From: Chloroflexota bacterium
GTDB lineage: Bacteria > Chloroflexota > Limnocylindria > Limnocylindrales > CSP1-4
Direction of reading: 5' to 3'
Length of the DNA: 64,000 nucleotides
Assembly: GCA_027364875.1 (NCBI GenBank)
Contig: DAHXON010000009.1
Coordinates: 913 to 64,912, forward strand
A model generated the notes under the pieces. That model was not told the origin of the DNA and did no database searches. It saw nothing but the letters and a program-made list of their open reading frames with translations. Both the position numbers and the translations under genes were made by a program. Positions within the stretch are counted from its first letter, which is position 1, and each line of letters begins with the position of its first letter. This document shows, in pieces, positions 1 through 64,000 of this stretch.

Positions 1-1
1 G

Positions 2-199
2 GACGACCCGCTCTGGATGTTCACCGTGGAGGTCACCCTGGCGGGCCAGACGCCCTTCCCGGCCGTCTTCGGCCACCGCGTCCCCAGGGAAAAGGCGGCC
101 CTGATAGGGCCCGGAACGAGGCTCGCGGTCGCAGTAAACCCGGCCAACCGCAATCAGGAAGTCGCGATCGACTGGAACCAGTCGCCCATGATCTCCTAG
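2..199 (+). CDS. C-terminal fragment of a hypothetical protein (5' end outside window)
   Basis: Frame open from the window edge to TAG at 197-199; tail ...VAVNPANRNQEVAIDWNQSPMIS; no family recognised. Confidence 0.3.
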   Translation, partial: DDPLWMFTVEVTLAGQTPFPAVFGHRVPREKAALIGPGTRLAVAVNPANRNQEVAIDWNQSPMIS

Positions 200-217
200 G
201 AGTCCGTGGCCAGCGGC

Positions 218-664
218 CTACCAGGGCTCGCCGTCGCGGTCGAGGGAGGTCGGGGGCGCGGAGTCCGCCGCGTTCGCCGGTTCGGCCTCGAGCTCGGGCG
301 CGATCTCAGTACCCGAGCCGATGAGCCCGGGTTCCGCCTCGAGCGGGGCGAACTCCACGACGATCGCCCGCATGGGAGTGAAATCGGTCCAGGCGGCGTG
401 GACCAGGTCCGGCGGCCAGACGACCGCATCGCCGGCCGAGACCCGCGCCGTCTCGTCGCCGACGCTCACGAATCCGCCACCCTCGATGACCAGGAAGTAG
501 GTCAGGTTCGGGTTGGAATGTGGCGAGATCGAGCCGCCGCGCTCGAGGGCAAGCTCGGCGACGACACCGCGCTCGTCCGAATGAATCGCCCGACCCTGCA
601 CTCCCCGCGTGCCGGGCGGCCCGTCGGGGCGTCGATGTCCGGTTCCGAAGCGGCGGATCTCCAT
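218..664 (-). CDS. cupin domain protein
   Basis: 148 aa, ATG start; cupin-like core ...ISPHSNPNLTYFLVIEGGGFVSVGDETARVSAGDAVVWPPDLVHA...; balanced composition unlike overlapping Arg-rich frames. Confidence 0.7.
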   Translation of the reverse strand: MEIRRFGTGHRRPDGPPGTRGVQGRAIHSDERGVVAELALERGGSISPHSNPNLTYFLVIEGGGFVSVGDETARVSAGDAVVWPPDLVHAAWTDFTPMRAIVVEFAPLEAEPGLIGSGTEIAPELEAEPANAADSAPPTSLDRDGEPW

Positions 665-757
665 GACAACCTGCCTGGCGAGGCCAGGAAACCTGTCGAC
701 CGGGCGCCGGGAAGCCCGGACGCGCCGCCGAGTGCCGCGGAGCCCCGCGACGGGAGC

Positions 758-1207
758 CTAGCGGCGACGGCGCTTGACCTGCTTGGCGGGAGCGGCCTTG
801 GAGCGGATCGTGGCCTCAGGATGAGCGGTCCGGCTCCGCTGGAAGTAGCGCTGGCGGGCGAGCCGCTCCTCATAAGCCTCGATGAGCGGCGGGAAATGGA
901 TGAAGCGGATCCAGATGTAGAGCGCGGCGCCGCCGACCATCGTCGGCAGCACGAAGATGAAGTCGAAGCTGAAGAGCGTGAACAGCAGAACCAGGCTGGC
1001 CACGCCGACAGAGGTCCAGAGCAGCCATTCGTTGAGGTCCAGGAAGACCGCGTACGAGCGCAGGCGATGGTTCTGGAAGTTGTACAGCACGATGCCGAGG
1101 ACGAGGATCGCCAACGCCGTCATCCAGGTGAATTGCCAGATCGCCGGGAAGTTGGTGTCGTTGAAGCCGATCAGCAGCATGTCGAGCTGGTTCCACGGGC
1201 CGTTCAC
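758..1207 (-). CDS. small integral membrane protein, function unknown
   Basis: 149 aa, GTG start; three to four hydrophobic helices (ALAILVLGIVLY, LLWTSVGVASLVLLFTLFSF, IFVLPTMVGGAALYIWI) and a basic C-tail. Confidence 0.6.
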   Translation of the reverse strand: MNGPWNQLDMLLIGFNDTNFPAIWQFTWMTALAILVLGIVLYNFQNHRLRSYAVFLDLNEWLLWTSVGVASLVLLFTLFSFDFIFVLPTMVGGAALYIWIRFIHFPPLIEAYEERLARQRYFQRSRTAHPEATIRSKAAPAKQVKRRRR

Positions 1208-1529
1208 GCGGACCCTCCGAGTGCGTCAATGGTTGCGGTCCAAGGACCTTGGTTGATTGCTCATCACGACCGCGGATCGGTCTCGGCGCGGTGGCCGGGA
1301 CACGACCGCTGGCGGGGCGCGTTGCGCACCCGCTGATTTCGCGTCTAGGGAGTATGCCACGACCGGGCGTTATACTCGCCCCGATCCGGCACGCCGAGCC
1401 AGACAGGCGTGAGCGCGGCCTCGTTTCGGACCGATCTGGGACGCGACTCGGTACGAAAACGGCCGTCCAGCTTGCGGTGCAGCTCATCCGAGCAGCCGGG
1501 AAACGTCAGGCGTCAGGGAGGTAGGCCTG

Positions 1530-3077
1530 GTGCGAGCCCTGCTCTCGGTGGCCAGCCGCGAGGGCATCGGTCCGTTCGCCCGGGACCTGCTCGCGCTCGG
1601 AGTGGAGGTCTTCGCCACCGACGGCACTCGCGAGGCGCTCGGGGCCGAGGGGATCGAGGTCCGCTCGGTGTCCGAGCTGACCGGCACCGAGCCGATCGCG
1701 GGCGGCCAGGTCAAGACGCTCCACCCGGTCATCTACGCGGGCATCCTGTCCCGCCGCGACCAGCCCGACCAACTCGCCGAGCTGGACGCCCAGGGGATCG
1801 GCCTGATCGACCTCGTGGCCGTCAACGTCAGCGCCTTCGCCCCGCAGGTTGGCCGGCGCCTCGTGCCCATCGACGAGGCGATCGAGATGGTGGACGTAGG
1901 CGGGGCGGCGCTCCTCATGGCCGCCGCCCGCAACTACGCCGCGGTGGCCGCAGTCGCCAACCCGGCCCGCTACCCGCAGGTCGTGGCGGACATCCGCCAG
2001 CGCGGCTCCGTATCGGCCGAGCTCCGCCAGCGCCTGGCCGCCGAGGCGTACAGCGTCGTTGCCGCGTACCACGCCGAGATCGCGGCGTACCTCTCCAACG
2101 CCGCCGGCGACGCCTTCCCGAGCCGCCTGGCGATGGTCCTCGAGAAGGTCGCGGACCTGCGCTACGGCGAGAACCCCACCCAGCACGCCGCCTTCTATCG
2201 CGAAACCACCCACCGTGCCGGAACCCTCGCCGACGCGAAGATCATCCAGGGCAACCGGCCCTCGTTCAACGACCTTCTCGATCTCGACGCCGCCTACGCG
2301 ATCGCCATGGACTTCACGGCGCCTACCGTGACGATCGTCAAGCACACCGATCCGGTCGGCGTCGCGTCCGCGGACGAGCTCGTCGAAGCCTGCCGCCGCG
2401 CCCTCGAGACGGACCCGGTGTCGTGCTTCGGCGGAATCGTCGGCGTCAACCGCGAGCTGGACGGGGCAACCGCGCGCGAAATCGCGTCCAACTCTTACGA
2501 AGCCGTCGTCGCGCCGTCGTACAGCCAGGCCGCGATCGGGATTCTCGCCCAGAAGCCGCAGCTGGCTCTGCTGGTGGTCCCGCCAAACCCGATCGAAGGC
2601 CCGGACGACTACGGCATCGCCCAGCTCGACTTCAAGCGCATCGCCGGCGGACTGCTGGTGGAGACCAAGGACGAGCTCGGCCTGGACAAGACGCAGCTCC
2701 AGGTGGTGACGAAGCGACGGCCCACGCTCGAGGAGCTGACGGACCTGCTCTTCGCCTGGCGGACCGTCCGCCACGTCCGATCGAACGCCATCATCCTCGC
2801 CAGAGGCGGCGCGACGGTCGGCATCGGCGCGGCCCAGGCCAGCCGGGCGACGGCGGTGGAGATCGCGCTCCACCGCGCCAACGATCGGGCCAAGCTCGCG
2901 GTCATGGCCAGCGACGCCTACTTCCCGTTCCCCGACGGCATCCAGATGGCGGCGCTGGCCGGGGTGACGGCGATCATCCAGCCGGGCGGCTCGATCCGCG
3001 ACGAGATGGCCATCGAGGTCGCCAACCGCCACCACATGGCCATGGTCTTCACGGGACGGCGCCACTTCCGCCACTAA
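1530..3077 (+). CDS. purH: bifunctional AICAR transformylase / IMP cyclohydrolase
   Basis: 515 aa, GTG start; MGS-like N-domain with GGQVKTLHPVIYAGIL, full-length PurH-like C-domain ending ...MVFTGRRHFRH. Confidence 0.95.
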   Translation: MRALLSVASREGIGPFARDLLALGVEVFATDGTREALGAEGIEVRSVSELTGTEPIAGGQVKTLHPVIYAGILSRRDQPDQLAELDAQGIGLIDLVAVNVSAFAPQVGRRLVPIDEAIEMVDVGGAALLMAAARNYAAVAAVANPARYPQVVADIRQRGSVSAELRQRLAAEAYSVVAAYHAEIAAYLSNAAGDAFPSRLAMVLEKVADLRYGENPTQHAAFYRETTHRAGTLADAKIIQGNRPSFNDLLDLDAAYAIAMDFTAPTVTIVKHTDPVGVASADELVEACRRALETDPVSCFGGIVGVNRELDGATAREIASNSYEAVVAPSYSQAAIGILAQKPQLALLVVPPNPIEGPDDYGIAQLDFKRIAGGLLVETKDELGLDKTQLQVVTKRRPTLEELTDLLFAWRTVRHVRSNAIILARGGATVGIGAAQASRATAVEIALHRANDRAKLAVMASDAYFPFPDGIQMAALAGVTAIIQPGGSIRDEMAIEVANRHHMAMVFTGRRHFRH

Positions 3078-3313
3078 CGCGCCGGATCCGCCGGGTTCGC
3101 TCGGCCGCCCTCTCGCCCCTCTGACTTTGGAATCCTTAGTGATCCGGCCTGAGCGTCGGTGCGTATAGGTGAATGGACAGCCGTGCCGGCCCACTCGGAC
3201 CGGTCCGACCGGTCGGAGGATAGGGAGCCCGGGCAACCGGGCGAGGGAACGTGGCAGGGCGGCATTGCGGCGAGCCCAGAGTCGCCGGCAAGGGGATTGC
3301 CGCCCAAGCCACG

Positions 3314-3934
3314 CTAGCGGGGGGCAGCAGTCGTCGGCAGTTCGGTCCAGTAGCCGGCCGCCCGATCCCAGCGCGCGATCCGGCGCACGGCGGAGGGGCC
3401 TTCTACCGTCTCCTGGCGCGTCCGAGCCTGTTCGACGGTCTCATTCCAACCCGGCGGGATCAGCGCCGGGGCGATATCCGACAGCGGTGCCAGGACGAAC
3501 AGCCGGGCGTGGGCCTTGGGATGCGGCACCTCGAGAAACCTGGTGACCTTGGCGGGGTCGAGAGAGCGTCCCTGCTCCGGCCTCTCCACGGATAGCTGCT
3601 CGCCGCCGAAGATCAGCAGATCCAGATCCAGCTCGCGCGGCCCGTACCTGCCACGGGCCACACGTCCGAACGCGCGCTCGATGGACTTGAGCGCGAGCAG
3701 CAACGCGATGGCGCCGCTTCCGCCCACCGGCCCGGCCGGGACGTCCAGGGCGGCGACCGCGTTGTGGAAATCGGGCTGGTCGCTCACCTCTACCGGAGCG
3801 GTGATGTAGAGGTCGGAGACGCCGACGAGTGTTGTCTCCGGCATCGCGGCCAGGGCGTGGACCGCGGCAGCCAGGGTGGCTCGGGCGTCGCCGAGATTCG
3901 CCCCGAGACCTATATATGTGCGTACGCTTACCAC
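3314..3934 (-). CDS. folK: 2-amino-4-hydroxy-6-hydroxymethyldihydropteridine pyrophosphokinase (HPPK)
   Basis: 206 aa, GTG start; YIGLGANLGD N-terminus, RELDLDLLIFG and VPHP motifs typical of HPPK; has a C-terminal extension. Confidence 0.85.
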   Translation of the reverse strand: MVSVRTYIGLGANLGDARATLAAAVHALAAMPETTLVGVSDLYITAPVEVSDQPDFHNAVAALDVPAGPVGGSGAIALLLALKSIERAFGRVARGRYGPRELDLDLLIFGGEQLSVERPEQGRSLDPAKVTRFLEVPHPKAHARLFVLAPLSDIAPALIPPGWNETVEQARTRQETVEGPSAVRRIARWDRAAGYWTELPTTAAPR

Positions 3935-3983
3935 TTCGCCACTCTACACAAGGTCGCCCGCGCCGTGCCAGGCTCCCCGGCCA

Positions 3984-5576
3984 TCAGAACCCCCCGCCCG
4001 CGGGCAGGAACGCGACGACCACGTAGTCGCCCGCGGGGTCCGAGTGATAACTCACGCCGACCAATCCGTCGGGAGCGGCCCTCCACTCAAGCCATCCCTG
4101 GAAGTCGGGCGAACCATCCACGTATACGCGCCTTGCCAGGCCCGTCTCGTCGAGCAGAAGCATCGCGTTGCCCGCGGCCACGCCGACCAGGCCCAGGCCG
4201 TCGGGGGCGTGCGTGTACACCAGCAAGTAGGAGGGCGGAGTACCCAAATCCACAGGCCAGCCGGGCAGGGGGAGACCCGAAGCGTCGTAGGCCAGAATCC
4301 TGGTCGAGGACTGGACGTACGTGACGTCGTAGTCGCCGATCAGTGGCCACCCGGGCGGCATCATGTCGACCGGCGTCCCCGGCACGGCCGGAGTTGGATC
4401 CAGCGGGACGGGCCAGCCCGGGCGCGTCCGACCGTCGGGCTCCAGTACCGTCAGAAGCTTGTTGCCGTTCGGCTCGATAGACGACATGTGGAGTGCCCCG
4501 TCCGCGCCGAACGACGGCGGCGAGGCCGCGCCGGCAATGCTCCTGGGCCACCCGGGCTTCGCCGCCCCATCGTGGTCGAGGATTGCGAGGCGGGTGCGGC
4601 CACAAGCATCGGCTCCGGCCGCCTCGCAGCTCTGGCCGACCAGCGTCCCGTCGGCTGCCTGAGTCAGCTGGTCCCAGCACGGCGGTCTGTCGGTCGCCAT
4701 CTCATGCCCGGACACGTCCAGGACATGGATCGCGCAGACCTTGTGCGTGGTGTAGGAGGTCAGGATCGTGCCGTCGTCGCGGACGATGAAGACTGGCGCC
4801 TGGCCGTTGAACGGCTCGTTTCCGAGCTGCCACTCGGCCGTCGTGGCACCCCGGTCGCCGATCCATGTCACCCGGTAGATGGGGGACCCGCCGGCCGGCG
4901 GATAGACCGGCACCACGATGAACACGCTCGATGCGGGTCCCGGCACCAGCAAGGCGTGGTCCGAGCTTGCGAGCGGGTAGTGGAATCGAGGCTGGTGATT
5001 GCGGGTGAAGGCCCAGAGGGCAGCCGTCCCGTCCATGGCCGTCGAGACGCCGTACGCCGACCCGTCCGGCCCGAACGCCTCCGGCACGAGGTAGTCGCCG
5101 TCGGGCAGTCGCATCCAGTCCGGCTCGATTTGTCCATGAGCATCGATCGGCGCCGCTCCACGAATATGAACCGTGCCATCGGGACCTATCGGACCCGGAT
5201 AGAGGATCCTCCCGGTTTCGATCGTGTAGAGCTTCACGGCCCAGCCGCCATCCGGGACGGCCAGAGGGACCGGGGTCGGCGTCGGGGAGACGGGAGTAGC
5301 GGTCGGCGTGGAGACGGCGGCGAGCGGGCTCGCGCTGGGCGATCCGTGGGTCGCGGCCGCTCGGGGCTGGCTGAACGACCAGACGGCCGCCAGGGCGAGC
5401 GCTCCGGAGCCGACGACCGCGAGGGTCCGGCGGTGCCGGGACGGAATAGAGCGGCGGACGATCTTCTTCCCGCCGGGCCGGACGAGGTCCCGCTCGCCGA
5501 AGTCCACGATCCTTATCTCGTCCGGCGCGAGCCCGTATACCGGAAGCTCGGGCTCTATCTCCTTGAGTCTGCGCAT
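3984..5576 (-). CDS. membrane-anchored extracytoplasmic protein with repeated PGWP (propeller-like) segments
   Basis: 530 aa, ATG start; one TM helix (LAVVGSGALALAAVWSF), Pro/Thr/Ser linker, then beta-rich region with KPGWP, RPGWP, PPGWP and LPGWP recurring every ~35-60 aa. Confidence 0.7.
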   Translation of the reverse strand: MRRLKEIEPELPVYGLAPDEIRIVDFGERDLVRPGGKKIVRRSIPSRHRRTLAVVGSGALALAAVWSFSQPRAAATHGSPSASPLAAVSTPTATPVSPTPTPVPLAVPDGGWAVKLYTIETGRILYPGPIGPDGTVHIRGAAPIDAHGQIEPDWMRLPDGDYLVPEAFGPDGSAYGVSTAMDGTAALWAFTRNHQPRFHYPLASSDHALLVPGPASSVFIVVPVYPPAGGSPIYRVTWIGDRGATTAEWQLGNEPFNGQAPVFIVRDDGTILTSYTTHKVCAIHVLDVSGHEMATDRPPCWDQLTQAADGTLVGQSCEAAGADACGRTRLAILDHDGAAKPGWPRSIAGAASPPSFGADGALHMSSIEPNGNKLLTVLEPDGRTRPGWPVPLDPTPAVPGTPVDMMPPGWPLIGDYDVTYVQSSTRILAYDASGLPLPGWPVDLGTPPSYLLVYTHAPDGLGLVGVAAGNAMLLLDETGLARRVYVDGSPDFQGWLEWRAAPDGLVGVSYHSDPAGDYVVVAFLPAGGGF

Positions 5577-5736
5577 CTATCCCCTCTCCTCGTCGCAGAA
5601 CGCCGCCGGTTGAGTGCCTCCGGCGCCACCTCAACGCTCCGCCCCGCACTTCCTGCCGAACCGAGCCGCCGGAGGAACTCGCCTGAGACGTTTCCGGTGG
5701 GCCGGGCGTGGCGCGGGCCGCGGCTAGACTCTGGCA

Positions 5737-6894
5737 ATGCGGCCGGTATCGGTTCTGATTTTTCACGCCAACGCGCCGGCGGACGCGGGGCCGAACGTCA
5801 GGGCTCTGGCGGACGCTCGCCACTCCCTGGCGAAACGGCAACTCGGCCGCTGGCTTGCCGCGGGTGCCGACGAGGCGAAGATCGTGGCCGGGCCGCCGGA
5901 CGGATTGTCTTTCGGCGAGAGGCTCGCGGCCGAGGTGCGGGCACTCCGCGGTGGAGGCCCGGAGGGCCTGATCGTTCTGGGTTCGGGAAGTATTCCCCTC
6001 GCCCGGGTCCCGGACCTGCGGCGCTTCGTGGAGGCGGCGAGCGGCCCGGGCGGGCACGCGCTGGCGAACAACCGCTTCTCGGCGGACGTGGTCGCTCTCT
6101 CGCGGGCGTCCGACCTGGCGGGCCTGCCGCCACTCCCCGCGGACAATGCGCTGCCCCGCTGGCTGGAGGAACGGGCCGGGGTGATGGTCACGGACCTGCG
6201 GCGCCACTGGCGGCTCGGCGTGGACGTGGACACTCCGCTGGATCTCATCGTGCTGGGGCTGGCGAATGCGGACGCGCTCCACGGGCTCTCCACGCCGCCA
6301 CTCATCGGCGAGCGGCTGGAGGCCCTCGCCGACGTCCTGGCGAACAAGCGCGCCGAGCTTCTCGTAGCCGGCCGGGTTTCCGCCTCGACCCTGAGCTGGC
6401 TCGAGCACGGGGTCGCCTGCCGGGTTCGGGCCCTGGTCGAGGAGCGAGGCCTCCGGGCCGCCAGCCGGCTCGCCCAGTCGAATCTCGCCGGTTCGAACCG
6501 AGACGAGGCCGAGTCGCGGCCCGAGGGCAAGGCTCACGCGACCGCCTTCTCCGCGTCCCGGCCGCCCCGTTCCGTCCTCGGCGAGCTGCTCGACCGCGAC
6601 GGCCCCGAATCTCTCGCCCGCCACGTCGCCGCCCTCGCGGATGCCGCCGTCATCGACACGCGCGTCCTGATGGCCCACCGGAGTGGCGCCGCGGATTCGG
6701 GCTGGCCGCCGCCCGAAGACAGGTTTGCCTCGGATCTCCTGGACGCGGCCTCCGTCGCCGACCCGTGGCTGGCCGCCCTGACCGCCTCGGCCGCCGGCGC
6801 GCCCCCCGGCCACCCGATCCTGCTCGGCGTCGACGCGCTCGTGAACGGCGGACTCCGCCTGCTCGCGCAGCGGGCTCGTGCGGTGGCTCGATGA
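5737..6894 (+). CDS. hypothetical protein (possible nucleotidyltransferase-like N-domain)
   Basis: 385 aa, ATG start; stop overlaps the next start (ATGA at 6891-6894); LIVLGSGSIPL / NNRFSADVVAL / VDVDTPLDL segments faintly resemble MobA/CofC-type folds, not confirmed. Confidence 0.55.
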   Translation: MRPVSVLIFHANAPADAGPNVRALADARHSLAKRQLGRWLAAGADEAKIVAGPPDGLSFGERLAAEVRALRGGGPEGLIVLGSGSIPLARVPDLRRFVEAASGPGGHALANNRFSADVVALSRASDLAGLPPLPADNALPRWLEERAGVMVTDLRRHWRLGVDVDTPLDLIVLGLANADALHGLSTPPLIGERLEALADVLANKRAELLVAGRVSASTLSWLEHGVACRVRALVEERGLRAASRLAQSNLAGSNRDEAESRPEGKAHATAFSASRPPRSVLGELLDRDGPESLARHVAALADAAVIDTRVLMAHRSGAADSGWPPPEDRFASDLLDAASVADPWLAALTASAAGAPPGHPILLGVDALVNGGLRLLAQRARAVAR

Positions 6895-8105
6895 CGCCCG
6901 ATCCCCGTCAGGCGCCGGTCGAGAGCTCGTCCGCCGAGAGCCCGGCAGAGCTCGCGCGTTCGGCAGAGCTCGTTCGCCTAATCCGTTCGGACATCGAGTC
7001 GTCTCCGGCTCGTCGCATCACGTTCGCCGATTTCATGCGCCGAGCCCTCTACGAGCCCGAGCTCGGCTACTACCGCGGCCCGTCCGCGCGGCCGACCCGG
7101 ACCGGCGACTTCCTGACCGCGCCCGAGACGCATCCCATGTTCGGCTGGACCGTGGCTCGCCGCATCGAGGAGATGTGGTCGGAGCTCGGCCGGCCGGCAC
7201 CGTTCCGGATCGTCGAGTACGGCGCCGGGTCGGGCACGCTGGGGCTCTCGATCCTCGAGGGTTTCCGCCACCACGGCGCCGACGATCTCCTCGAAGCCGT
7301 CCGCTACGAGCCGGTCGAGACGAACCCGTATCGGCTCGCCGACCTGCGCGCCGGGTTCGAGGAGGCCGGTTTCGGCGAACGACTGGACGACGGCAGCCTG
7401 ACGCCAACCGCGACCTCCGGGGCTGCCGCTGCCGGCGGGACCGCCTCGGCCGGGAGCGTGCCCGTCTTCGGGGTTCTCCTTGCCAATGAGTTCCTCGACG
7501 CCCTGCCCGTCCATCGGGTCCTGTTCCGCGATGGCGCCCTGCGCGAGCTGTTCGTCTCGTGGCGCGGCCGATTCGTCGAGGTGGTCGGCGAGCCTTCGAC
7601 TCCCGGACTCGCCGCGCGGCTCGCCGAAGACGGCGTCGCTCTCGCGGAGGGTCAGGTCGCGGAGATCTGCCTGGAGCTGGAGCCATGGCTCGACGAAGCC
7701 GCGGCGCTTCTGGATCGCGGCTTCGGCCTGATCCTCGACTACGGCTACGAGGCCGCCGAGCTGTACGGACCGCGCCATCTGGCCGGCACGCTGCTCGGCT
7801 ACCGGGGCCATCGAGTGGTGGAGGATCCGCTCACCGACCCGGGCTCGATCGACCTCACCGCGCACGTCGACTTCAGCGCGGTAGCGCGACTGGCGGAGCG
7901 GCGCGGGCTGCGGATCGTCTCGACGACCACGCAGTCGGAGTTCCTCGTCGCCGCCGGCCTCGAGCGTGAGTGGCAGTCGTTCCGCGACTCGGCCCGGCTC
8001 GACGCGCCCGAATACCTCGAGGCTCGCTCGGGGATAGTCCGTCTCCTCGACCCTCGCCACCTCGGCGGGTTCCGCGTCCTGACATTGGAGCGGCGGGGCC
8101 CGTAG
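6891..8105 (+). CDS. SAM-dependent methyltransferase, MidA / NDUFAF7 (DUF185) family
   Basis: 404 aa taken from the internal ATG of the 1409-aa composite ORF; ITFADFMRRALYEPELGYY, GDFLTAPE, IVEYGAGSGTL (SAM motif I), ANEFLDALPVH, DLTAHVDFS. Confidence 0.8.
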   Translation: MTPDPRQAPVESSSAESPAELARSAELVRLIRSDIESSPARRITFADFMRRALYEPELGYYRGPSARPTRTGDFLTAPETHPMFGWTVARRIEEMWSELGRPAPFRIVEYGAGSGTLGLSILEGFRHHGADDLLEAVRYEPVETNPYRLADLRAGFEEAGFGERLDDGSLTPTATSGAAAAGGTASAGSVPVFGVLLANEFLDALPVHRVLFRDGALRELFVSWRGRFVEVVGEPSTPGLAARLAEDGVALAEGQVAEICLELEPWLDEAAALLDRGFGLILDYGYEAAELYGPRHLAGTLLGYRGHRVVEDPLTDPGSIDLTAHVDFSAVARLAERRGLRIVSTTTQSEFLVAAGLEREWQSFRDSARLDAPEYLEARSGIVRLLDPRHLGGFRVLTLERRGP

Positions 8106-8111
8106 AGCCGA

Positions 8112-9593
8112 TCAGGCTCGAACGAAGACCACCGCCTGGCCGTCGCGGTACAGCTGCCTCCAGTTCGGCGTTTCGGCCAGCCAGTAGGCGAGCGGATCCG
8201 CGACCGCTATGAACACCATGGTCACCCGGTGTTCGTCGAGGAACGGCCCGGGATCCCGCTGGACCAGGAAGACGTCGACCGTCTCCGTGAACAGACCGTC
8301 CGTGAACGCCTCGGAGGCGCCGTAGAGTCCGGACCGGATCCCCAGTCTCTGGTACAGGTAGCCGGCCCACAGGTACTCATCGAGGACGCGGGCGTCGGGG
8401 TGCGCCGCGACGTACGGCTGAACGGCCTCGGCGGCCGCGACCGGCTGCGTTTGCGTGGTGAGTTGATCCTGAGCGGGTCCGTCCGTGAGCTGTCGCGCGC
8501 TCAACAAGAGGCCGCCCACGAGGACCACGGCGGCGGCCAGGCCCAGCGCGACCGTTGCCGGGCGGCGGAAGGAGCTGGGCTTGTAGCCGGCCCGCTCGAG
8601 CAGAGTTCGGACCCCTTCGACGAGTGCCGGCGCAAGCAGCGCCGTGCCGATCAATGCCAGTAGGAGATCGTATCTGGCGGACTGGAGCGTCATCAGCAGC
8701 AAGCCGGCGGCGACCAGCAGGCCGCGCAGATCGAGGCGCCGGGCGCCGAACGGCAGGATCGCCGGCAGAGCGACGATGAAGAGCTGGAGGCCGCGGTCCG
8801 CCGATGCCTGGAAGTCAGGAGAGCGCCATTCCTGGACCAGGCTCTGCATGGCCGGCGAGAAGACCGTCTGGAAGGGGAACGTGTAGGCCGCCGGGCCATA
8901 CGGATTGAGAACGGGCGCGACCGCGGACACGAGCAGGACGAGGACGAAGAACCGATCCGGCATCCGCCGCCGCTCGAAGACGTCGCCCACGACCAGGCCG
9001 CCGATCAAGAGAAAGGCGAGCAGAACCGAGCCCAGATGGGTGTTGGCCCAGAGGACCAGCACGACGGGCAACAGCCAGATGAGGCGCCGTTCGCCACCGA
9101 TCAGATAGCCGAGCGTGATCCGCACGACCGCCAATCCCCACAGGACGGTGAACAGCTGGAGCCGCGGCCCCCACGCCGGCGATGCCACGATGGAAGCCAC
9201 GAGCATGAGAACGGCAATCTCGATGGGTCGTCGCGCGGGGCCGAGCGTCAACCGGCAGAGGCTGATGAACAGCGCCCATATAGCCAGAATCACGACACCG
9301 AAGAACCAGACCGACCCGAGGGGACCGAATCGCGACAGGACGGCCAGAATGACCTCGCCGAGCCACTCCTGGCTGATCCAGGTCGGTTTGTCGGCCAGCC
9401 ATGAGATCCATTGCTCGTGGGGCACGGCCCTGTGATCGAGGATCCAGTTGCCGACGGTCACGTGCCACCAGTAGTCCCCGTCGGACTGGAGGATCGAGAG
9501 AGGTCGGAGCACGGCCAGGGTGGCGGTCGCCACGGCGAGCGAGGTGAGCGCGTCGGGCCAATGGATGCGCTCGAGTGACAGGCGAACCTTCAA
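8112..9593 (-). CDS. polytopic integral membrane protein, possibly GT-C-like glycosyltransferase
   Basis: 493 aa, TTG start; more than 10 predicted TM helices; first loop SDGDYWWHVTVGNWILDH...; functional assignment is pattern-level only. Confidence 0.6.
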   Translation of the reverse strand: MKVRLSLERIHWPDALTSLAVATATLAVLRPLSILQSDGDYWWHVTVGNWILDHRAVPHEQWISWLADKPTWISQEWLGEVILAVLSRFGPLGSVWFFGVVILAIWALFISLCRLTLGPARRPIEIAVLMLVASIVASPAWGPRLQLFTVLWGLAVVRITLGYLIGGERRLIWLLPVVLVLWANTHLGSVLLAFLLIGGLVVGDVFERRRMPDRFFVLVLLVSAVAPVLNPYGPAAYTFPFQTVFSPAMQSLVQEWRSPDFQASADRGLQLFIVALPAILPFGARRLDLRGLLVAAGLLLMTLQSARYDLLLALIGTALLAPALVEGVRTLLERAGYKPSSFRRPATVALGLAAAVVLVGGLLLSARQLTDGPAQDQLTTQTQPVAAAEAVQPYVAAHPDARVLDEYLWAGYLYQRLGIRSGLYGASEAFTDGLFTETVDVFLVQRDPGPFLDEHRVTMVFIAVADPLAYWLAETPNWRQLYRDGQAVVFVRA

Positions 9594-10177
9594 ATGACGG
9601 TCCCTCTTGATCCCACTCGTCCTGCCTCGGGACGCCGCAAACTATAGGCCACGGACGCGCCGCCCCGTCCGCCGGCGTCCCGATAAGCAACTTCCCGTAT
9701 TGCGCATGTCCGGCTCCGCTTGCGACCCTTGTCACGCGGAGCGGGGGGAAACGCATCAGGGGTCGGAGACGCAAGTCCCCGGCCCCCGGCAATCAGCTCC
9801 GATGTGTCGATTTTCGTGTGCTGTCGCCAGTCGCTACCCCGCTGGCGGCATTGCCGGGACAGGCGGGCCGCACGTCGCCCCGAGCGGCCCGCTCCGGCTC
9901 TTCCCTTGGTGCCTCACGCGAGTGGATGCGCGCCGGCGGTGGCGCCGTCAGGCGCGGGTTCCGCTCCACGGGTCCCCATGCGGCGCATCGGCCACCCGGA
10001 CGGGTAGGAGAGACGGAACGAGCGTGCCCGCTCGCGGCCGCGAACCAGACCTGCTGATAGACTGCCGCTTGATCGTGCGGAATCGGTGTCAGAACCTTCT
10101 CCCGCGAACTGCCTGGATACCCGCAACATTTCTCCACCTCGCGGCTTCCCCGCCGCGAGCCAACCGGCTGGAGAGCG

Positions 10178-10534
10178 ATGACCGGCGTCTGGTACGTAGT
10201 CGGCTTGGCCTTCGCTGGGGTCTCGTTCGTTTTCCTGACCATCGGCCTGGCCTGGTTGATATCGCATCGGAATAGAGGCGACCGCCACAAGGGTCTGCCG
10301 TATGAGAGCGGCATCGACACGTATGGCGACACCTGGGGCCGCTTTGCCCTCTCCTTCTACGTATACGCCCTGCTCTTCGTCGCCTTCGACGTCGAGGTCG
10401 TCTTCCTCTTCCTGTGGGCGGTCGTATTCCGCGACCTGCTCGTAGGCGGCCTCGTGAGCATGGGCACGTTCGTGGTTGTGCTGATGCTCGGCCTGGCATA
10501 TGCCTGGCGGAAGGGAGTTCTCACGTGGCGGTGA
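10178..10534 (+). CDS. nuoA: NADH-quinone oxidoreductase subunit A
   Basis: 118 aa; GGAGAG upstream of the ATG; LPYESGI and [12 protein letters not shown] motifs, three TM helices. Confidence 0.9.
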
Positions 10535-11250
10535 GCAAGAATCCGAGGGGAAGCGGAGGAGCGGGGCCGTCCGGCCGCTCGCTGGCGCCGCTCGCCCCGG
10601 GCGAGCTCACGACCCCGATCGTCGTGCCGAACAGCGTCTGGAGGCCCGCCAACCCGCTCGCCTATCAGGGCGCGGGCAGTGCCCAGCTCGAGAACACTCA
10701 CCTTCGCGAGTACGGCGAAACCGACGCCGGCCGCGTGGACGACGCTCGATGGGGCAAGCTGCAGGTCATCCCAACCAACGCGGACTACGTCCTGGAGCTC
10801 ATCCGGTCGAACAGCCTCTGGCCGTTGCTGTCGGGCCTGGCCTGCTGTGCCTTCGAGATGATGTCGGCGGCGACGAGCAAGAACGACATGGACCGCTGGG
10901 GCATGTTCCCCTTCCGGGCCTCGCCGCGCCAGTCGGACGTGCTGATCGTGGCCGGCACCCTGACCACCAAGATGGCGGGCCCGCTGATCCGGCTCTGGGA
11001 GCAGATGCCCGAGCCCAAGTGGTGCGTGGCCATGGGCGACTGCACGGTCTCGGGCGGCAGATACAAGCGCAGCTACGCCGTGGTCCAGGGCATCGACCGT
11101 GTCATGCCGGTGGACGTGTACGTGCCGGGCTGCCCGCCCCGCCCGGAAGGCCTCATCTACGGAATGCTGCAGCTCGGCCAGCTGGTCAAGGATCGCCGCG
11201 GCCACTGGCACGACCGAAGCATCGGCCCCACGGTCCCGGACAAGATCTGA
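10525..11250 (+). CDS. nuoB: NADH-quinone oxidoreductase subunit B (N2 cluster)
   Basis: GTG at 10525 overlaps the nuoA stop (alternative GTG at 10531); [23 protein letters not shown] and VPGCPPRPE ligand motifs; long N-terminal extension. Confidence 0.88.
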
Positions 11251-11252
11251 CG

Positions 11253-11825
11253 ATGGATCGAACGCTCAAAGCCCGCCTCGAGATCCGCCTCGGCACGTTC
11301 CTGCACGGCGCCGTCCGGCAGCGCGGCGACGAGACGGAGATCCGAGTCGCGCCCGGGGACGTCCCGCAGGTCCTCACGATCCTGCACGATTCGATCGACC
11401 TGCGCTTCGAGATCCTCGCGGACCTGACCGGCGTGGACACCGGCAACGAGATGCAGGTCGTATATCACCTCTGGAGCCCGTCCTCTCCGGACTGGCTGCG
11501 TGTCGTCGCCGAGGGAATCTCCCGCGAGGACCCGCGCGCGCCGTCCGCCACGTTTCTGTGGACGGGGGCGGAGTGGCTCGAGCGCGAGGCGTACGACATG
11601 TTCGGCATCGTGTTCGAGGGGAACCGCGACCTGCGCCGCATCCTGATGCCGGCCGACTACATGAGCTTCCCCCTCCGGAAGGACTTCCTGCTCGCGGACG
11701 ACGCCTCTCGCTCGCCCGGGGCGGGAGTTCGCCACTCCGAGCGGGCGTCGCGGCCGGCAACCCTGGCCCACGACGCGCCGGGCTCGCCCGGCGATCCTGC
11801 CATCCGCCGAGCGCCCGCGAGCTGA
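11253..11825 (+). CDS. nuoC: NADH-quinone oxidoreductase subunit C
   Basis: 190 aa, ATG 2 nt after the nuoB stop; LADLTGVD, WLEREAYDMFGIVFEGNRDLRRIL. Confidence 0.9.
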   Translation: MDRTLKARLEIRLGTFLHGAVRQRGDETEIRVAPGDVPQVLTILHDSIDLRFEILADLTGVDTGNEMQVVYHLWSPSSPDWLRVVAEGISREDPRAPSATFLWTGAEWLEREAYDMFGIVFEGNRDLRRILMPADYMSFPLRKDFLLADDASRSPGAGVRHSERASRPATLAHDAPGSPGDPAIRRAPAS

Positions 11826-11833
11826 GGACTCCG

Positions 11834-13144
11834 ATGCCCGACCGCCCGACCGCCCACTCCGACAACGCCGATCCGCGCCGTTTCCGGTCCTCACCCGGCT
11901 CCGCGGCCGAGGCCGAGAACGCGAACCCGCGCTATTTCGAGTCGGCGGACGATCCGCGGATCATGCTCGAACAGGACATCGGCTCGGACCTGTACGAGCC
12001 CATTCCGCCGTTCCCCACTCGAACCGAGCGCGAAGGCGAGTTCTACTCGCTAGCCGACGGCCAGATGTTCCTCAACGTGGGCCCGCAGCATCCCGCTACG
12101 CACGGCGTCCTGCGCCTGGTCCTCAAGCTGTCCGGCGAGCAGATCGTGGACGTGGATCCGGTCATCGGCTATCTCCACCGCGGCGTCGAGAAGATCTGCG
12201 AGAACTGCGACTACTACCACGTCATCGACCAGGTGGATCCGCTCGAATATCTGAGCTCGCTGTTCCAGGAATGGCCGGCGGTCATGGCCTTCGAGAAGAT
12301 CATGGACGTCGAGGTGCCACGCCGGGCCGAATACATCCGCGTCCTCACGGGCGAGCTGCTGCGCATCTCCAGCCACACCCTGTACATGGGTTTCATGGCC
12401 CTGGACCTGGGTGGCCTGACGCCGATCCTGTACAGCTTCATCGAGCGCGACGAGATCAGCGAGATGCTCGCCTCGATCACGGGCGCTCGGATGCTCTTCA
12501 ACTACTTCCGGATCGGCGGCGTCAACGGCGATCTCAACCACGAGTTCATGAGCCGCCTGGGCGACTGGATGAGCCGCGCGGGCAAGCAGGCCGAGGCGAT
12601 CACTGGGCTCCTCAACGAGAACGAGATCTTCGTCCGGCGGATGCGGCCGATCGGCAGGTTGGACCGGGCAACGGCCCTCCGATACGGGGTCACGGGGGCC
12701 AACATCCGCGCCTCGGGCGTCCCGTTCGACGTTCGGCGGGCTCACCCGTACTCGATCTATCCGGAGCTGGACTTCAACATCCCGACCCGTGAGGAAGGCG
12801 ACTCGCTGGCCCGCTACCTGATGCGGGTCGACGAGATCAAGGAATCGATCCGGATCATCGACCAGTGCCTGCACCAGATGCCGGACGGGCCGATCATGGC
12901 CAGGCTGCCGCGGCTCCTGCGGCCGCGACCGGGGCGCGCCTGGGCGGCCGTCGAGGCGCCCCGCGGGATGCTCGGCGTCTACGCCATCAGCGACGGGTCG
13001 GACCAGCCGTTCCGGTTCCGGATCCACGACCCGAGCTTCATGAACCTCGAAGTGGTGCCGGCCCTGCTGCCGGGCAACCTCCTCGCCGACACGATGGCCG
13101 TGGTCTCCTCCCTCGATCCGGTGATGGGCGGTGTCGACCGATGA
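11834..13144 (+). CDS. nuoD: NADH-quinone oxidoreductase subunit D
   Basis: 436 aa; FLNVGPQHPATHGVLRLVLKLSGE, GYLHRGVEK, C-terminal SLDPVMGGVDR; N-terminal ~60-aa extension. Confidence 0.93.
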   Translation: MPDRPTAHSDNADPRRFRSSPGSAAEAENANPRYFESADDPRIMLEQDIGSDLYEPIPPFPTRTEREGEFYSLADGQMFLNVGPQHPATHGVLRLVLKLSGEQIVDVDPVIGYLHRGVEKICENCDYYHVIDQVDPLEYLSSLFQEWPAVMAFEKIMDVEVPRRAEYIRVLTGELLRISSHTLYMGFMALDLGGLTPILYSFIERDEISEMLASITGARMLFNYFRIGGVNGDLNHEFMSRLGDWMSRAGKQAEAITGLLNENEIFVRRMRPIGRLDRATALRYGVTGANIRASGVPFDVRRAHPYSIYPELDFNIPTREEGDSLARYLMRVDEIKESIRIIDQCLHQMPDGPIMARLPRLLRPRPGRAWAAVEAPRGMLGVYAISDGSDQPFRFRIHDPSFMNLEVVPALLPGNLLADTMAVVSSLDPVMGGVDR

Positions 13145-14670
13145 CCGACCAGCCGACGGGCGAGCAGCCCCAGCGCGAGCAGCCGCAGAACGTGGCGGCC
13201 GAGCCCCGGAGCGAGCAGCCGAACGTGGCGGCCGAGCCCCAGGGCGAGCAGCCGCAGAGCGAGCCGACCGCGGTTCGGTCGATGCGCGACCGGCTCGAGG
13301 CCGGGCGGGCGCGGGTCGTGCGGGCCTGGCACGACTACGCCTGGGATCACTTCAGCCCGCTCGAGCGAGCGGTCTTCCTGCTCGGTCCCGTCGCCGTCCT
13401 CCTGGCCGCCATCGTCACCCTGGCCATCATCGGCCTGGGGCCGCCTTTCCTCGACTTCATCGGCGCGAACCTGCCCATCGTCCGCTTCGTGGTTGCGGTG
13501 ACGGCAATCCTCCTCATGACCGTGCCGACGGCCTTCGTGATCATCTACCTGGAGCTCAAGGTCATCGCCCGGATGAATCTCCGAGTGGGGCCCAACCGCC
13601 TGGGGCCCATCGGCATGGCCACGAGCGTCATGCACGGCCTCAAGGTTCTGTCCAAGGAGGACTTCCCTCCGACCGGCGCGGACGTGGGCGTCTTCACCCT
13701 GGCGCCGCTCGTGACCTTCCTCGCGGCGATCATGACGCTGCTGGTCATCCCCTTCGCCCCGGCGCTCGTCGGCCAGGACCTCAACGTCGGCCTGCTGTAC
13801 TTCTTCGCCGTCGGCGGCCTGAGCGTGGTGGGTCTGCTGATGGCCGGCTGGTCGAGCTTCAACAAGTACTCGCTGCTCGGCGGGCTTCGATCGGCCGCCC
13901 AGATCGTGAGCTACGAGATCCCGCTCACTCTTTCCGTGGTGGGCGTGATCATCCTCGCCGGGACGATGAGCCTGAACCACATCGTGCTCTCGCAGTCGGG
14001 CTCCATGCTCGACTGGTTCATCTTCAAGCAGCCCCTGGCCGCGTTGATCTTCTTCATCGCCGCCACGGCCGAGGCCAACCGGACCCCGTTCGACATGACC
14101 GAGGCGGACTCCGAGATCGTGGCCGGCTTCGCCACCGAGTATTCGGGCATGCGGTTCGGCTTCTTCTTCTTCGCCGAGTACGTGAACGTCTTCATCATCT
14201 CGGCCCTCACAGTCACGCTCTTCGCCGGCGGCTGGACCGCCCCGTTCAACTGGCCCCGGCCGATCAATCTCAACTGGTTCGATCCGTTCGCCATCAGCCC
14301 GATCGCCTGGTTCGCCATCATCCTGACAGTAGTCTGGTTCGGGACCCTCTTCTTCGCTCTGGTCGTCCGCCTCTTCGGCGGCCGCGACTGGGGCATCCTC
14401 GATGCCATCCCACTCGGCTTCCTCATGCTCGGGGGAGCGCTCACCGGCCTGATCGGGCTGGCCTGCTTCATCTCGATCGACTGGATCCGCGACCTGACCT
14501 GGTTCATGGGCAAGACGTACTTCTTCGTCTTCGTCTTCGTCTGGATGCGGGCGACGCTGCCGCGCGTCCGCGTCGATCAGCTCATGGGCTTCGCCTGGAA
14601 GTGGCTCCTGCCCGCCTCTCTGCTCAACCTCTTCGTGACGGCCACCGCCGTCGTCCTGCTGAATCGGTGA
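13141..14670 (+). CDS. nuoH: NADH-quinone oxidoreductase subunit H (extended)
   Basis: 509 aa; ATGA overlap with nuoD; RVGPNRLGPIG, EIVAGFATEYSGMRFGFFFFAEY, VWMRATLPRVRVDQLM; acidic repeat-bearing N-extension and extra TM helices. Confidence 0.92.
   Translation: MTDQPTGEQPQREQPQNVAAEPRSEQPNVAAEPQGEQPQSEPTAVRSMRDRLEAGRARVVRAWHDYAWDHFSPLERAVFLLGPVAVLLAAIVTLAIIGLGPPFLDFIGANLPIVRFVVAVTAILLMTVPTAFVIIYLELKVIARMNLRVGPNRLGPIGMATSVMHGLKVLSKEDFPPTGADVGVFTLAPLVTFLAAIMTLLVIPFAPALVGQDLNVGLLYFFAVGGLSVVGLLMAGWSSFNKYSLLGGLRSAAQIVSYEIPLTLSVVGVIILAGTMSLNHIVLSQSGSMLDWFIFKQPLAALIFFIAATAEANRTPFDMTEADSEIVAGFATEYSGMRFGFFFFAEYVNVFIISALTVTLFAGGWTAPFNWPRPINLNWFDPFAISPIAWFAIILTVVWFGTLFFALVVRLFGGRDWGILDAIPLGFLMLGGALTGLIGLACFISIDWIRDLTWFMGKTYFFVFVFVWMRATLPRVRVDQLMGFAWKWLLPASLLNLFVTATAVVLLNR
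13162..13266 (+). repeat. imperfect in-frame tandem repeat (GAGCAGCC..AACGTGGCGGCCGAGCCCC units) in the nuoH 5' extension
   Basis: GAGCAGCC recurs at 13162, 13177, 13212 and 13245; encodes EQPQ/NVAAEP repeats. Confidence 0.7.
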
Positions 14671-14677
14671 TGGCACG

Positions 14678-15619
14678 ATGAGCTTCGTACCCGGACTTGG
14701 TATCGCGAAGGGCATGGCCCTGACGCTGCGCCGCTTCTTCGAGCCGAAGGCGACGATTCAGTACCCGGAGACCCAGCCCGACGTGGCGGTCCGTTTCCGC
14801 GGCCGCCTCCAGCTGCTCTACGACGAGGGGGGCAACCTAAAGTGCGAGACCTGCTTCCAGTGCGCCCAGGCCTGCCCGGTCGAATGCATCGACATGGGCG
14901 GCTTCGACACCATGGGCCGCTTCCACGTCCACTGGGGGGAAGCCGAGCAATACGGCGAGCGGCGCGAGGAATCCGCCCTGCGGCGGTCCGGCCGCCCGGT
15001 CCCCGACCCGGCCTACACGCACTTCGCCCCGCTGGACGTCGCGGCGGTCGATCGCATCGCGGCCGACCACGACTTCGACCCCAAGCGGACGCTGCCGGTG
15101 CTCGAGGCAATCGAAGCGGAGTACGGCTTTCTGCCGGTGGCGGCGCTCAAGCGCTACAGCCAGATCTCCGGCGCGCCCTACGCCCTGCTCTACGGACCCG
15201 CGAGCTACTACCGCCACCTGCACCTCCAGGATTCCGGACGCGTAGTTGGCGTGTGTGGCTGCCCCTCCTGCGCTCTGGCAGGGAGCGGCCGGATCGCCCG
15301 GGCGCTGGCCGCGGAGCTTGGCACGGAGGTCGGCCGCAAGCCCGAGAGCGGCAAGCTCGCCCTGGAGTATCTGCCGGTCCACATCCCCGGAGCGGCCTCT
15401 CCGCTGATAACCCTCGACGGCGAGCCGCAGGCGGTCACGCGCGAGAACGCGGCGGCATGGGTGCGAGCGGTGGCGAGCGGCGCCACTCCCGCCACTTCCG
15501 CCACTCCCGGTAGGCCCGCCACTTCCGCCGGGCCCGCCGGCGCGCGGCGCCGTGCCAACGTGTCCGGACCGAGCGGCGCCGGCCAGAAGGGCGCCGCCCC
15601 TCGGAGGCCGCAGGCATGA
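14678..15619 (+). CDS. chimeric subunit: NuoI N-terminal half (single 4Fe-4S motif) fused to a NuoE-like thioredoxin-fold domain
   Basis: 313 aa; TLRRFFEPKATIQYPE..RFRGRLQL..CETCFQCAQACP (only one CxxCxxCxxxCP motif), then LPVLEAIEAEYGFLP..ASYYRHLHL..VVGVCGCPSCALAGSG..LITLDGEP aligning with NuoE/Nqo2; Ala/Pro/Ser-rich tail. Confidence 0.8.
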   Translation: MSFVPGLGIAKGMALTLRRFFEPKATIQYPETQPDVAVRFRGRLQLLYDEGGNLKCETCFQCAQACPVECIDMGGFDTMGRFHVHWGEAEQYGERREESALRRSGRPVPDPAYTHFAPLDVAAVDRIAADHDFDPKRTLPVLEAIEAEYGFLPVAALKRYSQISGAPYALLYGPASYYRHLHLQDSGRVVGVCGCPSCALAGSGRIARALAAELGTEVGRKPESGKLALEYLPVHIPGAASPLITLDGEPQAVTRENAAAWVRAVASGATPATSATPGRPATSAGPAGARRRANVSGPSGAGQKGAAPRRPQA

Positions 15620-16959
15620 CGAACGCGGTCATCCTCGAGACCCCGGCGCGCTTCCCGCGGGTGCTCCTGCCGGCGAACCTGCCGAGCAACCCGACGGACC
15701 TCGAAGCGGCCCAGGCGAGCGGCTGGTTCTCGGCGCTCCGAACGGCCATCACCGAGCTCAAGCCCGAAGGCGTCATTGCCGCGCTCTCGGCCTCGGGAAT
15801 GCGTGGCCGAGGGTTCCCCGGCGTCCCTCTCGGCGACAAATGGGAGTCGTGCGCCCGCGCCGAGGCCGACCGCAAGTACGTGGTCGTCAACGCGTTCCAG
15901 TCCGATCCGGCCGTCCTGACGGACCGCATCCTGCTCGAGCGCAACCCCTACGCCGTGTTCGAGGGCGCGGCAATCGCCGCCTTCACGGTGGGAGCTCAGG
16001 AAATCATCTTCGCGGTGCGGGCCGAGGCCACGGACGCCATCCGGACACTCGAGGCCGCGTTCGCGATTGCCCGCCAGGCCGGCTACCTCGGCGACAACGT
16101 GATGGGCACCGGGCTGGAGCTCCAGGCGTCGGTCCGGCCGCTCGAAGGCTCGTACATGCTCGGCGAGGAGACGGTCCTGCTCAAGGGCCTCGAAGGCCGG
16201 CGAGGACAGCCCGATCAGCAGCCGCCCTACACCACGACGCAGGGCCTGTTCGGCAAGCCCACCCTCATCCATGGCCCGCAGACCTTCGCCGCGGTCCCGA
16301 CCATCGTCAACGGCGGCATCGCGGAGTACCTCGAGACGTCTCCGAAGGCCTTCGCCGGCACGGTCCTCGTCCAGATCTCCGGCGCGGTCGTGCAGCCCGG
16401 CATAGCCGAGGTTCCGCTCGGCGTGACGCTCCGCGAGGTCCTGGACACGGCCGGCGGCGTACCCGCGTCGCGCCGGCTCAAGGCGGTCCTCGTCGGCGGG
16501 CCATCAGGCGGCCTGATCCCCGCGATCGGCCTGGACGTCACCTTCGACCAGGGCTCGCTCCAGAAGGCCGGGGCGCAGATCGGCTCCGGGTCCATCGTAG
16601 TGGTGGACCAGACCGCATGCGTGGTGGACCTGGCCGCGACTCTTACGCGCTTCTCCGCCGACCAGGCCTGCGGCAAGACGATCCCGTGCCGGATCGGGCT
16701 GCGCCGCATGGCCGAGATCGGGCAGCGCTTCTGCGATGGACTCCCGCGCGGCGACGACGTCGCGCTCCTCAACGACCTGGCCGTCGACATCGTCGAGAGC
16801 GCGCTCTGCGATCACGAGCGGCGCGCCACTCTGGCCCTCACGAGCCTCGCCCGGTATTTCCGCGACGAGCTCGACGCCCACATCGTTCGCAACACATGCC
16901 CGGCGGGCGTCTGCCATCCGATTGCCAAGGCAGGCGCGCGTACGGGCGCGGCTTCTTGA
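15616..16959 (+). CDS. NuoF-like subunit with divergent FMN/NADH and N3-cluster motifs
   Basis: 447 aa; ATGA overlap with the upstream gene; SGMRGRGFPGVPLGDKW, VVNAFQSDPA, GSYMLGEETVLLKGLEGRRGQP, ACGKTIPCRIG, each clearly homologous to but different from the canonical NuoF motif. Confidence 0.85.
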   Translation: MTNAVILETPARFPRVLLPANLPSNPTDLEAAQASGWFSALRTAITELKPEGVIAALSASGMRGRGFPGVPLGDKWESCARAEADRKYVVVNAFQSDPAVLTDRILLERNPYAVFEGAAIAAFTVGAQEIIFAVRAEATDAIRTLEAAFAIARQAGYLGDNVMGTGLELQASVRPLEGSYMLGEETVLLKGLEGRRGQPDQQPPYTTTQGLFGKPTLIHGPQTFAAVPTIVNGGIAEYLETSPKAFAGTVLVQISGAVVQPGIAEVPLGVTLREVLDTAGGVPASRRLKAVLVGGPSGGLIPAIGLDVTFDQGSLQKAGAQIGSGSIVVVDQTACVVDLAATLTRFSADQACGKTIPCRIGLRRMAEIGQRFCDGLPRGDDVALLNDLAVDIVESALCDHERRATLALTSLARYFRDELDAHIVRNTCPAGVCHPIAKAGARTGAAS

Positions 16960-16967
16960 GGCGTCCC

Positions 16968-19895
16968 ATGCCAGACTTCAACCCCCGCCTGAGCCCCGCC
17001 TCCCCGCCCAGCGGTCAGCCGCCTCGCAAACGGTCCACGAGTCGCGGCAAAGCGGCCGAGGACGGCGGAAAGCCGCCGGTGCCGACCGATGCGCTGCCGG
17101 CCGCCGGCACGGCGCCTGCCGCCGGTGCCACGGCCGCCCCGGCCGTCGCCGAAGCTCGCGCCGCGGGGATCCAGGCGCCCGTCTCGATCAACCCGCTGGC
17201 GCCCGCGTCCGCTTCGTTCGAACGGTCCCGCAGCGGAGCCGACCACCCCGAGCTGAACCTCCGCTACCTCCGGCCGGCGCCCGACCAGAAGGAGACGTGG
17301 AACCGCCAGGCCGCCCTGGTGGACAGTCGCCCCGACGACAAGGCTCCGGTGGACACGGTCTTCCCGCTCGACGAGTCGCACGCGGAGAAGCTGATCACGA
17401 CCCAGGCGCCCCAGCGGCCGATCGCCACGCCCGCCTTCCAGGTCCAGATCGATGGCCGCGTGCTGCCCGCTTTCGAGGGCCAGACGATCCTGGAGGTCTG
17501 CAGGGCCAACGGCATCGAAGTCCCGACGCTCTGCTACGAGCCCAAGCTACCCGGGTTCGGGGCCTGCCGGATGTGCGTCGTCGAGGTGGAGGGCGAGGAG
17601 CATCCGCCCATCTCGTGCTCCCGCACCGCCGAGCCGGGCATGGTGGTCCAGACCCAGACCGAGAAGGTCCGCCGCCTCCGCCGCACGAACCTGGAGCTGA
17701 TCTTCTCGGATCACAACGCCTACTGCCTGCCGCCCTGCCAGAACAAGTGCCCGAGCCACATCGACATCCCGGGCTTCCTCAAGGCCAACGCCGAGGGCAA
17801 CTTCCGCGAGTCGGCGCGCATCTTCAAGCGGACCATTCCGTTCCCTTCGATCCTGGGCCGCGTCTGCCCGGCGCCGTGCGAGGAGCACTGCCGCCGCGAC
17901 GAGGTGGACGAAGCGATCGCCATCCGAGACAGCCACCGCTACCACGGCGACGTCGTCCTGCGCGAGCAGAAGGAAGGAATCGCCCCGCCGCTGCCGTTCG
18001 AAATGGAGCCCAAGAGCGGCAAGCGGGTGGCGGTGGTCGGGTCGGGGCCGGCCGGCATGTCGGCGGCCTACTACCTGCTCATGTCCGGCCACGACGTGAC
18101 GGTCATCGAAAAGGATCCGGAGCCGGGCGGAATGCTCCGCTACGGCATCCCCGAGTACCGCCTGCCCAAGGCCGACGTTCTCGACCCCGAATACGAGGCC
18201 GTCTGGCGCCTGGGCGGCCGGCTCGAGTGCAACAAGATGCTGGGCCGAGATTTCTGCCTCGAGGATCTCGAGAAGGAAGGCTACGACGCCACGGTTGTCG
18301 CTCTCGGCTGCTACACGACGAACAAGCTCGGCGTCGAGAACGAAACCGCCGACGGCGTCATCGACGGGCTCGAATACCTGCGGACGGCCACGCTCGGCCT
18401 GCCGTATCCGGGCCACAAGGGCAGCCGGGTGGTGGTCGTTGGCGGCGGTTTCACCGCGATGGACTGCAGCCGCACGTCGGTTCGCCAGGGCGCAAAGGAA
18501 ATCACGCTCGTCTACCGGCGCGACATGAAGGACATGCCCGCCGAGAGCGAGGCCCACGAGGCCCTCGAAGAGGGCGTCAAGATGATCTTCGAGGCCGGGC
18601 CGACGCGCGTCGTGGTCGACGGCAACAACAAGGTCACGGGCATCGAGTTCATCCGCATGCAGCCGGGCGAACCGGACGCGTCGGGCCGGCGACGCCCCGA
18701 ACCGGTGAAGGGCAGCGAGTTCGTCATCGAGTGCGACCGTGTCCTCCTCGCCATCGGCCAGACGCCGGACCTCTCCTGGATCGGCTCCGGGGACGAGGGC
18801 GTGGAGGGCAATCGCGGCCGGCTCAAGGCCGACGCCGTGACCTTCGAGACGGGCCGTCCGGGCGTCTTCGGCACCGGCGACATCCGGATCGGGTCCGCCA
18901 CCGTCGTCCAGGCGGTCGCCGAAGGCCGCCGCTGCGCCTATGCGGTGGACGCGTACCTGAAGGGCAACGACCTCTCGGAGCTGCGCGAGCGCCAGACCCT
19001 CGCCGAGGTCCAGCCGACGTTCCTCTCGATCGTGCCGTTCACGGACGAGCCCAAGGAAGCGCGCCACCGGCTCCGGGCCCTCCCGGCGAAGGAGCGGCGC
19101 AAGAACTACGACGAGTACGAGATCCCGTACACCGCCGCGGAGGTCATGGCCGAATCCACCCGCTGCCTGCAGTGCACCTGCGAGGCGGTGGGCTTCTGCG
19201 ACCTGCGCCGTCTGGGCATCGAGTACGGCACCACCCTGGCCAACCTGGAACCGGCCCACGACCAGGGCGCCGGGTTCCGGAGCGTCACGGAGAACCGCTT
19301 CACCGGCACGAACCACGACTACATCCGCGACGACAGCCACGCCTTCATCCTGCGCGAGCCGTCCCGCTGCATCGACTGCGGGCGCTGCGCCAACGTCTGC
19401 GCGGAGGTCGTCGGGGCCGCCTGCTACGACTTCATGCGAACCGGCTTCGACACCCTGGTCACGACGCCGCTGGACATGAGCCTCAACGACACTCCGTGCG
19501 TCTCCTGCGGTCGATGCGCCGAGACCTGCCCCACGGGCGCGCTGATGCCCAAGCCGCGGGTTCTCGAGAAGTACGACGTGGACGAGAGCCGCTGCATCCT
19601 GTGCGGCATCTGCGTGGACGCCTGCCCGTACGACGCGCTCCGAGACGGCCAGGACAGCGAGCTGTCGCATACGTCTCGCGCCAACCCGGAGATCGACCTG
19701 ATCGCCATCGCCGATGTGGAGCGGGAAACCGAGGTCACCTACATTCAGCGAGAGCGAGACTGGATCGCCCGAGCCACGGCCGAAGGCCGGCTCCAGGTGC
19801 CCAATTACGACCTGCCCGAGCTTCCGGCGTCGCTGGTCTCGGCGGGCTCGAACGGCAACCGGGGCGGCGGCGGCCGGGGCGGCAAGAAGCCATGA
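16968..19895 (+). CDS. NuoG-N-terminal-like Fe-S protein with embedded GltD-type FAD/NAD(P)H oxidoreductase module and a C-terminal NuoI-C-half-like 4Fe-4S motif; no molybdopterin-type domain
   Basis: 975 aa, ATG 8 nt after the nuoF-like stop. 2Fe-2S domain (FQVQIDGR..CRANGIEVPTLCYEPKLPGFGACRMCVVEV..ISC). GltD signature (CLPPCQNKCP..GRVCPAPCEEHC, VAVVGSGPAGMSAAYYL, GGMLRYGIPEYRLPK, VVVVGGGFTAMDCSRT, GVFGTGD). Then CLQCTCEAVGFCDL, CIDCGRCANVC..CVSCGRCAETCP, then RCILCGICVDACPYDAL. Confidence 0.85.
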   Translation: MPDFNPRLSPASPPSGQPPRKRSTSRGKAAEDGGKPPVPTDALPAAGTAPAAGATAAPAVAEARAAGIQAPVSINPLAPASASFERSRSGADHPELNLRYLRPAPDQKETWNRQAALVDSRPDDKAPVDTVFPLDESHAEKLITTQAPQRPIATPAFQVQIDGRVLPAFEGQTILEVCRANGIEVPTLCYEPKLPGFGACRMCVVEVEGEEHPPISCSRTAEPGMVVQTQTEKVRRLRRTNLELIFSDHNAYCLPPCQNKCPSHIDIPGFLKANAEGNFRESARIFKRTIPFPSILGRVCPAPCEEHCRRDEVDEAIAIRDSHRYHGDVVLREQKEGIAPPLPFEMEPKSGKRVAVVGSGPAGMSAAYYLLMSGHDVTVIEKDPEPGGMLRYGIPEYRLPKADVLDPEYEAVWRLGGRLECNKMLGRDFCLEDLEKEGYDATVVALGCYTTNKLGVENETADGVIDGLEYLRTATLGLPYPGHKGSRVVVVGGGFTAMDCSRTSVRQGAKEITLVYRRDMKDMPAESEAHEALEEGVKMIFEAGPTRVVVDGNNKVTGIEFIRMQPGEPDASGRRRPEPVKGSEFVIECDRVLLAIGQTPDLSWIGSGDEGVEGNRGRLKADAVTFETGRPGVFGTGDIRIGSATVVQAVAEGRRCAYAVDAYLKGNDLSELRERQTLAEVQPTFLSIVPFTDEPKEARHRLRALPAKERRKNYDEYEIPYTAAEVMAESTRCLQCTCEAVGFCDLRRLGIEYGTTLANLEPAHDQGAGFRSVTENRFTGTNHDYIRDDSHAFILREPSRCIDCGRCANVCAEVVGAACYDFMRTGFDTLVTTPLDMSLNDTPCVSCGRCAETCPTGALMPKPRVLEKYDVDESRCILCGICVDACPYDALRDGQDSELSHTSRANPEIDLIAIADVERETEVTYIQRERDWIARATAEGRLQVPNYDLPELPASLVSAGSNGNRGGGGRGGKKP

Positions 19896-19947
19896 TCAGG
19901 AAGCCCGGGGCCGGCTTGCCGGCGCAGCAGGAGGAGGGAAGCGAGCC

Positions 19948-20496
19948 ATGCCGGTAGGCGACTCGATCCCGTTCACGTCGATCCGCTGGGAGGATCTGCT
20001 GTTCCTGGGCCTCTCGGCGATGCTGCTCGGATCGGCCATACTGGTGGTAACGCTTCGCGACATCATCCGCTGCGGCATCGCGCTGATGGCGTCCTTCGCC
20101 GCTCTCGCGGGCATCTACCTCCTGCTCGGCAACCCCATCGTCGCGGCGACGCAGGTGCTCGTCTACATCGGCGCGATCAGCGTCCTGATCCTGTTCGCGG
20201 TCATGCTGACCCAGACCAAGAACGCTCCCGGGCGGCTGGTCTTCCAGACTCAGGCCTGGGCCGCGGCCGTGGCGGCGGTCGTGGTCGCGGTGATTATCAT
20301 CGCGGCGATTCTCGCCACGACCTGGCCGGCCACGATCGAGCCGGTCGCGACCGCGACGTCGAAGGTCGGCCAGCTGCTCTTCCACGACTACGTCCTGCCG
20401 TTCGAAGTGGTCAGCGTGATGCTGACGATGGCCGTGGTGGGCGCCGTGTATCTGGCCCGCCGCGAGCCCGACACCCGGGAGGAGGACCAGCTGTGA
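19948..20496 (+). CDS. nuoJ: NADH-quinone oxidoreductase subunit J
   Basis: 182 aa from the ATG at 19948 preceded by GGAGGAGGGA; VLVYIGAISVLILFAVML, LPFEVVSVMLTMAVVGAV. Confidence 0.88.
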   Translation: MPVGDSIPFTSIRWEDLLFLGLSAMLLGSAILVVTLRDIIRCGIALMASFAALAGIYLLLGNPIVAATQVLVYIGAISVLILFAVMLTQTKNAPGRLVFQTQAWAAAVAAVVVAVIIIAAILATTWPATIEPVATATSKVGQLLFHDYVLPFEVVSVMLTMAVVGAVYLARREPDTREEDQL

Positions 20497-20804
20497 GCCA
20501 CTCCCTCGACGCCTATCTGATCCTCTCGGCGCTGCTCTTTGCCATAGGAACGTTCGGGTTCCTGGCGCGGCGGAACGCGATCAGCATGCTCATGTCCATC
20601 GAGCTGATGATCAACGCGGTCAATCTGACGATCGTCGCCTTCGGCGCGTTCGTGGCCAGGCTGCAGCTCCACGCCGCGGTCATCGCCCTGCTGGTCATCG
20701 CGGTCGCGGCCGCGGAAGCCACGGTGGGCCTCGGCATCATCATGGCGATCTTCCGGAATCGGAAGACTCCACTCGTGGACGAGTACGACTCCATGAGGCA
20801 GTAG
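20493..20804 (+). CDS. nuoK: NADH-quinone oxidoreductase subunit K
   Basis: 103 aa; GTGA overlap with nuoJ; LMSIELMINAVNL, AAAEATVGLGIIMAIFRN. Confidence 0.93.
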   Translation: MSHSLDAYLILSALLFAIGTFGFLARRNAISMLMSIELMINAVNLTIVAFGAFVARLQLHAAVIALLVIAVAAAEATVGLGIIMAIFRNRKTPLVDEYDSMRQ

Positions 20805-20808
20805 CGCG

Positions 20809-22764
20809 ATGACACTGCTCATTCCGCTGATTCCACTGCTGCCGCTGATCGGCTTTGTTCTCACCGGGCTGTTCGGGCGGGCCTTCCCGAATGAGATCCA
20901 CCGGGTAGCCGTCGGCTCGGTCGTGATCTCGTGGCTCATCGCCATGGTTGTGGTCGTGGGCGCGCTGGCGCACATCGGCATCGATGCGAGCGGAGCGGGG
21001 GTCAAGCTCTGGACCTGGATCCCGGCGCTGGGCTTCACCGCGGACTTCGGCCTCTTCGTGGATCCGCTGACCGCCTGCCTCCTGATCGTGGTCACGACGA
21101 TCGGCATGCTCGTCCACTTCTACTCGATCGGCTACATGGCCCACGACCGGGGCCGCTGGCGGTTCTTCGCGTACCTCAACCTCTTCATGTTCTCGATGCT
21201 GCTGCTCGTGCTGGCGAACGACTTCCTGCTCGTCTTCGCCGGCTGGGAGCTGGTCGGCCTGTGCAGCTACCTGCTGATCGGCTTCTGGTACAAGCGGCCG
21301 GTCGCGGCAACCGCGGCCAAGAAAGCCTTCCTGGTCAACCGGGTCGGCGACATGGGCTTCGCGCTCGGGATCATGGCCATCTGGACGCAGCTCGGCACCC
21401 TCAACATGCAGGAGGTCTTCGCCCGCTTCAGCTCCGTCCCGGGCGAGTGGCAGGTCGCGATCGCGCTCCTGATCTTCTGCGGCGCCGTCGGCAAGAGCGC
21501 CCAGTTCCCGCTCCACGTCTGGCTGCCGGACGCGATGGAGGGCCCCACCCCGGTCTCCGCCCTGATCCATGCCGCCACCATGGTCAACGCCGGCGTCTAT
21601 CTGATCGCCCGCTGCAACCCGATCTTCGGGGCGGTGCCGGGCGTGATGGTCGTCGTGGCCGCGATCGGCATCTTCACCGCAATCCTGGCCGCCTCGATCG
21701 CCTTCACCCAGACCGACATCAAGCGCGTCCTGGCCTACTCCACGCTCAGCCAGCTCGGCTACATGTTCGCCTCGCTCGGCGTGGGGGCCTGGACGGCGGC
21801 GATCTTCCACCTGATGAGCCACGGCTTCTTCAAGGGCCTGCTGTTCCTGGACTCGGGCTCCGTGATCCACGGCATGAGCGACGAGCAAGACATGCGCAAG
21901 ATGGGCGGCCTGGCGAAGAAGATGCCGACGACGTACTGGACGATGCTCGTCGGCGCGGTCGCGATCTCCGGGGTACCGCCGCTGGCGGGCTTCTTCTCCA
22001 AGGACGAAGTCCTGGCCGGAGCCTTCAAGGACGGCTTCCTGTGGGTCTGGGCGGTCGGCTTCCTGGTCGCGGGGATGACCGCGTTCTACATGTTCCGGCT
22101 CATGGGCATGACCTTCTGGGGCCCGAGCCATGTCGATCCCGAGGTGGAGCACCACATCCACGAGTCGCCGCCGTCGATGACGCGGCCGCTGATCCTGCTC
22201 GCCATCCCGTCGATCTTCCTGGGCATGCTGATCGGCTTCCCGCCGGACAGCGGCCTCATCCACCAGTGGCTCGCGCCGGTCTTCGAGGCCACGATCGCCG
22301 CCCACGGCCCGAGCGAGGCCGCCTACTCGCTGTTCGGCATCGACGGGGCCCTGATGATCGCGACAACGGCGCTCGTCGCCGTCGCAATCGTCGTGGCCTG
22401 GCGCCTCTTCGGCGTCTCGATCCCATCGCTCAACCTCCACGCCGAGCCGCGCCCGGATCGCGTCCGCGAGCTCGCCGAGCGGCCCGGTCTGGCGGAGCTC
22501 TACACGGGCTCCTCGCACAAGTGGTGGTTCGACGACATCAACGACTTCCTGTTCGTCCGCTGGGGCAGCCGCCTGGCGGCCGCGGTCTGGTGGTTCGATC
22601 GGGTGGTCGTGGACGGCACGGTGAACGGCGTGGGGGCCGTGACCGTTGAGGCGGGAACGCTCCTGCGGCGGGTCCAGACGGGGCGCGTCCAGAACTACGC
22701 CCTCGGCATCGCGATCGGTCTCATCGCGATGGCGGCGGGCTATCTATTCATCTCGGTTCGGTAG
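20809..22764 (+). CDS. nuoL: NADH-quinone oxidoreductase subunit L
   Basis: 651 aa; WELVGLCSYLLIGFW, GKSAQFPLHVWLPDAMEGPTPVSALIHAATMV, C-terminal lateral-helix region. Confidence 0.95.
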   Translation: MTLLIPLIPLLPLIGFVLTGLFGRAFPNEIHRVAVGSVVISWLIAMVVVVGALAHIGIDASGAGVKLWTWIPALGFTADFGLFVDPLTACLLIVVTTIGMLVHFYSIGYMAHDRGRWRFFAYLNLFMFSMLLLVLANDFLLVFAGWELVGLCSYLLIGFWYKRPVAATAAKKAFLVNRVGDMGFALGIMAIWTQLGTLNMQEVFARFSSVPGEWQVAIALLIFCGAVGKSAQFPLHVWLPDAMEGPTPVSALIHAATMVNAGVYLIARCNPIFGAVPGVMVVVAAIGIFTAILAASIAFTQTDIKRVLAYSTLSQLGYMFASLGVGAWTAAIFHLMSHGFFKGLLFLDSGSVIHGMSDEQDMRKMGGLAKKMPTTYWTMLVGAVAISGVPPLAGFFSKDEVLAGAFKDGFLWVWAVGFLVAGMTAFYMFRLMGMTFWGPSHVDPEVEHHIHESPPSMTRPLILLAIPSIFLGMLIGFPPDSGLIHQWLAPVFEATIAAHGPSEAAYSLFGIDGALMIATTALVAVAIVVAWRLFGVSIPSLNLHAEPRPDRVRELAERPGLAELYTGSSHKWWFDDINDFLFVRWGSRLAAAVWWFDRVVVDGTVNGVGAVTVEAGTLLRRVQTGRVQNYALGIAIGLIAMAAGYLFISVR

Positions 22765-22776
22765 GAGGAAGACGAC

Positions 22777-24360
22777 ATGAACGACTTCCCGCTGCTGAGC
22801 CTGATCACCTTCACGCCACTGGTCGGGGCCGTCGTAATCGGCCTGCTGCCGGATCGCCGCGACGACCTGGTTCGACGGACGGCCCTGGGCTTCGCGCTTC
22901 TCGCCTGGGTCTTCTCGATCCTGCTGGTTCTCGTGTTCGCGTTCGGAACAGCGCCGGACCCGGCCAGCGCGTCAGGGGCCACCAGAGAACACGTCGGTGC
23001 CGTCACGGGCAGCGCCTTGACTTCGTTCCGTTTCGTCGAGGCCGCCGACTGGATCCCGAACTTCGGCATCCAGTACAAAGTCGGCGCCGACGGGCTGAGC
23101 GTCTTGATGGTCCTCCTGACCACCACCCTCTCGTGGATCAGCATCCTGGCGTCGGGGCCGATCACGCAGCGCCTCAAGGCCTACATGATCAGCTTCCTCG
23201 TCCTGGAGGTCGGCATGATCGGCGTCTTCGTGGCGATGGACCTCTTCCTGTTCTACATCTACTGGGAGATCGTCCTCGTCCCGATGTACCTGATCATCGG
23301 CATCTGGGGCGGCGCGAACCGCATCTACGCCACGATGAAGTTCGTGCTGTATACGCTCGTCGGCTCGCTGCTGATGCTGGTGGCGATACTGGCGACGGCG
23401 TTCAGCTACCAGAGCAGCCACGGCGGCTCGTGGACCGGGGCGTTCGACTACCAGACGCTGGCGGTCTTCGCCCCGAGCTTCTCCCACGAGCTCCAGATCG
23501 GCGCGTTCCTGGCGCTCTTCCTCGCATTCGCGATCAAGGTGCCCATGTGGCCGTTCCACACCTGGCTGCCCGACGCGCACACCGAAGCGCCGACCGCCGG
23601 TTCGGTCATCCTCGCCGGGGTCATGCTGAAGCTCGGCGCGTACGGGCTCATCCGGTTCGCGGTGCCGCTCTTCCCGTGGGCGGCCCACACGTTCGCCTGG
23701 CCGATCATCGTCATGTCGATCATCGCGATCGTCTACGGCGCGATCGTCTCGATCGTCCAGCCCGATCTCAAGCGCCTGGTCGCGTACAGCTCCGTGAGCC
23801 ACATGGGCTTCGTGACGCTGGGCATCTTCGTGTTCAGCCAGGCCGCGCTCCAGGGCGCGATCCTGCAGATGGTCAACCACGGCCTGATCACAGGCGGGCT
23901 CTTCCTGCTCGTGGGCGTGATCTACGAGCGAACCCACGACCGAACGATCGCCAAGATGGGCGGCCTCGCGGCGACCATGCCGATCTGGTCGACGGTCTTC
24001 GGCTTCTTCATCCTCGCCTCGGCCGGCCTTCCCGGCCTGTCCGGATTCATCGGCGAGTTCCTCGTATTCGTCGGCTCGTTCACCGTCGCGCCGGTCATCT
24101 CGGTCGCCTCGATCATCGTCATGGTTCTCGTGGCCACGTACCTGCTCTGGATGTTCCAGCGGCTGGCGTTCGGGGATCTCTCGGAGTTCCTGCGCGGCCT
24201 CGGCGGCCACCTGACGGACATGAGCGGCACCGAAGCGCTGACGCTGCTGCCGCTGGGGATCGGGATCGTGGTCCTCGGCCTGTTCCCGAGTCTGGCGCTG
24301 GATTTCCTGCGCATCCCGACCCAGGTATTCCTTGCGGCCGTGGGAGCCCCGGGCGCATGA
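22777..24360 (+). CDS. nuoM: NADH-quinone oxidoreductase subunit M
   Basis: 527 aa; AGGAGGA upstream of the ATG; FAIKVPMWPFHTWLPDAHTEAPTAGSVILAGVMLKLG. Confidence 0.95.
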   Translation: MNDFPLLSLITFTPLVGAVVIGLLPDRRDDLVRRTALGFALLAWVFSILLVLVFAFGTAPDPASASGATREHVGAVTGSALTSFRFVEAADWIPNFGIQYKVGADGLSVLMVLLTTTLSWISILASGPITQRLKAYMISFLVLEVGMIGVFVAMDLFLFYIYWEIVLVPMYLIIGIWGGANRIYATMKFVLYTLVGSLLMLVAILATAFSYQSSHGGSWTGAFDYQTLAVFAPSFSHELQIGAFLALFLAFAIKVPMWPFHTWLPDAHTEAPTAGSVILAGVMLKLGAYGLIRFAVPLFPWAAHTFAWPIIVMSIIAIVYGAIVSIVQPDLKRLVAYSSVSHMGFVTLGIFVFSQAALQGAILQMVNHGLITGGLFLLVGVIYERTHDRTIAKMGGLAATMPIWSTVFGFFILASAGLPGLSGFIGEFLVFVGSFTVAPVISVASIIVMVLVATYLLWMFQRLAFGDLSEFLRGLGGHLTDMSGTEALTLLPLGIGIVVLGLFPSLALDFLRIPTQVFLAAVGAPGA

Positions 24361-24406
24361 GAGGAGCAACGGCGATGCGGCTGCGGCAACCGAGCGGAGT
24401 GGCCCG

Positions 24407-25867
24407 ATGAGCTGGTCGGATCTGGGGACGATCGCGCCGATCATCGTCGCCGTTCTGGTCGCGGCGGCCATCTTGATCGTCGATATGGCCGCACCCGGCC
24501 GCCGCGACGCGGTTCTGGTCACCGCGCTCGGTGGCCTGGGAGTCGTGGCGGTGGTGATCCTGCTCCAGGCCGGCCGCACCGAAACCGCGTTCGGCGGCGC
24601 CTACTCGCTCGACAACCTGACCGTCTTCCTCGATTTCCTGTTCGTCTCGATCGCCGTGCTGACGATCCTATTCGCGGTGGACTACCTGGAGCCGCGCCAC
24701 CTACCCCTCGCCGAGTTCGCGGCCGTCCTGGTCTTCGCCGTGACCGGGGCGATGCTCATCGCCGCCTCGACGGACCTGCTGCTCCTCTTCCTGGCCCTGG
24801 AGCTGATGGTCCTGCCCGGCTACATGCTCGTCGGTTACGCCCGCCGCGACGCGTACGCGACCGAGGGCGCGATCAAGTACTTCCTGCTCGGCTCGTTCTC
24901 GAGCGCGATCCTGCTGTTCGGCCTCGCCTACGTCTGGGGCCTGACGGGATCCACGCGGGTGGCGGACGTTGCCGCGGCTCTGGCGGCAGACGCGGCGCGC
25001 GGCACGTTCCCCGCCGGACTGGCCATGGGTCTGGCCTTCATGTCGGTCGGAGTGGCCTTCAAGATGGCCGCCGTGCCGTTCCACTACTGGACGCCGGACG
25101 CCTACCAGGGCTCGCCCACCCCGGTGACGGCGTATCTGTCGGTCGGCCCGAAGGTGGGCGCGTTCGCCATCGCCCTGCGGCTATTCGTCGGCGCGCTTGG
25201 CCCCGTCAAAGCCGATTGGCTGCCGGTCGTGATCGTCCTCGCGGCCGTGACGATGACCCTGGGCAACCTGATCGCGATCACCCAGGACAACGTCAAGCGG
25301 ATGCTCGCCTACTCCTCGATCGCCCACACCGGGTACATCCTGGTGGGCCTTGCCGCCTATGCCGGCGGCCAGTCGAGCGGCCTGAGCGCGCTGCTGTTCT
25401 ACGGCGCCGCCTACACGTTCATGAACATGGGAGCCTTCGCGGTAATCGCGGCCTTGCAGCGGCGCCCGGGCGTCTCGAGTCAGATCTCGACCTTCGCCGG
25501 CCTGGGCCGCCGCGACCCGTGGCTCGGCGTGCTGATGGCCGTCTTCCTGCTGTCCCTCACGGGGATTCCGCCACTGGCCGGATTCTGGGCAAAGGCCTAC
25601 GTGATCCTGGCCGCGGTCCAGGGAGGCGGCTGGCTCACGGCCCTGGCGGTCCTGGCGATGGTCAACGCCGCGGCGGCCGCGTTCTACTACCTGCGCGTGG
25701 TCGTCTACATGTACATGCGCGACCCGGCCGAGGAAGGACGGGCGGCCGCTCCGGGGATGCTCTTCCGCGCCGGCCTGGCGGTCAGCTGCGTGGTGACCCT
25801 GATCTTCGGCCTATTCCCGGCGGTCCTGACGGCGGCGGTCAACGCGGCAAACGTCTTCCACGGCTAA
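24407..25867 (+). CDS. nuoN: NADH-quinone oxidoreductase subunit N
   Basis: 486 aa from the ATG at 24407 (ORF opens at 24332, which overlaps nuoM); FKMAAVPFHYWTPDAYQGSPTPVTAYLSVGPK. Confidence 0.9.
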   Translation: MSWSDLGTIAPIIVAVLVAAAILIVDMAAPGRRDAVLVTALGGLGVVAVVILLQAGRTETAFGGAYSLDNLTVFLDFLFVSIAVLTILFAVDYLEPRHLPLAEFAAVLVFAVTGAMLIAASTDLLLLFLALELMVLPGYMLVGYARRDAYATEGAIKYFLLGSFSSAILLFGLAYVWGLTGSTRVADVAAALAADAARGTFPAGLAMGLAFMSVGVAFKMAAVPFHYWTPDAYQGSPTPVTAYLSVGPKVGAFAIALRLFVGALGPVKADWLPVVIVLAAVTMTLGNLIAITQDNVKRMLAYSSIAHTGYILVGLAAYAGGQSSGLSALLFYGAAYTFMNMGAFAVIAALQRRPGVSSQISTFAGLGRRDPWLGVLMAVFLLSLTGIPPLAGFWAKAYVILAAVQGGGWLTALAVLAMVNAAAAAFYYLRVVVYMYMRDPAEEGRAAAPGMLFRAGLAVSCVVTLIFGLFPAVLTAAVNAANVFHG

Positions 25868-25949
25868 ACGGCCCGTTTGCGGGGCAGCGGCGAAGACCGA
25901 CCGAGACCTGCTGCGCATCACGCCCCCTTCGGCTGCGGCGCTCGGTCTC

Positions 25950-26189
25950 TTACTGGTCTCCGAACGGAGCGATCGACTGCGACGGACCGGCGATCTGGAT
26001 CGTCCCCGAGGGCAGTGCCGTGATCACCGGCAGAGGCGTCGGAGTGCTGGTCGGAAGGATGACGGCCGTGGGTCGGGGCGGGATGGCGGGAGTGACGCCC
26101 GGCCAGGCGACGACGACGGCGACGGCCACGAGGAGGGCCGCCAGCACGCCGGCGATGGCGCCCAGGACGAGTGACATGCGGTTGGACAT
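25950..26189 (-). CDS. small N-terminally anchored Pro-rich protein (hypothetical)
   Basis: 79 aa; TM helix [23 protein letters not shown] then a Pro/Thr-rich tail; coding status uncertain. Confidence 0.35.
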
Positions 26190-26289
26190 GGGCGCAGGGT
26201 ACCAAGGAACGGCCTCTCGCGTCTCGGCCCGTCGCGCACAGGCGGTCCCGGCGAGGTCCGAGTCGCGCCGTCGAGCGCCATGCGGCGGC

Positions 26290-26570
26290 CGACCTCAGGG
26301 GTCGATGAGCGGCAGGACGCCCGGGAATCGACCTCCCGCGTCGGAAGCCGACCGGCCCGGCGCTCCACGCCGACCTCGGGGGTCGATGAGCGGCAGGGAC
26401 GCCCGAAGTCGACCTGCCGGGTCGGAAACCGACCGGTTGGGCGCTCCACGCCGACCTCGGGGGTCGATGAGCGCCAGGAACGCCCAAAGTCGACCTGCCG
26501 CGTCGGAAATCGACCGGCCCGGCGCTCCAAGCCGACCTCGGGGGTCGATGAGCGGCAGGAACGCCCGAAC
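26290..26570. repeat. 81-bp tandem repeat, 3 full units plus a partial fourth, rich in CGACC/GGTCG inverted repeats
   Basis: CGACCTC(G/A)GGGGTCGATGAGC.. starts at 26290, 26371, 26452 and 26533 (period exactly 81); units differ by a few substitutions; lies between divergent genes. Confidence 0.9.
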
Positions 26571-26650
26571 CGCGAGAACGGCCTCCTGCGTAGCGGAATC
26601 CAGGGTTGTTCCCGACGCGGTCCTCGACCGGCCTGCTACGATGCCCAACC

Positions 26651-27457
26651 ATGCAGCGGCTCGGCTCCTTGCTTCGGCGCGTCGATCGTGCCGCTATTCG
26701 CCCGATCGCCGGGCTCCTGGCCGACCTGGGCGGCCTCTTGCCGGCGATGCTGGTCGCCGCCGGCATCTTCGTGATCGTCGCCGGCCTGTTCACGTACCTC
26801 CAGCCGGCTTCGGCCACCACGCCGCCGTCCCCGTCCCCATCGAGCGTCGTCTCCGTGGCGCCGTACACGATCCCGCCGATGGTGTCGGCAGGCCCGTCGA
26901 GCAGCGCCGCCGTCGAAGGCTCGGTGGCCACGCGAGTCCAGATCCCGGCGCTCGCAATCGATCTGCCGATCATCGCCTCGCCGTCCAACGAAGAATTCCC
27001 GCTCTGCAATACCGCCGAATACATGGTCCTCGGCACGCCCCTTGGCTACCCCGGCCTGCCGCAGGCGACCTACCTGTACGCCCATGCCCGAACGAACATG
27101 TTCCTGCCGCTCCTGACCCGATCGGAGACGAACAACGGCGCCTCGATGATCGGAATGTGGGTCGAGGTCTACACGGACAACGACGAGCGCCACGTCTACG
27201 AGATCACCGAGGTCATCCGCCACGTACCGGACGATTCCTCGTCGCTCAACCGGGCCGCTTCGGCGAAGACGGATCAGCTCTGGCTGCAGACGTCGGAAGG
27301 CCCGTACGCGAACTCGACGAAGCTCCAGGTGGTCGCGGAGCCGGTCGGCGTCCTGCCCGCCGCCCGGGCCGACGCCCACCCCACGAGCCACGGCAACGTC
27401 TGCCCGGATGCCCCCGTCTGCAAGAAGGCCGGCGACAGCGGCTGCCGCCCGAGGTAG
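26651..27457 (+). CDS. sortase-fold-like secreted/anchored protein lacking the catalytic Cys
   Basis: 268 aa from the ATG at 26651; N-terminal TM helix; RVQIPALAIDLPII, YLYAHAR, VEVYTDNDERHVYEITEV and DQLWLQTSEGPY resemble sortase blocks, but TLxTC is replaced by LQTSE. Confidence 0.5.
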   Translation: MQRLGSLLRRVDRAAIRPIAGLLADLGGLLPAMLVAAGIFVIVAGLFTYLQPASATTPPSPSPSSVVSVAPYTIPPMVSAGPSSSAAVEGSVATRVQIPALAIDLPIIASPSNEEFPLCNTAEYMVLGTPLGYPGLPQATYLYAHARTNMFLPLLTRSETNNGASMIGMWVEVYTDNDERHVYEITEVIRHVPDDSSSLNRAASAKTDQLWLQTSEGPYANSTKLQVVAEPVGVLPAARADAHPTSHGNVCPDAPVCKKAGDSGCRPR

Positions 27458-27512
27458 CCGCCCCAAAATAGCCGCCCGAAGCAGCCGCCCGAAGCAGCGT
27501 TCGCCGCGCCGT

Positions 27513-28616
27513 CTAGATCCAGTCGATGCGGTGGAGTATCGAGACCGCGATCGCCGACAGGGCCAGGGAGCCCAGGATGACGATCCAGAAGCCCGGACCT
27601 TCGTCCAGGCGGAAGGCGTATTGAGCTTCGCTCATGCCGAACAAGCCGCCGATCGCGCCGATGCCTGCCACGACGACCGTCACCCCGGTGAGCCGCTTCA
27701 TGATCAGCGACAGGTTGTTGTTGACCGTCGAGAGGTACGTCTCGAGCGTCGCCGAGGCAAGCTCCCGGTAGGTGTCGAGCTCGTCGGTCAGGCGGATGAG
27801 GTGGTCGTAGGCGTCGCGGAAGTAGAGGCGCTCGGGCTCGGAGATGAGCGTCCCCTCGCGGCTGGAGAGAATGTTGAACATCTCGCGTTCCGGCGAGGTC
27901 ACGCGGCGGACCGCGATGGCCTCGCGCTTGAGCTCGAAGATGCGCTCGAGCAGGCTCCGGTCGGCGCTGGCCACCACCCGGTCTTCCAGATCGTCGATCT
28001 CGTCGCCGAGGCGGTCCAGGATCGGGAAGTAGCCGTCGATGACGTCGTCGGCAAGGGCCCACAGGAGATGGTCCAGGCCGCGGCTCATGACGTCCTCTAC
28101 GCTCACCCGCAGGTGCCGGGTCGTCGCCGGGTCCCACCAGGCGCTGTGGTTGGTCAGGAGGAATCGGCGGCCCAGGACGAAATCGAGCTCGCGCTCGTAG
28201 ACCTGGCCGCCGTCGAAACCCAGGGAGAAGAGGACCAGGTGCAGCAGATCGCCCACCTGCTCGAGCTTGGCTCGCTCGTCGCGCTCGGAGATGTCCTCCA
28301 CGAGTAGTGGATGGAGGCCGAGCAGGTCGCCGAGCCGGGAGTTGAGCTGCGGCGAAGCGGCGGTGACGTCGATCCAGAGCTTCGCGTCGGCCCTTCCGAG
28401 CGCGGCGGGCAGTTCTGCGAGAGCGGCTTCGTCCTCGATCAGACGGACCTTGCCCGCTTCGTACACGAAGAGCCGAAGAGCGTGCGCGGCGACCACCTCG
28501 GCCGCGCTCGCCGACGCGACGTCGGCGACCCGCCCGGCACTCGGACGATCCTCCGCGGCGTGGCCGGGGACGGCGTCGAGCGGGTCCGTTCGAAGCTCAG
28601 AAGGCGATTTCGCCAC
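27513..28616 (-). CDS. corA: CorA-family divalent cation transporter (GMN motif reads GMS)
   Basis: 367 aa, GTG start overlapping the MFS gene end by 20 nt; cytoplasmic funnel domain plus two C-terminal TM helices; ..GGLFGMSEAQYAF.. Confidence 0.75.
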   Translation of the reverse strand: MAKSPSELRTDPLDAVPGHAAEDRPSAGRVADVASASAAEVVAAHALRLFVYEAGKVRLIEDEAALAELPAALGRADAKLWIDVTAASPQLNSRLGDLLGLHPLLVEDISERDERAKLEQVGDLLHLVLFSLGFDGGQVYERELDFVLGRRFLLTNHSAWWDPATTRHLRVSVEDVMSRGLDHLLWALADDVIDGYFPILDRLGDEIDDLEDRVVASADRSLLERIFELKREAIAVRRVTSPEREMFNILSSREGTLISEPERLYFRDAYDHLIRLTDELDTYRELASATLETYLSTVNNNLSLIMKRLTGVTVVVAGIGAIGGLFGMSEAQYAFRLDEGPGFWIVILGSLALSAIAVSILHRIDWI

Positions 28617-30222
28617 CGGGCATCTCCTCGGCCGCAGCCCTTTCCGCAGTCTCTTCCCTGGAATCGTGCCGTATCCGGAGCAGTACCGCCGGGACGGCCG
28701 CGACCAGAGTGACGGCCGCCGCCACGAGGAATATGCCGACCATGATCGACGCCGCCTTGCTCGCGGCCCATTGCTCGAGCGCCTGGACGACCAGCCCGTC
28801 GGTCAGCGGCCGGGACCGCAGGTACTCGGGAATGTACTGCTTGTACGTGTCGCCGGCTCCGTAGATCTCGTTGGAAACGCGAGTGATCGTCGTCGAGCCG
28901 TAGGCGGTCAGGGCGGCCATACCAACGGCCATGCCGATCATTCGGGCAACCGTGACGGTCGCCGAGGCCGCCCCGAAGGCCGCTCGGCCCGCCGCCTCGA
29001 CGGCGGCCGTGGAGCGAGGCGTCACCGTCAACCCGAAGCCGAGGCCGAAAACGGCGGCCGACAGGGCGAACATGTCGGTCGGCGCCGTCGGCGTCCATGT
29101 GGACATCCAGGCCAGGCCGCCGGCGCTCAGCACCAGACCGACCAGGGTCAGGCCGCGCAGCGAGAACCGCCGCGTCAGAAAGCCCGACACCAGCGCCCCG
29201 ACGGCCATCGCACCTGCCAGCGCCCCCAGCACCACTCGCTGCTCGTCCGGGCCGCCGTACAGCACCCGATCCACGAACACGGCGCCGCCCACGATCGCCG
29301 TCGCCATCCCGTAGCCGGTCAGTAGCGAGATGAGCGCCGCGGAGCTGAAGACGCGGTCCTGGAAGAGCCTTGGATCGAGGAACGGGTTCGTCCTGTGGAA
29401 GCCGACCCAGATGGCGAAGAGCAGAGCCAGGACCCCGGCGCCGATCATCGCCGCGACCGCGACGCTCGTCGGCAGCCCGAAGACCTCGTCGCTGTCGCCG
29501 ATCAGGGTCGTGCCGGCCAGGATGGCGAGCAGCGCGAAGCTGAACAGTAGAGCTCCGACGTAGTCCACTCGAGCGCGGAGGCGGGGCGTGTCCCAGTCGG
29601 CGCTCGCGGCCCAGGCGATGACCAGGCCGCATATCCCGATTGGCACGTTGACGAGGAAGACCCAGCGCCACGCCGGCGCGATGATGTCCACCAGCGGCCC
29701 ACCGGAGATGCCCATGTTGGCGAGGGCCGTCTCGGGATGGACCGTCTCGAGGACCGCCGCGCCGACGAAGGGTCCGGCGGCCATGCCCAGGAACGTGAGC
29801 GCTCCGATGATCCCGAGGGCCCGCGGCCGAGCCGGACCGTCGAAGAGATGCGAGGCCGCGGCGGTGGCCACGGGGATGATGGCGCCGCCGCCCACGGCCT
29901 GGACCAGGCGCGCGGCGATGAGCTGGTCGAGGTCCTGGGCGAGGCCCGCGAGCAGCGACCCGATCGTGAAGACGGCGAGAGCGGCGAGGAACAGCCGGCG
30001 CGCGCCCCATAGGTCCGTGAGCCGGCCCGCCAGCGGCATCGTCACCACGTACACGAGCAGATAGCCGTTGATGATCCACGAGGCCTTGCGGAGGTCGGTC
30101 CAGTTCGCGATCGTGGCCAGGATCTGCGGCAGCGCGACGGCGGTGACCATCAGCTCCAGGCCGGCGAGGAAGACGCCCACGCCGAGGACGGCCAGGAGTG
30201 TGTAGGACTCGTTCTTGCGCAT
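28597..30222 (-). CDS. MFS transporter, DHA2 (EmrB/QacA-like, 14-TMS) family
   Basis: 541 aa, ATG start; LELMVTAVALPQI, NGYLLVYVVTMPLAGRLTDLWGARR; roughly 14 hydrophobic segments. Confidence 0.88.
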   Translation of the reverse strand: MRKNESYTLLAVLGVGVFLAGLELMVTAVALPQILATIANWTDLRKASWIINGYLLVYVVTMPLAGRLTDLWGARRLFLAALAVFTIGSLLAGLAQDLDQLIAARLVQAVGGGAIIPVATAAASHLFDGPARPRALGIIGALTFLGMAAGPFVGAAVLETVHPETALANMGISGGPLVDIIAPAWRWVFLVNVPIGICGLVIAWAASADWDTPRLRARVDYVGALLFSFALLAILAGTTLIGDSDEVFGLPTSVAVAAMIGAGVLALLFAIWVGFHRTNPFLDPRLFQDRVFSSAALISLLTGYGMATAIVGGAVFVDRVLYGGPDEQRVVLGALAGAMAVGALVSGFLTRRFSLRGLTLVGLVLSAGGLAWMSTWTPTAPTDMFALSAAVFGLGFGLTVTPRSTAAVEAAGRAAFGAASATVTVARMIGMAVGMAALTAYGSTTITRVSNEIYGAGDTYKQYIPEYLRSRPLTDGLVVQALEQWAASKAASIMVGIFLVAAAVTLVAAVPAVLLRIRHDSREETAERAAAEEMPGGEIAF

Positions 30223-30319
30223 ACGGGGAGTGTACGGGTCGCGTAGCGCGAAGGGGTTCGGGTCGGCGACCGGACCACGTTCGACCGCTGCGCCGCCCCG
30301 GCCTTACTATTCCCGGGCC

Positions 30320-30826
30320 ATGAGCCGCCTCCGACCAAGCCGGTCCGCTCGACCCGCCCCTTCCGCCCGCCTCGGAATCCTCGTCGCGATTGCTCTACTG
30401 GCAGCCGGCTGCGGCTCGGCCGCCGCGCCCACACCGGGCTTCGATTGCGGCCACTGGTGCGGCAATGCCTCGGCGACGATCACGTACGCCGGCCAGACCT
30501 CGACGATATCCGGAGGGGGCTGCTACGACGGCGGCTCCGCGGGCGTCGACGTCCGCATCGGGGACTGGCAGGGGGAAGGCACGGGCAACTTCCTCATGCT
30601 CGAGGGCTATCGACCGGGCGGCCCCACGCCGAACCCCACCGTCGGGGCCACGGATGACGCGGGCAACCCGATTCCTTCGGCGACCGTGACGGGCAACGTC
30701 GCCGGTACACCTTTCACGCTCGACACGAACGGAGCGGTCGTCTTCACCAGCGCCACCGCCGGTACCTTCTCCGGCAACGACGTCAACGGCAACGGCGCCG
30801 TGAGCGGCACCTTCAACTGCGGCTGA
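30320..30826 (+). CDS. lipoprotein, function unknown
   Basis: 168 aa from the ATG at 30320; signal peptide with lipobox LLAAGC; Gly/Thr-rich beta-type mature region. Confidence 0.6.
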   Translation: MSRLRPSRSARPAPSARLGILVAIALLAAGCGSAAAPTPGFDCGHWCGNASATITYAGQTSTISGGGCYDGGSAGVDVRIGDWQGEGTGNFLMLEGYRPGGPTPNPTVGATDDAGNPIPSATVTGNVAGTPFTLDTNGAVVFTSATAGTFSGNDVNGNGAVSGTFNCG

Positions 30827-31047
30827 AACACCGCGGCCGCATCTAACGCGGCGGCCGGCTGAGGGCGTCGCGCCGAGCCACCAGAGGATCGATGCCTGCG
30901 GGAATACGGGTCGGGCCTTGACTTAGCACCCCGGAAGCCGACGATTCCAGCAACCGGGGGATACAGGAGTCTGCTACGGGAACGGAACACGGAACGAGCG
31001 CGGGTCTCGAGAGCGGCGCCAAATCACTCCCCGCGCTTCGGCGAATC

Positions 31048-32718
31048 GTGGCGTTCACGCCCGAAGCCGGCGGGTTCTACGTTGGCGACGTGTTTCGCGG
31101 CGCCGACGAGGCATGCCGCGCCAGGAACGCCCAGCTGATCGTGATCCAGGACGCGATCGGGTGGCAGGCCGCGGTCTTCCATCCCGACCCGATCGACGAT
31201 TACCTCCGGATCGCCGAGGACGTGCGCGACGGCGTCATGGCGGTGACGTCGGTGCTGCCCGCGAACAACCTTCCCCGCCTGGCCCGGCTCAAGGCCCCAG
31301 CGGTGGCAATCGGCGGTCCCGCGTTCGACGAGCGGGGCGCCTCGGTCGTCATCGACAACGTCGGCGGGGCGGCGATGGCGGTCGAGCATCTGATCGGCCA
31401 CGGCCACACCCGCATCGGCTTCGTCGGCGCGATGGACCAGTTCGACGTCCGTCAGCGCTACGAGAGCTACCTGGCCACTCTGGAGAGGGCCGGGATCACC
31501 CCGGACCCTGCGCTCTGCTTTGCGGCCCAGGACGATCTCTCCGAGGGTGGACGGCAGGCGGCCGAGGCAATCCTGGAAGCCGGAGTACCCCTGACGGCCA
31601 TCTTCGCCTCCACGGACACGCAGGGAGTGGCCCTGATGGATCGGCTCCGAGAGGGCGGAGTCCACCTTCCCGAGGACGTGGCCGTCGTCGGCTTCGACGA
31701 CTCGGAGCTGGCCCAGGCCGCGGTGCCGGCGCTGACGTCGATACGCCAGCTCCCGGAGTCGCTCGGGTCGCGCGCGGCGACGCTCATCCTCGACGCCATC
31801 GACGGCCGCCCGCTCGAGCCCGGCGCGCATGTCATTCCGACCCAGCTGGTCTTACGCCACTCGTGCGGCTGCTACGACAACTACCAGCACCTGCTCGAAG
31901 CGGCCGCGGACTGGAACGGGCCGGACTGGCGCGAGCAACTCGCCAACGTGCTCGCCCAGGCGCTGATGGCGGCGACGATGCCGGCTGCCGATCCGATCGA
32001 CCGGACGCATTTCTGGCCGTCGGTCAACGTGGTCGTCGAAGCCCTCGACGACGCCATACGCGGTCGCCGGGTCACCCGGATCAGCGCCCTCGACGAGGCC
32101 TGGTGGGAGGCGAGCATGCGGACTCGAAACGCCGAGACGCTGCTCCGCCTGGTGGACCTGCTCGAGTTCGTGGCGCTCTGCCGCCAGCCCGATGCGGGTG
32201 CGGATCCCCAGGCCCTCCGTTCGAAGCTGCGTGACTTCCTGGCTCAATCTCGGCTCCAGATCCTCCGCTCCGCCGCAATCCCGGATCCGCTGCGCCTTCC
32301 CACCGGTCCGCGGAGCACGCGATCGATCCTCCGCTCGTTCCTGGAGGATCGCGGCGGCAAACGGCAGAGCCTCGACTGGTTGGAGCACGTCGACGCGATC
32401 GCGGGCTGCCTGGCGTTGTGGGAGCCGGGGGCCGACGGTCGAGCTGCCCTTCGCATCGAAGCGCTCTACGGCGCCACCGGAGGCACGCAGGGAGGCGGGA
32501 CGATCGCCCCGGAGGCGTTCCCGCCGGGCCACTGGCGCGACGCCTGCCGGAGCGAGGGCGAGCCCTGCGCCGTGATGAGCGTCCCGGTGATCTCCGCGCG
32601 GCGGAACGTCGGCGTGCTGGCCACCGCCATGCCCGCCGAACGCCGCTACTACGACGGCTACTGGAACCTCCAGCACGCCGCCGCCGTGCTGGCCCTCGAG
32701 CTGGATACCCGGGACTGA
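31048..32718 (+). CDS. LacI-type periplasmic-binding-fold sensor domain protein without HTH, with a ~270-aa C-terminal (GAF-like?) domain
   Basis: 556 aa, GTG start; in-frame TGA at 30919-30921 leaves no room for an HTH; VVIDNVGGAAMAVEHLIGHGHTRIGFVG, AIFASTDTQGVALMDRL, VAVVGFDDSELA, PALTSIRQ. Confidence 0.65.
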   Translation: MAFTPEAGGFYVGDVFRGADEACRARNAQLIVIQDAIGWQAAVFHPDPIDDYLRIAEDVRDGVMAVTSVLPANNLPRLARLKAPAVAIGGPAFDERGASVVIDNVGGAAMAVEHLIGHGHTRIGFVGAMDQFDVRQRYESYLATLERAGITPDPALCFAAQDDLSEGGRQAAEAILEAGVPLTAIFASTDTQGVALMDRLREGGVHLPEDVAVVGFDDSELAQAAVPALTSIRQLPESLGSRAATLILDAIDGRPLEPGAHVIPTQLVLRHSCGCYDNYQHLLEAAADWNGPDWREQLANVLAQALMAATMPAADPIDRTHFWPSVNVVVEALDDAIRGRRVTRISALDEAWWEASMRTRNAETLLRLVDLLEFVALCRQPDAGADPQALRSKLRDFLAQSRLQILRSAAIPDPLRLPTGPRSTRSILRSFLEDRGGKRQSLDWLEHVDAIAGCLALWEPGADGRAALRIEALYGATGGTQGGGTIAPEAFPPGHWRDACRSEGEPCAVMSVPVISARRNVGVLATAMPAERRYYDGYWNLQHAAAVLALELDTRD

Positions 32719-32796
32719 GGGACCTGGGAATGAACGCCCGGATGTGCGCCGATACGACCTAGTTGTCGCAAGGAGAGACGCCGACGCGACCGGAAT

Positions 32797-33513
32797 CTAC
32801 GACACCGAAGCCATCTGAAGGATCTTCCCCGTCCCGGCATCGATCCACGCGGCACCTCCCCAGTCCGGGCCGCCGCCTATGCCGGTGTGACGAAGGAACC
32901 ACACGACGTGATATTCCTCCGTTCCGGCTCGGTCCCATTGAAGTTGAGCGTCGTCGACTTTCATCCGGGGCACTGCCCGCTCTGCCTGCGCTTTGGTGAT
33001 CAACTTCGAGGGCCTGGCCGCGCGAGGTCCCGTCTCGCGGTAGAAGCGATCAACCGTGCCATCCGGGCGGATGTCGAGTTCGACCGAACCGCTGACCACC
33101 GGGATGCCATCCCACTCCTGGACGAAATGGGCCCGCCACGTCCAGTCGGTCGGATCCTGGTAGATGTCGAACATCTCGGTCAGGCCCACGAGCCCACCGA
33201 TTTCCCTGGCCCGTGCCGTCGCCGTCGTCTCATCAAGCGGTGTCGCGACTGGCAAGACCTTGATGATGTAGGTGGTCGTCGTTCCGTCATCCAGCACGTC
33301 GGTAAGCGTCGGACTTGTCGGGAGGGTAGGAGACGCGCTCGGCGTGAGCATCGGGGTCGTGATCACTGTCGGTTCGGGCGTCGCGGCGATAGACGGGCTC
33401 ACGAGCGGCGACTTTGTATTCGGCTGGGTGGGCGTAACCGCTGGCGAACCGCCGCAAGCGGTGACGATCAGCCCCGTCGCGACGATGAGTGCCATGGCAA
33501 CCTTCCAGCCCAT
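32797..33513 (-). CDS. lipoprotein with PepSY-like C-terminal region
   Basis: 238 aa, ATG start; lipobox LIVTAC, Pro/Thr/Ser linker, globular C-domain. Confidence 0.6.
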   Translation of the reverse strand: MGWKVAMALIVATGLIVTACGGSPAVTPTQPNTKSPLVSPSIAATPEPTVITTPMLTPSASPTLPTSPTLTDVLDDGTTTTYIIKVLPVATPLDETTATARAREIGGLVGLTEMFDIYQDPTDWTWRAHFVQEWDGIPVVSGSVELDIRPDGTVDRFYRETGPRAARPSKLITKAQAERAVPRMKVDDAQLQWDRAGTEEYHVVWFLRHTGIGGGPDWGGAAWIDAGTGKILQMASVS

Positions 33514-33835
33514 GCTGCCGCCCCTCCCTACTGCTTCCAGCCCATGCCGACGCGGGATCTACCGCATCCGTGACGGCTGCGCCTACCCGGCTGCCATTCC
33601 CTCAGGAGGCGTCCATTCACGGGACTGAGTTGCGGGATCCGGGTTCGAAGTCGCGCTCCGTCACCGTCGACCGACCGCGGACGTCGTCCACGTGCCCACA
33701 GCCACTTCCCGGCCCGTCCGGACCCGAAACGAGTGGGTACGCGCTCCGGGATTCGCATTACGTCTCGACCTGCCCGACCGCCGGTCCGAGCCGGGACGGA
33801 AAGGCGGCTGTCCGTGTCCGCCTTAGGCGAGCACG

Positions 33836-34090
33836 ATGCACGGCATGCAGGAGACCATCGTGACCAACGCGCTGCCGGCCCTCCCGGTCGAGATCGATCC
33901 CGAAGAAGAGCGCCGAGTCCGGGCCTACATCTGGGCCATCGTCGCGCGCCTAGATCGTCCCAAAGACGAGCTCGAAGCCGAGGCAGTCCGGCTCTGGACC
34001 GAGTTCGGCGAGACCTACGCCGCCCTCATCTCCGGCCCGTACGCCCGGACCGCCACCGAGGCCCTCCGCATCTCCCTCGGCCGGCTGTAA
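33836..34090 (+). CDS. small hypothetical protein
   Basis: 84 aa, balanced helical-looking composition; no family recognised. Confidence 0.35.
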   Translation: MHGMQETIVTNALPALPVEIDPEEERRVRAYIWAIVARLDRPKDELEAEAVRLWTEFGETYAALISGPYARTATEALRISLGRL

Positions 34091-34160
34091 CCGCGGTCTT
34101 AGCGGGAGGGGGCATCCGTGGCGGTTCTCCTGTTCTTCCTGCTGCCGCGCTCACGTCAGC

Positions 34161-34189
34161 TTGACAATCGGCGCTGTGCTGCCTAGCAT
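34161..34189 (+). promoter_or_regulatory. sigma-70-like promoter of the ArsR-PI/PIM operon
   Basis: TTGACA (34161-34166), 17-nt spacer, TAGCAT (34184-34189); 27 nt upstream of the TTG start at 34216. Confidence 0.45.
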
Positions 34190-34196
34190 CAACCCG

Positions 34197-34210
34197 CCTT
34201 TATATAAAGG
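34197..34210. promoter_or_regulatory. perfect 14-bp AT-rich palindrome, candidate operator
   Basis: CCTTTATATAAAGG is its own reverse complement; sits between the -10 element and the ArsR start, in strongly GC-rich surroundings. Confidence 0.4.
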
Positions 34211-34215
34211 GTCGT

Positions 34216-34680
34216 TTGTGGACCGGCCGGGAAGCTCGGCGCTTCGGCCGCCACGAACGAGGGCTGAGCAGCGGAGTCCAGACCATCTTGCCTTCCCCGG
34301 CGCACATCCGCACCACCGTCGCCTCGATCGTCGATCAGCCCGACGACCTGCGGGAGCTGCGCAATTTCCACAAAGCCCTCGCGGACGTCAACCGTCTGCG
34401 GATGGTCCAGCGACTGGCCGGAGGCCCTGCCACCGTTGGCGAGCTGATCGATTTCGTGGGCCTCAGCCAGCCTCTGGTTAGCTGGCACATCTCCCGCCTG
34501 AAGGCCGCCGGCGTGGTCGAGACCAGGCGGTCGGGTCGAGAAGTGCTCTGCCAGCTCCGTACCGACGTCTTCGGCGACATCGCCAGGCGGGAGCGGCGCC
34601 TCCTCGGCGTCGGATCGCCCGGCATGGACGAGACGATCCCGGCGCCGACCCCCTCGAGCATCCGGGCGGAGGCGCACTGA
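34216..34680 (+). CDS. ArsR/SmtB-family transcriptional regulator
   Basis: 154 aa (TTG start, uncertain); wHTH LADVNRLRMVQRLAGGPATVGELIDFVGLSQPLVSWHISRLKAAGVV; no ELCVCDL-type metal site seen. Confidence 0.8.
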   Translation: MWTGREARRFGRHERGLSSGVQTILPSPAHIRTTVASIVDQPDDLRELRNFHKALADVNRLRMVQRLAGGPATVGELIDFVGLSQPLVSWHISRLKAAGVVETRRSGREVLCQLRTDVFGDIARRERRLLGVGSPGMDETIPAPTPSSIRAEAH

Positions 34681-34681
34681 C

Positions 34682-35335
34682 GTGAGCGACCAGTCGTTCG
34701 TCAGCCAGCAGACCCGGGCCCGTATCCGCGGGGCCGTGGTTCCCATCGCCCTGGCGGCCGGCAGGCTCGGCCTGACACCCAACGCACTCACCGTCATCGG
34801 CTTCCTGATCTCCGCGGGAGCGGCAGGCGCGGCGGCGGCCCAGAACTGGCTGCTCGCGGCGGCGCTCGTCATCTTCGGCGGCTCGTTCGATATGCTCGAC
34901 GGCGGGCTCGCCCGCGCTCAGAACCGGGTCACCCGGTTCGGGGCCTTCCTCGACTCCACCCTGGATCGATGGGGCGAAGGGGTCGTCTACATCGGGATAG
35001 TCGCCGGGGCTTCGGCCGCCGGCTTCGTCGCGGGAGCGGTTCTTGCCGCGGCCGCGGCGGTATCCAGTTTCCAGGTCAGCTACACCCGTGCCAAGGCCGA
35101 GAGCCTGAAGCTGCACGGCGAGGTGGGCATCGCCCCGCGCGCCGAGCGGCTCGTCCTCCTGACCGCCGGCCTCGTTCTTGCTGGCCTCGACGGCGGCGTG
35201 GTCGCGGGAGCTCGCGGGCAGATCTGGCTCGCGGGAACCCTCGGCCTGATCTTCGTCACCGCCAGCATCACAGCCGTCCAGCGCACCTGGCACGTCCGTT
35301 CGCAGCTTCGCAGTGAGGAGCAAAGAGACAAGTGA
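34682..35335 (+). CDS. pgsA1: CDP-alcohol phosphatidyltransferase, phosphatidylinositol-phosphate synthase type
   Basis: 217 aa, GTG 1 nt after the ArsR stop; complete D-x2-DG-x2-AR-x8-G-x3-D-x3-D motif ([27 protein letters not shown]); adjacent to ino1. Confidence 0.82.
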
Positions 35336-36588
35336 GCGACAAGGTTATCGGCGACGCCGCGCCCGTCACGGCCGCCAGTGGCAACGGCCACGCCCAGAAG
35401 GACCACAAGATCCGCGTCGCCATCGTGGGCGTCGGCAACTGCGCCAGCAGCCTGGTGCAGGGCCGCTACTACTACGAGAACGCGTCCGAGGACGATTTCA
35501 TCCCCGGGATCATGCACGAGAACCTGGGCGGCTATCACATCCGCGACGTGGAGTTCGTGGCCGCCTTCGACATCGACAAGAACAAGGTCGGCAAGGACAT
35601 CTCCGAGGCGATCTACACCAAGCCGAACAACACGTTCGTCTTCCAGAAGGTCCCGAACCTCGGCGTCAAGGTCGATCGCGGCATGACCCACGACGGCCTG
35701 GGCAAGTACCTCTCCCAGATCATCGAGAAGGCGCCCGGCCCAACGGCCGACGTCGTCGGGATCCTCAAGGACCGCAAGGTCGACGTCCTGATCAACTACC
35801 TCCCGGTCGGCTCGGAAGAGGCGACCAAGTGGTACATCGAGCAGGCGCTCCAGGCCGGCGTCGCGGTCGTCAACTGCATCCCGGTCTTCATCGCCCGTGA
35901 GCCCTACTGGCAGCGCCGGTTCGCCGAGCGCGGTCTCCCGGTCATCGGCGACGACATCAAGAGCCAGGTCGGCGCGACGATCAGCCATCGCGTCCTGACC
36001 CGCCTCTTCATGGACCGCGGCGTCCGACTCGACCGCACCTACCAGCTCAACTTCGGCGGCAACACGGACTTCCTCAACATGCTCGAGCGCGAGCGCCTCG
36101 AGTCCAAGAAGATCTCCAAGACCAACGCCGTCACCTCGATGCTCGACTACGACATCGATCCGGACAACGTCCACGTCGGCCCGAGCGACCACGTGCCGTG
36201 GCTGCTCGACCGCAAGTGGTGCTACATCCGGATGGAAGGCACCACGTTCGGCGACGTGCCGATCAACGCCGAGCTCAAGCTCGAAGTCTGGGACAGCCCC
36301 AACAGCGCCGGCGTCGTCATCGACGCGGTCCGCTGCCTCAAGCTCGGTCTCGACCGCGGCCTGAAGGGCACCCTGGTGGCTCCGGCGGCCTACTTCAAGA
36401 AGAGCCCGCCCATCCAGATGCCCGACGACGAGGCTCGCGAGCGCGTCGAGGCGTTCATCCGCGGCGAGGACAACGAGACCCTGGTGGGCACCGAGACGCT
36501 CACGAAGAAGGCCAAGAAGCAGGCTCCGCTTCGTGGTGGGAAGCCTGTGGCCGCCGCCGAAGCGGCGCGCGCCGGCGAGGCCAAGTGA
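35332..36588 (+). CDS. ino1: myo-inositol-1-phosphate synthase
   Basis: 418 aa; GTGA overlap with the upstream gene; [42 protein letters not shown]. Confidence 0.93.
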
Positions 36589-36809
36589 GGCGGGAGCCTC
36601 AGACCGAGAGCTCGAAAGTTGCGGAGGGCGCCGGCAACCCCGGCCCCCAACCCGCGGGAGCCCCGGTCGGACGGACATCCGATGGTGAGGGGGTAGCCGG
36701 CGGCAAGCGTTTGCTCGGCCGCCTGTCGAACGGTCGAACCAACGGTGAAGCCGGCAAGTCCGATTCGTCGGAGCCGGCGCCCACCAGGGCGTTCGAAGCG
36801 CCGCACAAG

Positions 36810-37901
36810 ATGGAAAAGGAAACCTTCCTGACCCACCTTGCCGGCCTGACGCTGCTCAGCTTCTGGAGGACTTCCTCCTGGATCGTCGGCCACCTGCCCG
36901 CTGGCCTCACGTACCGCGTCGGCGGCTGGATCGCGATGATCGGCTACGCCGCGAGTCCGCTTCGCCGTAAGTGGCTTAGGGCCAACTTCAGCCACGTACT
37001 GGGCGTCTCGCCCACGGACAAAGCCGCCGGGGCGATGGCCCGCCGGGCATACCGCAACTACGCCCGCTACATCCTGGAGTTGATGCGACTGCCCTGGCTT
37101 TCCCAGGAGCAGGCGGAGGGCTTGCTCGAGGTGGAAGGCCTCGACAAGTTCCTGGAGATCTACAAGGCCTCCAAGGGCACCGTCCTGGTGGCGGCCCATC
37201 TCGGCAACAACGAAGCGGCCGCGGCGGGCTTCGCCAAGCACGGCCTCCAGATCAACGTCGTCGGCGACGACAGCTCCTACCGGGAGCTCTATGAGCTCTT
37301 CGAGCGCCAGCGCGAGAGCTGGGGCGTCAAGATGATCTCGTGGCGCAACCTGCGCGGCGTCTTCGGGGCCCTGCGTCGCCACGAAGGGCTGGTCCTGCTG
37401 GTCGACTGGGGATATCGCGCCGACGACATCCCGGTCAAGATGTTCGACTGCTGGACGACGCTGCCGGCCGGACCGGCCGGCCTTGCGGCCAGGCACGGCT
37501 CGGCGATCGTGCCGTTCTGCATCAACCGCCTCCCCAACGGCACCTTCCACGCCTACGCGGACGACCCGATCCACGTCGCGTCCGACTCGCCGCGGGACAT
37601 TGCGATCGCCACTCAGGCCATCGCGACGGCTCTCGAGGGTCACATCGCCCCGGCTCCGGAGCAGTGGTACATCTTCAAGCCGATCTGGCCCCTCACCGAA
37701 GCCGAGCAGCAGAAGCTGGCCGAGCGTCACGACGCCGCCATGGCGAACGACGCGAAGGGCGCGGCCGCGAACGGTCGAACCAACGGCAAGGACCACGGTC
37801 CGGCTGAGCGTTCGGCAGCGGAGCGTTCGGCGGAAGGCTCCGCCGGCGAAGTGGCCGCGGACGGTGTCACGACCGCGGACGCGGCTCCCGAGGCCGGCTG
37901 A
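36810..37901 (+). CDS. LpxL/HtrB-PatA-type lysophospholipid (PIM) acyltransferase, copy 1
   Basis: 363 aa from the ATG at 36810 (ORF opens earlier; start uncertain); HX4E motif AAHLGNNEAA; FKPIWP tail; acidic/Ala-rich C-extension. Confidence 0.78.
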   Translation: MEKETFLTHLAGLTLLSFWRTSSWIVGHLPAGLTYRVGGWIAMIGYAASPLRRKWLRANFSHVLGVSPTDKAAGAMARRAYRNYARYILELMRLPWLSQEQAEGLLEVEGLDKFLEIYKASKGTVLVAAHLGNNEAAAAGFAKHGLQINVVGDDSSYRELYELFERQRESWGVKMISWRNLRGVFGALRRHEGLVLLVDWGYRADDIPVKMFDCWTTLPAGPAGLAARHGSAIVPFCINRLPNGTFHAYADDPIHVASDSPRDIAIATQAIATALEGHIAPAPEQWYIFKPIWPLTEAEQQKLAERHDAAMANDAKGAAANGRTNGKDHGPAERSAAERSAEGSAGEVAADGVTTADAAPEAG

Positions 37902-37904
37902 GTC

Positions 37905-38936
37905 ATGGCTCGCTCCGCGTCTCCGGCAGTGGCTCACAAGCCGGCCCGGCGCGGCCCGCGGCGGCGGCTCGCAGATGAGTTCACCGCCGCCGCGGCGATC
38001 CTCGGGCTCAAGCTCCTATACCTCCTGCCAGAGCGGGCCGCGTGGCACCTCGCCAACTTCGCGGGCAACCTCTCGTACCGGTTGTCGCGCGGCCGTCGCG
38101 ACCATGCCCGCCGCAACCTCCGCCGAGTGGTGGAGTGGATGGCCGCCAACGGCGCGGGCGACGAGTATCACCGGGCCGCGGCGACGGACCCGCGGCGCCT
38201 CGAAGCGCTGCTGCGTGAAGCCTTCCGCAACCACGCCCAGTACTACGTGGAGCTGGCCCGGGCGCCGCGCTTCACGCCGGATTTCGTGCAGGCTCGCATG
38301 CTCGTGGAGACACCGGCCGAAGTTCGGGAGTGGTTCGGAAAGCGGCGGGCGATGATCCTGGTGGGCCTCCATTTCGGGGCGATCGAGTTTCCGGGCCTCT
38401 TTGCCGTGTCGCACCTGGGCCGGATCGTCGCGCCGATGGAAACGATGGCCAATGCCCGAATCCAGCGATACCTCTTCTCGGTCCGGGCGACGATCGGCGT
38501 ACGGATCATCGGCCTCGACGAGGCGGGACCGGACCTCATTGCCACTCTCCGGCGCGACGAGCCGGTGGGCCTCGTTGCCGACCGCGACCTCACCGGTGGG
38601 GGAATCGAGGTGGATTTGTTCGGTGCGAAGACGAAGATCCCCGCCGGCCCCGTTGTGCTGGCCGTGGAGTCGGGCGCGCCGATGTGCGTCGCGGCCGTGC
38701 GACGCGACGGCCCGGGCCGGTATCTTGGCAAGTTGTACGGGGTGTCCGTGCCCGAGGCGGCGTCTCGCCGGGAGCGAAGCCGGATGATGGTTCGCGAAGA
38801 AGCCAGGCTCTTCGAACGGCTGATCTCCGACGCGCCCGAGCAGTGGCTGGCCCTCTTCCACCCGGTCTGGCCGGACCTGGAGGGAACGTCGCCGGCTGAT
38901 CGGCCGGCCGGCGACTTCGTGGTGCCTCATGCGTGA
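37905..38936 (+). CDS. LpxL/HtrB-PatA-type acyltransferase, copy 2
   Basis: 343 aa, ATG 3 nt after the previous stop; HX4E motif GLHFGAIEFPG; LVADRDL; FHPVWP. Confidence 0.78.
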   Translation: MARSASPAVAHKPARRGPRRRLADEFTAAAAILGLKLLYLLPERAAWHLANFAGNLSYRLSRGRRDHARRNLRRVVEWMAANGAGDEYHRAAATDPRRLEALLREAFRNHAQYYVELARAPRFTPDFVQARMLVETPAEVREWFGKRRAMILVGLHFGAIEFPGLFAVSHLGRIVAPMETMANARIQRYLFSVRATIGVRIIGLDEAGPDLIATLRRDEPVGLVADRDLTGGGIEVDLFGAKTKIPAGPVVLAVESGAPMCVAAVRRDGPGRYLGKLYGVSVPEAASRRERSRMMVREEARLFERLISDAPEQWLALFHPVWPDLEGTSPADRPAGDFVVPHA

Positions 38937-39840
38937 CCGGAGCGAGCGCCTCGGCCAGGCGGACATGCACATCCATTCCCTGGCCTCCGACGGGACCGCG
39001 TCGGCAGAGCAGATCCTCGACTACGTCGAGAACCACACGGACCTCGACGTCTTCGCCATCGCCGACCACGAACGCATCGAGGCGGCGATCGAGTGCCAGC
39101 GCATCGCCCGGGCCCGTGGCAGCCGCGTCGAGGTCGTCGTCGCCGAGGAGGTCACGACCCGCAGCGGACACCTCCTCGGGGTCTTCCTGCAGGCTCGCCT
39201 GCGGCGCAACCAGCGCCTCGAGACCACGGTCGCCGAGATACACGAGCAGGGCGGCCTCGCGATCGTCCCGCATCCTTTCTCGGCCTTCACCAAGGGGATG
39301 CGCAAGAACGCCATAATGCGCATCCACAACTCCAGGGACCCGCTGCTCTACTGGGATGCGCTGGAGGGCTACAACCCTTCGACGGCGGGGCGGTACGGGC
39401 GCAACGCCACCATCCGCCTGGCCGCCGAGCTCGGCCTGCCGCTCGTGGGCAACAGCGATGGCCATACCGTCGACACAATCGGCGACGGCCGGACGCTCTT
39501 TCCGGGCCACACGGCCGAGGACTATCGCCGGGCCGTCCTCGAAGGCACGACGACGGGCACGTGCACCACGTGGGGCTTCCTGCGCGAGGCTCTGATCTAC
39601 GGTCAGCAGGTCCGAAAGCAGGCCCGCGACGTGGCCCGCTGGGGCCGCCGCAACTTCCTCCGCGACGGCACACCTCGCGACCTGGGCGTGCCGCACGAGC
39701 AGCTGGAGATGCAGCGGCGCCGCGAGGCCGAGTACCTTGCCAGCCGCGGGCTGGCCGCGCGCGGTCCGGCGAGTCGCGGCCTTGCCGCGGAGATGGCCCA
39801 GGCGGCGGAGCGCCGAGAGGCGGAGGAGCCTTCAGCGTGA
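38929..39840 (+). CDS. PHP-domain metal-dependent phosphoesterase
   Basis: 303 aa; overlaps the upstream gene by 8 nt; ADMHIHSLASDG, FAIADHERIE, AIVPHPFS, VGNSDGH metal-ligand blocks. Confidence 0.8.
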   Translation: MRDRSERLGQADMHIHSLASDGTASAEQILDYVENHTDLDVFAIADHERIEAAIECQRIARARGSRVEVVVAEEVTTRSGHLLGVFLQARLRRNQRLETTVAEIHEQGGLAIVPHPFSAFTKGMRKNAIMRIHNSRDPLLYWDALEGYNPSTAGRYGRNATIRLAAELGLPLVGNSDGHTVDTIGDGRTLFPGHTAEDYRRAVLEGTTTGTCTTWGFLREALIYGQQVRKQARDVARWGRRNFLRDGTPRDLGVPHEQLEMQRRREAEYLASRGLAARGPASRGLAAEMAQAAERREAEEPSA

Positions 39841-41030
39841 AGATCGGACTCGTGACCCCGTACGTGTACCCGCTTCCCGGCGGAGTGAACGAGCACGTCC
39901 GGTTCCTCTACGAGAACCTTCGACTCCGCGGCCACGACGTCCGGATCATCACCAGCAGCCACGGCCTCCAGCGCTCGTCCGAGGGCGACGTCATTCGGAT
40001 CGGCAAGGGCTTCAGCGTTCCGAGCAACGGGTCCGTCGGGACGATCACGCTCTCGCCGCGCTACGTCTCGCAGGTCCAGAGGGTTCTCGAGCGCGAGCGC
40101 TTCGACCTGCTCCACTTCCACGAGCCCTTCGTCCCGTTTCTCTCGCTCGTGGTCCTGCACCAGTCCACGAGCGTCAACGTCGCCACGTTCCACGCCTATG
40201 CCGGGTTCTCGCCCGCGATGGAGTTCGGAAAGCGGACGCTGGGCAGCTACTCGGCGCGGCTCCACGGTCGCATCGCGGTCAGCGCCGCCGCGCGCCACTT
40301 CGTGGACCGCTTCTTCCCGGGCGATTACAAGGTCATCCCCAACGGCGTGAACCTGGGCCGATACCACCGGGCCGTGCCCATCGCGCGCTGGCAGGACGGC
40401 ACCCCCAATGTCCTTTTCGTCGGCCGCCTCGAGGATCGCAAAGGCCTTCCTTACCTTCTCAAGGCGTACCGGCTGCTCCGCAAGGACGGGACCAGCTGCC
40501 GCCTCCTCGTGGTCGGCTCGGGGCCGCAGGAACGCGAGGCGCGACGGTACGTGATGACCCGCCGGCTGCAGAACGTAGAGTTCCTCGGCCGGGTCAGCGA
40601 CGCGGAGAAGGCCCAGCTATTCAAGACGGCGGACGTGTTCGTCTCGCCGGCCACCGGTCGCGAGTCGTTCGGCATCGTGCTGCTCGAAGCGATGGCGTCG
40701 GGCGCGCCGATCGTCTGCAGCGACATCCACGGTTACAAGGGCGTGGTCCAGCGTGGCCGCCAGGCCGTCCTGGTTCCGCCCCGGGATGCGCGCAGCCTGG
40801 CCGCCGGCATCAAGGAGCTGCTCGCCGACCCGGATCTGAGGAAGCGGATGGGTGCGGCGGGCCTCGAGCGGGCCGAGCAGTTCGGCTGGGAGAACGTGAC
40901 CGGCCGGGTGGAGGCTTACTACGGCTTCGTGATCCGGCGACTTGCGGCGCAGGGCCAGCTGCCGCCCGGCTTCAACGCCGAGATACCGCCCACTCCGTCG
41001 CCCGCCCATCCGATGATGGCCAAACTCTGA
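39837..41030 (+). CDS. pimA: GT4 glycosyltransferase, phosphatidylinositol mannosyltransferase-like
   Basis: 397 aa; GTGA overlap with the PHP gene; VKIGLVTPYVYPLPGGVNEHV, FVGRLEDRKG, RESFGIVLLEAMASGAPIV; operon context with pgsA1/ino1/acyltransferases. Confidence 0.82.
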   Translation: MKIGLVTPYVYPLPGGVNEHVRFLYENLRLRGHDVRIITSSHGLQRSSEGDVIRIGKGFSVPSNGSVGTITLSPRYVSQVQRVLERERFDLLHFHEPFVPFLSLVVLHQSTSVNVATFHAYAGFSPAMEFGKRTLGSYSARLHGRIAVSAAARHFVDRFFPGDYKVIPNGVNLGRYHRAVPIARWQDGTPNVLFVGRLEDRKGLPYLLKAYRLLRKDGTSCRLLVVGSGPQEREARRYVMTRRLQNVEFLGRVSDAEKAQLFKTADVFVSPATGRESFGIVLLEAMASGAPIVCSDIHGYKGVVQRGRQAVLVPPRDARSLAAGIKELLADPDLRKRMGAAGLERAEQFGWENVTGRVEAYYGFVIRRLAAQGQLPPGFNAEIPPTPSPAHPMMAKL

Positions 41031-41047
41031 CGAGCCGGATCGCCGGG

Positions 41048-41063
41048 GGGGTGGTGCCACCCC
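41048..41063. terminator. GC hairpin between convergent genes (weak terminator candidate)
   Basis: GGGGTGG-TG-CCACCCC inverted repeat between the pimA stop and the stop of the giant minus-strand gene; no U-tract. Confidence 0.2.
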
Positions 41064-41121
41064 GTCGAGTCTCTGGCGTCGATCCTCAGAGCGGAGCACC
41101 GGGGGTCGCGAGACCGTTTGA

Positions 41122-44100
41122 CTAGCTTTGCGAGGGAGGCTCGGAATCGGGCGTCGCTTCAGCGTTCGACGGCGGGTCGGAGTGGGGAGCCAGCTCGGCG
41201 TAACCTGCCTCGAGGGCATCCGACGAGTCCGACTGGCCGGCCGAGAGCTGAGCGCGGCGGTAGCCGACGACCAGCCGCCGCTCCCACGCCACCCAGCTGG
41301 CGATCCCGGCGAGAGCGAGCACGAAGACCGTGACGGTCACAGTCGCGGAGGTGACCAGACCAACCCCCTGCGATTCCTGGAGGTTGTCGGAGAACTGGAA
41401 GCCGTACAGCCAGGTGGGAAGCAGCGAGTTGTAGATGCCGGTTATGGCCTGTGGCATCGGCAGCGCAGAGAGATTCGGATACAGTGCCGCGAACGCAAGG
41501 ATCGCGAAGACGATCACGCCGACCACGAAACGTCTGGGGTTCGTGCCGATTGCGGCGACGATCGCGAGCACCACGCCGAAGGCGACGAACACGATCGCCA
41601 GGTAGTCGGACGGCAGGGCCGCCTGGAAGAGAGTGGTTCGGGGGCCGTTCTGTCCGATCACCCACAGGAGCGCGCCGGCGATCGCCACGGGGACCACGAG
41701 CTGGAGTGCCCAATACGGGTCTTCGTAGCCGCGGTCCTGGCGCCGCTCGAGGCGCCACAGGATGACCGCCAGCACGGCGAGCGCGACGACCAGCACCACA
41801 CCGATCAAGAACAGGCGGGTCTCGATGACTACGTTGCCGGTGCCGGTGCCGCAGACCGTGTTCTGGAAGTACTGGGTCGTGTCCACGCGGGCAAGGCCAC
41901 AGAGCTCAGGTTTGAGCAGCCACATCACGCCGGGGAACAGGCAGGCGGCCACGGCGCTGCCACGAGCCAGCAACCAGGTTCGCCGCGACGGACCGTGCCA
42001 GATCTCGGCGAGGAAGTAGGCCAGCGCCGCGAGGAAGAAGGGTAAGGCCGTATAGAAGTGGTACTGGAAGGCGGCCCGATCGATACGCGACCAGGAGATC
42101 CATTGCCACAGGAAGGCGATCACGATCAGGGCGAGGCCCAGATTCCGCCTCTTGTACGCCTGCCAGCAGATGAAGCCCATCGCCCCGATCGCCACCCACC
42201 ACAGGACCGGGTTCCCGCCGTCGTAGATCATCGAGGTGTTGTCGCCCGCGTAGCCGATGCTCTCGAACCAGACCGGCTTGAGGTCCATCGGCCAGGCCCA
42301 CCACGGCGACGAGGCGGCGTGCGCGGCGCGCAGGTTGTTGTGATAGTTGTACATCTGGATGGTCAGGTCCCAGAGGGTCTGACCCGTGTGGCCTGCCGGC
42401 CATGCGTCGGTGCAGATGGTCGCCAGGGAGTTGGTGGGGTCGGGGGCGGTGTGCCAGCAGGCGATGGCCGGTAGGGGGCCGGTCGCCGCGGTCTGCGTCT
42501 GCCACGGCATGGCCCAGGGTATGTAGAACAGCACGTAGACGACGATCGGCAGGAGCATCACACAGAAGGTCATCCAGAGGGCGGGCAGGCCGTAGCCGCT
42601 GCCCAGCCGCAACCAGCCTTCCGGAGCGGGAGAGGGTGGGGCGGCGAAGCGGGCGTAGTCTTTCTCGCCCGGGGCCTTCGCGAGCGGCCCGAAGCCGAGC
42701 AGGCCTACCCCCTGGAAAACGACCCTCGCGACGATTCCGAGCGCGACGAGGCCCAGCCCGCCGAGCAGCATCTTGTGACCCTGGGCGGAGATGAACCCGC
42801 TCAGTAGGCCGCTCAGGAAGCCGTGCTCGAACGCGAAGCCCAGTACGGCGACGATGACACCTGCCGCGCCAACCCCCACGGTTGCGAACCAGAGCTCCTC
42901 GCGCGTCCAGGCCACGGGCCGGTAGGCGTTGCCCGCGGCCGCCAGGGCCGTGATGCCGAGCATGATCAGGAAGAAGGTGTAGTTGGGCGCACCGTTGTCG
43001 ATGGAGGCCGGCGTGAACGTCAGGGCCGCTCCGACCAGGAGCGCCGCGATCACGGCGGTCACGATGCCGGTGAACACCTTATCCGGGGTAGTCCGCTGGG
43101 ACGTCGTCCAGTACGCGCCGACGACCGCCACCACGAGGGCCAGGAAGATGAGCGCGATGACCATCGGCGGACTGCCGGTGTTCGGCGCGGTGGTCATCTC
43201 CGCGATGGCCTGCCAGCCCAGGACGCCCGTGCCCGCGGCGAGTCCCAGAATCGTGACCAGGCGGCCGAGCGCCGAGCGGATCAGGATGAGGATGCCGATG
43301 CTGGCCATGGCATAGAAGGCGACCCATTTGCTGGCCAGGGCCAGGCCCAGGATCACTCCGAGCAGCGGCATTCCTAACCAGAAAGCCGCCCGCCTCTTCC
43401 ATACCAGCCACATCAGGGCGAACAGCAGGTACGCGAGTAACAGGAAACCGCCGACGTAGGTGTCGTTCATGGCGATGCGGGATTGGGCAAAGAACATCCC
43501 GTCGATCAGGCTGAAGAGGGCCACCAGCAGGCCCACGGTCCGGCGCCGGAACAGGATCCGGACGAGGAGGTAGAGGCAGGCTGCCATCAGTGCCCCGAAC
43601 AGGACGCCCACGATCCGCCAGGAGAAGGCGAACTGGCCTACGTCCACGGAGGCCATCGAGCCTGTGGACGAGAAGGCGAGGACCTGTTCGCGATCCGTGT
43701 CCGGCAGCCGCAGCGTCGAGTCGAGGCCGATCGCGGCGGGCTCGAACGGCAGCTTCGCGTCGGAGAAGAAAGCATTGCCGTTGCCTTCGATCGCGTAAAC
43801 GGTCCAGCCTGAGCCGTCCTGGGTCTTGCCGAGGGCCTGGGCGACGTGCGTCGCTCTGTCCCACATCACTTTGGTGATGGCCCCGGGCATAGCGCGGAGC
43901 GGCTGGCTGCCGTCCGCGGCGACCGTGCCGGTGCCCCCGGTGGTACTCGGCCTGAAGAGGAGGATCGAGTTGCCGGCGGCCGCGTACGAGTCGGAGCCGT
44001 TGGAGTTGACCGAATCCGGGTTGATGGCGATGGACGTGACCGGTTGGGACGTCGAGATCGCCGGGATCGGGTTCCCGTCCTTGTCTTTTGTCGTCAGGAC

Positions 44101-47100
44101 CACGTGGCGCGCGTCGAGGAGACCGAGGCCGCTCTTGTAGGCGACCAAAACTTCCGGGTTGGTGGTCTGCAGCGAGATGCCCGGCAGCGAGCCCTGCGAG
44201 ATCGCCGTCTGCACGGCCGATGCCTGCGCGGAGGCAAGCGACCCGACCGGCAGAGGCCGGCTTATGTTCGGCGGCGCGCTCCTGATCGCGCTTTCGATCT
44301 CGGCAGCATTGCCGCCGATGAGCGAGGCGAGCTGCTGAGCCTCGGCCGAGGCGTCGGTGACCTTGGAGCCCAGGACGTCGAGTGTCTGGGGTGCGGTCCC
44401 GAGGTCAGCGAAGTCGGCTGCGCCCGGCACGTTCCCCTGCCCGACGACCGTGCCTCCGTCCTGGGTGAGATCCACCGAGACGATGTTCCCGCCGGAGTCG
44501 GCGGCGAGGATGAACGGCGGAGTGCCCGCATAGAGATGGGCGATGTCGATGCCGGTGTTGACGCTCAGCTCGGTCGCGGGAGCTACAGAGCCAACCCCGA
44601 GTCGCGCGCCGTCGAGCGAGTTGAGGTCCAGTCGCCAGATCCGGCCCTGGGCTGTGCCCACGTAGAGGACGCCCGTTGCGTCGCCCGGAGACGCGAAGGT
44701 GGTCGCTCCCGGGATGTCGTAGGTCCATTCGGAGGCCCGCGTCTGAAGGTCGAAGACGCGAACCTGGCTGCCCGTCGCGACGAAAACCCGGTCGCCGAAA
44801 CGGTTGTCGGCGTTCGAGAAGGCATCGTTGGCGCCGGTGTTCGCCAGGGGTGAGGCTTCGAGGCGCGGCTCGACGTAGGCGTCCGTGACCGGGACGTTGA
44901 GGTCGTTGGTCGCGGTCACCTTGTCGTCTGAGAAGACGGTGATACCACCCGCGATGGCGTACTTGGCGAGCATCGGGTGGGTCCACTCGTAGATGTAGTT
45001 GCCGGGGATGTCGTGCGGGATGCCGTAGCGCCAGTCCTGGAGGAACTCGGTGGCGGACCTGGCGTGATAGACCTCGTCGAAGTACATCTGGCGCGGTTCA
45101 CCCAGGCGGTAGATCCGCAGGCACAGGATCGCGGCGACGAGCGCCACGACGACCCAGATGTCGAGCTTGTCGATGCGGCCGTGAGGCTCGGAATCGAGCG
45201 CCGGCGAGCGGTCCGGATAGCTCGATGGCCCGGCAAACCGGCGCCAGACCCGCATCACGCTGCGGGGCACGTATACCGGTCTCCTGCTCTCGTCCTCGTA
45301 TTCTTCGTCGAGCTCGTCCGAGTAGGCCCAGTCCTCAGATCCCTCGGGCTCCTCGGATTCCAGGGGCTCCTCGTACGGAGCCGTCTCGGAGTCGGAGGCG
45401 GCTGAGGGCCCGGTTGTGGATGCTGAGGTCGCGCCTGCGGCCACGGACGCGCGACCAGTCGAGGCCGGTACTTGCGGGATGGCGCGGGCGCCGGCAGCGG
45501 GCGGCTCGTCGTCCATCCTCGGCGCGAACCAGGAAATGAACCAGGAACCTGACTCTTCCTCGCCCGCCCCCTCGGCCTCGAGCTCGAGGCTGTTGGAGGC
45601 CATGCCGCGCATCTGCATCAGCGCCCAGAACATGACGGCCCCGGTGACGACGGCGGATACCGTGATCGGCCAGACCAGGCCGGACAGCTGGGAATTGAGG
45701 AGGTACGTGCCCCAGTCGTTGAGCGTCGTCGCCGCCCAGCCGTCCGTCAACGGGACCCCCTTGTACTGAACGAGCACTGCCACGAGGTTGGCCGAGTTGA
45801 CGACGGCCAGCAGCACGTAGGCGATTCGCCAGCGCCAGGAAACCGCGAACAGAAGTGCGCCGAGTCCGAAGAACGGGAAGAGGTAGCGCTCGTGGACGCG
45901 AGTGGGAACCACGAAGAAGGCGATCGCCATTATCGTGAGCGCGACGAGGAGGGAGAGGGCATCGTCGCGCCAGGCCGCCCAGAAGGCCGCGCTGACGAGG
46001 ACGAGGACCAGCAGCACGTCGCCGAATATCGCGGCCGGAATAGGCCCGAACGGCTGGATCACCAGCAGCGCGGCGAGGACGACCGCCGTTACGACGAACA
46101 CGGCCGCCAGGCTGCGCAGCTCCTCGACCCAGTCGTGACGTTCGCGCCAGCCGCCCACCCATGCCGCACCCGAGCCGGATTCCCGGGCAGCCGGCGTGTC
46201 TTCGGATCGCGCGTCATCCGATTCGGCCGGCAGCGCGGCCTCTCGCCGTCGTGCCGCTCCCCACGCCAGGAACGCACCCAGCGCGAGCGCTGCGATCGCG
46301 ACGGCGATCACGAGGATCCAGGCCGCGGAGAAGTGCCCGATCCCGTACCAGGGCTGCGGCCCCAGCTGAGGATCGATGTAGGAGATGTCCCGGAGCCAGC
46401 TCTTGCTGGTGGCCATGCCCTGGCCGTCCGCGGTCTGCAGGAGAGCCCACGGGTTGTAGGCGTTGAGGGTGAGGTACGGGTACTCGCCGAAGGCGGACGC
46501 CAGATGGCTGACGATCGCGTTGAAGACCATCGCCCCCGACAGCACCACGGTCACGAGAGCGGCCACTCCGGCGACGGCGGCGCGGTAGGCCGACTCCGCG
46601 ATCGGAAGATAGCGCCACGCCAGAGCCGCGACCCCCGCCGCGGCCACGACGCCGGCGAGAAGCGTCAGCGCGCCGGCGTAGGTCCCGAGCCGGCTGACGT
46701 AGCCGCCGAAATCGAGTCCGGTGAACGGCAGGCAAATCAGCCCGGCGGTCAGCAGGCCCGCCCCGAGCGAAGTGAGGACCCGCATCGGGTCCGCCTCGCC
46801 TTCCTTGGGGAACAAGGACCTGCGTAGGATCACCACGCCCACGAGAACGGCCAGGATGCCGAGCTGCATCTTGGTCAGGACCGATACGACGGCAAGCGCG
46901 GCGGCTGTCTCCCTGCGGTCCTTCAGCAGCTCACGCAGGCCCAGCAGCAGGAATATCGAGCCGACCGCGTCGGCCTGGCCCCAGATGGCGCTGTTGATCC
47001 AGGTGATCGGATTGACGAGTATGACCACGGCCACGATCGTGGCTCGCCAGGTTGAGGCGCCCAGCTCCACGGCCATGTAGTAGACGAGGGCGGCAAGGCC

Positions 47101-47433
47101 CAGGTCCGCCAGCATGGGGATGAGCTTGATGCCCTCACCGATGCTCCCACCCATCACGAAGCTGATGACGGCGAGGAGTGCCAGGTAGACGGGCGGGTAA
47201 TCGATGAAGCCCTGTCGCTCGTAGAAGCCGACCGGCCCGTGCTGGGCTATGTCGTTGGCCCAGTACTGGAAGGCGTTCAGGTCGACTGGGAATCCGGACC
47301 CCGGCAGAAGAACGTATGCGATGATGACGCGGAGGAACAGACCCAGGGCCAGGAGAACGACGATGGCGGGCAGTACATCCGCGGCACCACCGGTACCCGC
47401 CGCCGTGCGCCCCCGAGGGCTGCCCTCTCGCAA
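41122..47433 (-). CDS. giant polytopic protein: N-terminal Gpi18/PIG-V/DUF2029-like GT-C domain fused to a PMT (GT39)-like protein O-mannosyltransferase domain carrying a ~425-aa propeller-like insertion
   Basis: ORF open to 47814 (2230 aa) but its first ~127-146 codons are Arg/Pro/Ala junk overlapping the divergent gene; TTG at 47433 (or 47448) is the last start before the first TM. Domain 1: FPVDLNAFQYWANDI..IDYPPVYLALLAV. Acidic linker. Domain 2: RIYRLGEPRQMYFDEVYHARSA (FDEVYH at 45064-45081), ..EWTHPMLAKY.., AQSRIAMNDTYVGG, C-terminal SSPWWAWP..GNPVLWW..AAFQYHFYTALPF. Confidence 0.85.
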   Translation of the reverse strand: MREGSPRGRTAAGTGGAADVLPAIVVLLALGLFLRVIIAYVLLPGSGFPVDLNAFQYWANDIAQHGPVGFYERQGFIDYPPVYLALLAVISFVMGGSIGEGIKLIPMLADLGLAALVYYMAVELGASTWRATIVAVVILVNPITWINSAIWGQADAVGSIFLLLGLRELLKDRRETAAALAVVSVLTKMQLGILAVLVGVVILRRSLFPKEGEADPMRVLTSLGAGLLTAGLICLPFTGLDFGGYVSRLGTYAGALTLLAGVVAAAGVAALAWRYLPIAESAYRAAVAGVAALVTVVLSGAMVFNAIVSHLASAFGEYPYLTLNAYNPWALLQTADGQGMATSKSWLRDISYIDPQLGPQPWYGIGHFSAAWILVIAVAIAALALGAFLAWGAARRREAALPAESDDARSEDTPAARESGSGAAWVGGWRERHDWVEELRSLAAVFVVTAVVLAALLVIQPFGPIPAAIFGDVLLVLVLVSAAFWAAWRDDALSLLVALTIMAIAFFVVPTRVHERYLFPFFGLGALLFAVSWRWRIAYVLLAVVNSANLVAVLVQYKGVPLTDGWAATTLNDWGTYLLNSQLSGLVWPITVSAVVTGAVMFWALMQMRGMASNSLELEAEGAGEEESGSWFISWFAPRMDDEPPAAGARAIPQVPASTGRASVAAGATSASTTGPSAASDSETAPYEEPLESEEPEGSEDWAYSDELDEEYEDESRRPVYVPRSVMRVWRRFAGPSSYPDRSPALDSEPHGRIDKLDIWVVVALVAAILCLRIYRLGEPRQMYFDEVYHARSATEFLQDWRYGIPHDIPGNYIYEWTHPMLAKYAIAGGITVFSDDKVTATNDLNVPVTDAYVEPRLEASPLANTGANDAFSNADNRFGDRVFVATGSQVRVFDLQTRASEWTYDIPGATTFASPGDATGVLYVGTAQGRIWRLDLNSLDGARLGVGSVAPATELSVNTGIDIAHLYAGTPPFILAADSGGNIVSVDLTQDGGTVVGQGNVPGAADFADLGTAPQTLDVLGSKVTDASAEAQQLASLIGGNAAEIESAIRSAPPNISRPLPVGSLASAQASAVQTAISQGSLPGISLQTTNPEVLVAYKSGLGLLDARHVVLTTKDKDGNPIPAISTSQPVTSIAINPDSVNSNGSDSYAAAGNSILLFRPSTTGGTGTVAADGSQPLRAMPGAITKVMWDRATHVAQALGKTQDGSGWTVYAIEGNGNAFFSDAKLPFEPAAIGLDSTLRLPDTDREQVLAFSSTGSMASVDVGQFAFSWRIVGVLFGALMAACLYLLVRILFRRRTVGLLVALFSLIDGMFFAQSRIAMNDTYVGGFLLLAYLLFALMWLVWKRRAAFWLGMPLLGVILGLALASKWVAFYAMASIGILILIRSALGRLVTILGLAAGTGVLGWQAIAEMTTAPNTGSPPMVIALIFLALVVAVVGAYWTTSQRTTPDKVFTGIVTAVIAALLVGAALTFTPASIDNGAPNYTFFLIMLGITALAAAGNAYRPVAWTREELWFATVGVGAAGVIVAVLGFAFEHGFLSGLLSGFISAQGHKMLLGGLGLVALGIVARVVFQGVGLLGFGPLAKAPGEKDYARFAAPPSPAPEGWLRLGSGYGLPALWMTFCVMLLPIVVYVLFYIPWAMPWQTQTAATGPLPAIACWHTAPDPTNSLATICTDAWPAGHTGQTLWDLTIQMYNYHNNLRAAHAASSPWWAWPMDLKPVWFESIGYAGDNTSMIYDGGNPVLWWVAIGAMGFICWQAYKRRNLGLALIVIAFLWQWISWSRIDRAAFQYHFYTALPFFLAALAYFLAEIWHGPSRRTWLLARGSAVAACLFPGVMWLLKPELCGLARVDTTQYFQNTVCGTGTGNVVIETRLFLIGVVLVVALAVLAVILWRLERRQDRGYEDPYWALQLVVPVAIAGALLWVIGQNGPRTTLFQAALPSDYLAIVFVAFGVVLAIVAAIGTNPRRFVVGVIVFAILAFAALYPNLSALPMPQAITGIYNSLLPTWLYGFQFSDNLQESQGVGLVTSATVTVTVFVLALAGIASWVAWERRLVVGYRRAQLSAGQSDSSDALEAGYAELAPHSDPPSNAEATPDSEPPSQS

Positions 47434-47477
47434 GCTCGAGCCTGCCAACCGATACGGCCTCCTGGGCGAGCGCTGAG

Positions 47478-49391
47478 GTGGAGCGGAGTATACCCCACGA
47501 GGTCGGCGACGACGGGCTGCCGGAGGAAGCGGAGCCCTCCTGGTCTGGCGCTCCGCAGCCCGAAGAGCCGATCGGCGGAGCGTCGAAGGCGGCGCCGCCG
47601 CGGCCGCAGCCGCCCTCCGAGGAGCCAGGAGAAACCGCCGGCAGCGAGGACGAGGACTGGGAAGGGCCCGATCCGTGGACCCTCGTGATCGGCTACGGGA
47701 TCGTCGTGGCCTGCTTCCTCGTCTACTTCCTGATCCACCTGGATCGGCCCAACGACTACCTCCACTTCGTCCTGCAGGCGCAGGCCTGGCTCGACGGCAA
47801 CACCTCGATTCCAATGCCGCGCTACCAGGACGTGATGCCGATCCTCGGACCGGATGGCGTCGCGACCGGGAGAGGCATCATCCCTTTCCCGCCTCTGCCG
47901 GCCTGGGTCCTGCTCCCCTTCGTCTCGATCTGGCATGAGGCGACCAATCAGCAGCTGCTCTCGGCCGTCTTTGGAGCGATCGACGTCGGGATCGCCTACT
48001 GGATGCTCGGCCGCCTGCCGATCGACCTTCGCGTTCGGGCGCTGACGTCGGTTTTCTTCGGCCTCGGGACCGTTCTCTTCTATACCTCCGTGATCGGGTC
48101 CACCTGGTTCTTCGCCCACGTCGTCGCCGTCGCCTGCCTCTTGCTGTCGGTCGGCGTGGCCCTCGGCGCCGACCCGGATGCGGCGCGGCCGGTTCCGCTC
48201 AACTCGGTGGCGGGCGCGATCAAAGGCTGGAGCTTCCCGGGCCGCTGGGTCGGGGTCGTCGCCCTCGTGGCGCTCGGGATCGTGGGTGAGGGCTTTCTGA
48301 TCTCCGCCGAGGCCGGCAAACCGGCGGCCACGATCGCCCTCGCGGGGCTCGGGATCGGGGTACTGGCCGCTCTGCTCGCCGTGGCCGTCGACGGTCGGTG
48401 GCAGGTCCTGACGGCGTCGGCCGTGGTACTGGCTCTCGCGGTCGGCGTGCCCGGGCTCTTCCTGATGGCCGTCTACGCCCCGGACCTCACGATCGCGGTC
48501 GACGTCGGGCTCGTCCTGGCCGCGATGGCGGCTGCCGGTCTGGCCCTGCGGCGCCCGGAGGCGTTCCGGCGCGGCCAGTCGATCCTGTGGGCGGAGCTCT
48601 CGAGGCCGGAGTCCCTCCAGGTGGCGGCGGGCCTGCTATTCGGCCTGGCGATCACCGCCCGCCTGACCATCCTCTTCGGCTTCCCGTTCCTGATGCTCGT
48701 CGGCGGCGGCGGAACCTGGATGCGGCGCAGCCTGCTGGCCGGCGCCGGCGCCGCCGTGCCTCTCATCGCCCTGCTGGTGGTCACGTACGCCACGAGTGGG
48801 CAGCTGTTCAACCCGGCCTACGACTACCTCTACCACAACGAGCTGCTCCAGTACGGCTCCGTGCTCGACTACCACGCCGGCTGGGCGATCAGCGACATCC
48901 GGTACGTGCCGCAGAACCTGGCGATCATGCTGTTCCAGGGTCCGGAGATCGCACCGAACTTCGTGGGCATCGTTGGGCCGGATTACGGGACGCCAACTTG
49001 CCTGGCCACGAACGCCGCCCGCGGCCTGTTCGATACCAGCTGCCCGCTGGCGATGCCGAACGCGGTCGGCATGAGCATCCTGCTCTCGAGCCCGGCCTTC
49101 ATGCTCGCTCCGCTCGCCTGGGGACCGCTCCACCGGCTCCATCTCGACAGGGTCACGGCCGGCGCCACGATCGCCGTGGTGGCGATAGCCTTCGCCAACC
49201 TGATGCACTTCAGCCAGGGATGGGTCCAGTTCGGCTACCGTTTCAGCAACGACTTCGTGCCGTACGCGCTGGTGCTGGTGGCTCTCGGCATGAGCCGGCT
49301 TCGCTGGCTCGGGCCGGCCGTGGCGCTGGTCGTGCTTTCGATCGTGATCAACTTCTGGGGAACGATATGGGGAACCATCCTTGGCTGGTGA
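47478..49391 (+). CDS. polytopic membrane protein, putative GT-C glycosyltransferase
   Basis: 637 aa, GTG start; acidic N-tail then ~14 TM helices; first loop HLDRPNDYLHFVLQAQAWLDGNTSIP..IIPFPPLPAW; family assignment is pattern-level only. Confidence 0.65.
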   Translation: MERSIPHEVGDDGLPEEAEPSWSGAPQPEEPIGGASKAAPPRPQPPSEEPGETAGSEDEDWEGPDPWTLVIGYGIVVACFLVYFLIHLDRPNDYLHFVLQAQAWLDGNTSIPMPRYQDVMPILGPDGVATGRGIIPFPPLPAWVLLPFVSIWHEATNQQLLSAVFGAIDVGIAYWMLGRLPIDLRVRALTSVFFGLGTVLFYTSVIGSTWFFAHVVAVACLLLSVGVALGADPDAARPVPLNSVAGAIKGWSFPGRWVGVVALVALGIVGEGFLISAEAGKPAATIALAGLGIGVLAALLAVAVDGRWQVLTASAVVLALAVGVPGLFLMAVYAPDLTIAVDVGLVLAAMAAAGLALRRPEAFRRGQSILWAELSRPESLQVAAGLLFGLAITARLTILFGFPFLMLVGGGGTWMRRSLLAGAGAAVPLIALLVVTYATSGQLFNPAYDYLYHNELLQYGSVLDYHAGWAISDIRYVPQNLAIMLFQGPEIAPNFVGIVGPDYGTPTCLATNAARGLFDTSCPLAMPNAVGMSILLSSPAFMLAPLAWGPLHRLHLDRVTAGATIAVVAIAFANLMHFSQGWVQFGYRFSNDFVPYALVLVALGMSRLRWLGPAVALVVLSIVINFWGTIWGTILGW

Positions 49392-51270
49392 CGCACTGAC
49401 CCGAGCACCGTCGGGTCGCATCGGTTCCAACGCGGGCCGCACCGTCGGGGCAGCCCTGGCGCGCCTGGCCGATCCGGTATTCCTCGAGGCGGCACTCGGC
49501 CCCGTCATCGTGGCCGCCCTCGCCCTCCTGGTCATCATCCCCACCCTGGCCCCCACCGTCGCCAACTGGGACACGGCCGAGTTCCAGACCGTCGGCCCGG
49601 TCATGGGCACGGCCCACCCCACCGGCTACCCCGCCTACGTGATCCTGGGCTGGTTCGCCGGGGTCCTGTTCCAGCCATTCGGTGACCCGGCCTTCCGGAT
49701 GAACCTCCTCCAGGCTGTTCTGGCCGCGGTAGCCGCCGGAGCGACCACGGTGGTGGTGGGGCTCCTGACGGGGCGCCGATACGTGGCGCTGGCCGCCGGC
49801 TTGCTGCTCGTGGCGATGCCCTTTGTCTCGGACGTGACGGTCACGTTGCCGGTCACGGGCACCATCACCGCGACGCCGGTATTCATGCGGCTCGCGACCC
49901 ATGCGGACCCACACATGTTCCACGCGGCCCTCGTGGCGATCCTCTTCGGCGTGCTGATCGTCTGGGACAAGCGGATCCACGCTCTGGACCCGGAGGATCG
50001 CGGCAGAGCGGACCGCTGGCTGGTCGCCGCGGCATTCGTGTACGCCGTCGCCGTGGCCAACCATTCGTTGGCCCTGCTCCTGCCTCCGGCGATCGGCCTG
50101 TTCGTGCTGCTGGTCGACTGGCGGGTGATCCTGCGTCCGCGCACCGTCGCGGCCTGCGTCCTTGTCCTCGTCGGGACGCTCGTGGTCCTGTTCGCGGAGC
50201 TGCCGATACGCGCGGCCATGCACGCCCCGCTGGTCTACGGCCACCCGGATACCATCGGCGGCTTCGCCTACGTAGTTCTCGCCGAGCAGTTCCGGGGCAG
50301 CCTGGTGGACCCATTCGGCAACCTCGGCGACAAGACCGCGGCGATCGTGAGCTTGATGTACGGCTGGCTCGGACCGCTCCTCTACGTGGCCATACTCGGT
50401 CTCGGGACGAGCCTGATCCGGCGGCCTCGCTACCTGGTGCTGAGCGGGCTCACGCTCCTGGTGACGTGCTACTTCTCCACCGCGTACAGCAACGCGGACA
50501 TCGAGCGCTACTTCCTGGTTCCGGTGCTGATCGCATTCACGTGGGTCGGCCTCGGAGTCGCGGACCTTGTCGGAGGGGCGGCGTACGTGGCCACCTGGAT
50601 TTCCGAGCGCATCACGCCGGAAGCCACGGCAAATACGACCGAAGCCGCATCTCCCGAGCCGCCCGACTCGGCGGCAGCGTCTTCCGACCCGGCCCGGGAC
50701 CCGGACACTGAGCCGGAGCCGGAGCCGGAGCCGGACCCCGAGCTCGGAACGCGTCCTCGCGGGCGCCCGGGCAACCGATACGCCTGGGCGCTGCTGGTCG
50801 GCGAGATCGCCGCGGCGGTCGTCCTGGTCGCACCCATTCCCGCCGTCATCCCCGACCGTCAGAGGCCGCTCAGCACCTTCGATCCGGGCGGCGTGAGTGA
50901 AGCGGCCATGACCGCGGATTCGGAGTGGATGCACCAGGTTCTGGCCGCGCCGGACAAGGGCGGCCTGCCGCAGAACTCGGTCGTGGTTTCGTGGTGGAGC
51001 ACCTCCACGACGCTGTGGTACGGCCAGCGAGTCCTCGGCCTTCGGCCCGACATCTACATCGTCGATGATCGAACCAGGCTCGACGACAACCTGGGTTCGG
51101 TTCAGGATGTCTTCAACAGATTCCTGGGTAATAGGCCGGTCTTCACCATCCGCCTAGCCGGGGGAGTCGACGGTATGCAGGCGCTCAGCGCCGAGTACGA
51201 CATCGCGCCGTACAAGCTGGGGGATGGATCCACGATCAACCAGGTCCTCGGTCGAAAGGGAAGCCAGTGA
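49381..51270 (+). CDS. DUF2723 (TMEM260-like) GT-C family glycosyltransferase
   Basis: 629 aa, TTG start overlapping the previous stop; APTVANWDTAEFQTVGPVMGTAHPTGYPAYVILGWF matches the DUF2723 first-loop signature; soluble C-terminal domain. Confidence 0.75.
   Translation: MAGDALTRAPSGRIGSNAGRTVGAALARLADPVFLEAALGPVIVAALALLVIIPTLAPTVANWDTAEFQTVGPVMGTAHPTGYPAYVILGWFAGVLFQPFGDPAFRMNLLQAVLAAVAAGATTVVVGLLTGRRYVALAAGLLLVAMPFVSDVTVTLPVTGTITATPVFMRLATHADPHMFHAALVAILFGVLIVWDKRIHALDPEDRGRADRWLVAAAFVYAVAVANHSLALLLPPAIGLFVLLVDWRVILRPRTVAACVLVLVGTLVVLFAELPIRAAMHAPLVYGHPDTIGGFAYVVLAEQFRGSLVDPFGNLGDKTAAIVSLMYGWLGPLLYVAILGLGTSLIRRPRYLVLSGLTLLVTCYFSTAYSNADIERYFLVPVLIAFTWVGLGVADLVGGAAYVATWISERITPEATANTTEAASPEPPDSAAASSDPARDPDTEPEPEPEPDPELGTRPRGRPGNRYAWALLVGEIAAAVVLVAPIPAVIPDRQRPLSTFDPGGVSEAAMTADSEWMHQVLAAPDKGGLPQNSVVVSWWSTSTTLWYGQRVLGLRPDIYIVDDRTRLDDNLGSVQDVFNRFLGNRPVFTIRLAGGVDGMQALSAEYDIAPYKLGDGSTINQVLGRKGSQ
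50710..50733 (+). repeat. (GAGCCG)x4 hexanucleotide repeat inside the DUF2723 gene
   Basis: Four perfect tandem GAGCCG units encoding (EP)4 within an acidic loop. Confidence 0.9.
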
Positions 51271-52067
51271 GTGCCAGCGTCCGTCCAAGCACGGCAGTCG
51301 AGTCGGGGCCGACCGCGCCGCGGGTGCCCGAGCTCTCCTTCTTCTTTCCTGCCCACAACGAGGAGGCCAACCTCGAGGCGCTGGTCGAAGAGGCTTTCGC
51401 GGCCCTGCCGGCCATCGCCGAGAAGTTCGAGATCATCGCCGTCGACGACGGTTCGAAGGATCGGACGCCGGCCATCGCCGACGCGCTCGCGGCCGCTCAT
51501 CCGGACGTCTTTCGCGTCGTCCACCATCCGGTCAACCGGGGCTACGGCGCGGCCCTGCGCTCCGGCTTCGACGCCTCTCGCTTCTCGTTGATCGCGTTCA
51601 TCGACGGCGACCGCCAGTTCAAGGTGGCGGACGTCGGCCGGCTGACACAGCGGATCCAGGCCCCGGATAGCCCGGACGTGGTGGTGGGTTACCGGCTCAA
51701 GCGCGCCGATCCGCCGATCCGGCGCTGGTATGCGCGCATCTACCGCCTGGCCAACCGGATCTTCTTCGGCGTTCGCGTCCGCGACATCGACTGCGCCTGC
51801 AAGCTCTTCAAGCGCGAGGCCCTGGAGCCGATCCGGGTCTCGTCCGGCGGCGCCTTCTTCACGGCCGAACTCCTCATCAAGCTGCGCTTCGAAGGCCGCC
51901 GCATCGCCCAGGTCGGGGTGCCGCACTACCCGCGGACCGCGGGTTCGCCCACCGGCGCCAGGCCCAGCGTGGTCTTCCGGGCAATGCGCGACTTCTGGTC
52001 GCTGCGCATCCGCCTCTGGTTCACCCGCGGCGCCGCCATGCGCCGGGGCAAGCCGATCCTGGGGTAA
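51267..52067 (+). CDS. GT2 polyprenol-phosphate mannosyl/glucosyl transferase (DPM1/Ppm1/GtrB-like)
   Basis: 266 aa; GTGA overlap with the upstream gene; SFFFPAHNEEANL, IIAVDDGSKDRT, NRGYGAALRSG, FIDGDRQF (DXD), FTAELL. Confidence 0.88.
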   Translation: MSASVRPSTAVESGPTAPRVPELSFFFPAHNEEANLEALVEEAFAALPAIAEKFEIIAVDDGSKDRTPAIADALAAAHPDVFRVVHHPVNRGYGAALRSGFDASRFSLIAFIDGDRQFKVADVGRLTQRIQAPDSPDVVVGYRLKRADPPIRRWYARIYRLANRIFFGVRVRDIDCACKLFKREALEPIRVSSGGAFFTAELLIKLRFEGRRIAQVGVPHYPRTAGSPTGARPSVVFRAMRDFWSLRIRLWFTRGAAMRRGKPILG

Positions 52068-52417
52068 GCCGGCGCCGCTTGCCACCGGGCGTTGCTGGCC
52101 ACCGGGCGTCGCCGCCATGTCCGCACGGAAGTTGCCGAACTCACACCAGGACGACTTTGGGCCAACGTCCGGCCCAGCCCGGCCCAGCTCTGGCTGCCTG
52201 CCCATACGCCCGGAGAGCACTTCACGCACGGAATCGCCTCCGCCGGTCCGCGGATACGCTTGCAAAGTCGCCGCGCACCCAGGTCTCGCCCGGGAATTCC
52301 GGCTCAATGTCGCCGAGGTGTGAATTGGGAATGGATCCCGGGGTCGGATCGGGCCGGGCGGGGCCGCTGGCGTGTGCAGCGGCGCGGTGCGGCGGCGCGG
52401 TGCGAAGCCGGCGCGGG

Positions 52418-52942
52418 CTACTCCCGGGGCGGCTGGTCCGTACCTGGACCCTCCCGGTGGCCTTCCTCCAGGTCGATGTCCAGCGAATTCACGAACTCGC
52501 GGAAGACCTCGAGCTTCTCGTCCTCTTTGGCCTCAGGCTCGACGCCGGCGCGGTCCAGGACTTCGGTCGCGGCGAAGATTCGTACTCCGGTCCGAACGGC
52601 CAGGGCGAGCGCGTCGGAGGGGCGGGCGTCGATCGAGTAGGACCGGCCGTCGAGCTCGAGCTCGAGCGTGGCGTGGAACGTCTCCTCGCTCAGGCTCGAG
52701 ACGATGACGCTGGTCACCTTGACGCCCAGCTCGGCCAGGGTGCTGGCGAACAGGTCGTGAGTGAGGGGCCGCTCGGGCGTGACGCCCTGAAGCCGGGTGG
52801 CAATCGCATTGGCCTCCCAGGGGCCGATCCAGATGGGCAGGTACCGCTCGCGATCCGTTTCCTTGAGCAGCACGACGTGCTGGCTCGACAGCATGTGGAC
52901 TCGGACGCTTTCGACGACGACCTCTGCCAGCGACTCTGCCAT
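52418..52942 (-). CDS. bifunctional nuclease family protein (DUF151)
   Basis: 174 aa from the ATG at 52942; VVLLKETDRERYLPIWIGPWEANAIA..RPLTHDL..DARPSDALALAVR. Confidence 0.8.
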   Translation of the reverse strand: MAESLAEVVVESVRVHMLSSQHVVLLKETDRERYLPIWIGPWEANAIATRLQGVTPERPLTHDLFASTLAELGVKVTSVIVSSLSEETFHATLELELDGRSYSIDARPSDALALAVRTGVRIFAATEVLDRAGVEPEAKEDEKLEVFREFVNSLDIDLEEGHREGPGTDQPPRE

Positions 52943-53032
52943 GGGCCGGATTATCCCACTCCCGCCCACGGGCCGACGCTGGATGGCCGGCAGTCACGCC
53001 TTGCGACTCGGCCCGCGGACTGGTGAGCCGAG

Positions 53033-55342
53033 CTAGTTGAGTGGCGCGGCACTCGGTGACGTGGAGGGCCCAATGGACGGCTTGGGCGAACTAGAAGGCT
53101 TCGCCGAGCCCGACGCAGGCGCACTGCCGGTCGGTGTCGGAGTCGCCGACGGGTTCAGTGAGGCGCTCATGAGGTTGCCGCTCTCCACCCAGTACAGGAC
53201 GGGATTAGCGCCGCTCTCGTCCTTGGTCACGAACATTCCCCGGACGTCGGAGAGCCAGGGCTGCCCGGCCGGGACCATGTAGTCGCCCACGACGGCGCCG
53301 TCGCTCTTGCGGATCGCGACGATCCTGCGGTTGTAGCTGTCGTAGGCGTACAGGGTGCCCTGGTTCTGGGTGTTGTTGTCGGCGGTGATGCGCGTGTAGA
53401 CGGGCGCGTGAGGTCGGAGCAGCTTGGCCTTGTCCGCGGTGTCGGCCGGCAGGTCCGGGCTCCACGTCTTGACCGCCGAGCCCGTTTCGTACTGGACGAG
53501 GCGGCCGTCCTGGAGGAGGTAGACGCTGCCGTCGATGTACATGTCGTCGACGGTGGACACGTTCTGATTCACGAGGAGGTACGGGGACTTGTCACCGGCC
53601 GGGTAGCTGCTGCCGTCGGCGGCGGGCGGGTACTTCATGATCTGGCTGAGGATCGGGACGACGATGTAGATGTTGTACTGGCCGATCTGCGAGGTGGCCG
53701 CGAACGTGCCGATCGCCCGTGAGCCCCTACCCCAGTTGACGTTGTCCGGGATGTTGATCTTGATCAGCGTCCGCCGGCCGCTCTTCTCGATGGTGTCCGG
53801 CCTCAACCGCCACAGCGTGTTGAAGTCATCGAGGATCAGCACGTCGCCGCCGCCCGTGGTGAGAAGCAACGGGTGGCCAACGATCCCCGCCCCGGCCGTG
53901 GGCGGCTGTCCGGCCCACATCATCGGCAGTTTGGTGCCGCTCCCCAGATCCACTCGGTAGACCGTGCCGACGGTGTTGTCGATCAGGTAGGCGGCCCCGT
54001 CCGGGCCGAGGACGACGCCGGTCAGCAGGTCCGTGTTGAAGCTGGCCACGACCTGAGGCTGGATCATGGTGATGCCGTAGTAGGCGTTCAGGCCGTTGGT
54101 GGCCGTGTTGAGCAGGCTCGCCACGTTGTCCTCGGCATAGCCGTGGGTCTGGGCGAACTGGAGCTTCTGGAAGGCGTCCTTCAGATAGTCGTAGGCCTTG
54201 TTGGGATCGGTCGAGACCAGATCCTTGCCGCCCCCGTAGACGGCGGCGATGTCCGTCTGAGCCTGCGAGAAGGCCTGCTGGGCAGAGACCTGCTTGTCGA
54301 TCATGGCGCTCTGGCTCGGTCCGGCGAAGAACCACATCGCCGTGCCGACGATGGCTATCACGCTGAGGAGCCCGATCACCGCCACGGCGGCCCGCTGCTG
54401 GCGCTCCCGACGGACGATCATGGGCGTGACCCGGCCGCGCCTCGCGGGACGCTCCGGCATCCGATCGAAGAGGCTGTACACGCCCCGGCGAAGCCATCCG
54501 TCGGCGACCAGCTGGGCCTGATGGGCGGTGCTCTGGACCGCGGCGACGCCGCCGCTGACCGTGTCCGCCAGCGGGATCGGCGAGTGCTCGGGGGCGCCGG
54601 CCAGGGAGTCGTTCGGCCAGACCGGCTTGAGCGGGGAGGCGCGGTGCGTGGACGCGACCTCGGTCGCCTCGACGATCACGATGCCGTCGCCGCCGGTGGC
54701 CCCCAGACCGCCCGAGCTGAACTGGCGCTGGAGCTGGTCCACAGCCGCCTGCGGGTGGAGCTGGCCGACGGTGTCCTGCAGCGGGCCCAGGCCGATCTTT
54801 CGGGTCACGTTCGGCGAGACGAGTACGAGGCAGTCGCCCATGGCGATCTCCCCGTGCCAGACCTCCGGTCCGTCGAGCTCCTCGGCCGGAAGACCACTCT
54901 CGGGGTTGGCGTCCGGGAGCGTCAGCAGGCGAGCCTGACGGATGAGATATGCCTCGGCGGGTCCGAGAGTCGCCACGTACAGCTCGTTGCCGCGGACGAC
55001 GGCGAGCGCGATCCCGATGGGCGAGCCCTGGCCAGGCTCGACGACCGGTCGATCGGGGGAGTGGAGCAGGACTTTGTTGGCCGCGTTCACCGCCTTGCGG
55101 AGGCAGACGGAGATGCCGGCGGAGAGGTCGTAGTAGTAGTCGTCGCGGATCCGGTCCGCCACGACTTTGGTGGCCTCACGCAGCTTCCGCCCGCCGGCCC
55201 CGGTGACGAGCAGATAGAGACTGCCCTTTGTTCGCGAAGTCGACCCGATGTTCGGCTCGACGATGCTGACTGTGTCGGCGGAGTCGGGGAGTCGGCGCTC
55301 CCCGGCGACGAGGCCGACGTTCATCTGAAGACGGATTGCCAT
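53033..55342 (-). CDS. PP2C-like (apparently ligand-deficient) cytoplasmic domain / TM helix / extracytoplasmic propeller-like domain protein
   Basis: 769 aa, ATG start; IGIALAVVRGNELYVATLGPAEAYLIRQARLLTL resembles the PP2C core with GDSR replaced by GPAE; TM AAVAVIGLLSVIAIVGTAMWFFA; repeated beta-blade-like segments; Ser/Pro tail. Confidence 0.72.
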   Translation of the reverse strand: MAIRLQMNVGLVAGERRLPDSADTVSIVEPNIGSTSRTKGSLYLLVTGAGGRKLREATKVVADRIRDDYYYDLSAGISVCLRKAVNAANKVLLHSPDRPVVEPGQGSPIGIALAVVRGNELYVATLGPAEAYLIRQARLLTLPDANPESGLPAEELDGPEVWHGEIAMGDCLVLVSPNVTRKIGLGPLQDTVGQLHPQAAVDQLQRQFSSGGLGATGGDGIVIVEATEVASTHRASPLKPVWPNDSLAGAPEHSPIPLADTVSGGVAAVQSTAHQAQLVADGWLRRGVYSLFDRMPERPARRGRVTPMIVRRERQQRAAVAVIGLLSVIAIVGTAMWFFAGPSQSAMIDKQVSAQQAFSQAQTDIAAVYGGGKDLVSTDPNKAYDYLKDAFQKLQFAQTHGYAEDNVASLLNTATNGLNAYYGITMIQPQVVASFNTDLLTGVVLGPDGAAYLIDNTVGTVYRVDLGSGTKLPMMWAGQPPTAGAGIVGHPLLLTTGGGDVLILDDFNTLWRLRPDTIEKSGRRTLIKINIPDNVNWGRGSRAIGTFAATSQIGQYNIYIVVPILSQIMKYPPAADGSSYPAGDKSPYLLVNQNVSTVDDMYIDGSVYLLQDGRLVQYETGSAVKTWSPDLPADTADKAKLLRPHAPVYTRITADNNTQNQGTLYAYDSYNRRIVAIRKSDGAVVGDYMVPAGQPWLSDVRGMFVTKDESGANPVLYWVESGNLMSASLNPSATPTPTGSAPASGSAKPSSSPKPSIGPSTSPSAAPLN

Positions 55343-55413
55343 GTCGCCTTTTGCGGCTGGAGTCGATGCGCCGGCGGACCGGGCCGGTTCGGGCCCGTTG
55401 TCGTGCGCCGGGA

Positions 55414-55932
55414 TTATACGTGTCGAGTAACGACTCGGAGCTGACGGACGGCGACACGGGAAGCGTTACGGAGCGCGGCCAGCAACTCCGGCGAACGCAA
55501 CCTTATCTCCTGGGCGACGATCGGTAGGTCCGCTTCCACGGTCGCGACATCGTGGCTCAGGCCGATCAGACGGCAGGAGCCGGCGGCCGCCGGAACTCTG
55601 TCGGCGAGGATCCGGAGCCAGGCGGCCGCCAGTCTGGCCTGCTCGAGCTGCTCCTCGAGGCCGAACTGTCGGGCTGTGTCGGGCAGGAGATCCGCGAGGC
55701 GCTGCATGCTCCGGGTCCGCCGCTCGTCGGGATCACCCGGATCGGGCCGGCGTTTCGATGTGGATTCGTCGCTGCTCCCAGGGTCACGGCCCGGACCGAC
55801 GGCCCGCGGCACCCTCGGACCTCGAGCAACTCGAGGATGTCCCGGATCTCCGGGTTCTCCGGGCTTACTCGGGGGACTCACGGCTCCACTTCCTCCACGC
55901 GCGCTCCGGCGGGTCCCTCGCTGACCCGCCAC
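55414..55932 (-). CDS. DUF721 (DciA-like) protein
   Basis: C-terminal ~95 aa (from the ATG at 55707) looks like DUF721: ..LAAAWLRILADRVPAAAGSCRLIGLSHDVATVEADLPIVAQEIRL..; the longest ORF (GTG 55932) overlaps recF by 55 nt, so the start is uncertain; position after recF matches actinobacterial synteny. Confidence 0.6.
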   Translation of the reverse strand: MAGQRGTRRSARGGSGAVSPPSKPGEPGDPGHPRVARGPRVPRAVGPGRDPGSSDESTSKRRPDPGDPDERRTRSMQRLADLLPDTARQFGLEEQLEQARLAAAWLRILADRVPAAAGSCRLIGLSHDVATVEADLPIVAQEIRLRSPELLAALRNASRVAVRQLRVVTRHV

Positions 55933-57092
55933 GAATGCGCCCGGCGACGCAGGGCGGGGTCCACCTCGGTGGGATCCGTCGCGGTGATGAGAGCCTGCGG
56001 CAGCTCGGAGATTCTCCGGACGAGGTGGGCCCGTCGGTCCGGATCGAGCTCGGAGAAGACGTCATCGAGCAGCAGCAGGGGCGGCTGGCCGTCCAGAGCG
56101 GTCAGCAGATCCATCTCGGCCAGCTTGAAGGCAAGGATGGCGGTCCGCTGCTGGCCCCGCGACGAGAAGGTGGCCAGGTCGCGGCCGCCCAGGCTGAACA
56201 CGAGATCGTCGCGATGGGGCCCGATCAGCGTCGCGCCGTTCCAGACTTCCTTCTCGGCCGTCTCACGGAGCCTGCGCGCCAGGGCGTCACGCGGCCCTTC
56301 GCTGGCTGCCGCCGCGGCATTCGACTGGTAAGCGACCGTGAGCCGGTCCTCGGCCGGGGCGATCTCCGAGTGAGCGCGCGCCAGCGGCTCGGCGAGTCGG
56401 GCCAGCATTCGCAGCCGGGCAGTAACCACGGCCGCCCCGGCGGTGAGGAACGGCTCGTCCCAGAGCCGCAGCTGGTCGCGATCGCCCTCACCCTCCCTGA
56501 TCGAACGCAGGAGGCTGTTCCGCTGCTGCAGCGCCCGGCCGTACGTCGCGAGGTTCGACGCGTAGCTCGGATCGGTGGGTCCGGTCAGCTCGTCCAGCGA
56601 GGCGCGACGGAGGCTGGGAGAGCCCACGACCAGAAGCATCTCTTCCGGCGCGAACATGACGGTCCGGAGTTGATCACCAAGGGCCGTGGGTCGCCTCGGT
56701 ACGCCGTTCACGGCGATCTTCTTTCGGCCGCCGGGCGCCAGCGTGACCGTCAGCGTCGTCGGGTGGACTTCCGCGGCCCCGACGCCGGCGGCCTGAGCCT
56801 CCACGCCGGAAGCCGCGCCCTCGCCCAGTCCCGTCTCCTCGAGCTCGCCGGCTCCTTCCGCCGCAAGACCCCGGATCAGAGTGCCTTCGATCCGAAGGAA
56901 ATCGGCTCCCCAGCGGATCATCTCCGCGTCCGTCGTCGTCCGGTGCGACCGTCCCAGCCCGAGCACTATTACCGCCTCGAGCAGGGTGGTTTTGCCGACC
57001 GCGTTCGGCCCCCAGATCAGCTGCGGCCCCGAAGCGAGCGCGAGATCGAGCGACTCGTAGCCTCGCAGGTTCCGGATCGTCAGGGCGCGCAG
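55878..57092 (-). CDS. recF: DNA replication and repair protein RecF (non-canonical start required)
   Basis: Frame open from the TAG at 57138-57140; LRALTIRNLRGYESLDLALASGPQLIWGPNAVGKTTLLEAV (Walker A at 56985-57011) lies upstream of the first ATG/GTG/TTG (GTG 56966). Candidate starts: CTG 57092, ATC 57095, ATC 57137. Confidence 0.85.
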   Translation of the reverse strand: MRALTIRNLRGYESLDLALASGPQLIWGPNAVGKTTLLEAVIVLGLGRSHRTTTDAEMIRWGADFLRIEGTLIRGLAAEGAGELEETGLGEGAASGVEAQAAGVGAAEVHPTTLTVTLAPGGRKKIAVNGVPRRPTALGDQLRTVMFAPEEMLLVVGSPSLRRASLDELTGPTDPSYASNLATYGRALQQRNSLLRSIREGEGDRDQLRLWDEPFLTAGAAVVTARLRMLARLAEPLARAHSEIAPAEDRLTVAYQSNAAAAASEGPRDALARRLRETAEKEVWNGATLIGPHRDDLVFSLGGRDLATFSSRGQQRTAILAFKLAEMDLLTALDGQPPLLLLDDVFSELDPDRRAHLVRRISELPQALITATDPTEVDPALRRRAHSWRVSEGPAGARVEEVEP

Positions 57093-57147
57093 GATCGCCG
57101 GCGGCCTGGACCCGGACTGAGAGGATGGGAACGAGATCTATCGACTC

Positions 57148-58266
57148 CTACGACGTCGTCTTGACGGGCATGACGACGTGAACGTACGCCCCGTCGCTGA
57201 CGGGCCGGAAGACGCCGGGCGAGAGCGGGCCGTTGAGCTCGAGGGTGAACTGGTCGGTGTCCACGTTGTTGAGGACGTCCAGCAGATACCGCGAGTTGAA
57301 GGCGATCGTCGTCCCGTCGCCCTCGACCGTGGCCTCGACCTCGCTCTGGTTGTCGCCGATGTCCGCGGCGGCGCTGACCTTGATCCCGATCTCGGCATCC
57401 TTGCCCACGTGGAGCTTGACGATGTTGGCCGAGGAGCTGGCGATGAGGCTGGCGAGGCGGACTGCCTGGAGGAGCTGCTCGCGATCGACCGTGGCCTTGG
57501 TCGTGAAGCCCTTGGGTAGAACCTGCTGGTAGTTGGGGAACTGGCCGTCGATCAACCGGCTGACCAGGTCGATGCCCTCCAGATGGAAGAGGATCTGGTT
57601 CCGGCTGTGCGACAGCATCAGCTCGATGGGCTCGTCGGTGTCCGAGAGGACACGAGAGAGCTCGTGGAGCGATCGGGCCGGGATCACGACGCTCGTCTCT
57701 TCCACGGCGTCCAGCACGGTGATCGTCTTGACCGCGATTCGATAGTTGTCCGCCGCGGCGAGAGTCAGCTTGTCGCCTTCGAAGCGGGCGAGTACTCCCG
57801 TGAGGATGGGGCGCGCTTCGTCGGTGGCCGCGGCGAAGGTGACCTCGTCGAGGCTCTCGCGCAGGATGTTCTGCGGAATTCGGGTAGTGGGTCGCTCCCC
57901 CGCGGTCGGGATGGCCGGGAACTCCTCAGCGTCGATTCCTTTGACGCGTGTGGCGAATCGACCGGCAGTGATGTTGAGCGTGTCCTGGGCCTCGAGCTCC
58001 AGGTCCACGCGCTCGTTCGACGGCAGGCCCGAGACGATGTCGGTGAGCAAACGGGCCGGCACGGTGAGGGCGCCGCCCGTGTCGATCTTGCCCGGCACCC
58101 AGTAGGTGATGCCGATCTCGAGATTGGTCGCCGTGAGTTTCAGTCCGGCGTCCTCGGTACGGAGTAGAACGTTGTTGAGGACCGGCAGGGTGCTCCTGGT
58201 CGAGACGGCGCGGCTTACGACCTGGAGACCGCGAGCCAGGTTCTCCTGCATGACCGAGAGCTTCAC
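57148..58266 (-). CDS. dnaN: DNA polymerase III beta sliding clamp
   Basis: 372 aa, GTG start; MKLSVMQENLARGLQVVSRAV..LPVLNNVLL, three-domain length, ..YVHVVMPV tail. Confidence 0.95.
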   Translation of the reverse strand: MKLSVMQENLARGLQVVSRAVSTRSTLPVLNNVLLRTEDAGLKLTATNLEIGITYWVPGKIDTGGALTVPARLLTDIVSGLPSNERVDLELEAQDTLNITAGRFATRVKGIDAEEFPAIPTAGERPTTRIPQNILRESLDEVTFAAATDEARPILTGVLARFEGDKLTLAAADNYRIAVKTITVLDAVEETSVVIPARSLHELSRVLSDTDEPIELMLSHSRNQILFHLEGIDLVSRLIDGQFPNYQQVLPKGFTTKATVDREQLLQAVRLASLIASSSANIVKLHVGKDAEIGIKVSAAADIGDNQSEVEATVEGDGTTIAFNSRYLLDVLNNVDTDQFTLELNGPLSPGVFRPVSDGAYVHVVMPVKTTS

Positions 58267-58804
58267 TTCGGCTTCACTCCCCTGGGATCGGGCATGGCGG
58301 CTGACGGCAATTGGCGGGCGAACGACAGCCCTAGGTTTGTAAGAGATTGTCTATCTATCTTCTCATCCCGTCATCACCATCATCATGGTGTGGAGACTGT
58401 GGGCGCCGCGCGCGGGCACGCTCGGAGACGGCGTGGAGATCAGGGCGTCTACGGTGGATGAATTGGCTCGAATGGGGGATACGAGACAATTCTGTTGGGG
58501 GAAACCCGTCTGCGCCCGCGCTTTGAGAGGCTGAGCGGCCTGTTGGCTGGTCAGTGTATCGGCCCCCGGATAGCCGGGTTTCTCCACATCCGAGGATGCT
58601 TATCCACCGAAAAGGGCACCTTATCCACGAGCCGGGGCTTCTTCTGCCTCCCTGTGACCGGAGACGGCCCTCCGGCGCGACCTCGCTCTCGGCCCTGAAT
58701 CCCTGGCCGATCGACTGCCGCGCGAGCCGGGAACGCCCGCCCAGTTCCGCCAACGACGTGGAATTCCGCCGCGACCGCCCGCCCCTGGGAGGGGGCGGAC
58801 TCGC
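58267..58804. other. candidate oriC (dnaA-dnaN intergenic region)
   Basis: Seven TCCAC-core DnaA-box-like 9-mers (58389, 58432, 58453, 58580, 58600, 58621, 58757) plus an AT-rich tract at 58331-58388, in an otherwise GC-rich sequence. Confidence 0.6.
58580..58629 (+). promoter_or_regulatory. three phased direct DnaA-box-like sites
   Basis: TTCTCCACA (58580), TTATCCACC (58600), TTATCCACG (58621); 20-21 bp spacing, each one mismatch from TTATCCACA. Confidence 0.6.
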
Positions 58805-60178
58805 CTAGTCCGAGTAGATCAACTCGCGCACCGCGGCCAGCTCTCGGCGCAGCTCGTCGTTGACGCCCATCTCGCGATTGATCTTGTCGCAGGCGTGCAG
58901 GACCGTGGAGTGGTCTCTGCCGCCCAGCTCCGCCCCAATGCGCAGCAGCGAGACGTCCGTCTCCTCGCGCATCAGGAACATCGCGATCTGGCGAGGCACC
59001 ACGATCGCCTTGTCGCGCTTCTGGCCCTTGAGGGCATCGATCTGGACGCCGTAGTAATCCGCCACGGCCCGGGTGATGCGCTCGGGGGTGACGAGGCGCT
59101 TCTTGGGGTTGTACAGGACGTTCGAAAGCACCGCCTGGGCAAGCTCGATCGTGATCGGGACGGCGCCCATGCTCGCGTACGCGACGATGCGGTTCAGCGC
59201 GCCTTCGAGCTCACGGATGTTGCTGACGACCTTGCGGGCGATGAACTCGAGCACATCCGAGCTCACCGGCACGGCCTGCTCCTCGGCCTTGGCCCGGAGG
59301 ATGGCGATGCGCGTCTCGAGATCCGGCGCGGTCAGATCCGCGATGAGTCCCCACTCGAAGCGGCTTCGGAGCCGCTCTTCGAGCGTGAGGATGGCCTTGG
59401 GCGGCCGATCCGACGACAGCACGATCTGCTTGCCGTCCTCGTGGATCGCGTTGAACGTATGGAAGAACTCTTCCTGCGTTCGCTCTTTGTCCGCGATGAA
59501 CTGGATGTCGTCGATCAGGAGCAGATCGATCCGCCGGTACCGGGCTCGGAAGTCGTCGATCTTGCCCTGCTGGATGCTGGTGATGAACTCGTTGGTGAAC
59601 TTCTCGCTCGTGGCGTACAGGACGCGCTTGCGCGGGAAGCGGGCGATCACGGCGTTCCCGATCGCGTGCATCAGGTGCGTCTTGCCCAGGCCCACCCCGC
59701 CGTACAGGAAGAGCGGGTTGTAGGCATGTCCGGGCCGCTCGGCGACCGAGAGGCTGGCTGCGTGAGCGAGCCGGTTGGCCGAGCCGACGATGAAGTTGGA
59801 GAAGGTGTAACGGGAGTTGATGTTGGTTGAGGCGCCTTCGGGCGCTCCGACTCGCGTTGCCTCCAACCGCACCTGAGCCGGAGCCGGGACCCCGTTCGAC
59901 TGACCGGCCGAGCTGTTCGAGGAAGCCTCCGGGGCCGGCCGGACCATGAACTCGACCTGGACGCTGTAGCCCACGATGCGGGCCAGTGTCTGGGAGATCA
60001 GGGACCGATATCGCGTCTCCAGCCAGTCCTTGGCGAAGCCGTTGGGAACGGCAATCCTGAACTTGCTGTCGTCGACGTCGACCAGCGAGGTGTCCCGCAG
60101 CCATGTTTCATAGTTGGCCGGGGACAGGGAGACTTGCAGCTCTCCCAGTGCCGCGCGCCAGACTTGCTTCGCGTCCAT
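58805..60178 (-). CDS. dnaA: chromosomal replication initiator protein DnaA
   Basis: 457 aa from the ATG at 60178 (MDAKQVWRAALGELQ..YETWL); Walker A GGVGLGKTHLMHAIG, LLIDDIQF, RFEWGL, C-terminal DNA-binding domain ..GGRDHSTVLHA. Confidence 0.95.
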   Translation of the reverse strand: MDAKQVWRAALGELQVSLSPANYETWLRDTSLVDVDDSKFRIAVPNGFAKDWLETRYRSLISQTLARIVGYSVQVEFMVRPAPEASSNSSAGQSNGVPAPAQVRLEATRVGAPEGASTNINSRYTFSNFIVGSANRLAHAASLSVAERPGHAYNPLFLYGGVGLGKTHLMHAIGNAVIARFPRKRVLYATSEKFTNEFITSIQQGKIDDFRARYRRIDLLLIDDIQFIADKERTQEEFFHTFNAIHEDGKQIVLSSDRPPKAILTLEERLRSRFEWGLIADLTAPDLETRIAILRAKAEEQAVPVSSDVLEFIARKVVSNIRELEGALNRIVAYASMGAVPITIELAQAVLSNVLYNPKKRLVTPERITRAVADYYGVQIDALKGQKRDKAIVVPRQIAMFLMREETDVSLLRIGAELGGRDHSTVLHACDKINREMGVNDELRRELAAVRELIYSD

Positions 60179-60487
60179 CGAGCCGGGCTTGTCCTGAAAC
60201 AGACTTGAATGGATGGTCAGTTGCGTGACGGACTTGGATGTCCAGGATCCGCCTTCCAGCGCCGCGAGTCCGGCCCGTTTCGGCTTCTCCTCCGACCCGG
60301 TTCGACGGTTCTCGCGGTCCCCCTGAGACCAAACCCAGAGGTGTCTGGCGCCGCGGGCCGCCGAAGAATAGCACCGCCCCAGCGGCCCCGGCAAGGCTCG
60401 GGAGGGTACCTAATCGGATACTCCCGGGGAGTATAGGTGTGGGCGTGGAACCGAACGCCTCGCCACCCCTCCGGTCGCCAACGACGT

Positions 60488-60517
60488 TTGACACCCCGAA
60501 GAACTCGTACATATAAT
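60488..60517 (+). promoter_or_regulatory. consensus sigma-70 promoter upstream of rpmH
   Basis: TTGACA (60488-60493), 18 nt spacer, TATAAT (60512-60517); ~105 nt upstream of the rpmH ATG. Confidence 0.55.
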
Positions 60518-60622
60518 CCGCCGGCAGACGCGCCAAAGCGCATAAGTGCGCCCGGCGCGTTCGCGTGCCTTTTTCGGGGTATCCTGGGCCCCGAGGCCCC
60601 ATGGAGAGAAAAACACAATCCG

Positions 60623-60757
60623 ATGAAGCAGACCTATCAGCCCAAGAAGCGGCATCGCAGCAAGGAGCACGGCTTCCGGGCCCGGATGACCACCACCGGG
60701 GGACGCCGGGTTCTCGCTGCCCGTCGGGCTCGCGGCCGCAAGAAGCTGACGGTCTGA
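60623..60757 (+). CDS. rpmH: 50S ribosomal protein L34
   Basis: 44 aa [44 protein letters not shown]. Confidence 0.95.
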
Positions 60758-60792
60758 TCGCGGAGCGCGGCCACAACTCGCCGCGGTTGGTA

Positions 60793-61128
60793 ATGCTCTC
60801 CAGGCCGGAAGACTTTGCCGCTCTACAAGGGCAGGGAACCGTCAGGTCTCACCCCTTGTACGTCGTCCGAGTTCGCCGGTCCGGCCTCGAGGTAACGCGC
60901 TTCGGCCTGTCAACCGGACGCAAGCTCGGCGGAGCAGTGGTTCGGAACAGAGTACGCAGACGGATCCGTGAGGCACTCAGGGTGATGGCGCCCTCGTTCC
61001 AGCCAGGCTGGGACGTCCTGATCATCGCCCGACCGCCTGCCATCGGCGCGGATTTCGAGACGCTGGCGGGCACACTCGAGAACCTTCTCCGCCGGGGAGG
61101 AGTCCTTGGAGGGCGGACCGTCACGTGA
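60793..61128 (+). CDS. rnpA: ribonuclease P protein component
   Basis: 111 aa from the ATG at 60793 (TTG 60787 also possible); [25 protein letters not shown]-type RNR motif; follows rpmH. Confidence 0.85.
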
Positions 61129-61331
61129 AAACGGTCGGCATCGGGCTCATCAGGCTCTATCGCCGCTTGTTTGCCTGGCGTCCATCCGTCTGCCGGTACG
61201 AACCCACCTGCTCGGTGTATACGGAGCAGGCAATCGCCAAATACGGCCTGATCCGAGGGAGTTGGATGGGAATGCGTCGAATCGCCCGCTGCCACCCGTG
61301 GAGCAAGGGTGGATACGACCCTGTCCGCTGA
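61125..61331 (+). CDS. yidD: membrane protein insertion efficiency factor YidD
   Basis: 68 aa; GTGA overlap with rnpA; [29 protein letters not shown]. Confidence 0.9.
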
Positions 61332-61332
61332 G

Positions 61333-62580
61333 ATGACCTCCCCCGCCTCCGGCCGACACTCCCGGTCACGCGCCCGGTGGGTCGTGCTGGGTCTCTTCCT
61401 GGCGCTTCTGGCGCTGGCCGTCGTCGCCTGCGGCACCGCGGCAACGAGCAGCCCCTCCCAGAACGCCTCGCCCGCCGCCGCACAGGCCGGCCAAACGGCC
61501 GTGCCGGGCGCAAGCGCGGTGAGCTCTCCCGCGCCGACGGCCACGCCCGAGCCCCTCATGGCCGCCCAGCCCACGGATCTCTGGGGTCTGGTCAACTGGG
61601 CCTTCACCCCCATCTTCCAGGCGCTGCTCATCATCCTGGTGGACATCTATGCCGTAACCGGCAACGTCCTGATAGCGATCGTCGTTCTGACCCTGCTGAT
61701 TCGCCTGCTCACCTACCGGTTGTCGGCGCGGCAGCTGGTGAGCCAGAAGCGGATGCAGATGCTCCAGCCGGAGCTCCGGACGCTCAACAAGGAGCTGGAG
61801 AAGCGCTACAAGGGCGACCGGGCGACGATGATGCAGGCCCAACAGGCGTTCTACAAGGAACGCGGGGTCAGCCCCACGGCCGGCTGCCTGCCGGCGTTTC
61901 TCCAGATGGGAATGCTCATTCCCATGTACTCGGTCATCCGGATCGGATTGACCAACTTCGACCCGAGCTCCATGTTCAAGGTGTTCGGGCTGCCGGTGGT
62001 GCCGCTCACCTGCCCCAACCCCGCCCACTACACCAACGGCGTGCTGGACAAGGCTTTGCCCTGCATCAACACCGTGGTGGCGGGCGTGGACATGGGCAAG
62101 GAGCAGGTCCTGTTCAACCTGCCGATCCTGGGCTTCACGCTCGGGGTCAGCATCCTGGCGATCATCGCCGCGCTCTTGCAGCTGATCCAGAGCCGGATGA
62201 TGATGCCCCCTGCCGTCGAGAACGATCCGTCGGCGAGCACGCAGCGGACCATGATGATCATGATGCCGCTCTTCTCGCTCCTCTATGGCGGCATCCTTCC
62301 CGCAGGCCTGTTCATCTACTGGATCGCCACGTCCCTGTTCTCGATCGTCCAGCAGTTCCTGATCATCGGCTGGGGAAGCATGTTCCCGATCTTCGGTTGG
62401 GATCCGGCCTTCGCCCGCGGCTACACGCCCAGGTTCCCTGTCACCATGCCCACAGTGGCGGAGTCGGGGAAATCGCTGGCGGCCACTCGGTTCAAGCCCG
62501 ACGAGCGCCGCGCCTCCGCGGCCTCCACTGTCCGCCCAAATACTCACCGGCGAGCCAGCCGGCGAGGGAGACGACGCTGA
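61333..62580 (+). CDS. yidC: YidC/Oxa1-family membrane insertase (lipoprotein type)
   Basis: 415 aa from the ATG 1 nt after the yidD stop; lipobox LAVVAC; LTYRLSARQLVSQKRMQMLQPEL, GCLPAFLQMGMLIPMY, PAGLFIYWIATSLFSIVQQ. Confidence 0.9.
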   Translation: MTSPASGRHSRSRARWVVLGLFLALLALAVVACGTAATSSPSQNASPAAAQAGQTAVPGASAVSSPAPTATPEPLMAAQPTDLWGLVNWAFTPIFQALLIILVDIYAVTGNVLIAIVVLTLLIRLLTYRLSARQLVSQKRMQMLQPELRTLNKELEKRYKGDRATMMQAQQAFYKERGVSPTAGCLPAFLQMGMLIPMYSVIRIGLTNFDPSSMFKVFGLPVVPLTCPNPAHYTNGVLDKALPCINTVVAGVDMGKEQVLFNLPILGFTLGVSILAIIAALLQLIQSRMMMPPAVENDPSASTQRTMMIMMPLFSLLYGGILPAGLFIYWIATSLFSIVQQFLIIGWGSMFPIFGWDPAFARGYTPRFPVTMPTVAESGKSLAATRFKPDERRASAASTVRPNTHRRASRRGRRR

Positions 62581-62581
62581 A

Positions 62582-63691
62582 ATGACTGCCTATCGCGACG
62601 CATACCGCGAATTCACCGGAAAGTCCGTCGAAGAAGCCCTTCGCGGCGCCAGGGAAGAGTTCGGAGTCGGCCTCGACGAGCTCGACTTCGAGATCCTGAC
62701 CCCGGGCAGCCGGGGAGTGCTCGGCATGGGCGCCGAGCCGGCCAGAGTCCTCGCGGCGCCCCGGTCGCTGCTTGGAGGATCGGCCCCCAAGCGCGAGGCG
62801 GCGGCCCAGGTGCCGCTGCCGGCGCCGGTGCACTACCGTGAGGAGCGCCCGCGCCACGACCGAGACTTCGGGCACGACCGCGACCGCGACCGCGGCCCGC
62901 GGCCTCCGTTCAGGGAAGATCGCGCCGGGAGCGGCCACTTCGATCGGCCGCGTCCTGCCGTCGGCGGTTTCTCCGGCCCGCGTCCGGAGCACGCCTCGGT
63001 GGATCGGCCTCCGCGCCCGGCCGTCGGACGTCCCGATCGTGCCCCAGGCGGCCGTCCGGATCAGGGCCCGCGCCCGAGTGGCGGACGCCCGGACCGCGGC
63101 CCGCGCCGCGATGACCGCCGACCTCCCCAGGCCGGTCTGACGGCCAAGGAGCTCGCGGAAGTTGCCGCCGCGCGGATCAATCCCCATCAGGAGCGGCCCG
63201 AGTCGGCCGAGGTCTCGCCCGAGGCGATGGCCGCGGCCAAGGAGATACTCGAGCAGCTGATGGCCCACCTCGAGTTCGACGTCAAGGTGGAGATCAAGCC
63301 GGGCGAGACCAATCGCCTCAACGTTTCCGGCGAGGGTGACGAGAAGGAAGTCCTCGGAGCTCTCATCGGCCGCAAGGGCGAGCGCCTCTCGGCCCTCCAG
63401 CATCTCGTCAACCTGCTCCTGTCCAAGAAGGTCGGCGAGTGGACTCGCATTCTCGTCGACGTCGAGGATTACCGCGGCCGTCGTGAGCGCCAGCTCCGCG
63501 ACCTGGCCAATCGCGCCGCCGAGCGCGTCATGCAGACCGGCAAGATGCTCCAGCTCGAGCCGATGCCGGCTCTGGAACGCCGCTGGATCCACCTCGCCCT
63601 GCGCGATCACGATCGAGTCGCGACCCAGTCGATCGGCGAAGAGCCGAATCGCCGCGTGGTTGTACTGCCCCGTGAGGTTCAGCAGGGGTAG
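62582..63691 (+). CDS. khpB: Jag/KhpB-type RNA-binding protein (Jag_N, KH, R3H) with a long Arg/Pro/Asp-rich linker
   Basis: 369 aa, ATG 1 nt after the yidC stop; FTGKSVEEALRGAREEFGV, LIGRKGERLSALQHLVN (KH GxxG), PMPALERRWIHLAL (R3H). Confidence 0.88.
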   Translation: MTAYRDAYREFTGKSVEEALRGAREEFGVGLDELDFEILTPGSRGVLGMGAEPARVLAAPRSLLGGSAPKREAAAQVPLPAPVHYREERPRHDRDFGHDRDRDRGPRPPFREDRAGSGHFDRPRPAVGGFSGPRPEHASVDRPPRPAVGRPDRAPGGRPDQGPRPSGGRPDRGPRRDDRRPPQAGLTAKELAEVAAARINPHQERPESAEVSPEAMAAAKEILEQLMAHLEFDVKVEIKPGETNRLNVSGEGDEKEVLGALIGRKGERLSALQHLVNLLLSKKVGEWTRILVDVEDYRGRRERQLRDLANRAAERVMQTGKMLQLEPMPALERRWIHLALRDHDRVATQSIGEEPNRRVVVLPREVQQG

Positions 63692-63927
63692 GGCTACTTG
63701 TCCTGGTGATTTGCGGGAGTATCGGCACGTTGCCCCGAAGCATTCGGGGGGTGGCGCGGTCCGCGCATCAGGACCACGATTCGGCGGCTCGCCGCCGGAA
63801 GGCGTAACGGAGCCCAACGGCTGAGCGTCACCACGACGCCGCGAATTTATGGCTGCGGCTCGTGTGCCCACGCCGTCACTTCCCCGCCGCCCGGGTCCGC
63901 CGATGGGGGCGCAAATAAGGAACGCAA

Positions 63928-64000
63928 ATGACCTCGGATCCCTTCGACCCGTTCGAGCCAAAGGAGCAGACCAAGTCTTCCTCCTTCCGCGCTCGCACGG
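63928..64000 (+). CDS. 5' end of an unidentified CDS running off the window
   Basis: ATG at 63928 preceded by AAGGAA; MTSDPFDPFEPKEQTKSSSFRART...; too short to classify. Confidence 0.2.
   Translation, partial: MTSDPFDPFEPKEQTKSSSFRART

What the first reader, a model, noticed from the sequence alone, without database searches (positions are those of the whole stretch)
16968..19895. NuoG-like subunit lacks the molybdopterin-type domain and carries an intact GltD-type FAD/NAD(P)H module inside its Fe-S domain
Seen: after a ~155-aa low-complexity N-terminus, the protein has a NuoG/HydA-type 2Fe-2S domain (nt ~17436-17702) ending in SDHNAYC (H-x3-C, the first half of the His-ligated N5-type motif). 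It then runs straight into a complete GltD/NfnB/SudA-type module (nt ~17715-18962). That module has CLPPCQNKCP..NFRESARIFKRTIPFPSILGRVCPAPCEEHC, FAD motif VAVVGSGPAGMSAAYYL..GGMLRYGIPEYRLPK, NAD(P)H motif VVVVGGGFTAMDCSRT..YRRD..MPA, and GVFGTGD. Only afterwards comes CLQCTCEAVGFCDLRR (resembling C-x2-C-x5-C-x-LQ of N5) and the N4-type 4Fe-4S segment (nt ~19155-19541). There is no ~500-aa Mo-bisPGD-like domain. Known: GltD-like modules are self-sufficient NAD(P)H-oxidising flavoproteins. As I recall, fusions of NuoG-like N-termini with GltD-like domains occur in soluble Bfu/NfnABC-type enzymes. Complex I relatives with alternative input modules exist (FpoF/F420, ferredoxin-dependent NDH-1). 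Inference: this operon may encode a complex I whose electron entry point is a GltD-type flavoprotein (possibly NADPH) rather than the NuoF FMN site.
Basis: partly seen in the sequence, partly recalled or inferred. Interest (0 to 1): 0.78.

Follow-up and report, generated by a model that had tools for sequence, protein, structure and literature searches.

The report
NADPH-type input module wired into complex I
This soil-bacterium respiratory complex I has swapped its usual NADH-oxidising head for a flavoprotein module borrowed from a soluble NADPH enzyme, spliced in by cutting one iron-sulfur subunit (NuoI) in two; the design is shared by hundreds of uncultured species and I found no description of it.

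Summary
The 975-aa protein (16968-19895) has a 2Fe-2S domain, an inserted intact GltD-type FAD/NADPH module, further 4Fe-4S motifs and no molybdopterin domain.

That topology is already known from soluble NfnA/StnC (Bfu family; best PDB hit E 5e-167, fold TM 0.72). What is new is the context.
- The operon reads nuoA-B-C-D-H-[E-like]-[F-like]-[this gene]-J-K-L-M-N, with no nuoG or nuoI.
- NuoI is split. Its N-terminal half is fused to the front of the NuoE-like protein. Its C-terminal half forms the tail of this protein, where NfnA carries its A5 cluster and Mo-like domain.
- An nfnC-B-A-type cassette therefore appears to sit inside nuoI of an 11-subunit-type operon.

The arrangement is conserved in at least 491 GTDB species genomes (the best 80 are Limnocylindria) and, at 29-51% identity, in Thermoleophilia.
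- In Thermoleophilia the E- and F-like subunits are complete Bfu-type proteins.
- In Limnocylindria the E-like cluster is gone, one N3 cysteine is replaced and the NADH/FMN motifs are rewritten.
- The GltD module and all its clusters are near-invariant.

Most likely function: a proton-pumping NADPH:menaquinone oxidoreductase. Function is inferred, not shown. I rate it a new variant of a known kind.

The parts
10178..10534 (+). nuoA
   Evidence: Pfam Oxidored_q4, E 5e-32.
10414..11250 (+). nuoB. Coordinates are the ORF limits; the true start is probably near 10525. N2 ligand motifs [14 protein letters not shown] and PGCPPRP are present.
   Evidence: Pfam Oxidored_q6, E 1e-25. Sequence shown.
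11253..11825 (+). nuoC
   Evidence: Pfam Complex1_30kDa, E 3e-36. Start set by alignment to the L001 gene call.
11830..13144 (+). nuoD (start approximate)
   Evidence: Pfam Complex1_49kDa, E 2e-83, in ORF 11099-13144.
13282..14670 (+). nuoH (start at 13282 or 13318). It is placed directly after nuoD, as in 11-subunit-type operons.
   Evidence: Pfam NADHdh, E 1e-104. Start.
14678..15619 (+). Fusion protein, 313 aa: N-terminal half of NuoI, a conserved linker, then a NuoE/BfuC-like domain that has lost its 2Fe-2S ligands.
   Evidence: Residues 9-73 match Nqo9/TYKY residues 6-68 (E ~1e-9). Residues 119-259 match NfnC/HydC/StnA (E 8e-11). Pfam 2Fe-2S_thioredx scores only 50 bits, against 159 bits in Thermoleophilia.
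14678..14902 (+). NuoI N-terminal half, with one CxxCxxCxxxCP motif (CETCFQCAQACP, nt 14843-14878).
   Evidence: The motif is invariant in about 60 genomes. Mean pairwise identity is 0.83.
15032..15454 (+). NuoE/BfuC-like remnant. Cysteines 3 and 4 of the 2Fe-2S site are absent (LEYLPVHIPGAASP). The thioredoxin-like part is deleted in most relatives.
15616..16959 (+). NuoF/BfuB-like core, 447 aa, without the Bfu N- and C-terminal Fe-S domains. Its motifs are altered: GRGFPGVP, NAFQSDPAV, LEGSYMLGEET, CGKTIPC and LCDHERR.
   Evidence: Best PDB hits are NfnB/StnB/HydB (E 1e-99), ahead of true NuoF (2e-76). Motif survey. Only 56% of 192 reference-invariant positions are kept. Pfam bit scores are reduced.
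16968..19895 (+). The finding: an NfnA/StnC-type Fe-S flavoprotein (called G* here) whose Mo-like domain is replaced by the C-terminal half of NuoI.
16968..17417 (+). Pro/Ala-rich, low-complexity N-terminal extension of variable length.
   Evidence: GC3 is 0.88. Mean pairwise identity is 0.48.
17436..17660 (+). [2Fe-2S] domain, equivalent to A1/N1b.
   Evidence: Pfam Fer2_4, E 1e-19. Cysteines invariant.
17706..17891 (+). H-x3-C followed by the GltD-type 2x[4Fe-4S] cysteines (A6/A7 equivalents). His323 (nt 17934-17936) replaces the Lys ligand of A7.
   Evidence: Pfam Fer4_20. Alignment to 9bov_A. Lys170 role taken from PMC11829005. Lys-to-His counts.
18027..18881 (+). FAD- and NAD(P)H-binding domains, with GxGxxG, GGMLRYGIP, GGGFTAMD, VYRRDMKDMPA and GVFGTGD.
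   Evidence: Pfam Pyr_redox_2, E 6e-30. Motifs near-invariant in about 75 genomes. Model pLDDT above 90.
19164..19199 (+). CxxCxCx5C, which completes the His-ligated N5/A2-type cluster region after the GltD insertion.
   Evidence: Invariant across 68 sequences, including soluble NfnA types. Counts.
19368..19532 (+). Two ferredoxin motifs (CIDCGRCANVC ... CVSCGRCAETCP), corresponding to the A3/A4 2x[4Fe-4S] domain. This is the most conserved part of the protein.
   Evidence: Mean pairwise identity 0.977.
19569..19667 (+). NuoI C-terminal half (KYDVDESRCILCGICVDACPYDALRDGQDSELS). It sits at the position of the A5 cluster of NfnA.
   Evidence: Matches TYKY/NuoI second motif at E ~2e-10. A chimera with the E-like N-terminus aligns colinearly to whole NuoI at E 1e-18. 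It does not fold alone in AF2, with pLDDT below 50.
19948..20496 (+). nuoJ
   Evidence: Pfam Oxidored_q3. Start.
20493..20804 (+). nuoK
   Evidence: ORF. Oxidored_q2 is annotated on the orthologous genes.
20809..22764 (+). nuoL
   Evidence: Pfam Proton_antipo_N plus Proton_antipo_M.
22777..24360 (+). nuoM
   Evidence: Pfam Proton_antipo_M. Start.
24407..25867 (+). nuoN
   Evidence: Pfam Proton_antipo_M. Start.

Best explanation
The gene is the last gene of an Nfn/Stn-type BfuC-B-A cassette. The cassette sits inside a split nuoI gene of an otherwise 11-subunit-type nuo operon (A-B-C-D-H-[I(N)-E']-[F']-[NfnA'-I(C)]-J-K-L-M-N).

The product keeps the whole NfnA electron path. It has an NADPH site, FAD, two GltD-type [4Fe-4S] clusters (A7/A6) and the A3, A2, A1 and A4 cluster sites. 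Its Mo-like domain and A5 cluster are replaced by the C-terminal half of NuoI. The N-terminal half of NuoI is fused to the NuoE-like protein. Together the two halves rebuild the N6a/N6b ferredoxin domain across two polypeptides.

Proposed electron path: NADPH to FAD, then A7, A6, A3, A2, A4, then N6a/N6b, then N2 in NuoB, then menaquinone. This is coupled to proton pumping by NuoH/J/K/L/M/N. In soluble NfnABC the A2-A4-A5 arm is a dead-end branch. Here it would become the exit.

In this lineage (Limnocylindria) the other arm, A1 to B1-FMN-C1, has decayed. The C1/N1a cluster is lost, one N3/B1 cysteine is replaced, the NADH/FMN loops are rewritten and the Bfu-specific domains are gone. The enzyme is therefore most likely a non-bifurcating NADPH:menaquinone oxidoreductase, with the E- and F-like subunits mainly structural.

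Shown here: domain architecture, the split NuoI, synteny, conservation patterns and homology to solved NfnABC/StnABC.

Inferred: assembly, the A4-to-N6 connection, NADPH as the physiological donor and the direction of electron flow.
For: Architecture:
- Pfam domains.
- Colinear match to NfnA/StnC over aa ~158-886 (E 5e-167).
- Fold match with TM 0.72 to 9bov_A and 8oh5_C.

Split NuoI:
- E-like residues 9-73 match the N-terminal half of Nqo9/TYKY.
- The target tail matches the C-terminal half.
- The joined halves align in one stretch to whole NuoI at E 1e-18.
- There is no other NuoI-like ORF in the window.
- The lone C-terminal half is unfolded in AF2.

Cassette origin:
- The E-, F- and G-like proteins each hit Nfn/Stn/Hyd Bfu subunits better than true NuoE/F/G.
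- The nearest outside relatives lie in soluble C-B-A operons with the same gene order.

Conservation:
- Identical synteny in every sufficiently long locus among 80 Limnocylindria genomes, and in Thermoleophilia.
- At least 491 GTDB species genomes carry a relative.
- G* Fe-S, FAD and NADPH motifs are near-invariant, for example VYRRDMKDMPA in 71 of 75.
- Domain identities are 0.84-0.98 for G* and 0.56-0.70 for the F-like protein.
- G* retains 92% of reference-invariant sites; the F-like protein retains 56%.
- The E-like 2Fe-2S region is deleted in most genomes.

Pathway logic:
- The published Csac NfnABC cofactor chain and its dead-end A2-A4-A5 branch (PMC11829005).
- The NuoI(C) motif starts 20 residues after the A4 motif, where A5 starts in NfnA (alignment).

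Shared derived change:
- The A7 ligand Lys is His in 117 of 117 Limnocylindria and 117 of 117 Thermoleophilia proteins.
- It is Lys in 113 of 116 soluble-type proteins.
Against: - No biochemical data exist.
- Most Limnocylindria F-like proteins keep the FMN glycine loop GRGGAG(F/Y)P, Tyr and GEE. They are under purifying selection, with derived motifs such as LCDHER and CGK(T/S)IPC invariant. A retained or altered flavin/NADH function is therefore possible.
- The A1 [2Fe-2S] domain that leads to the F-like subunit is still highly conserved (0.88).
- In canonical complex I the exit to N6a is from N5 (A2-type), not from an A4-type cluster. The A4-to-N6 step is inferred only from sequence position.
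- I could not model the multisubunit assembly. The single-sequence AF2 chimera failed (pLDDT 39).
- I could not check whether these genomes also carry a conventional complex I, NDH-2 or a transhydrogenase.
- NADPH rather than NADH specificity rests only on the YRR motif shared with NADPH-using StnC/NfnA.
Confidence: 0.6

Rival explanations
1. Dual-input or still Bfu-like enzyme. The F-like subunit still binds flavin and NADH. NADH (through FMN) and NADPH (through FAD) then both feed the quinone, or the module also equilibrates NADH and NADPH. In the Thermoleophilia form, ferredoxin would take part as well.
For: - The FMN glycine loop, Tyr and GEE are retained in most Limnocylindria F-like proteins.
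- The F-like protein is conserved at 67% mean identity, with invariant derived motifs.
- The A1 2Fe-2S domain that links to it is conserved.
- Thermoleophilia relatives have a fully intact BfuB/BfuC with all motifs.
Against: - In all Limnocylindria the NADEGDPGAF loop is rewritten (NGYGADPA), GAGAFVC becomes VQGAYML and the second N3 cysteine is lost.
- In the window lineage even the glycine loop is degenerate (GRGFPGVP).
- The C1 cluster and the Bfu-specific B domains are absent. By the published flavobicluster model, bifurcation is therefore not possible (PMC11829005, abstract).
Confidence: 0.25
2. The enzyme runs mainly in reverse. Proton-motive force drives electrons from menaquinol up to the GltD FAD, making NADPH for biosynthesis. 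This could serve during lithotrophic or trace-gas persistence.
For: - GltD/NfnB-type modules are reversible.
- A GltD-related flavoprotein acts as the NADP+-reducing site in mbx-like complex I relatives (PMC4758237).
- Complex I is known to run in reverse in chemolithotrophs (PMC4453560).
Against: No lithotrophy genes are linked to the operon in the window. Nothing in the sequence indicates direction. If this is the only complex I, forward operation is the simpler role in an aerobic heterotroph.
Confidence: 0.1
3. The three genes encode a soluble Nfn-like enzyme that is merely co-transcribed with nuo genes and does not dock onto the membrane complex.
For: The closest homologues are all soluble enzymes.
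Against: - Both halves of the essential NuoI subunit exist only as fusions to these proteins.
- The Mo-like domain that mediates NfnA tetramerisation in the soluble enzyme is absent (PMC11829005).
- The arrangement is fixed in two phyla.
Confidence: 0.03
4. A decaying, non-functional operon or an assembly artefact.
For: The E- and F-like proteins show loss of canonical motifs.
Against: - All reading frames are intact.
- Synteny is identical across independent assemblies, with relatives of the protein in at least 491 species genomes.
- Functional sites of G*, NuoB and the NuoI halves are near-invariant.
Confidence: 0.02

Closest known systems
Soluble Nfn-type Bfu transhydrogenases: NfnABC of Caldicellulosiruptor saccharolyticus and Thermococcus sibiricus, and StnABC of Sporomusa ovata (PDB 9bov, 9n5u, 8oh5)
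   Same: - The same three-gene order, C-B-A.
- The A subunit has an N-terminal 2Fe-2S domain, a GltD/NfnL-type FAD/NADPH module inserted after H-x3-C, the CxxCxCx5C motif and the A3/A4 ferredoxin motifs.
- Sequence identity to NfnA/StnC is about 36-40% and fold TM is 0.70-0.72.
- The F- and E-like proteins also hit NfnB/StnB and NfnC best.
   Different: - There is no Fdh/Mo-like domain and no A5 cluster. The C-terminal half of NuoI takes their place.
- The A7 ligand is His, not Lys.
- The genes are embedded in a nuo operon.
- In this lineage BfuB lacks its N- and C-terminal Fe-S domains and one B1 cysteine, and BfuC lacks its cluster.
- The acceptor is expected to be quinone, not NAD+ plus ferredoxin.
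Predicted 'Nuo-Bfu' complex I (Schut et al. 2022, PMC9304861; Geobacter, Deferribacteres, Planctomycetes, Nitrospirae)
   Same: A complex I whose NuoEFG head is replaced by Bfu-type ABC subunits encoded in the middle of the nuo cluster. The Thermoleophilia relatives found here have a complete Bfu-type B subunit.
   Different: - Nuo-Bfu is described as 14 separate subunits, A to N, in BfuB clades 38 and 39. No GltD/NADPH module, no split NuoI and no Chloroflexi or Actinobacteria are mentioned for it.
- The window's F-like protein lacks the ferredoxin-type C-terminal domain, one of the four InterPro domains (IPR017896) used to collect the BfuB homologues in that survey.
Canonical 14-subunit complex I (NuoA-N / Nqo1-14)
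   Same: NuoA, B, C, D, H, J, K, L, M and N are present and ordinary by Pfam, and the N2 ligands are present. The combined NuoI halves carry all eight cysteines.
   Different: - The gene order has H before the E/F/G-like genes.
- There is no NuoG with a Mo-like domain and no single NuoI polypeptide.
- NuoE lacks N1a.
- NuoF has altered FMN/NADH motifs and only three cysteines at N3.
- An extra FAD/NADPH module and two extra clusters are present.
Complex I relatives with other input modules: FpoF (F420H2), ferredoxin-dependent cyanobacterial NDH-1, and 11-subunit enzymes (PMC3144371)
   Same: The same idea: an 11-subunit core (A-B-C-D-H-I-J-K-L-M-N order) takes a lineage-specific electron-input device. 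Eleven-subunit enzymes are reported in Actinobacteria and Chloroflexi.
   Different: The input device here is an Nfn-type flavoprotein chain that is covalently joined to both halves of NuoI. In the other cases a separate subunit or carrier docks onto an intact NuoI.
mbx-like operons of Thermotoga and proteobacteria with a GltD-related flavoprotein (Degli Esposti 2015, PMC4758237)
   Same: A GltD-type NAD(P)-binding flavoprotein associated with a complex I-related membrane complex at the NuoI position.
   Different: In that case the flavoprotein is said to substitute for NuoI in a ferredoxin-oxidising Mbx-type complex. Here both NuoI halves are kept, and the module is NfnA-like with 2Fe-2S and A2-A4 clusters in a true nuo operon.

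Membership tests
Nfn-type BfuA (NfnA/StnC) | N-terminal [2Fe-2S] domain, with a GltD/NfnL-type module (two [4Fe-4S], FAD, NADPH site) inserted after H-x3-C. | tested here: met
   Pfam domains. Colinear alignment with all cysteines and the FAD and NADPH motifs conserved. Fold TM 0.72.
Nfn-type BfuA (NfnA/StnC) | A2 (His-type) cluster and the A3/A4 ferredoxin-type clusters. | tested here: met
   H249, C253, C733/736/738/744 and both CxxCxxCxxxC motifs are invariant across 68 sequences.
Nfn-type BfuA (NfnA/StnC) | C-terminal Fdh/NuoG-like (Mo-bisPGD-type) domain carrying the A5 cluster. | tested here: not met
   No molybdopterin Pfam hit. The protein ends about 80 aa after a NuoI-type motif. Soluble relatives are 1000-1270 aa long.
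Nfn-type BfuA (NfnA/StnC) | A7 cluster ligated by three Cys and one Lys, reported as conserved in all Bfu members seen so far (PMC11829005). | tested here: not met
   His323 occupies the Lys170 column. It is His in all Limnocylindria and Thermoleophilia forms and Lys in 113 of 116 soluble-type proteins.
Bfu family (bifurcating BfuBC core) | BfuB with an N-terminal thioredoxin-like domain, a C-terminal ferredoxin-type domain and an intact B1 cluster and FMN/NADH site. | tested here: not met
   The window F-like protein is 447 aa and aligns only to residues 113-526 of NfnB. The second B1/N3 cysteine is Thr and the NADH/FMN loops are rewritten. The feature is met in the Thermoleophilia relatives L086 and L004.
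Bfu family (bifurcating BfuBC core) | BfuC with the C1 [2Fe-2S] cluster. | tested here: not met
   Cysteines 3 and 4 are absent in the window. The region is deleted in most Limnocylindria. It is intact in Thermoleophilia.
Respiratory complex I (Nuo) | Membrane and Q-module core subunits NuoA, B, C, D, H, J, K, L, M and N in one operon, with N2 ligands. | tested here: met
   Pfam hits. NuoB motifs CC...C...CP. Synteny.
Respiratory complex I (Nuo) | NuoI: one polypeptide with two CxxCxxCxxxCP motifs (N6a/N6b). | tested here: not met
   There is no single gene. The two halves lie on different proteins, and together they align to whole NuoI at E 1e-18. The function is probably kept but the family architecture is not.
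Respiratory complex I (Nuo) | Canonical N-module: NuoF with FMN/NADH motifs and a four-Cys N3, NuoE with N1a, and NuoG with a Mo-like domain. | tested here: not met
Respiratory complex I (Nuo) | Quinone reduction coupled to proton translocation. | not testable with these tools
   Needs membranes or purified enzyme.
GltD/NfnB/SudA-type NAD(P)H flavoproteins | FAD GxGxxG, GGMLRYGIP, an NAD(P)H GxGxxA motif followed by YRR, and the Fer4_20 cysteines. | tested here: met
   G* retains 92% of reference-invariant positions.
GltD/NfnB/SudA-type NAD(P)H flavoproteins | NADPH (rather than NADH) oxidation activity. | not testable with these tools
   Only the YRR motif shared with NADPH-using NfnA/StnC supports it.
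Predicted Nuo-Bfu (PMC9304861) | Fourteen separate Nuo subunits with BfuABC replacing NuoEFG, and a BfuB that carries a ferredoxin-type domain. | tested here: not met
   Thirteen genes, a split and fused NuoI, a GltD-bearing BfuA, and a window BfuB-like protein without the ferredoxin domain.

The most novel reading that the evidence does not exclude
These operons define a previously unrecognised class of complex I. It would have arisen by an independent N-module acquisition: a whole soluble Nfn-type bifurcating transhydrogenase operon inserted into nuoI, so that the N6a/N6b ferredoxin domain is assembled from two different polypeptides.

The Limnocylindria form would be the first dedicated NADPH-oxidising, proton-pumping complex I. 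The Thermoleophilia form would hard-wire a complete bifurcation-competent NADH/NADPH/ferredoxin module to menaquinone reduction.

Using the more reduced NADPH pool would give a menaquinone-linked complex I extra driving force.
Probability: 0.4. Interest if true: 0.88.

Novelty: new variant of a known kind. Interest (0 to 1): 0.78.

Why it matters
- **Textbook assumption.** Complex I is taught as an NADH enzyme. Known exceptions use F420H2, ferredoxin or flavodoxin. A proton-pumping complex I fed by NADPH through a GltD-type FAD site would add a new entry point to respiratory chains.
- **Ecological reach.** Limnocylindria and Thermoleophilia are, to my knowledge, very abundant and mostly uncultured soil and freshwater lineages. 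Metabolic models of them would need revising, because this protein is currently annotated only as 'FAD-dependent oxidoreductase' or 'formate dehydrogenase major subunit'.
- **Evolution of modular enzymes.** The operon records a second, independent capture of an electron-input module by an 11-subunit core. The complete form (Thermoleophilia) and the reduced form (Limnocylindria) can be compared side by side.
- **Protein architecture.** A 2x[4Fe-4S] ferredoxin domain apparently rebuilt from two polypeptides is unusual. The K-to-H change at the first cluster after FAD offers a concrete handle on redox tuning.
- **Mechanism.** A branch that is a dead end in soluble NfnABC would here become the main electron path.

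Tried and rejected
Tried without a useful result:
1. AF2 of an artificial single-chain NuoI chimera without an alignment gave pLDDT 39 and is uninformative. No multimer prediction was available.
2. An NJ tree of the shared NfnA region recovered Limnocylindria and Thermoleophilia each at 100% bootstrap. Their union had only 26% support. Common origin therefore rests on the shared fusions, the gene order and the K-to-H change, not on the tree.
3. Eight literature searches (GltD/NuoG/complex I; Limnocylindria; NuoI/Chloroflexi/NADPH/fusion; Bfu/NfnABC; Nuo-Bfu; Ellin6529/Limnocylindr/nuo; nuoEFG gene order; Thermoleophilia/Gaiellales) found no description of this arrangement. Only open-access text was searched.
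4. I could not fetch whole genomes, so the presence of a second conventional nuo operon, NDH-2 or a transhydrogenase is unknown.

Considered and rejected:
- The C-terminal Fe-S segment is merely N4-type. Three full motifs are present, and the third is NuoI-like.
- The operon lacks NuoI function. The two halves are present.
- The E/F/G-like genes are rearranged canonical nuoEFG. All three are closer to Nfn/Stn/Hyd Bfu subunits, and the Thermoleophilia F-like protein is a full BfuB.
- The genes are pseudogenes.

Left open: which of H249, C253, C733, C736, C738 and C744 ligate which cluster.

Full report
**1. The observation**

ORF 16968-19895 (+) encodes 975 aa. Pfam finds the following:
- Fer2_4 at aa 157-231.
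- Only the first 17 of 40 positions of the NuoG N5 model, at aa 238-254.
- Fer4_20 at aa 253-332 and Pyr_redox_2 at aa 353-653.
- Fer4_Nqo3 at aa 794-859 and ferredoxin motifs up to aa 892.
- No molybdopterin domain.

The ~150-aa N-terminal extension has coding-like GC3 but is variable. After the two ferredoxin motifs there is a third, KYDVDESRCILCGICVDACPYDAL (aa 868-891).

**2. The fold is known**

Against PDB sequences the protein aligns colinearly, over aa ~158-886, with three proteins:
- Caldicellulosiruptor NfnA (9bov_A, E 5e-167).
- T. sibiricus NfnA (9n5u_A).
- Sporomusa StnC (8oh5_C).

An AF2 model (pLDDT 82, pTM 0.78) matches the same three with TM 0.70-0.72. StnC was described as a 2Fe-2S domain, an inserted GltD domain and a NuoG/FdhF-like remainder (PMC10482914).

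**3. The context is the surprise**

The operon is nuoA, B, C, D, H, an E-like gene (14678-15619), an F-like gene (15616-16959), the target, then nuoJ, K, L, M, N. There is no nuoG and no nuoI.

The E-like protein begins with MSFVPGLGIAKGMALTLRRFFEPKATIQYPE...RFRGRLQLL...CETCFQCAQACPVECI.
- Residues 9-73 match the N-terminal half of Nqo9/TYKY (E ~1e-9).
- Residues 119-259 match NfnC/HydC/StnA.
- The target's tail matches the C-terminal half of NuoI/TYKY.
- Joined in silico, the two pieces align in a single stretch to whole NuoI. The E-value improves to 1e-18 (7ar7_I residues 23-134; Nqo9 residues 6-123).

No other NuoI-like ORF exists in the 64-kb window. In the AF2 model the lone C-terminal half is unstructured (pLDDT below 50), as expected for half a ferredoxin fold. 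NuoI is therefore split, and its halves are fused to the first and last products of a three-gene cassette.

**4. Origin of the cassette**

Each of the three proteins resembles Bfu-type subunits more than true Nuo subunits. For the F-like protein, NfnB/StnB/HydB score E 1e-99 to 1e-89, against 2e-76 for the best NuoF.

In a search of 1.84 billion cluster representatives, the next relatives of the target are 1000-1270-aa NfnA-type proteins at 37-47% identity. The closest of these (P0126, P0127) sit in ordinary soluble operons with the same C-B-A order.

To my knowledge A-B-C-D-H-I-J-K-L-M-N is the order of 11-subunit complex I operons. Such enzymes are reported in both Chloroflexi and Actinobacteria (PMC3144371). 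The simplest history is insertion of an nfnCBA-type operon into nuoI of an 11-subunit enzyme, with loss of the NfnA Mo-like domain.

**5. Distribution**

The protein has at least 120 clusters at 77-100% identity, named where named at all 'FAD-dependent oxidoreductase [Candidatus Limnocylindrales bacterium]'. The best 80 are Limnocylindria or Chloroflexota MAGs. Every locus long enough shows the same 13-gene synteny.

A second clade of ~825-aa proteins belongs to Thermoleophilia (Actinomycetota) MAGs. It has the same operon order and the same two NuoI fusions. Subunits of the two clades are 29-51% identical.

An NJ tree does not resolve their union (26% bootstrap). They do share a derived substitution, described in section 7.

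**6. Complete and reduced forms**

In Thermoleophilia (L086, L004):
- The E-like protein has all four 2Fe-2S cysteines.
- The F-like protein is a full 636-638-aa BfuB. It has an N-terminal thioredoxin-like 2Fe-2S domain, intact GRGGAGFP, NGDEGDPGAF, GAGAFVCGE(E/S)T and CGKCVPC motifs, and a C-terminal 2x[4Fe-4S] domain.
- Of 120 G* clusters, 108 keep the GGGFTAMD motif and 109 the (L/V)YRR motif of the NADPH site. A small subclade around P0130 has a degenerate NAD(P)H site.

In Limnocylindria (about 63-75 genomes):
- The F-like protein lacks both extra domains.
- The second N3 cysteine is always Thr or Ser, NADEGDPGAF is NGYGADPA-like, and GAGAFVC is VQGAYML.
- The glycine loop is kept in most genomes but is degenerate in the window (GRGFPGVP).
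- The E-like thioredoxin part is deleted in most.

Quantitatively, the F-like protein keeps 56% of 192 positions that are invariant in five functional BfuB proteins. G* keeps 92% of 149 such positions. Overall identity to the references is about 46% for G* and about 43% between the F-like protein and the Thermoleophilia BfuB.

Mean pairwise identity among 38 complete operons:
- G* 0.83, with the A3/A4 motifs at 0.98, the GltD Fe-S part at 0.94, the FAD/NADPH part at 0.84 and NuoI(C) at 0.89.
- NuoI(N) 0.83.
- F-like 0.67, the lowest of all subunits.

Pfam scores fall in step. For the window versus L086:
- Complex1_51K: 101 versus 165 bits.
- NADH_4Fe-4S: 63 versus 116 bits.
- 2Fe-2S_thioredx: 50 versus 159 bits.

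**7. Mechanism**

In Csac NfnABC the measured cofactor chain is FAD-A7-A6-A3-A2-A1-[B1-FMN-C1]. A2-A4-A5 is judged a non-functional dead-end branch (PMC11829005).

In the target every ligand set except A5 is retained. The NuoI(C) motif starts 20 residues after the A4 motif, exactly where A5 starts in NfnA (alignment). I therefore propose that the former dead-end branch is the exit:

NADPH, FAD, A7, A6, A3, A2, A4, N6a/N6b (built from the two NuoI halves), N2 (ligands present in NuoB), menaquinone, with proton pumping by the ordinary membrane arm.

The A7 ligand Lys170 is reported as conserved in all Bfu members seen so far. Here it is His323. It is His in 117 of 117 Limnocylindria and 117 of 117 Thermoleophilia proteins, and Lys in 113 of 116 soluble-type proteins. 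This is consistent with retuning of the first cluster after FAD.

In Limnocylindria the A1-B1-FMN-C1 arm looks vestigial. Bifurcation is not expected, because C1 and the B-specific domains are missing. NADPH is then the likely sole or main donor.

Shown here: architecture, the split, conservation and homology. Inferred: assembly, the A4-to-N6 step, donor identity and direction.

A plausible rationale, from my own knowledge: the cellular NADPH pool is kept more reduced than the NADH pool. That would give a menaquinone-linked complex I more driving force. Schut et al. raise the same driving-force issue for Nuo-Bfu.

**8. Rivals**

- A dual NADH/NADPH enzyme (0.25). The glycine loop and invariant derived motifs in the F-like protein keep this alive.
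- Reverse operation to make NADPH (0.1).
- A soluble enzyme merely co-encoded with the nuo genes (0.03). The NuoI fusions contradict it.
- Decay or artefact (0.02).

**9. Comparison with known systems, and novelty**

The closest systems are:
- Soluble Nfn-Bfu/Stn enzymes.
- The predicted 14-subunit Nuo-Bfu of Geobacter, Deferribacteres, Planctomycetes and Nitrospirae (PMC9304861). It has no GltD module, no split NuoI, and is not reported from these phyla.
- Canonical complex I.
- FpoF- or ferredoxin-type 11/12-subunit enzymes.
- mbx-like operons with a GltD-related subunit (PMC4758237).

The window's proteins fail defining features of each: Mo domain and A5, the Lys ligand, the BfuBC core, a single NuoI, and a canonical N-module. 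They clearly work like a hybrid of the first and third systems.

Eight full-text searches found no description. Subscription literature was not covered.

Verdict: a new variant of a known kind, widespread and so far annotated only generically. Interest 0.78.

Noticed in passing
L086 (GCA_040769125.1) 7311-12475; L004 7330-12451: Thermoleophilia MAGs carry the same split-NuoI operon, but with a complete Bfu-type BfuB (636-638 aa, all FMN/NADH and cluster motifs) and an intact BfuC. This amounts to a full Nfn-type bifurcating module attached to complex I.
   Followed up: partly
P0130 and about 9 related clusters (L004 10001-12451): A Thermoleophilia-type subclade has the opposite pattern to the window. 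BfuB is intact, but the GltD NAD(P)H site is degenerate (GDGFAA.E; YRR replaced by SPCAR; the GEPDASGRRRP loop is missing).
   Followed up: partly
L090 5052-13150 (ENA ERZ27247713): P0236 is a 1049-aa NfnA-type protein and the only long soluble-type protein sampled with His at the A7 Lys position. It lies after the gamma, delta and alpha genes of pyruvate:ferredoxin oxidoreductase, a 249-aa BfuC and a 660-aa BfuB. This may be a Por-Nfn-Bfu hybrid.
   Followed up: no
window 58805-60409 (-): A dnaA gene (DnaA_N, Bac_DnaA and Bac_DnaA_C domains). The window probably lies next to the chromosomal replication origin.
   Followed up: no
window 41122-47877 (-) and 49348-51270 (+): A 2251-codon stop-free ORF with protein O-mannosyltransferase (PMT, PMT_4TMC) domains only in its C-terminal part. 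A TMEM260-like O-mannosyltransferase gene lies nearby. The long N-terminal part has no Pfam match, and it is not settled whether the ORF is one gene.
   Followed up: no
window 15455-15619 and 16968-17417: There are low-complexity Pro/Ala/Gly/Arg-rich segments at the end of the E-like protein (GC2 0.85, unusual) and at the start of the target. Both vary in length between genomes. The E-like stop overlaps the F-like start (ATGA).
   Followed up: partly
L014, L020, L022, L059: Contigs about 90% identical to the Limnocylindria operon are binned in MAGs labelled Polarisedimenticolia, Saccharimonadales, Methylomirabilota and Sulfomarinibacteraceae. These are probably binning contaminants.
   Followed up: no
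window 13282-14670 (nuoH) and 10414-11250 (nuoB): NuoH is about 450 aa in Limnocylindria, against about 375 aa in Thermoleophilia. NuoB also carries a long N-terminal extension compared with Thermoleophilia (184 aa).
   Followed up: no
window 8112-9641 (-), 3984-5576 (-), 5728-6894 (+), 47328-49391 (+), 53033-55465 (-): Several large ORFs with coding-like composition have no Pfam match at E <= 1e-5 (E <= 1e-3 for 8112-9641).
   Followed up: no

What the first reader, a model, noticed from the sequence alone, without database searches (positions are those of the whole stretch)
41122..47814. Giant (~2100-2230 aa) single polypeptide fusing two different GT-C glycosyltransferase domains
Seen: one uninterrupted minus-strand frame. 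N-terminal ~700 residues: a multi-TM domain with first-loop signature FPVDLNAFQYWANDIAQHG..FIDYPPVYLALLAV, typical of Gpi18/PIG-V/DUF2029-type mannosyltransferases. Next comes an acidic linker (..EEPLESEEPEGSEDWAYSDELDEEYEDE..). Then there is a PMT/GT39-type domain with the DE motif (MYFDEVYHARSA at 45064-45081), ..THPMLAKY.., AQSRIAMNDTYVGG and the C-terminal 4-TM block (SSPWWAWP, GNPVLWW, AAFQYHFYTALPF), plus ~6 further TM helices. Known: these are normally separate enzymes of ~400-550 aa that use polyprenol-phosphate sugars on the outer face of the membrane. Inference: the protein could be a two-active-site processive or sequential glycosylation machine acting on protein or lipoglycan. The true start is uncertain: the first ~127-146 codons of the ORF are Arg-rich and overlap the divergent gene.
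Basis: partly seen in the sequence, partly recalled or inferred. Interest (0 to 1): 0.72.

Follow-up and report, generated by a model that had tools for sequence, protein, structure and literature searches.

The report
Single-chain protein O-mannosylation machine
One 2108-residue membrane protein of a Limnocylindria (Chloroflexota) bacterium joins three parts in a single chain (a second lipid-sugar-dependent glycosyltransferase module, a PMT-type protein O-mannosyltransferase and a beta-propeller), and a 2026 preprint reports these as separate subunits of the mycobacterial protein-mannosylation complex.

Summary
Window 41122..47814(-) is one open frame, and the gene starts at TTG 47448 and encodes 2108 aa. 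The single frame recurs in 115 full-length database proteins and in 62 of 79 species-level Chloroflexota/Limnocylindria genome loci, so it is not a frameshift artefact.

The C-terminal half is a divergent GT39/PMT enzyme: Pfam PMT is above threshold, PMT_4TMC sits at threshold, and the DE motif is invariant. The N-terminal 600 aa is a GT-C-fold module. Its model (pTM 0.81) best matches GPI mannosyltransferase I and ALG6. At sequence level its homologues give only weak hits, equally to GT87 (formerly DUF2029) and ALG6/ALG8, and nothing supports PIG-V/Gpi18.

GT39, a GT87-like partner and a periplasmic propeller over the active site make up the mycobacterial Pmt complex described in a 2026 preprint, which also mentions GT87-GT39 fusions in Paenibacillus. 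My best reading is a single-chain Pmt holo-enzyme for protein O-mannosylation. The N-module keeps invariant outer-face Asp/Lys/His residues, so it may also be catalytic and extend the glycan. It is a new variant of a known kind. The substrate is untested.

The parts
41122..47448 (-). Complete CDS of the fused protein: 2108 aa, TTG start, TAG stop at 41122..41124.
   Evidence: Identical in length and sequence to database cluster P0001. The N-terminus aligns with the starts of homologues.
47459..47464 (-). Shine-Dalgarno AGGAGG, 10 nt upstream of the TTG start.
45604..47373 (-). N-terminal GT-C-fold module (protein aa 26-615), about 16 predicted membrane helices. Invariant outer-face residues: D56, F60, W63, D83, Y84, Y88, W156, Q158, D160, K193, Q195, the YPYLTxNAYNPW motif and the PTRVHERY motif.
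   Evidence: AF2 model: pLDDT 77, pTM 0.81. Foldseek top hits are GPI-MT-I 9wno, AglB, ALG6 6snh, PIG-U and STT3. Homologues give weak Pfam hits to GT87 (9 of 20) and Alg6_Alg8 (8 of 20). Invariance measured in 111-115 homologues.
45184..45603 (-). Low-complexity linker rich in Ser, Glu, Ala and Pro (aa 616-755), predicted cytoplasmic. It ends in an Arg-rich stretch before PMT membrane helix 1.
   Evidence: Composition. Poorly conserved and gap-rich (36% gaps) across homologues, and absent from the 1700-1830 aa group. The cytoplasmic location is inferred from helix parity and the positive-inside rule.
44929..45183 (-). PMT membrane helix 1 and the start of outer loop 1 (aa 756-840). Carries the invariant FDEVYHAR motif (D791/E792 at 45073..45078) and the EWTHPxxAKY helix.
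   Evidence: D791, E792, R797, H824, P825 and K829 are conserved in 115 of 115 homologues.
43633..44928 (-). Beta-propeller of seven or eight blades (aa 841-1272) inserted in PMT outer loop 1. It carries a small helical sub-domain.
   Evidence: In the AF2 model this stretch has pLDDT of about 85-90 and contains 31 strands. Foldseek matches WD40 and BamB propellers at E 1e-9 to 1e-7, with target TM-scores up to 0.66. The family profile hits designed 'Cake' propellers and the 1l0q YVTN propeller. The insert is present in all 120 listed homologues.
43249..43632 (-). PMT core membrane helices (aa 1273-1400), including the conserved AQSRIAMNDTY loop.
   Evidence: Pfam PF02366 PMT, 43.4 bits (cut-off 22.7), profile positions 82-199. 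R1324, N1328, D1329 and K1374 are invariant.
42469..43248 (-). Extra block of about 5-6 membrane helices and a Pro-rich loop (aa 1401-1660). It sits where eukaryotic PMTs carry the MIR domain.
   Evidence: Hydropathy and helices in the model. No Pfam family. Less conserved than the core.
41959..42468 (-). PMT C-terminal four-helix region (aa 1661-1830), with the SSPWWAWP..KPVWF, GNPVLWW and FQYHFYTALPF motifs.
   Evidence: Pfam PF16192 PMT_4TMC: 31.9 bits on the full ORF and 32.6 bits on the PMT half, against a cut-off of 32.4. The A2 profile hits PMT 9i5k and Pmt4 9e61 here.
41125..41958 (-). C-terminal extension with about 5 more membrane helices and an acidic, Pro-rich tail (aa 1831-2108).
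   Evidence: Hydropathy. Weak DUF6056 hit at E 7e-4, below threshold. Conserved in all homologues.
47478..52067 (+). Context: divergent three-gene unit. It encodes a 637-aa multi-pass membrane protein with no recognised family (47478..49391), a TMEM260-like GT-C (49381..51270), and a GT2 of the polyprenyl-phosphate-sugar-synthase type (51267..52067).
   Evidence: The same unit sits in the same position next to the fused gene in L001 and L002.
34682..41030 (+). Context: convergent PI/PIM-type operon. Assigned genes: PIP synthase (34682..35335), inositol-3-phosphate synthase (35332..36588), PIM-acyltransferase-like gene (37905..38936), PHP-domain gene (38929..39840) and GT4 glycosyltransferase (about 39840..41030). 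The gene at 36.6-37.9 kb was not resolved.
   Evidence: The order is conserved in L001 and L002.

Best explanation
The gene encodes a single-chain version of the bacterial protein O-mannosyltransferase holo-complex.

The GT39/PMT module (DE motif in outer loop 1) takes a hexose, presumably mannose, from a polyprenyl-phosphate sugar on the outer face of the membrane. It transfers the sugar to Ser/Thr of exported proteins.

The beta-propeller is spliced into the same loop directly after the DE motif. It caps the active site and selects or presents acceptor proteins. This is the role proposed for the separate propeller subunit of the mycobacterial complex and for the MIR domains of eukaryotic PMTs.

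The N-terminal GT-C module is tethered through a cytoplasmic linker. It is the counterpart of the GT87-like partner of mycobacterial Pmt, and of Pmt2 in the yeast Pmt1-Pmt2 dimer. Because its outer-face Asp/Lys/His constellation is invariant, it probably also catalyses, adding the next sugar as PimE does for O-mannose chains in mycobacteria.

Shown here: the domain anatomy, its conservation, and the family or fold assignments. Inferred: the sugar, the acceptor, the packing of the modules, and any catalysis by the N-module.
For: - **The fusion is real and old.** All 120 listed homologues keep the order N-module, PMT helix 1 with DE motif, propeller, PMT core, 4TMC region, C-extension. This holds down to about 40% identity. 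Of 79 species-level genome loci, 51 have the complete single ORF and 11 more are fused up to the contig end.
- **PMT identity.** Pfam PMT is above threshold and PMT_4TMC is at threshold. D791/E792 and the other PMT motif residues are invariant in 115 of 115 homologues.
- **N-module.** The fold is GT-C, with weak GT87 and ALG6/8 sequence hits in homologues. D56, D83, Y88, Q158, D160, K193 and H519 are invariant. They fall on predicted outer loops. Their positions resemble the essential PimE residues D58, Y92, D160, Q163, K195 and H322, but no alignment to PimE could be made.
- **Propeller.** It is modelled with confidence and matched by fold search.
- **Literature.** Mycobacterial Pmt co-purifies with a GT87-like protein, with an eight-bladed periplasmic propeller modelled above the Pmt active site, and with a small scaffold. 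GT39-GT87 fusions are noted in Paenibacillus (bioRxiv 10.64898/2026.07.15.738315). The GT87 enzyme PimE elongates O-mannose chains (PMC12757957).
- **Separate genes elsewhere.** One genome has the two halves as adjacent genes overlapping by GTGA (L070). PMT-plus-propeller alone (P0081) and N-module-like proteins alone (P0252) also exist.
- **Donor supply.** A GT2 of the polyprenyl-phosphate-sugar-synthase type lies in the divergent unit.
Against: - No biochemical or genetic data exist for this lineage, so sugar and acceptor are inferred from family membership only.
- The PMT module fails NCBI's Pmt equivalog model (26 bits against 800) and has large insertions, so its specificity may differ.
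- I could not align the N-module or the propeller to Rv0051 or Rv3212, because their sequences were not retrievable. The correspondence to the mycobacterial subunits therefore rests on architecture and weak GT87 hits, and the propeller may be analogous rather than homologous.
- The membrane part of the PMT-half model has low confidence (mean pLDDT 61.6). I had no coordinates, so the position of the propeller over the active site is inferred from its insertion point.
- The mycobacterial GT87-like partner is described as catalytically dead. The N-module here might likewise be only a scaffold.
- The gene sits next to a PIM-type glycolipid operon.
Confidence: 0.55

Rival explanations
1. A single-chain Pmt complex with only one active site. 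The N-terminal GT-C module is a non-catalytic partner that recruits acceptors or acts as a scaffold, like Rv0051 in mycobacteria or the role proposed for Pmt2. All glycosyl transfer is done by the GT39 module.
For: The preprint describes the mycobacterial GT87-like partner as lacking catalytic residues yet important for Pmt function. The window's N-module itself reaches no Pfam threshold. GT-C folds without catalysis exist: PIG-U is among the structural hits.
Against: EL1 Asp56 and Asp83, Q158/D160, K193/Q195 and the TRVHERY motif are invariant in 111-115 homologues that are otherwise only 38-67% identical in this module. That pattern is expected for an active site, not a scaffold.
Confidence: 0.25
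2. A lipoglycan or glycolipid synthase. Both GT-C modules extend a phosphatidylinositol-anchored glycolipid (PIM/LM-like) made by the neighbouring operon, using polyprenyl-phosphate sugars. The propeller binds the growing glycan.
For: The gene is flanked, in conserved order, by a PI/PIM-type operon (PIP synthase, Ino1, PIM-acyltransferase-like gene, GT4) and by a unit of a GT2 plus two further membrane proteins. GT87 PimE and other GT-C enzymes build PIM, LM and LAM in Actinobacteria.
Against: The gene is convergent with the PIM operon, so it is not co-transcribed with it. The whole origin-proximal region is collinear across the class, including unrelated genes (dnaN to CorA), so adjacency carries little information. 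The 4TMC region and DE motif are hallmarks of protein-directed GT39 enzymes. The architecture matches the Pmt complex.
Confidence: 0.15
3. Assembly or annotation artefact: two or three neighbouring genes joined by a frameshift or misassembly.
For: Twelve of 79 genome loci show the reading frame interrupted. One (L070) has a clean two-gene arrangement.
Against: The window frame is uninterrupted. The same single ORF occurs in more than 100 independent assemblies from different technologies. Ten of the twelve interruptions fall at scattered points inside domains; the other two (L059, L070) fall in the linker. Eight of the ten are long-read MFD MAGs and two (L015, L027) are not, which is typical of indel errors.
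Confidence: 0.02

Closest known systems
Mycobacterial Pmt holo-complex: Pmt/Rv1002c (GT39), Rv0051 (GT87-like), Rv3212 (eight-bladed periplasmic beta-propeller) and Rv1209 (DivIVA-like). Source: bioRxiv 10.64898/2026.07.15.738315.
   Same: The same three large components are present: a GT39 enzyme with a DE motif, a second GT-C module with GT87-like affinities, and an extracytoplasmic beta-propeller associated with the GT39 active-site loop.
   Different: Here all three are one polypeptide, and the propeller is spliced into Pmt outer loop 1 rather than being a separate membrane-anchored subunit. The partner GT-C module keeps invariant candidate catalytic residues, whereas Rv0051 is reported to lack them. 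No DivIVA-like subunit was identified. The PMT has extra membrane-helix blocks. The phylum is Chloroflexota, not Actinomycetota. Sequence homology to Rv0051 and Rv3212 was not testable.
Paenibacillus GT39 enzymes translationally fused to a GT87-family module (UniProt V9WAU2, as cited in the same preprint).
   Same: A GT87-type and a GT39-type GT-C module in one polypeptide.
   Different: I could not retrieve that sequence. Its domain order, any propeller and its relationship to this family are unknown to me. No Paenibacillus protein was among the 120 best homologues, so the fusions may be independent.
Eukaryotic Pmt1-Pmt2 heterodimer (PDB 6P25) and Pmt4 (9E61).
   Same: GT39 fold and DE motif in loop 1, the C-terminal four-helix region, two GT-C units working as a pair, and a soluble lumenal domain capping the active site.
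   Different: The partner here is a different GT-C family, not a second GT39. The cap is a beta-propeller in loop 1, not a MIR beta-trefoil in loop 5. Sequence similarity is confined to the PMT and 4TMC segments.
PimE (GT87), the polyprenyl-phosphate-mannose-dependent alpha-1,2-mannosyltransferase (PMC12041525; PMC12757957).
   Same: GT-C fold. An Asp soon after membrane helix 1, plus Tyr, Asp/Gln and Lys residues at similar sequence positions. PimE extends both PIM4 and protein O-mannose, the kind of second step a fused N-module could perform.
   Different: No significant sequence match to PimE or any PDB chain. PimE is not among the top 50 structural hits. The N-module has about 16 predicted helices rather than PimE's smaller core, and it scores equally weakly against ALG6/ALG8.
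ALG6 (GT57; PDB 6SNH) and GPI mannosyltransferase I (PIG-M/Gpi14; PDB 9WNO).
   Same: Best structural matches of the N-module (target TM-scores 0.59 and 0.62). Both use dolichyl-phosphate sugars.
   Different: 12-13% sequence identity. They are eukaryotic ER enzymes acting on lipid-linked glycans. The Pfam Alg6_Alg8 hits are sub-threshold for the window protein.

Membership tests
GT39 / PMT protein O-mannosyltransferases | Match to the Pfam PMT model (PF02366) above the gathering score. | tested here: met
   43.4 bits against a cut-off of 22.7; protein aa 1274-1391 match profile positions 82-199.
GT39 / PMT protein O-mannosyltransferases | Asp-Glu (DE) motif in the first extracytoplasmic loop after membrane helix 1. 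| tested here: met
   FDEVYHAR follows membrane helix 1. D791 and E792 are present in 115 of 115 homologues.
GT39 / PMT protein O-mannosyltransferases | C-terminal four-helix region (PF16192 PMT_4TMC). | tested here: inconclusive
   31.9 bits on the whole ORF and 32.6 bits on the PMT half, against a cut-off of 32.4. The profile hits PMT 9i5k and Pmt4 9e61 in this region. The motifs are conserved.
GT39 / PMT protein O-mannosyltransferases | Equivalence to characterised bacterial Pmt (NCBIfam NF058602 equivalog). | tested here: not met
   26 bits against a cut-off of 800. This is a divergent member, not an orthologue by that model.
GT39 / PMT protein O-mannosyltransferases | Transfers mannose from polyprenyl-phosphate-mannose to Ser/Thr of proteins. 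| not testable with these tools
   Needs biochemistry or genetics.
GT87 (PimE-like; Pfam PF09594, formerly DUF2029), for the N-terminal module | Match to the Pfam GT87 model above the gathering score. | tested here: not met
   The window module gives no hit even at E<=10. Nine of 20 homologous modules hit weakly (best E 6e-6), and 8 of 20 hit Alg6_Alg8 equally well. One stand-alone relative, P0160, reaches 31 bits for each of the two families.
GT87 (PimE-like; Pfam PF09594, formerly DUF2029), for the N-terminal module | Catalytic Asp at the tip of the first juxtamembrane helix, and the Lys/His phosphate-binding residues of PimE. | tested here: inconclusive
   Invariant D56, Y88, Q158/D160, K193 and H519 lie at positions similar to PimE D58, Y92, D160/Q163, K195 and H322. 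No alignment to PimE could be made.
GT-C fold superfamily, for the N-terminal module | Multi-pass GT-C architecture recognisable by structure comparison. | tested here: met
   AF2 pTM 0.81. Nine of the ten best Foldseek hits are GT-C-fold proteins, all at probability 0.99-1.00: GPI-MT-I, AglB, ALG6, PIG-U and STT3.
   No such Pfam hit for the module or for any of 20 homologues. Only JGI's automatic name 'Gpi18-like mannosyltransferase' on some homologues.
Actinobacterial Pmt holo-complex (preprint) | GT39 enzyme plus a second, GT87-like GT-C partner. | tested here: inconclusive
   Both modules are present in one chain.
Actinobacterial Pmt holo-complex (preprint) | Eight-bladed extracytoplasmic beta-propeller above the Pmt active site. 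| tested here: inconclusive
   The propeller is confirmed, and its 31 strands fit seven or eight blades. It is inserted about 50 residues after the DE motif in the outer loop. Its spatial position and its homology to Rv3212 were not tested.
Actinobacterial Pmt holo-complex (preprint) | Small DivIVA-family scaffold subunit (Rv1209). | not tested
   I did not see one among the annotated neighbours, but I did not search the window systematically.

The most novel reading that the evidence does not exclude
Both GT-C modules are catalytically active in one polypeptide. The GT39 site, gated by its built-in beta-propeller, starts O-glycosylation of exported proteins. The tethered GT87/ALG6-like site extends the glycan immediately. 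This would be a covalently coupled initiation-elongation machine on the outer face of the membrane, and nothing like it is described for GT-C enzymes. It would also show that the catalytically dead partner in mycobacteria derives from an active ancestor.
Probability: 0.35. Interest if true: 0.7.

Novelty: new variant of a known kind. Interest (0 to 1): 0.55.

Why it matters
Gene fusions are independent evidence that proteins work together. This family shows a GT39 enzyme, a second GT-C module and a beta-propeller locked into one chain across a whole class of a phylum unrelated to mycobacteria.

This supports the very recent, largely model-based proposal that bacterial protein O-mannosylation is carried out by such a complex, and it suggests the arrangement is ancient or convergent.

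A single-chain version is an attractive target for cryo-EM and for heterologous expression, because there are no stoichiometry problems. It also allows a clean test of whether the partner module is catalytic.

It further indicates that uncultured, abundant soil and freshwater Limnocylindria glycosylate their surface proteins. They may also make PIM-like lipids, which is relevant to their envelope biology.

Tried and rejected
- **Pfam and NCBIfam on the isolated N-module, the insert, the middle membrane block and the C-extension.** Only sub-threshold noise: SSL_N, DUF6056 and DUF1129.
- **Sequence searches of the PDB** with the N-module, its 20-sequence profile and the stand-alone relative P0160, at E up to 10. 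Nothing useful came back, so no residue-level alignment to PimE or ALG6 was possible.
- **Similarity between the fused protein and the neighbouring 637-aa, TMEM260-like and 769-aa proteins.** None found.
- **Frameshift or misassembly.** Rejected from the conservation of the single ORF.
- **Synteny with the PIM operon as strong functional evidence.** Downgraded, because the whole origin-proximal region is collinear in L001 and L002, including unrelated genes.
- **Short 'stand-alone' N-module hits of the exhaustive search.** Many come from short contigs, and at least one cluster (P0133) includes a member annotated as partial. Only P0252 and P0295, on long contigs, were accepted as genuine separate genes.
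- **ORF 39737..41125(+).** It is an Arg-rich wrong frame. The real gene there is a GT4 in another frame, at about 39840..41030.
- **Rv0051, Rv3212 and V9WAU2.** I could not obtain their sequences with the tools, so direct homology tests to the mycobacterial subunits and to the Paenibacillus fusion were not done.
- **PMT-half model.** Its membrane part was poor (11-sequence alignment). No prediction jobs remained to model the full length or the propeller alone.

Full report
**Observation.** The window contains one uninterrupted minus-strand frame from 47814 to 41122. GC3 is 0.86, like other genes of this 68% G+C window.

The first 122 codons are Arg-rich and overlap the divergent gene at 47478. 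The first plausible start is TTG 47448, preceded by AGGAGG at 47459..47464. This gives 2108 aa, exactly the length and sequence of database cluster P0001. Homologues begin at the aligned position with M, V or L followed by AGPSxREGSPRG. The stop is TAG at 41122..41124.

**Is the fusion real?** A search of the 5.8-billion-protein collection gave 301 relatives. The 120 best are 1.4-2.2 kaa proteins from independent metagenomes, and the named ones are 'Candidatus Limnocylindrales' or Chloroflexota. That order belongs to class Limnocylindria, phylum Chloroflexota.

I cut the query into seven segments and ran BLAST against these proteins. Essentially all keep the same order: N-module, PMT helix 1 with DE motif, insert, PMT core, 4TMC region, C-extension. 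This includes a 1700-1830 aa group at only about 40% identity that lacks the acidic linker.

A scan of one genome per GTDB species found at least 589 matching stretches, and the 79 best loci are nearly all labelled Chloroflexota/Limnocylindria. Their breakdown is:

| Loci | State of the gene |
|---|---|
| 51 | Complete single ORF |
| 11 | Fused up to the contig end |
| 5 | End before the junction, so uninformative |
| 12 | Interrupted |

Ten of the twelve interruptions change frame at scattered places inside domains. Eight of those ten are long-read 'MFD' MAGs and two (L015, L027) are not, so they look like indel errors. One locus (L059) is fragmented. One (L070) has a clean two-gene arrangement: the N-module gene 639..2243 and the PMT gene 2240..6118 overlap by GTGA.

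A sequencing frameshift in this window is therefore excluded as the origin of the fusion.

**C-terminal half.** Pfam assigns PMT (PF02366; 43.4 bits, cut-off 22.7) to aa 1274-1391. It assigns PMT_4TMC (PF16192) to aa 1691-1819 at the threshold: 31.9 bits on the whole ORF and 32.6 on the half, against 32.4. A family profile hits solved PMT and Pmt4 chains in the 4TMC region.

The motif FDEVYHAR follows the first membrane helix. D791, E792, R797, H824-P825-K829, R1324, N1328, D1329 and K1374 are invariant in 115 of 115 full-length homologues. NCBI's equivalog model for bacterial Pmt is missed by far (26 bits against 800). This is therefore a divergent GT39-type enzyme, not an orthologue of characterised Pmt.

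It also carries two additions that ordinary bacterial PMTs lack:
- a block of about 5-6 extra helices between the core and the 4TMC region;
- a C-terminal extension of about 5 helices.

Between EWTHPMLAKY.. and the next membrane helix lie about 430 residues with no Pfam family. With an 11-sequence alignment (A2), AlphaFold2 models this stretch at pLDDT of about 85-90 as 31 beta-strands plus a small helical sub-domain. The membrane parts of the same model are poor, and the mean pLDDT is 61.6.

Foldseek matches WD40 and BamB-type propellers (E 1e-9 to 1e-7, target TM-scores up to 0.66). The sequence profile hits designed 'Cake' propellers and the YVTN propeller 1l0q. The strand count fits seven or eight blades.

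Pfam's PMT match resumes at profile position 82 right after the insert. So the propeller is spliced into the first extracytoplasmic loop, about 50 residues after the DE motif. That places it on the outer face, next to the active site. This position is inferred from the topology of the family, not from coordinates.

**N-terminal half.** On its own it hits no Pfam, NCBIfam or PDB sequence. Among 20 homologous modules, 9 hit GT87 (PF09594, the former DUF2029; best E 6e-6) and 8 hit Alg6_Alg8 (best E 1e-6). None hit PIG-V/Gpi18.

The AlphaFold2 model from alignment A1 is good (pLDDT 77, pTM 0.81). Nine of its ten best PDB matches are GT-C-fold proteins at probability 0.99-1.00:
- GPI mannosyltransferase I (target TM-score 0.62);
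- ALG6 (query TM-score 0.47, target 0.59);
- AglB, STT3 and PIG-U.

Combining the model's helices with the positive-inside rule gives about 16 membrane helices with both ends inside. The linker is then cytoplasmic and the PMT's first helix runs from inside to outside, as it must. This topology is my inference.

All strongly conserved polar residues fall on predicted outer loops: D56 in PGSGFxxD, nine residues after helix 1; D83-Y84-Y88; W156-Q158-D160; K193-Q195; YPYLTxNAYNPW; and T516-R517-H519-E520-R521-Y522. They are invariant in 111-115 homologues whose N-modules are otherwise 38-67% identical.

The PimE structure paper lists D58 (catalytic base), Y62, Y92, D160, Q163, K195, W319 and H321/H322 as essential or important (PMC12041525). 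The positional resemblance is striking, but I could not align the two sequences. It remains a lead.

**Separate occurrence of the halves.** The exhaustive HMMER search with the N-module found 2968 representatives at E<=1e-3. Many short ones come from short contigs, and at least one cluster (P0133) includes a member annotated as partial.

P0252 (528 aa, on a 1.36-Mb contig, next to a BacA undecaprenyl-diphosphatase gene) and P0295 (498 aa) are genuine stand-alone genes of a 27-cluster family. P0081 (1491 aa) is a PMT-plus-propeller protein without the N-module, in an unrelated context. So both parts exist alone, and in L070 side by side.

**Context.** Convergent with the gene is a PI/PIM-type operon:
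- an ArsR-type regulator;
- PIP synthase;
- inositol-3-phosphate synthase;
- a PIM-acyltransferase-like gene (134 bits, below the 209-bit cut-off);
- a PHP-domain gene;
- a GT4.

Divergent from it are a 637-aa multi-pass protein without family, a TMEM260-like GT-C, and a GT2 most similar to polyprenyl-phosphate-sugar synthases.

The same order holds in L001 (58% identity) and in L002 (about 40% identity, on a 2.85-Mb contig). But the entire stretch from dnaN to CorA is collinear, so adjacency to the PIM operon is weak evidence for a shared pathway.

**Comparison with what is known.** A review of actinobacterial mannosylation states that GT39 Pmt initiates O-mannosylation and that the GT87 enzyme PimE extends the O-mannose chains. 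Both use polyprenyl-phosphate-mannose (PMC12757957).

A July 2026 preprint (10.64898/2026.07.15.738315) uses interaction prediction, correlated phenotypes and a Pmt pull-down to report that mycobacterial Pmt works in a complex with three partners:
- a GT87-family protein lacking catalytic residues (Rv0051);
- an eight-bladed periplasmic beta-propeller modelled directly above the Pmt active site (Rv3212);
- a small DivIVA-like dimer (Rv1209).

The same preprint remarks that some Paenibacillus GT39 enzymes are translationally fused to a GT87 module (UniProt V9WAU2).

The Limnocylindria protein contains the three large components in one chain, with the propeller built into the very loop that carries the catalytic DE motif. 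I found no paper that describes this family or a propeller-containing PMT.

**Mechanism proposed.** The GT39 module transfers a hexose (mannose by family analogy) from a polyprenyl-phosphate donor, perhaps made by the neighbouring GT2, to Ser/Thr of exported proteins. The loop-1 propeller gates or selects acceptors. The N-module is the obligate partner. Given its invariant outer-face acidic and basic residues, it is probably itself a transferase that adds the next sugar.

Confidences:

| Explanation | Confidence |
|---|---|
| Single-chain Pmt holo-enzyme (best explanation) | 0.55 |
| Scaffold-only variant: the N-module is non-catalytic | 0.25 |
| PI-anchored lipoglycan synthase | 0.15 |
| Assembly or annotation artefact | 0.02 |
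| Sub-claim, scored separately: both modules are catalytic | 0.35 |

**Verdict.** It is imprecise on the family of the N-module and incomplete because of the propeller.

This is a new variant of a known kind. It is of moderate to good interest because it gives independent fusion evidence for a just-proposed bacterial mannosylation complex and offers a tractable single-chain form of it.

Noticed in passing
window 34216..41030 (+): A complete PI/PIM-type operon in a Chloroflexota genome: ArsR-type regulator, phosphatidylinositol-phosphate synthase, inositol-3-phosphate synthase, a PIM-acyltransferase-like gene (best NCBIfam hit is 'phosphatidylinositol mannoside acyltransferase', below cut-off), a PHP-domain gene and a GT4 glycosyltransferase. 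L001 and L002 have two acyltransferase genes here; the window's 36.6-37.9 kb gene was not resolved. This suggests PIM-like glycolipids outside Actinomycetota.
   Followed up: partly
window 47478..49391 (+): A 637-aa protein with many membrane helices and an acidic, Pro-rich N-terminus. It has no Pfam or NCBIfam family. It is conserved (490-640 aa) immediately divergent from the fused gene in L001 and L002, and is followed by a TMEM260-like GT-C and a GT2. It may be a further unrecognised GT-C or a flippase. Its annotated GTG start lies only 29 bp from the fused gene's start and has no good ribosome-binding site, so the true start may be further downstream.
   Followed up: partly
window 49381..51270 (+): A TMEM260-like GT-C (PF11028, E 3e-20) with a Pro-rich region. 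TMEM260 is a protein O-mannosyltransferase in animals, so the locus holds at least three GT-C modules plus a candidate donor synthase (GT2 at 51267..52067).
   Followed up: no
window 53033..55342 (-): A 769-aa protein with no family assignment. It is conserved in the same position (756-773 aa) between DciA and a bifunctional-nuclease-domain gene in L001 and L002.
   Followed up: no
window 41031..41121: The 91-bp spacer between the convergent stop codons of the GT4 gene and the fused gene contains a G+C-rich inverted repeat (GGGGTGGTGCCACCCC). It may be a bidirectional terminator.
   Followed up: no
window 55878..63691: Origin-proximal gene set: recF-like (55878..56966, -), dnaN (57148..58266, -), dnaA (58805..60394, -), then yidC (61309..62580, +) and jag/KhpB (62582..63691, +). 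The replication origin probably lies between about 60.4 and 61.3 kb, where G+C also dips to 0.65.
   Followed up: no
window 39737..41125 (+) and many ORFs antisense to real genes: Long Arg-rich or high-GC3 shadow ORFs are common in this 68% G+C DNA (for example the 462-aa ORF 39737..41125 and the first 122 codons of 41122..47814). They are wrong-frame artefacts, not genes.
   Followed up: yes
L070 639..6118: In one Limnocylindrales MAG the N-module and the PMT-plus-propeller part are separate genes whose stop and start overlap by GTGA. This is either a genuine split of the fusion or a single-base error in the linker.
   Followed up: partly
L083 8001..10521: A stand-alone relative of the N-module (P0252, 528 aa) sits next to a BacA undecaprenyl-diphosphate phosphatase gene, in keeping with a role that depends on polyprenyl phosphate.
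   Followed up: no
window 26606..27457 (+): A sortase-domain protein (PF04203, E 8e-7), which implies covalent anchoring of surface proteins in this bacterium. Such proteins would be candidate glycosylation substrates.
   Followed up: no
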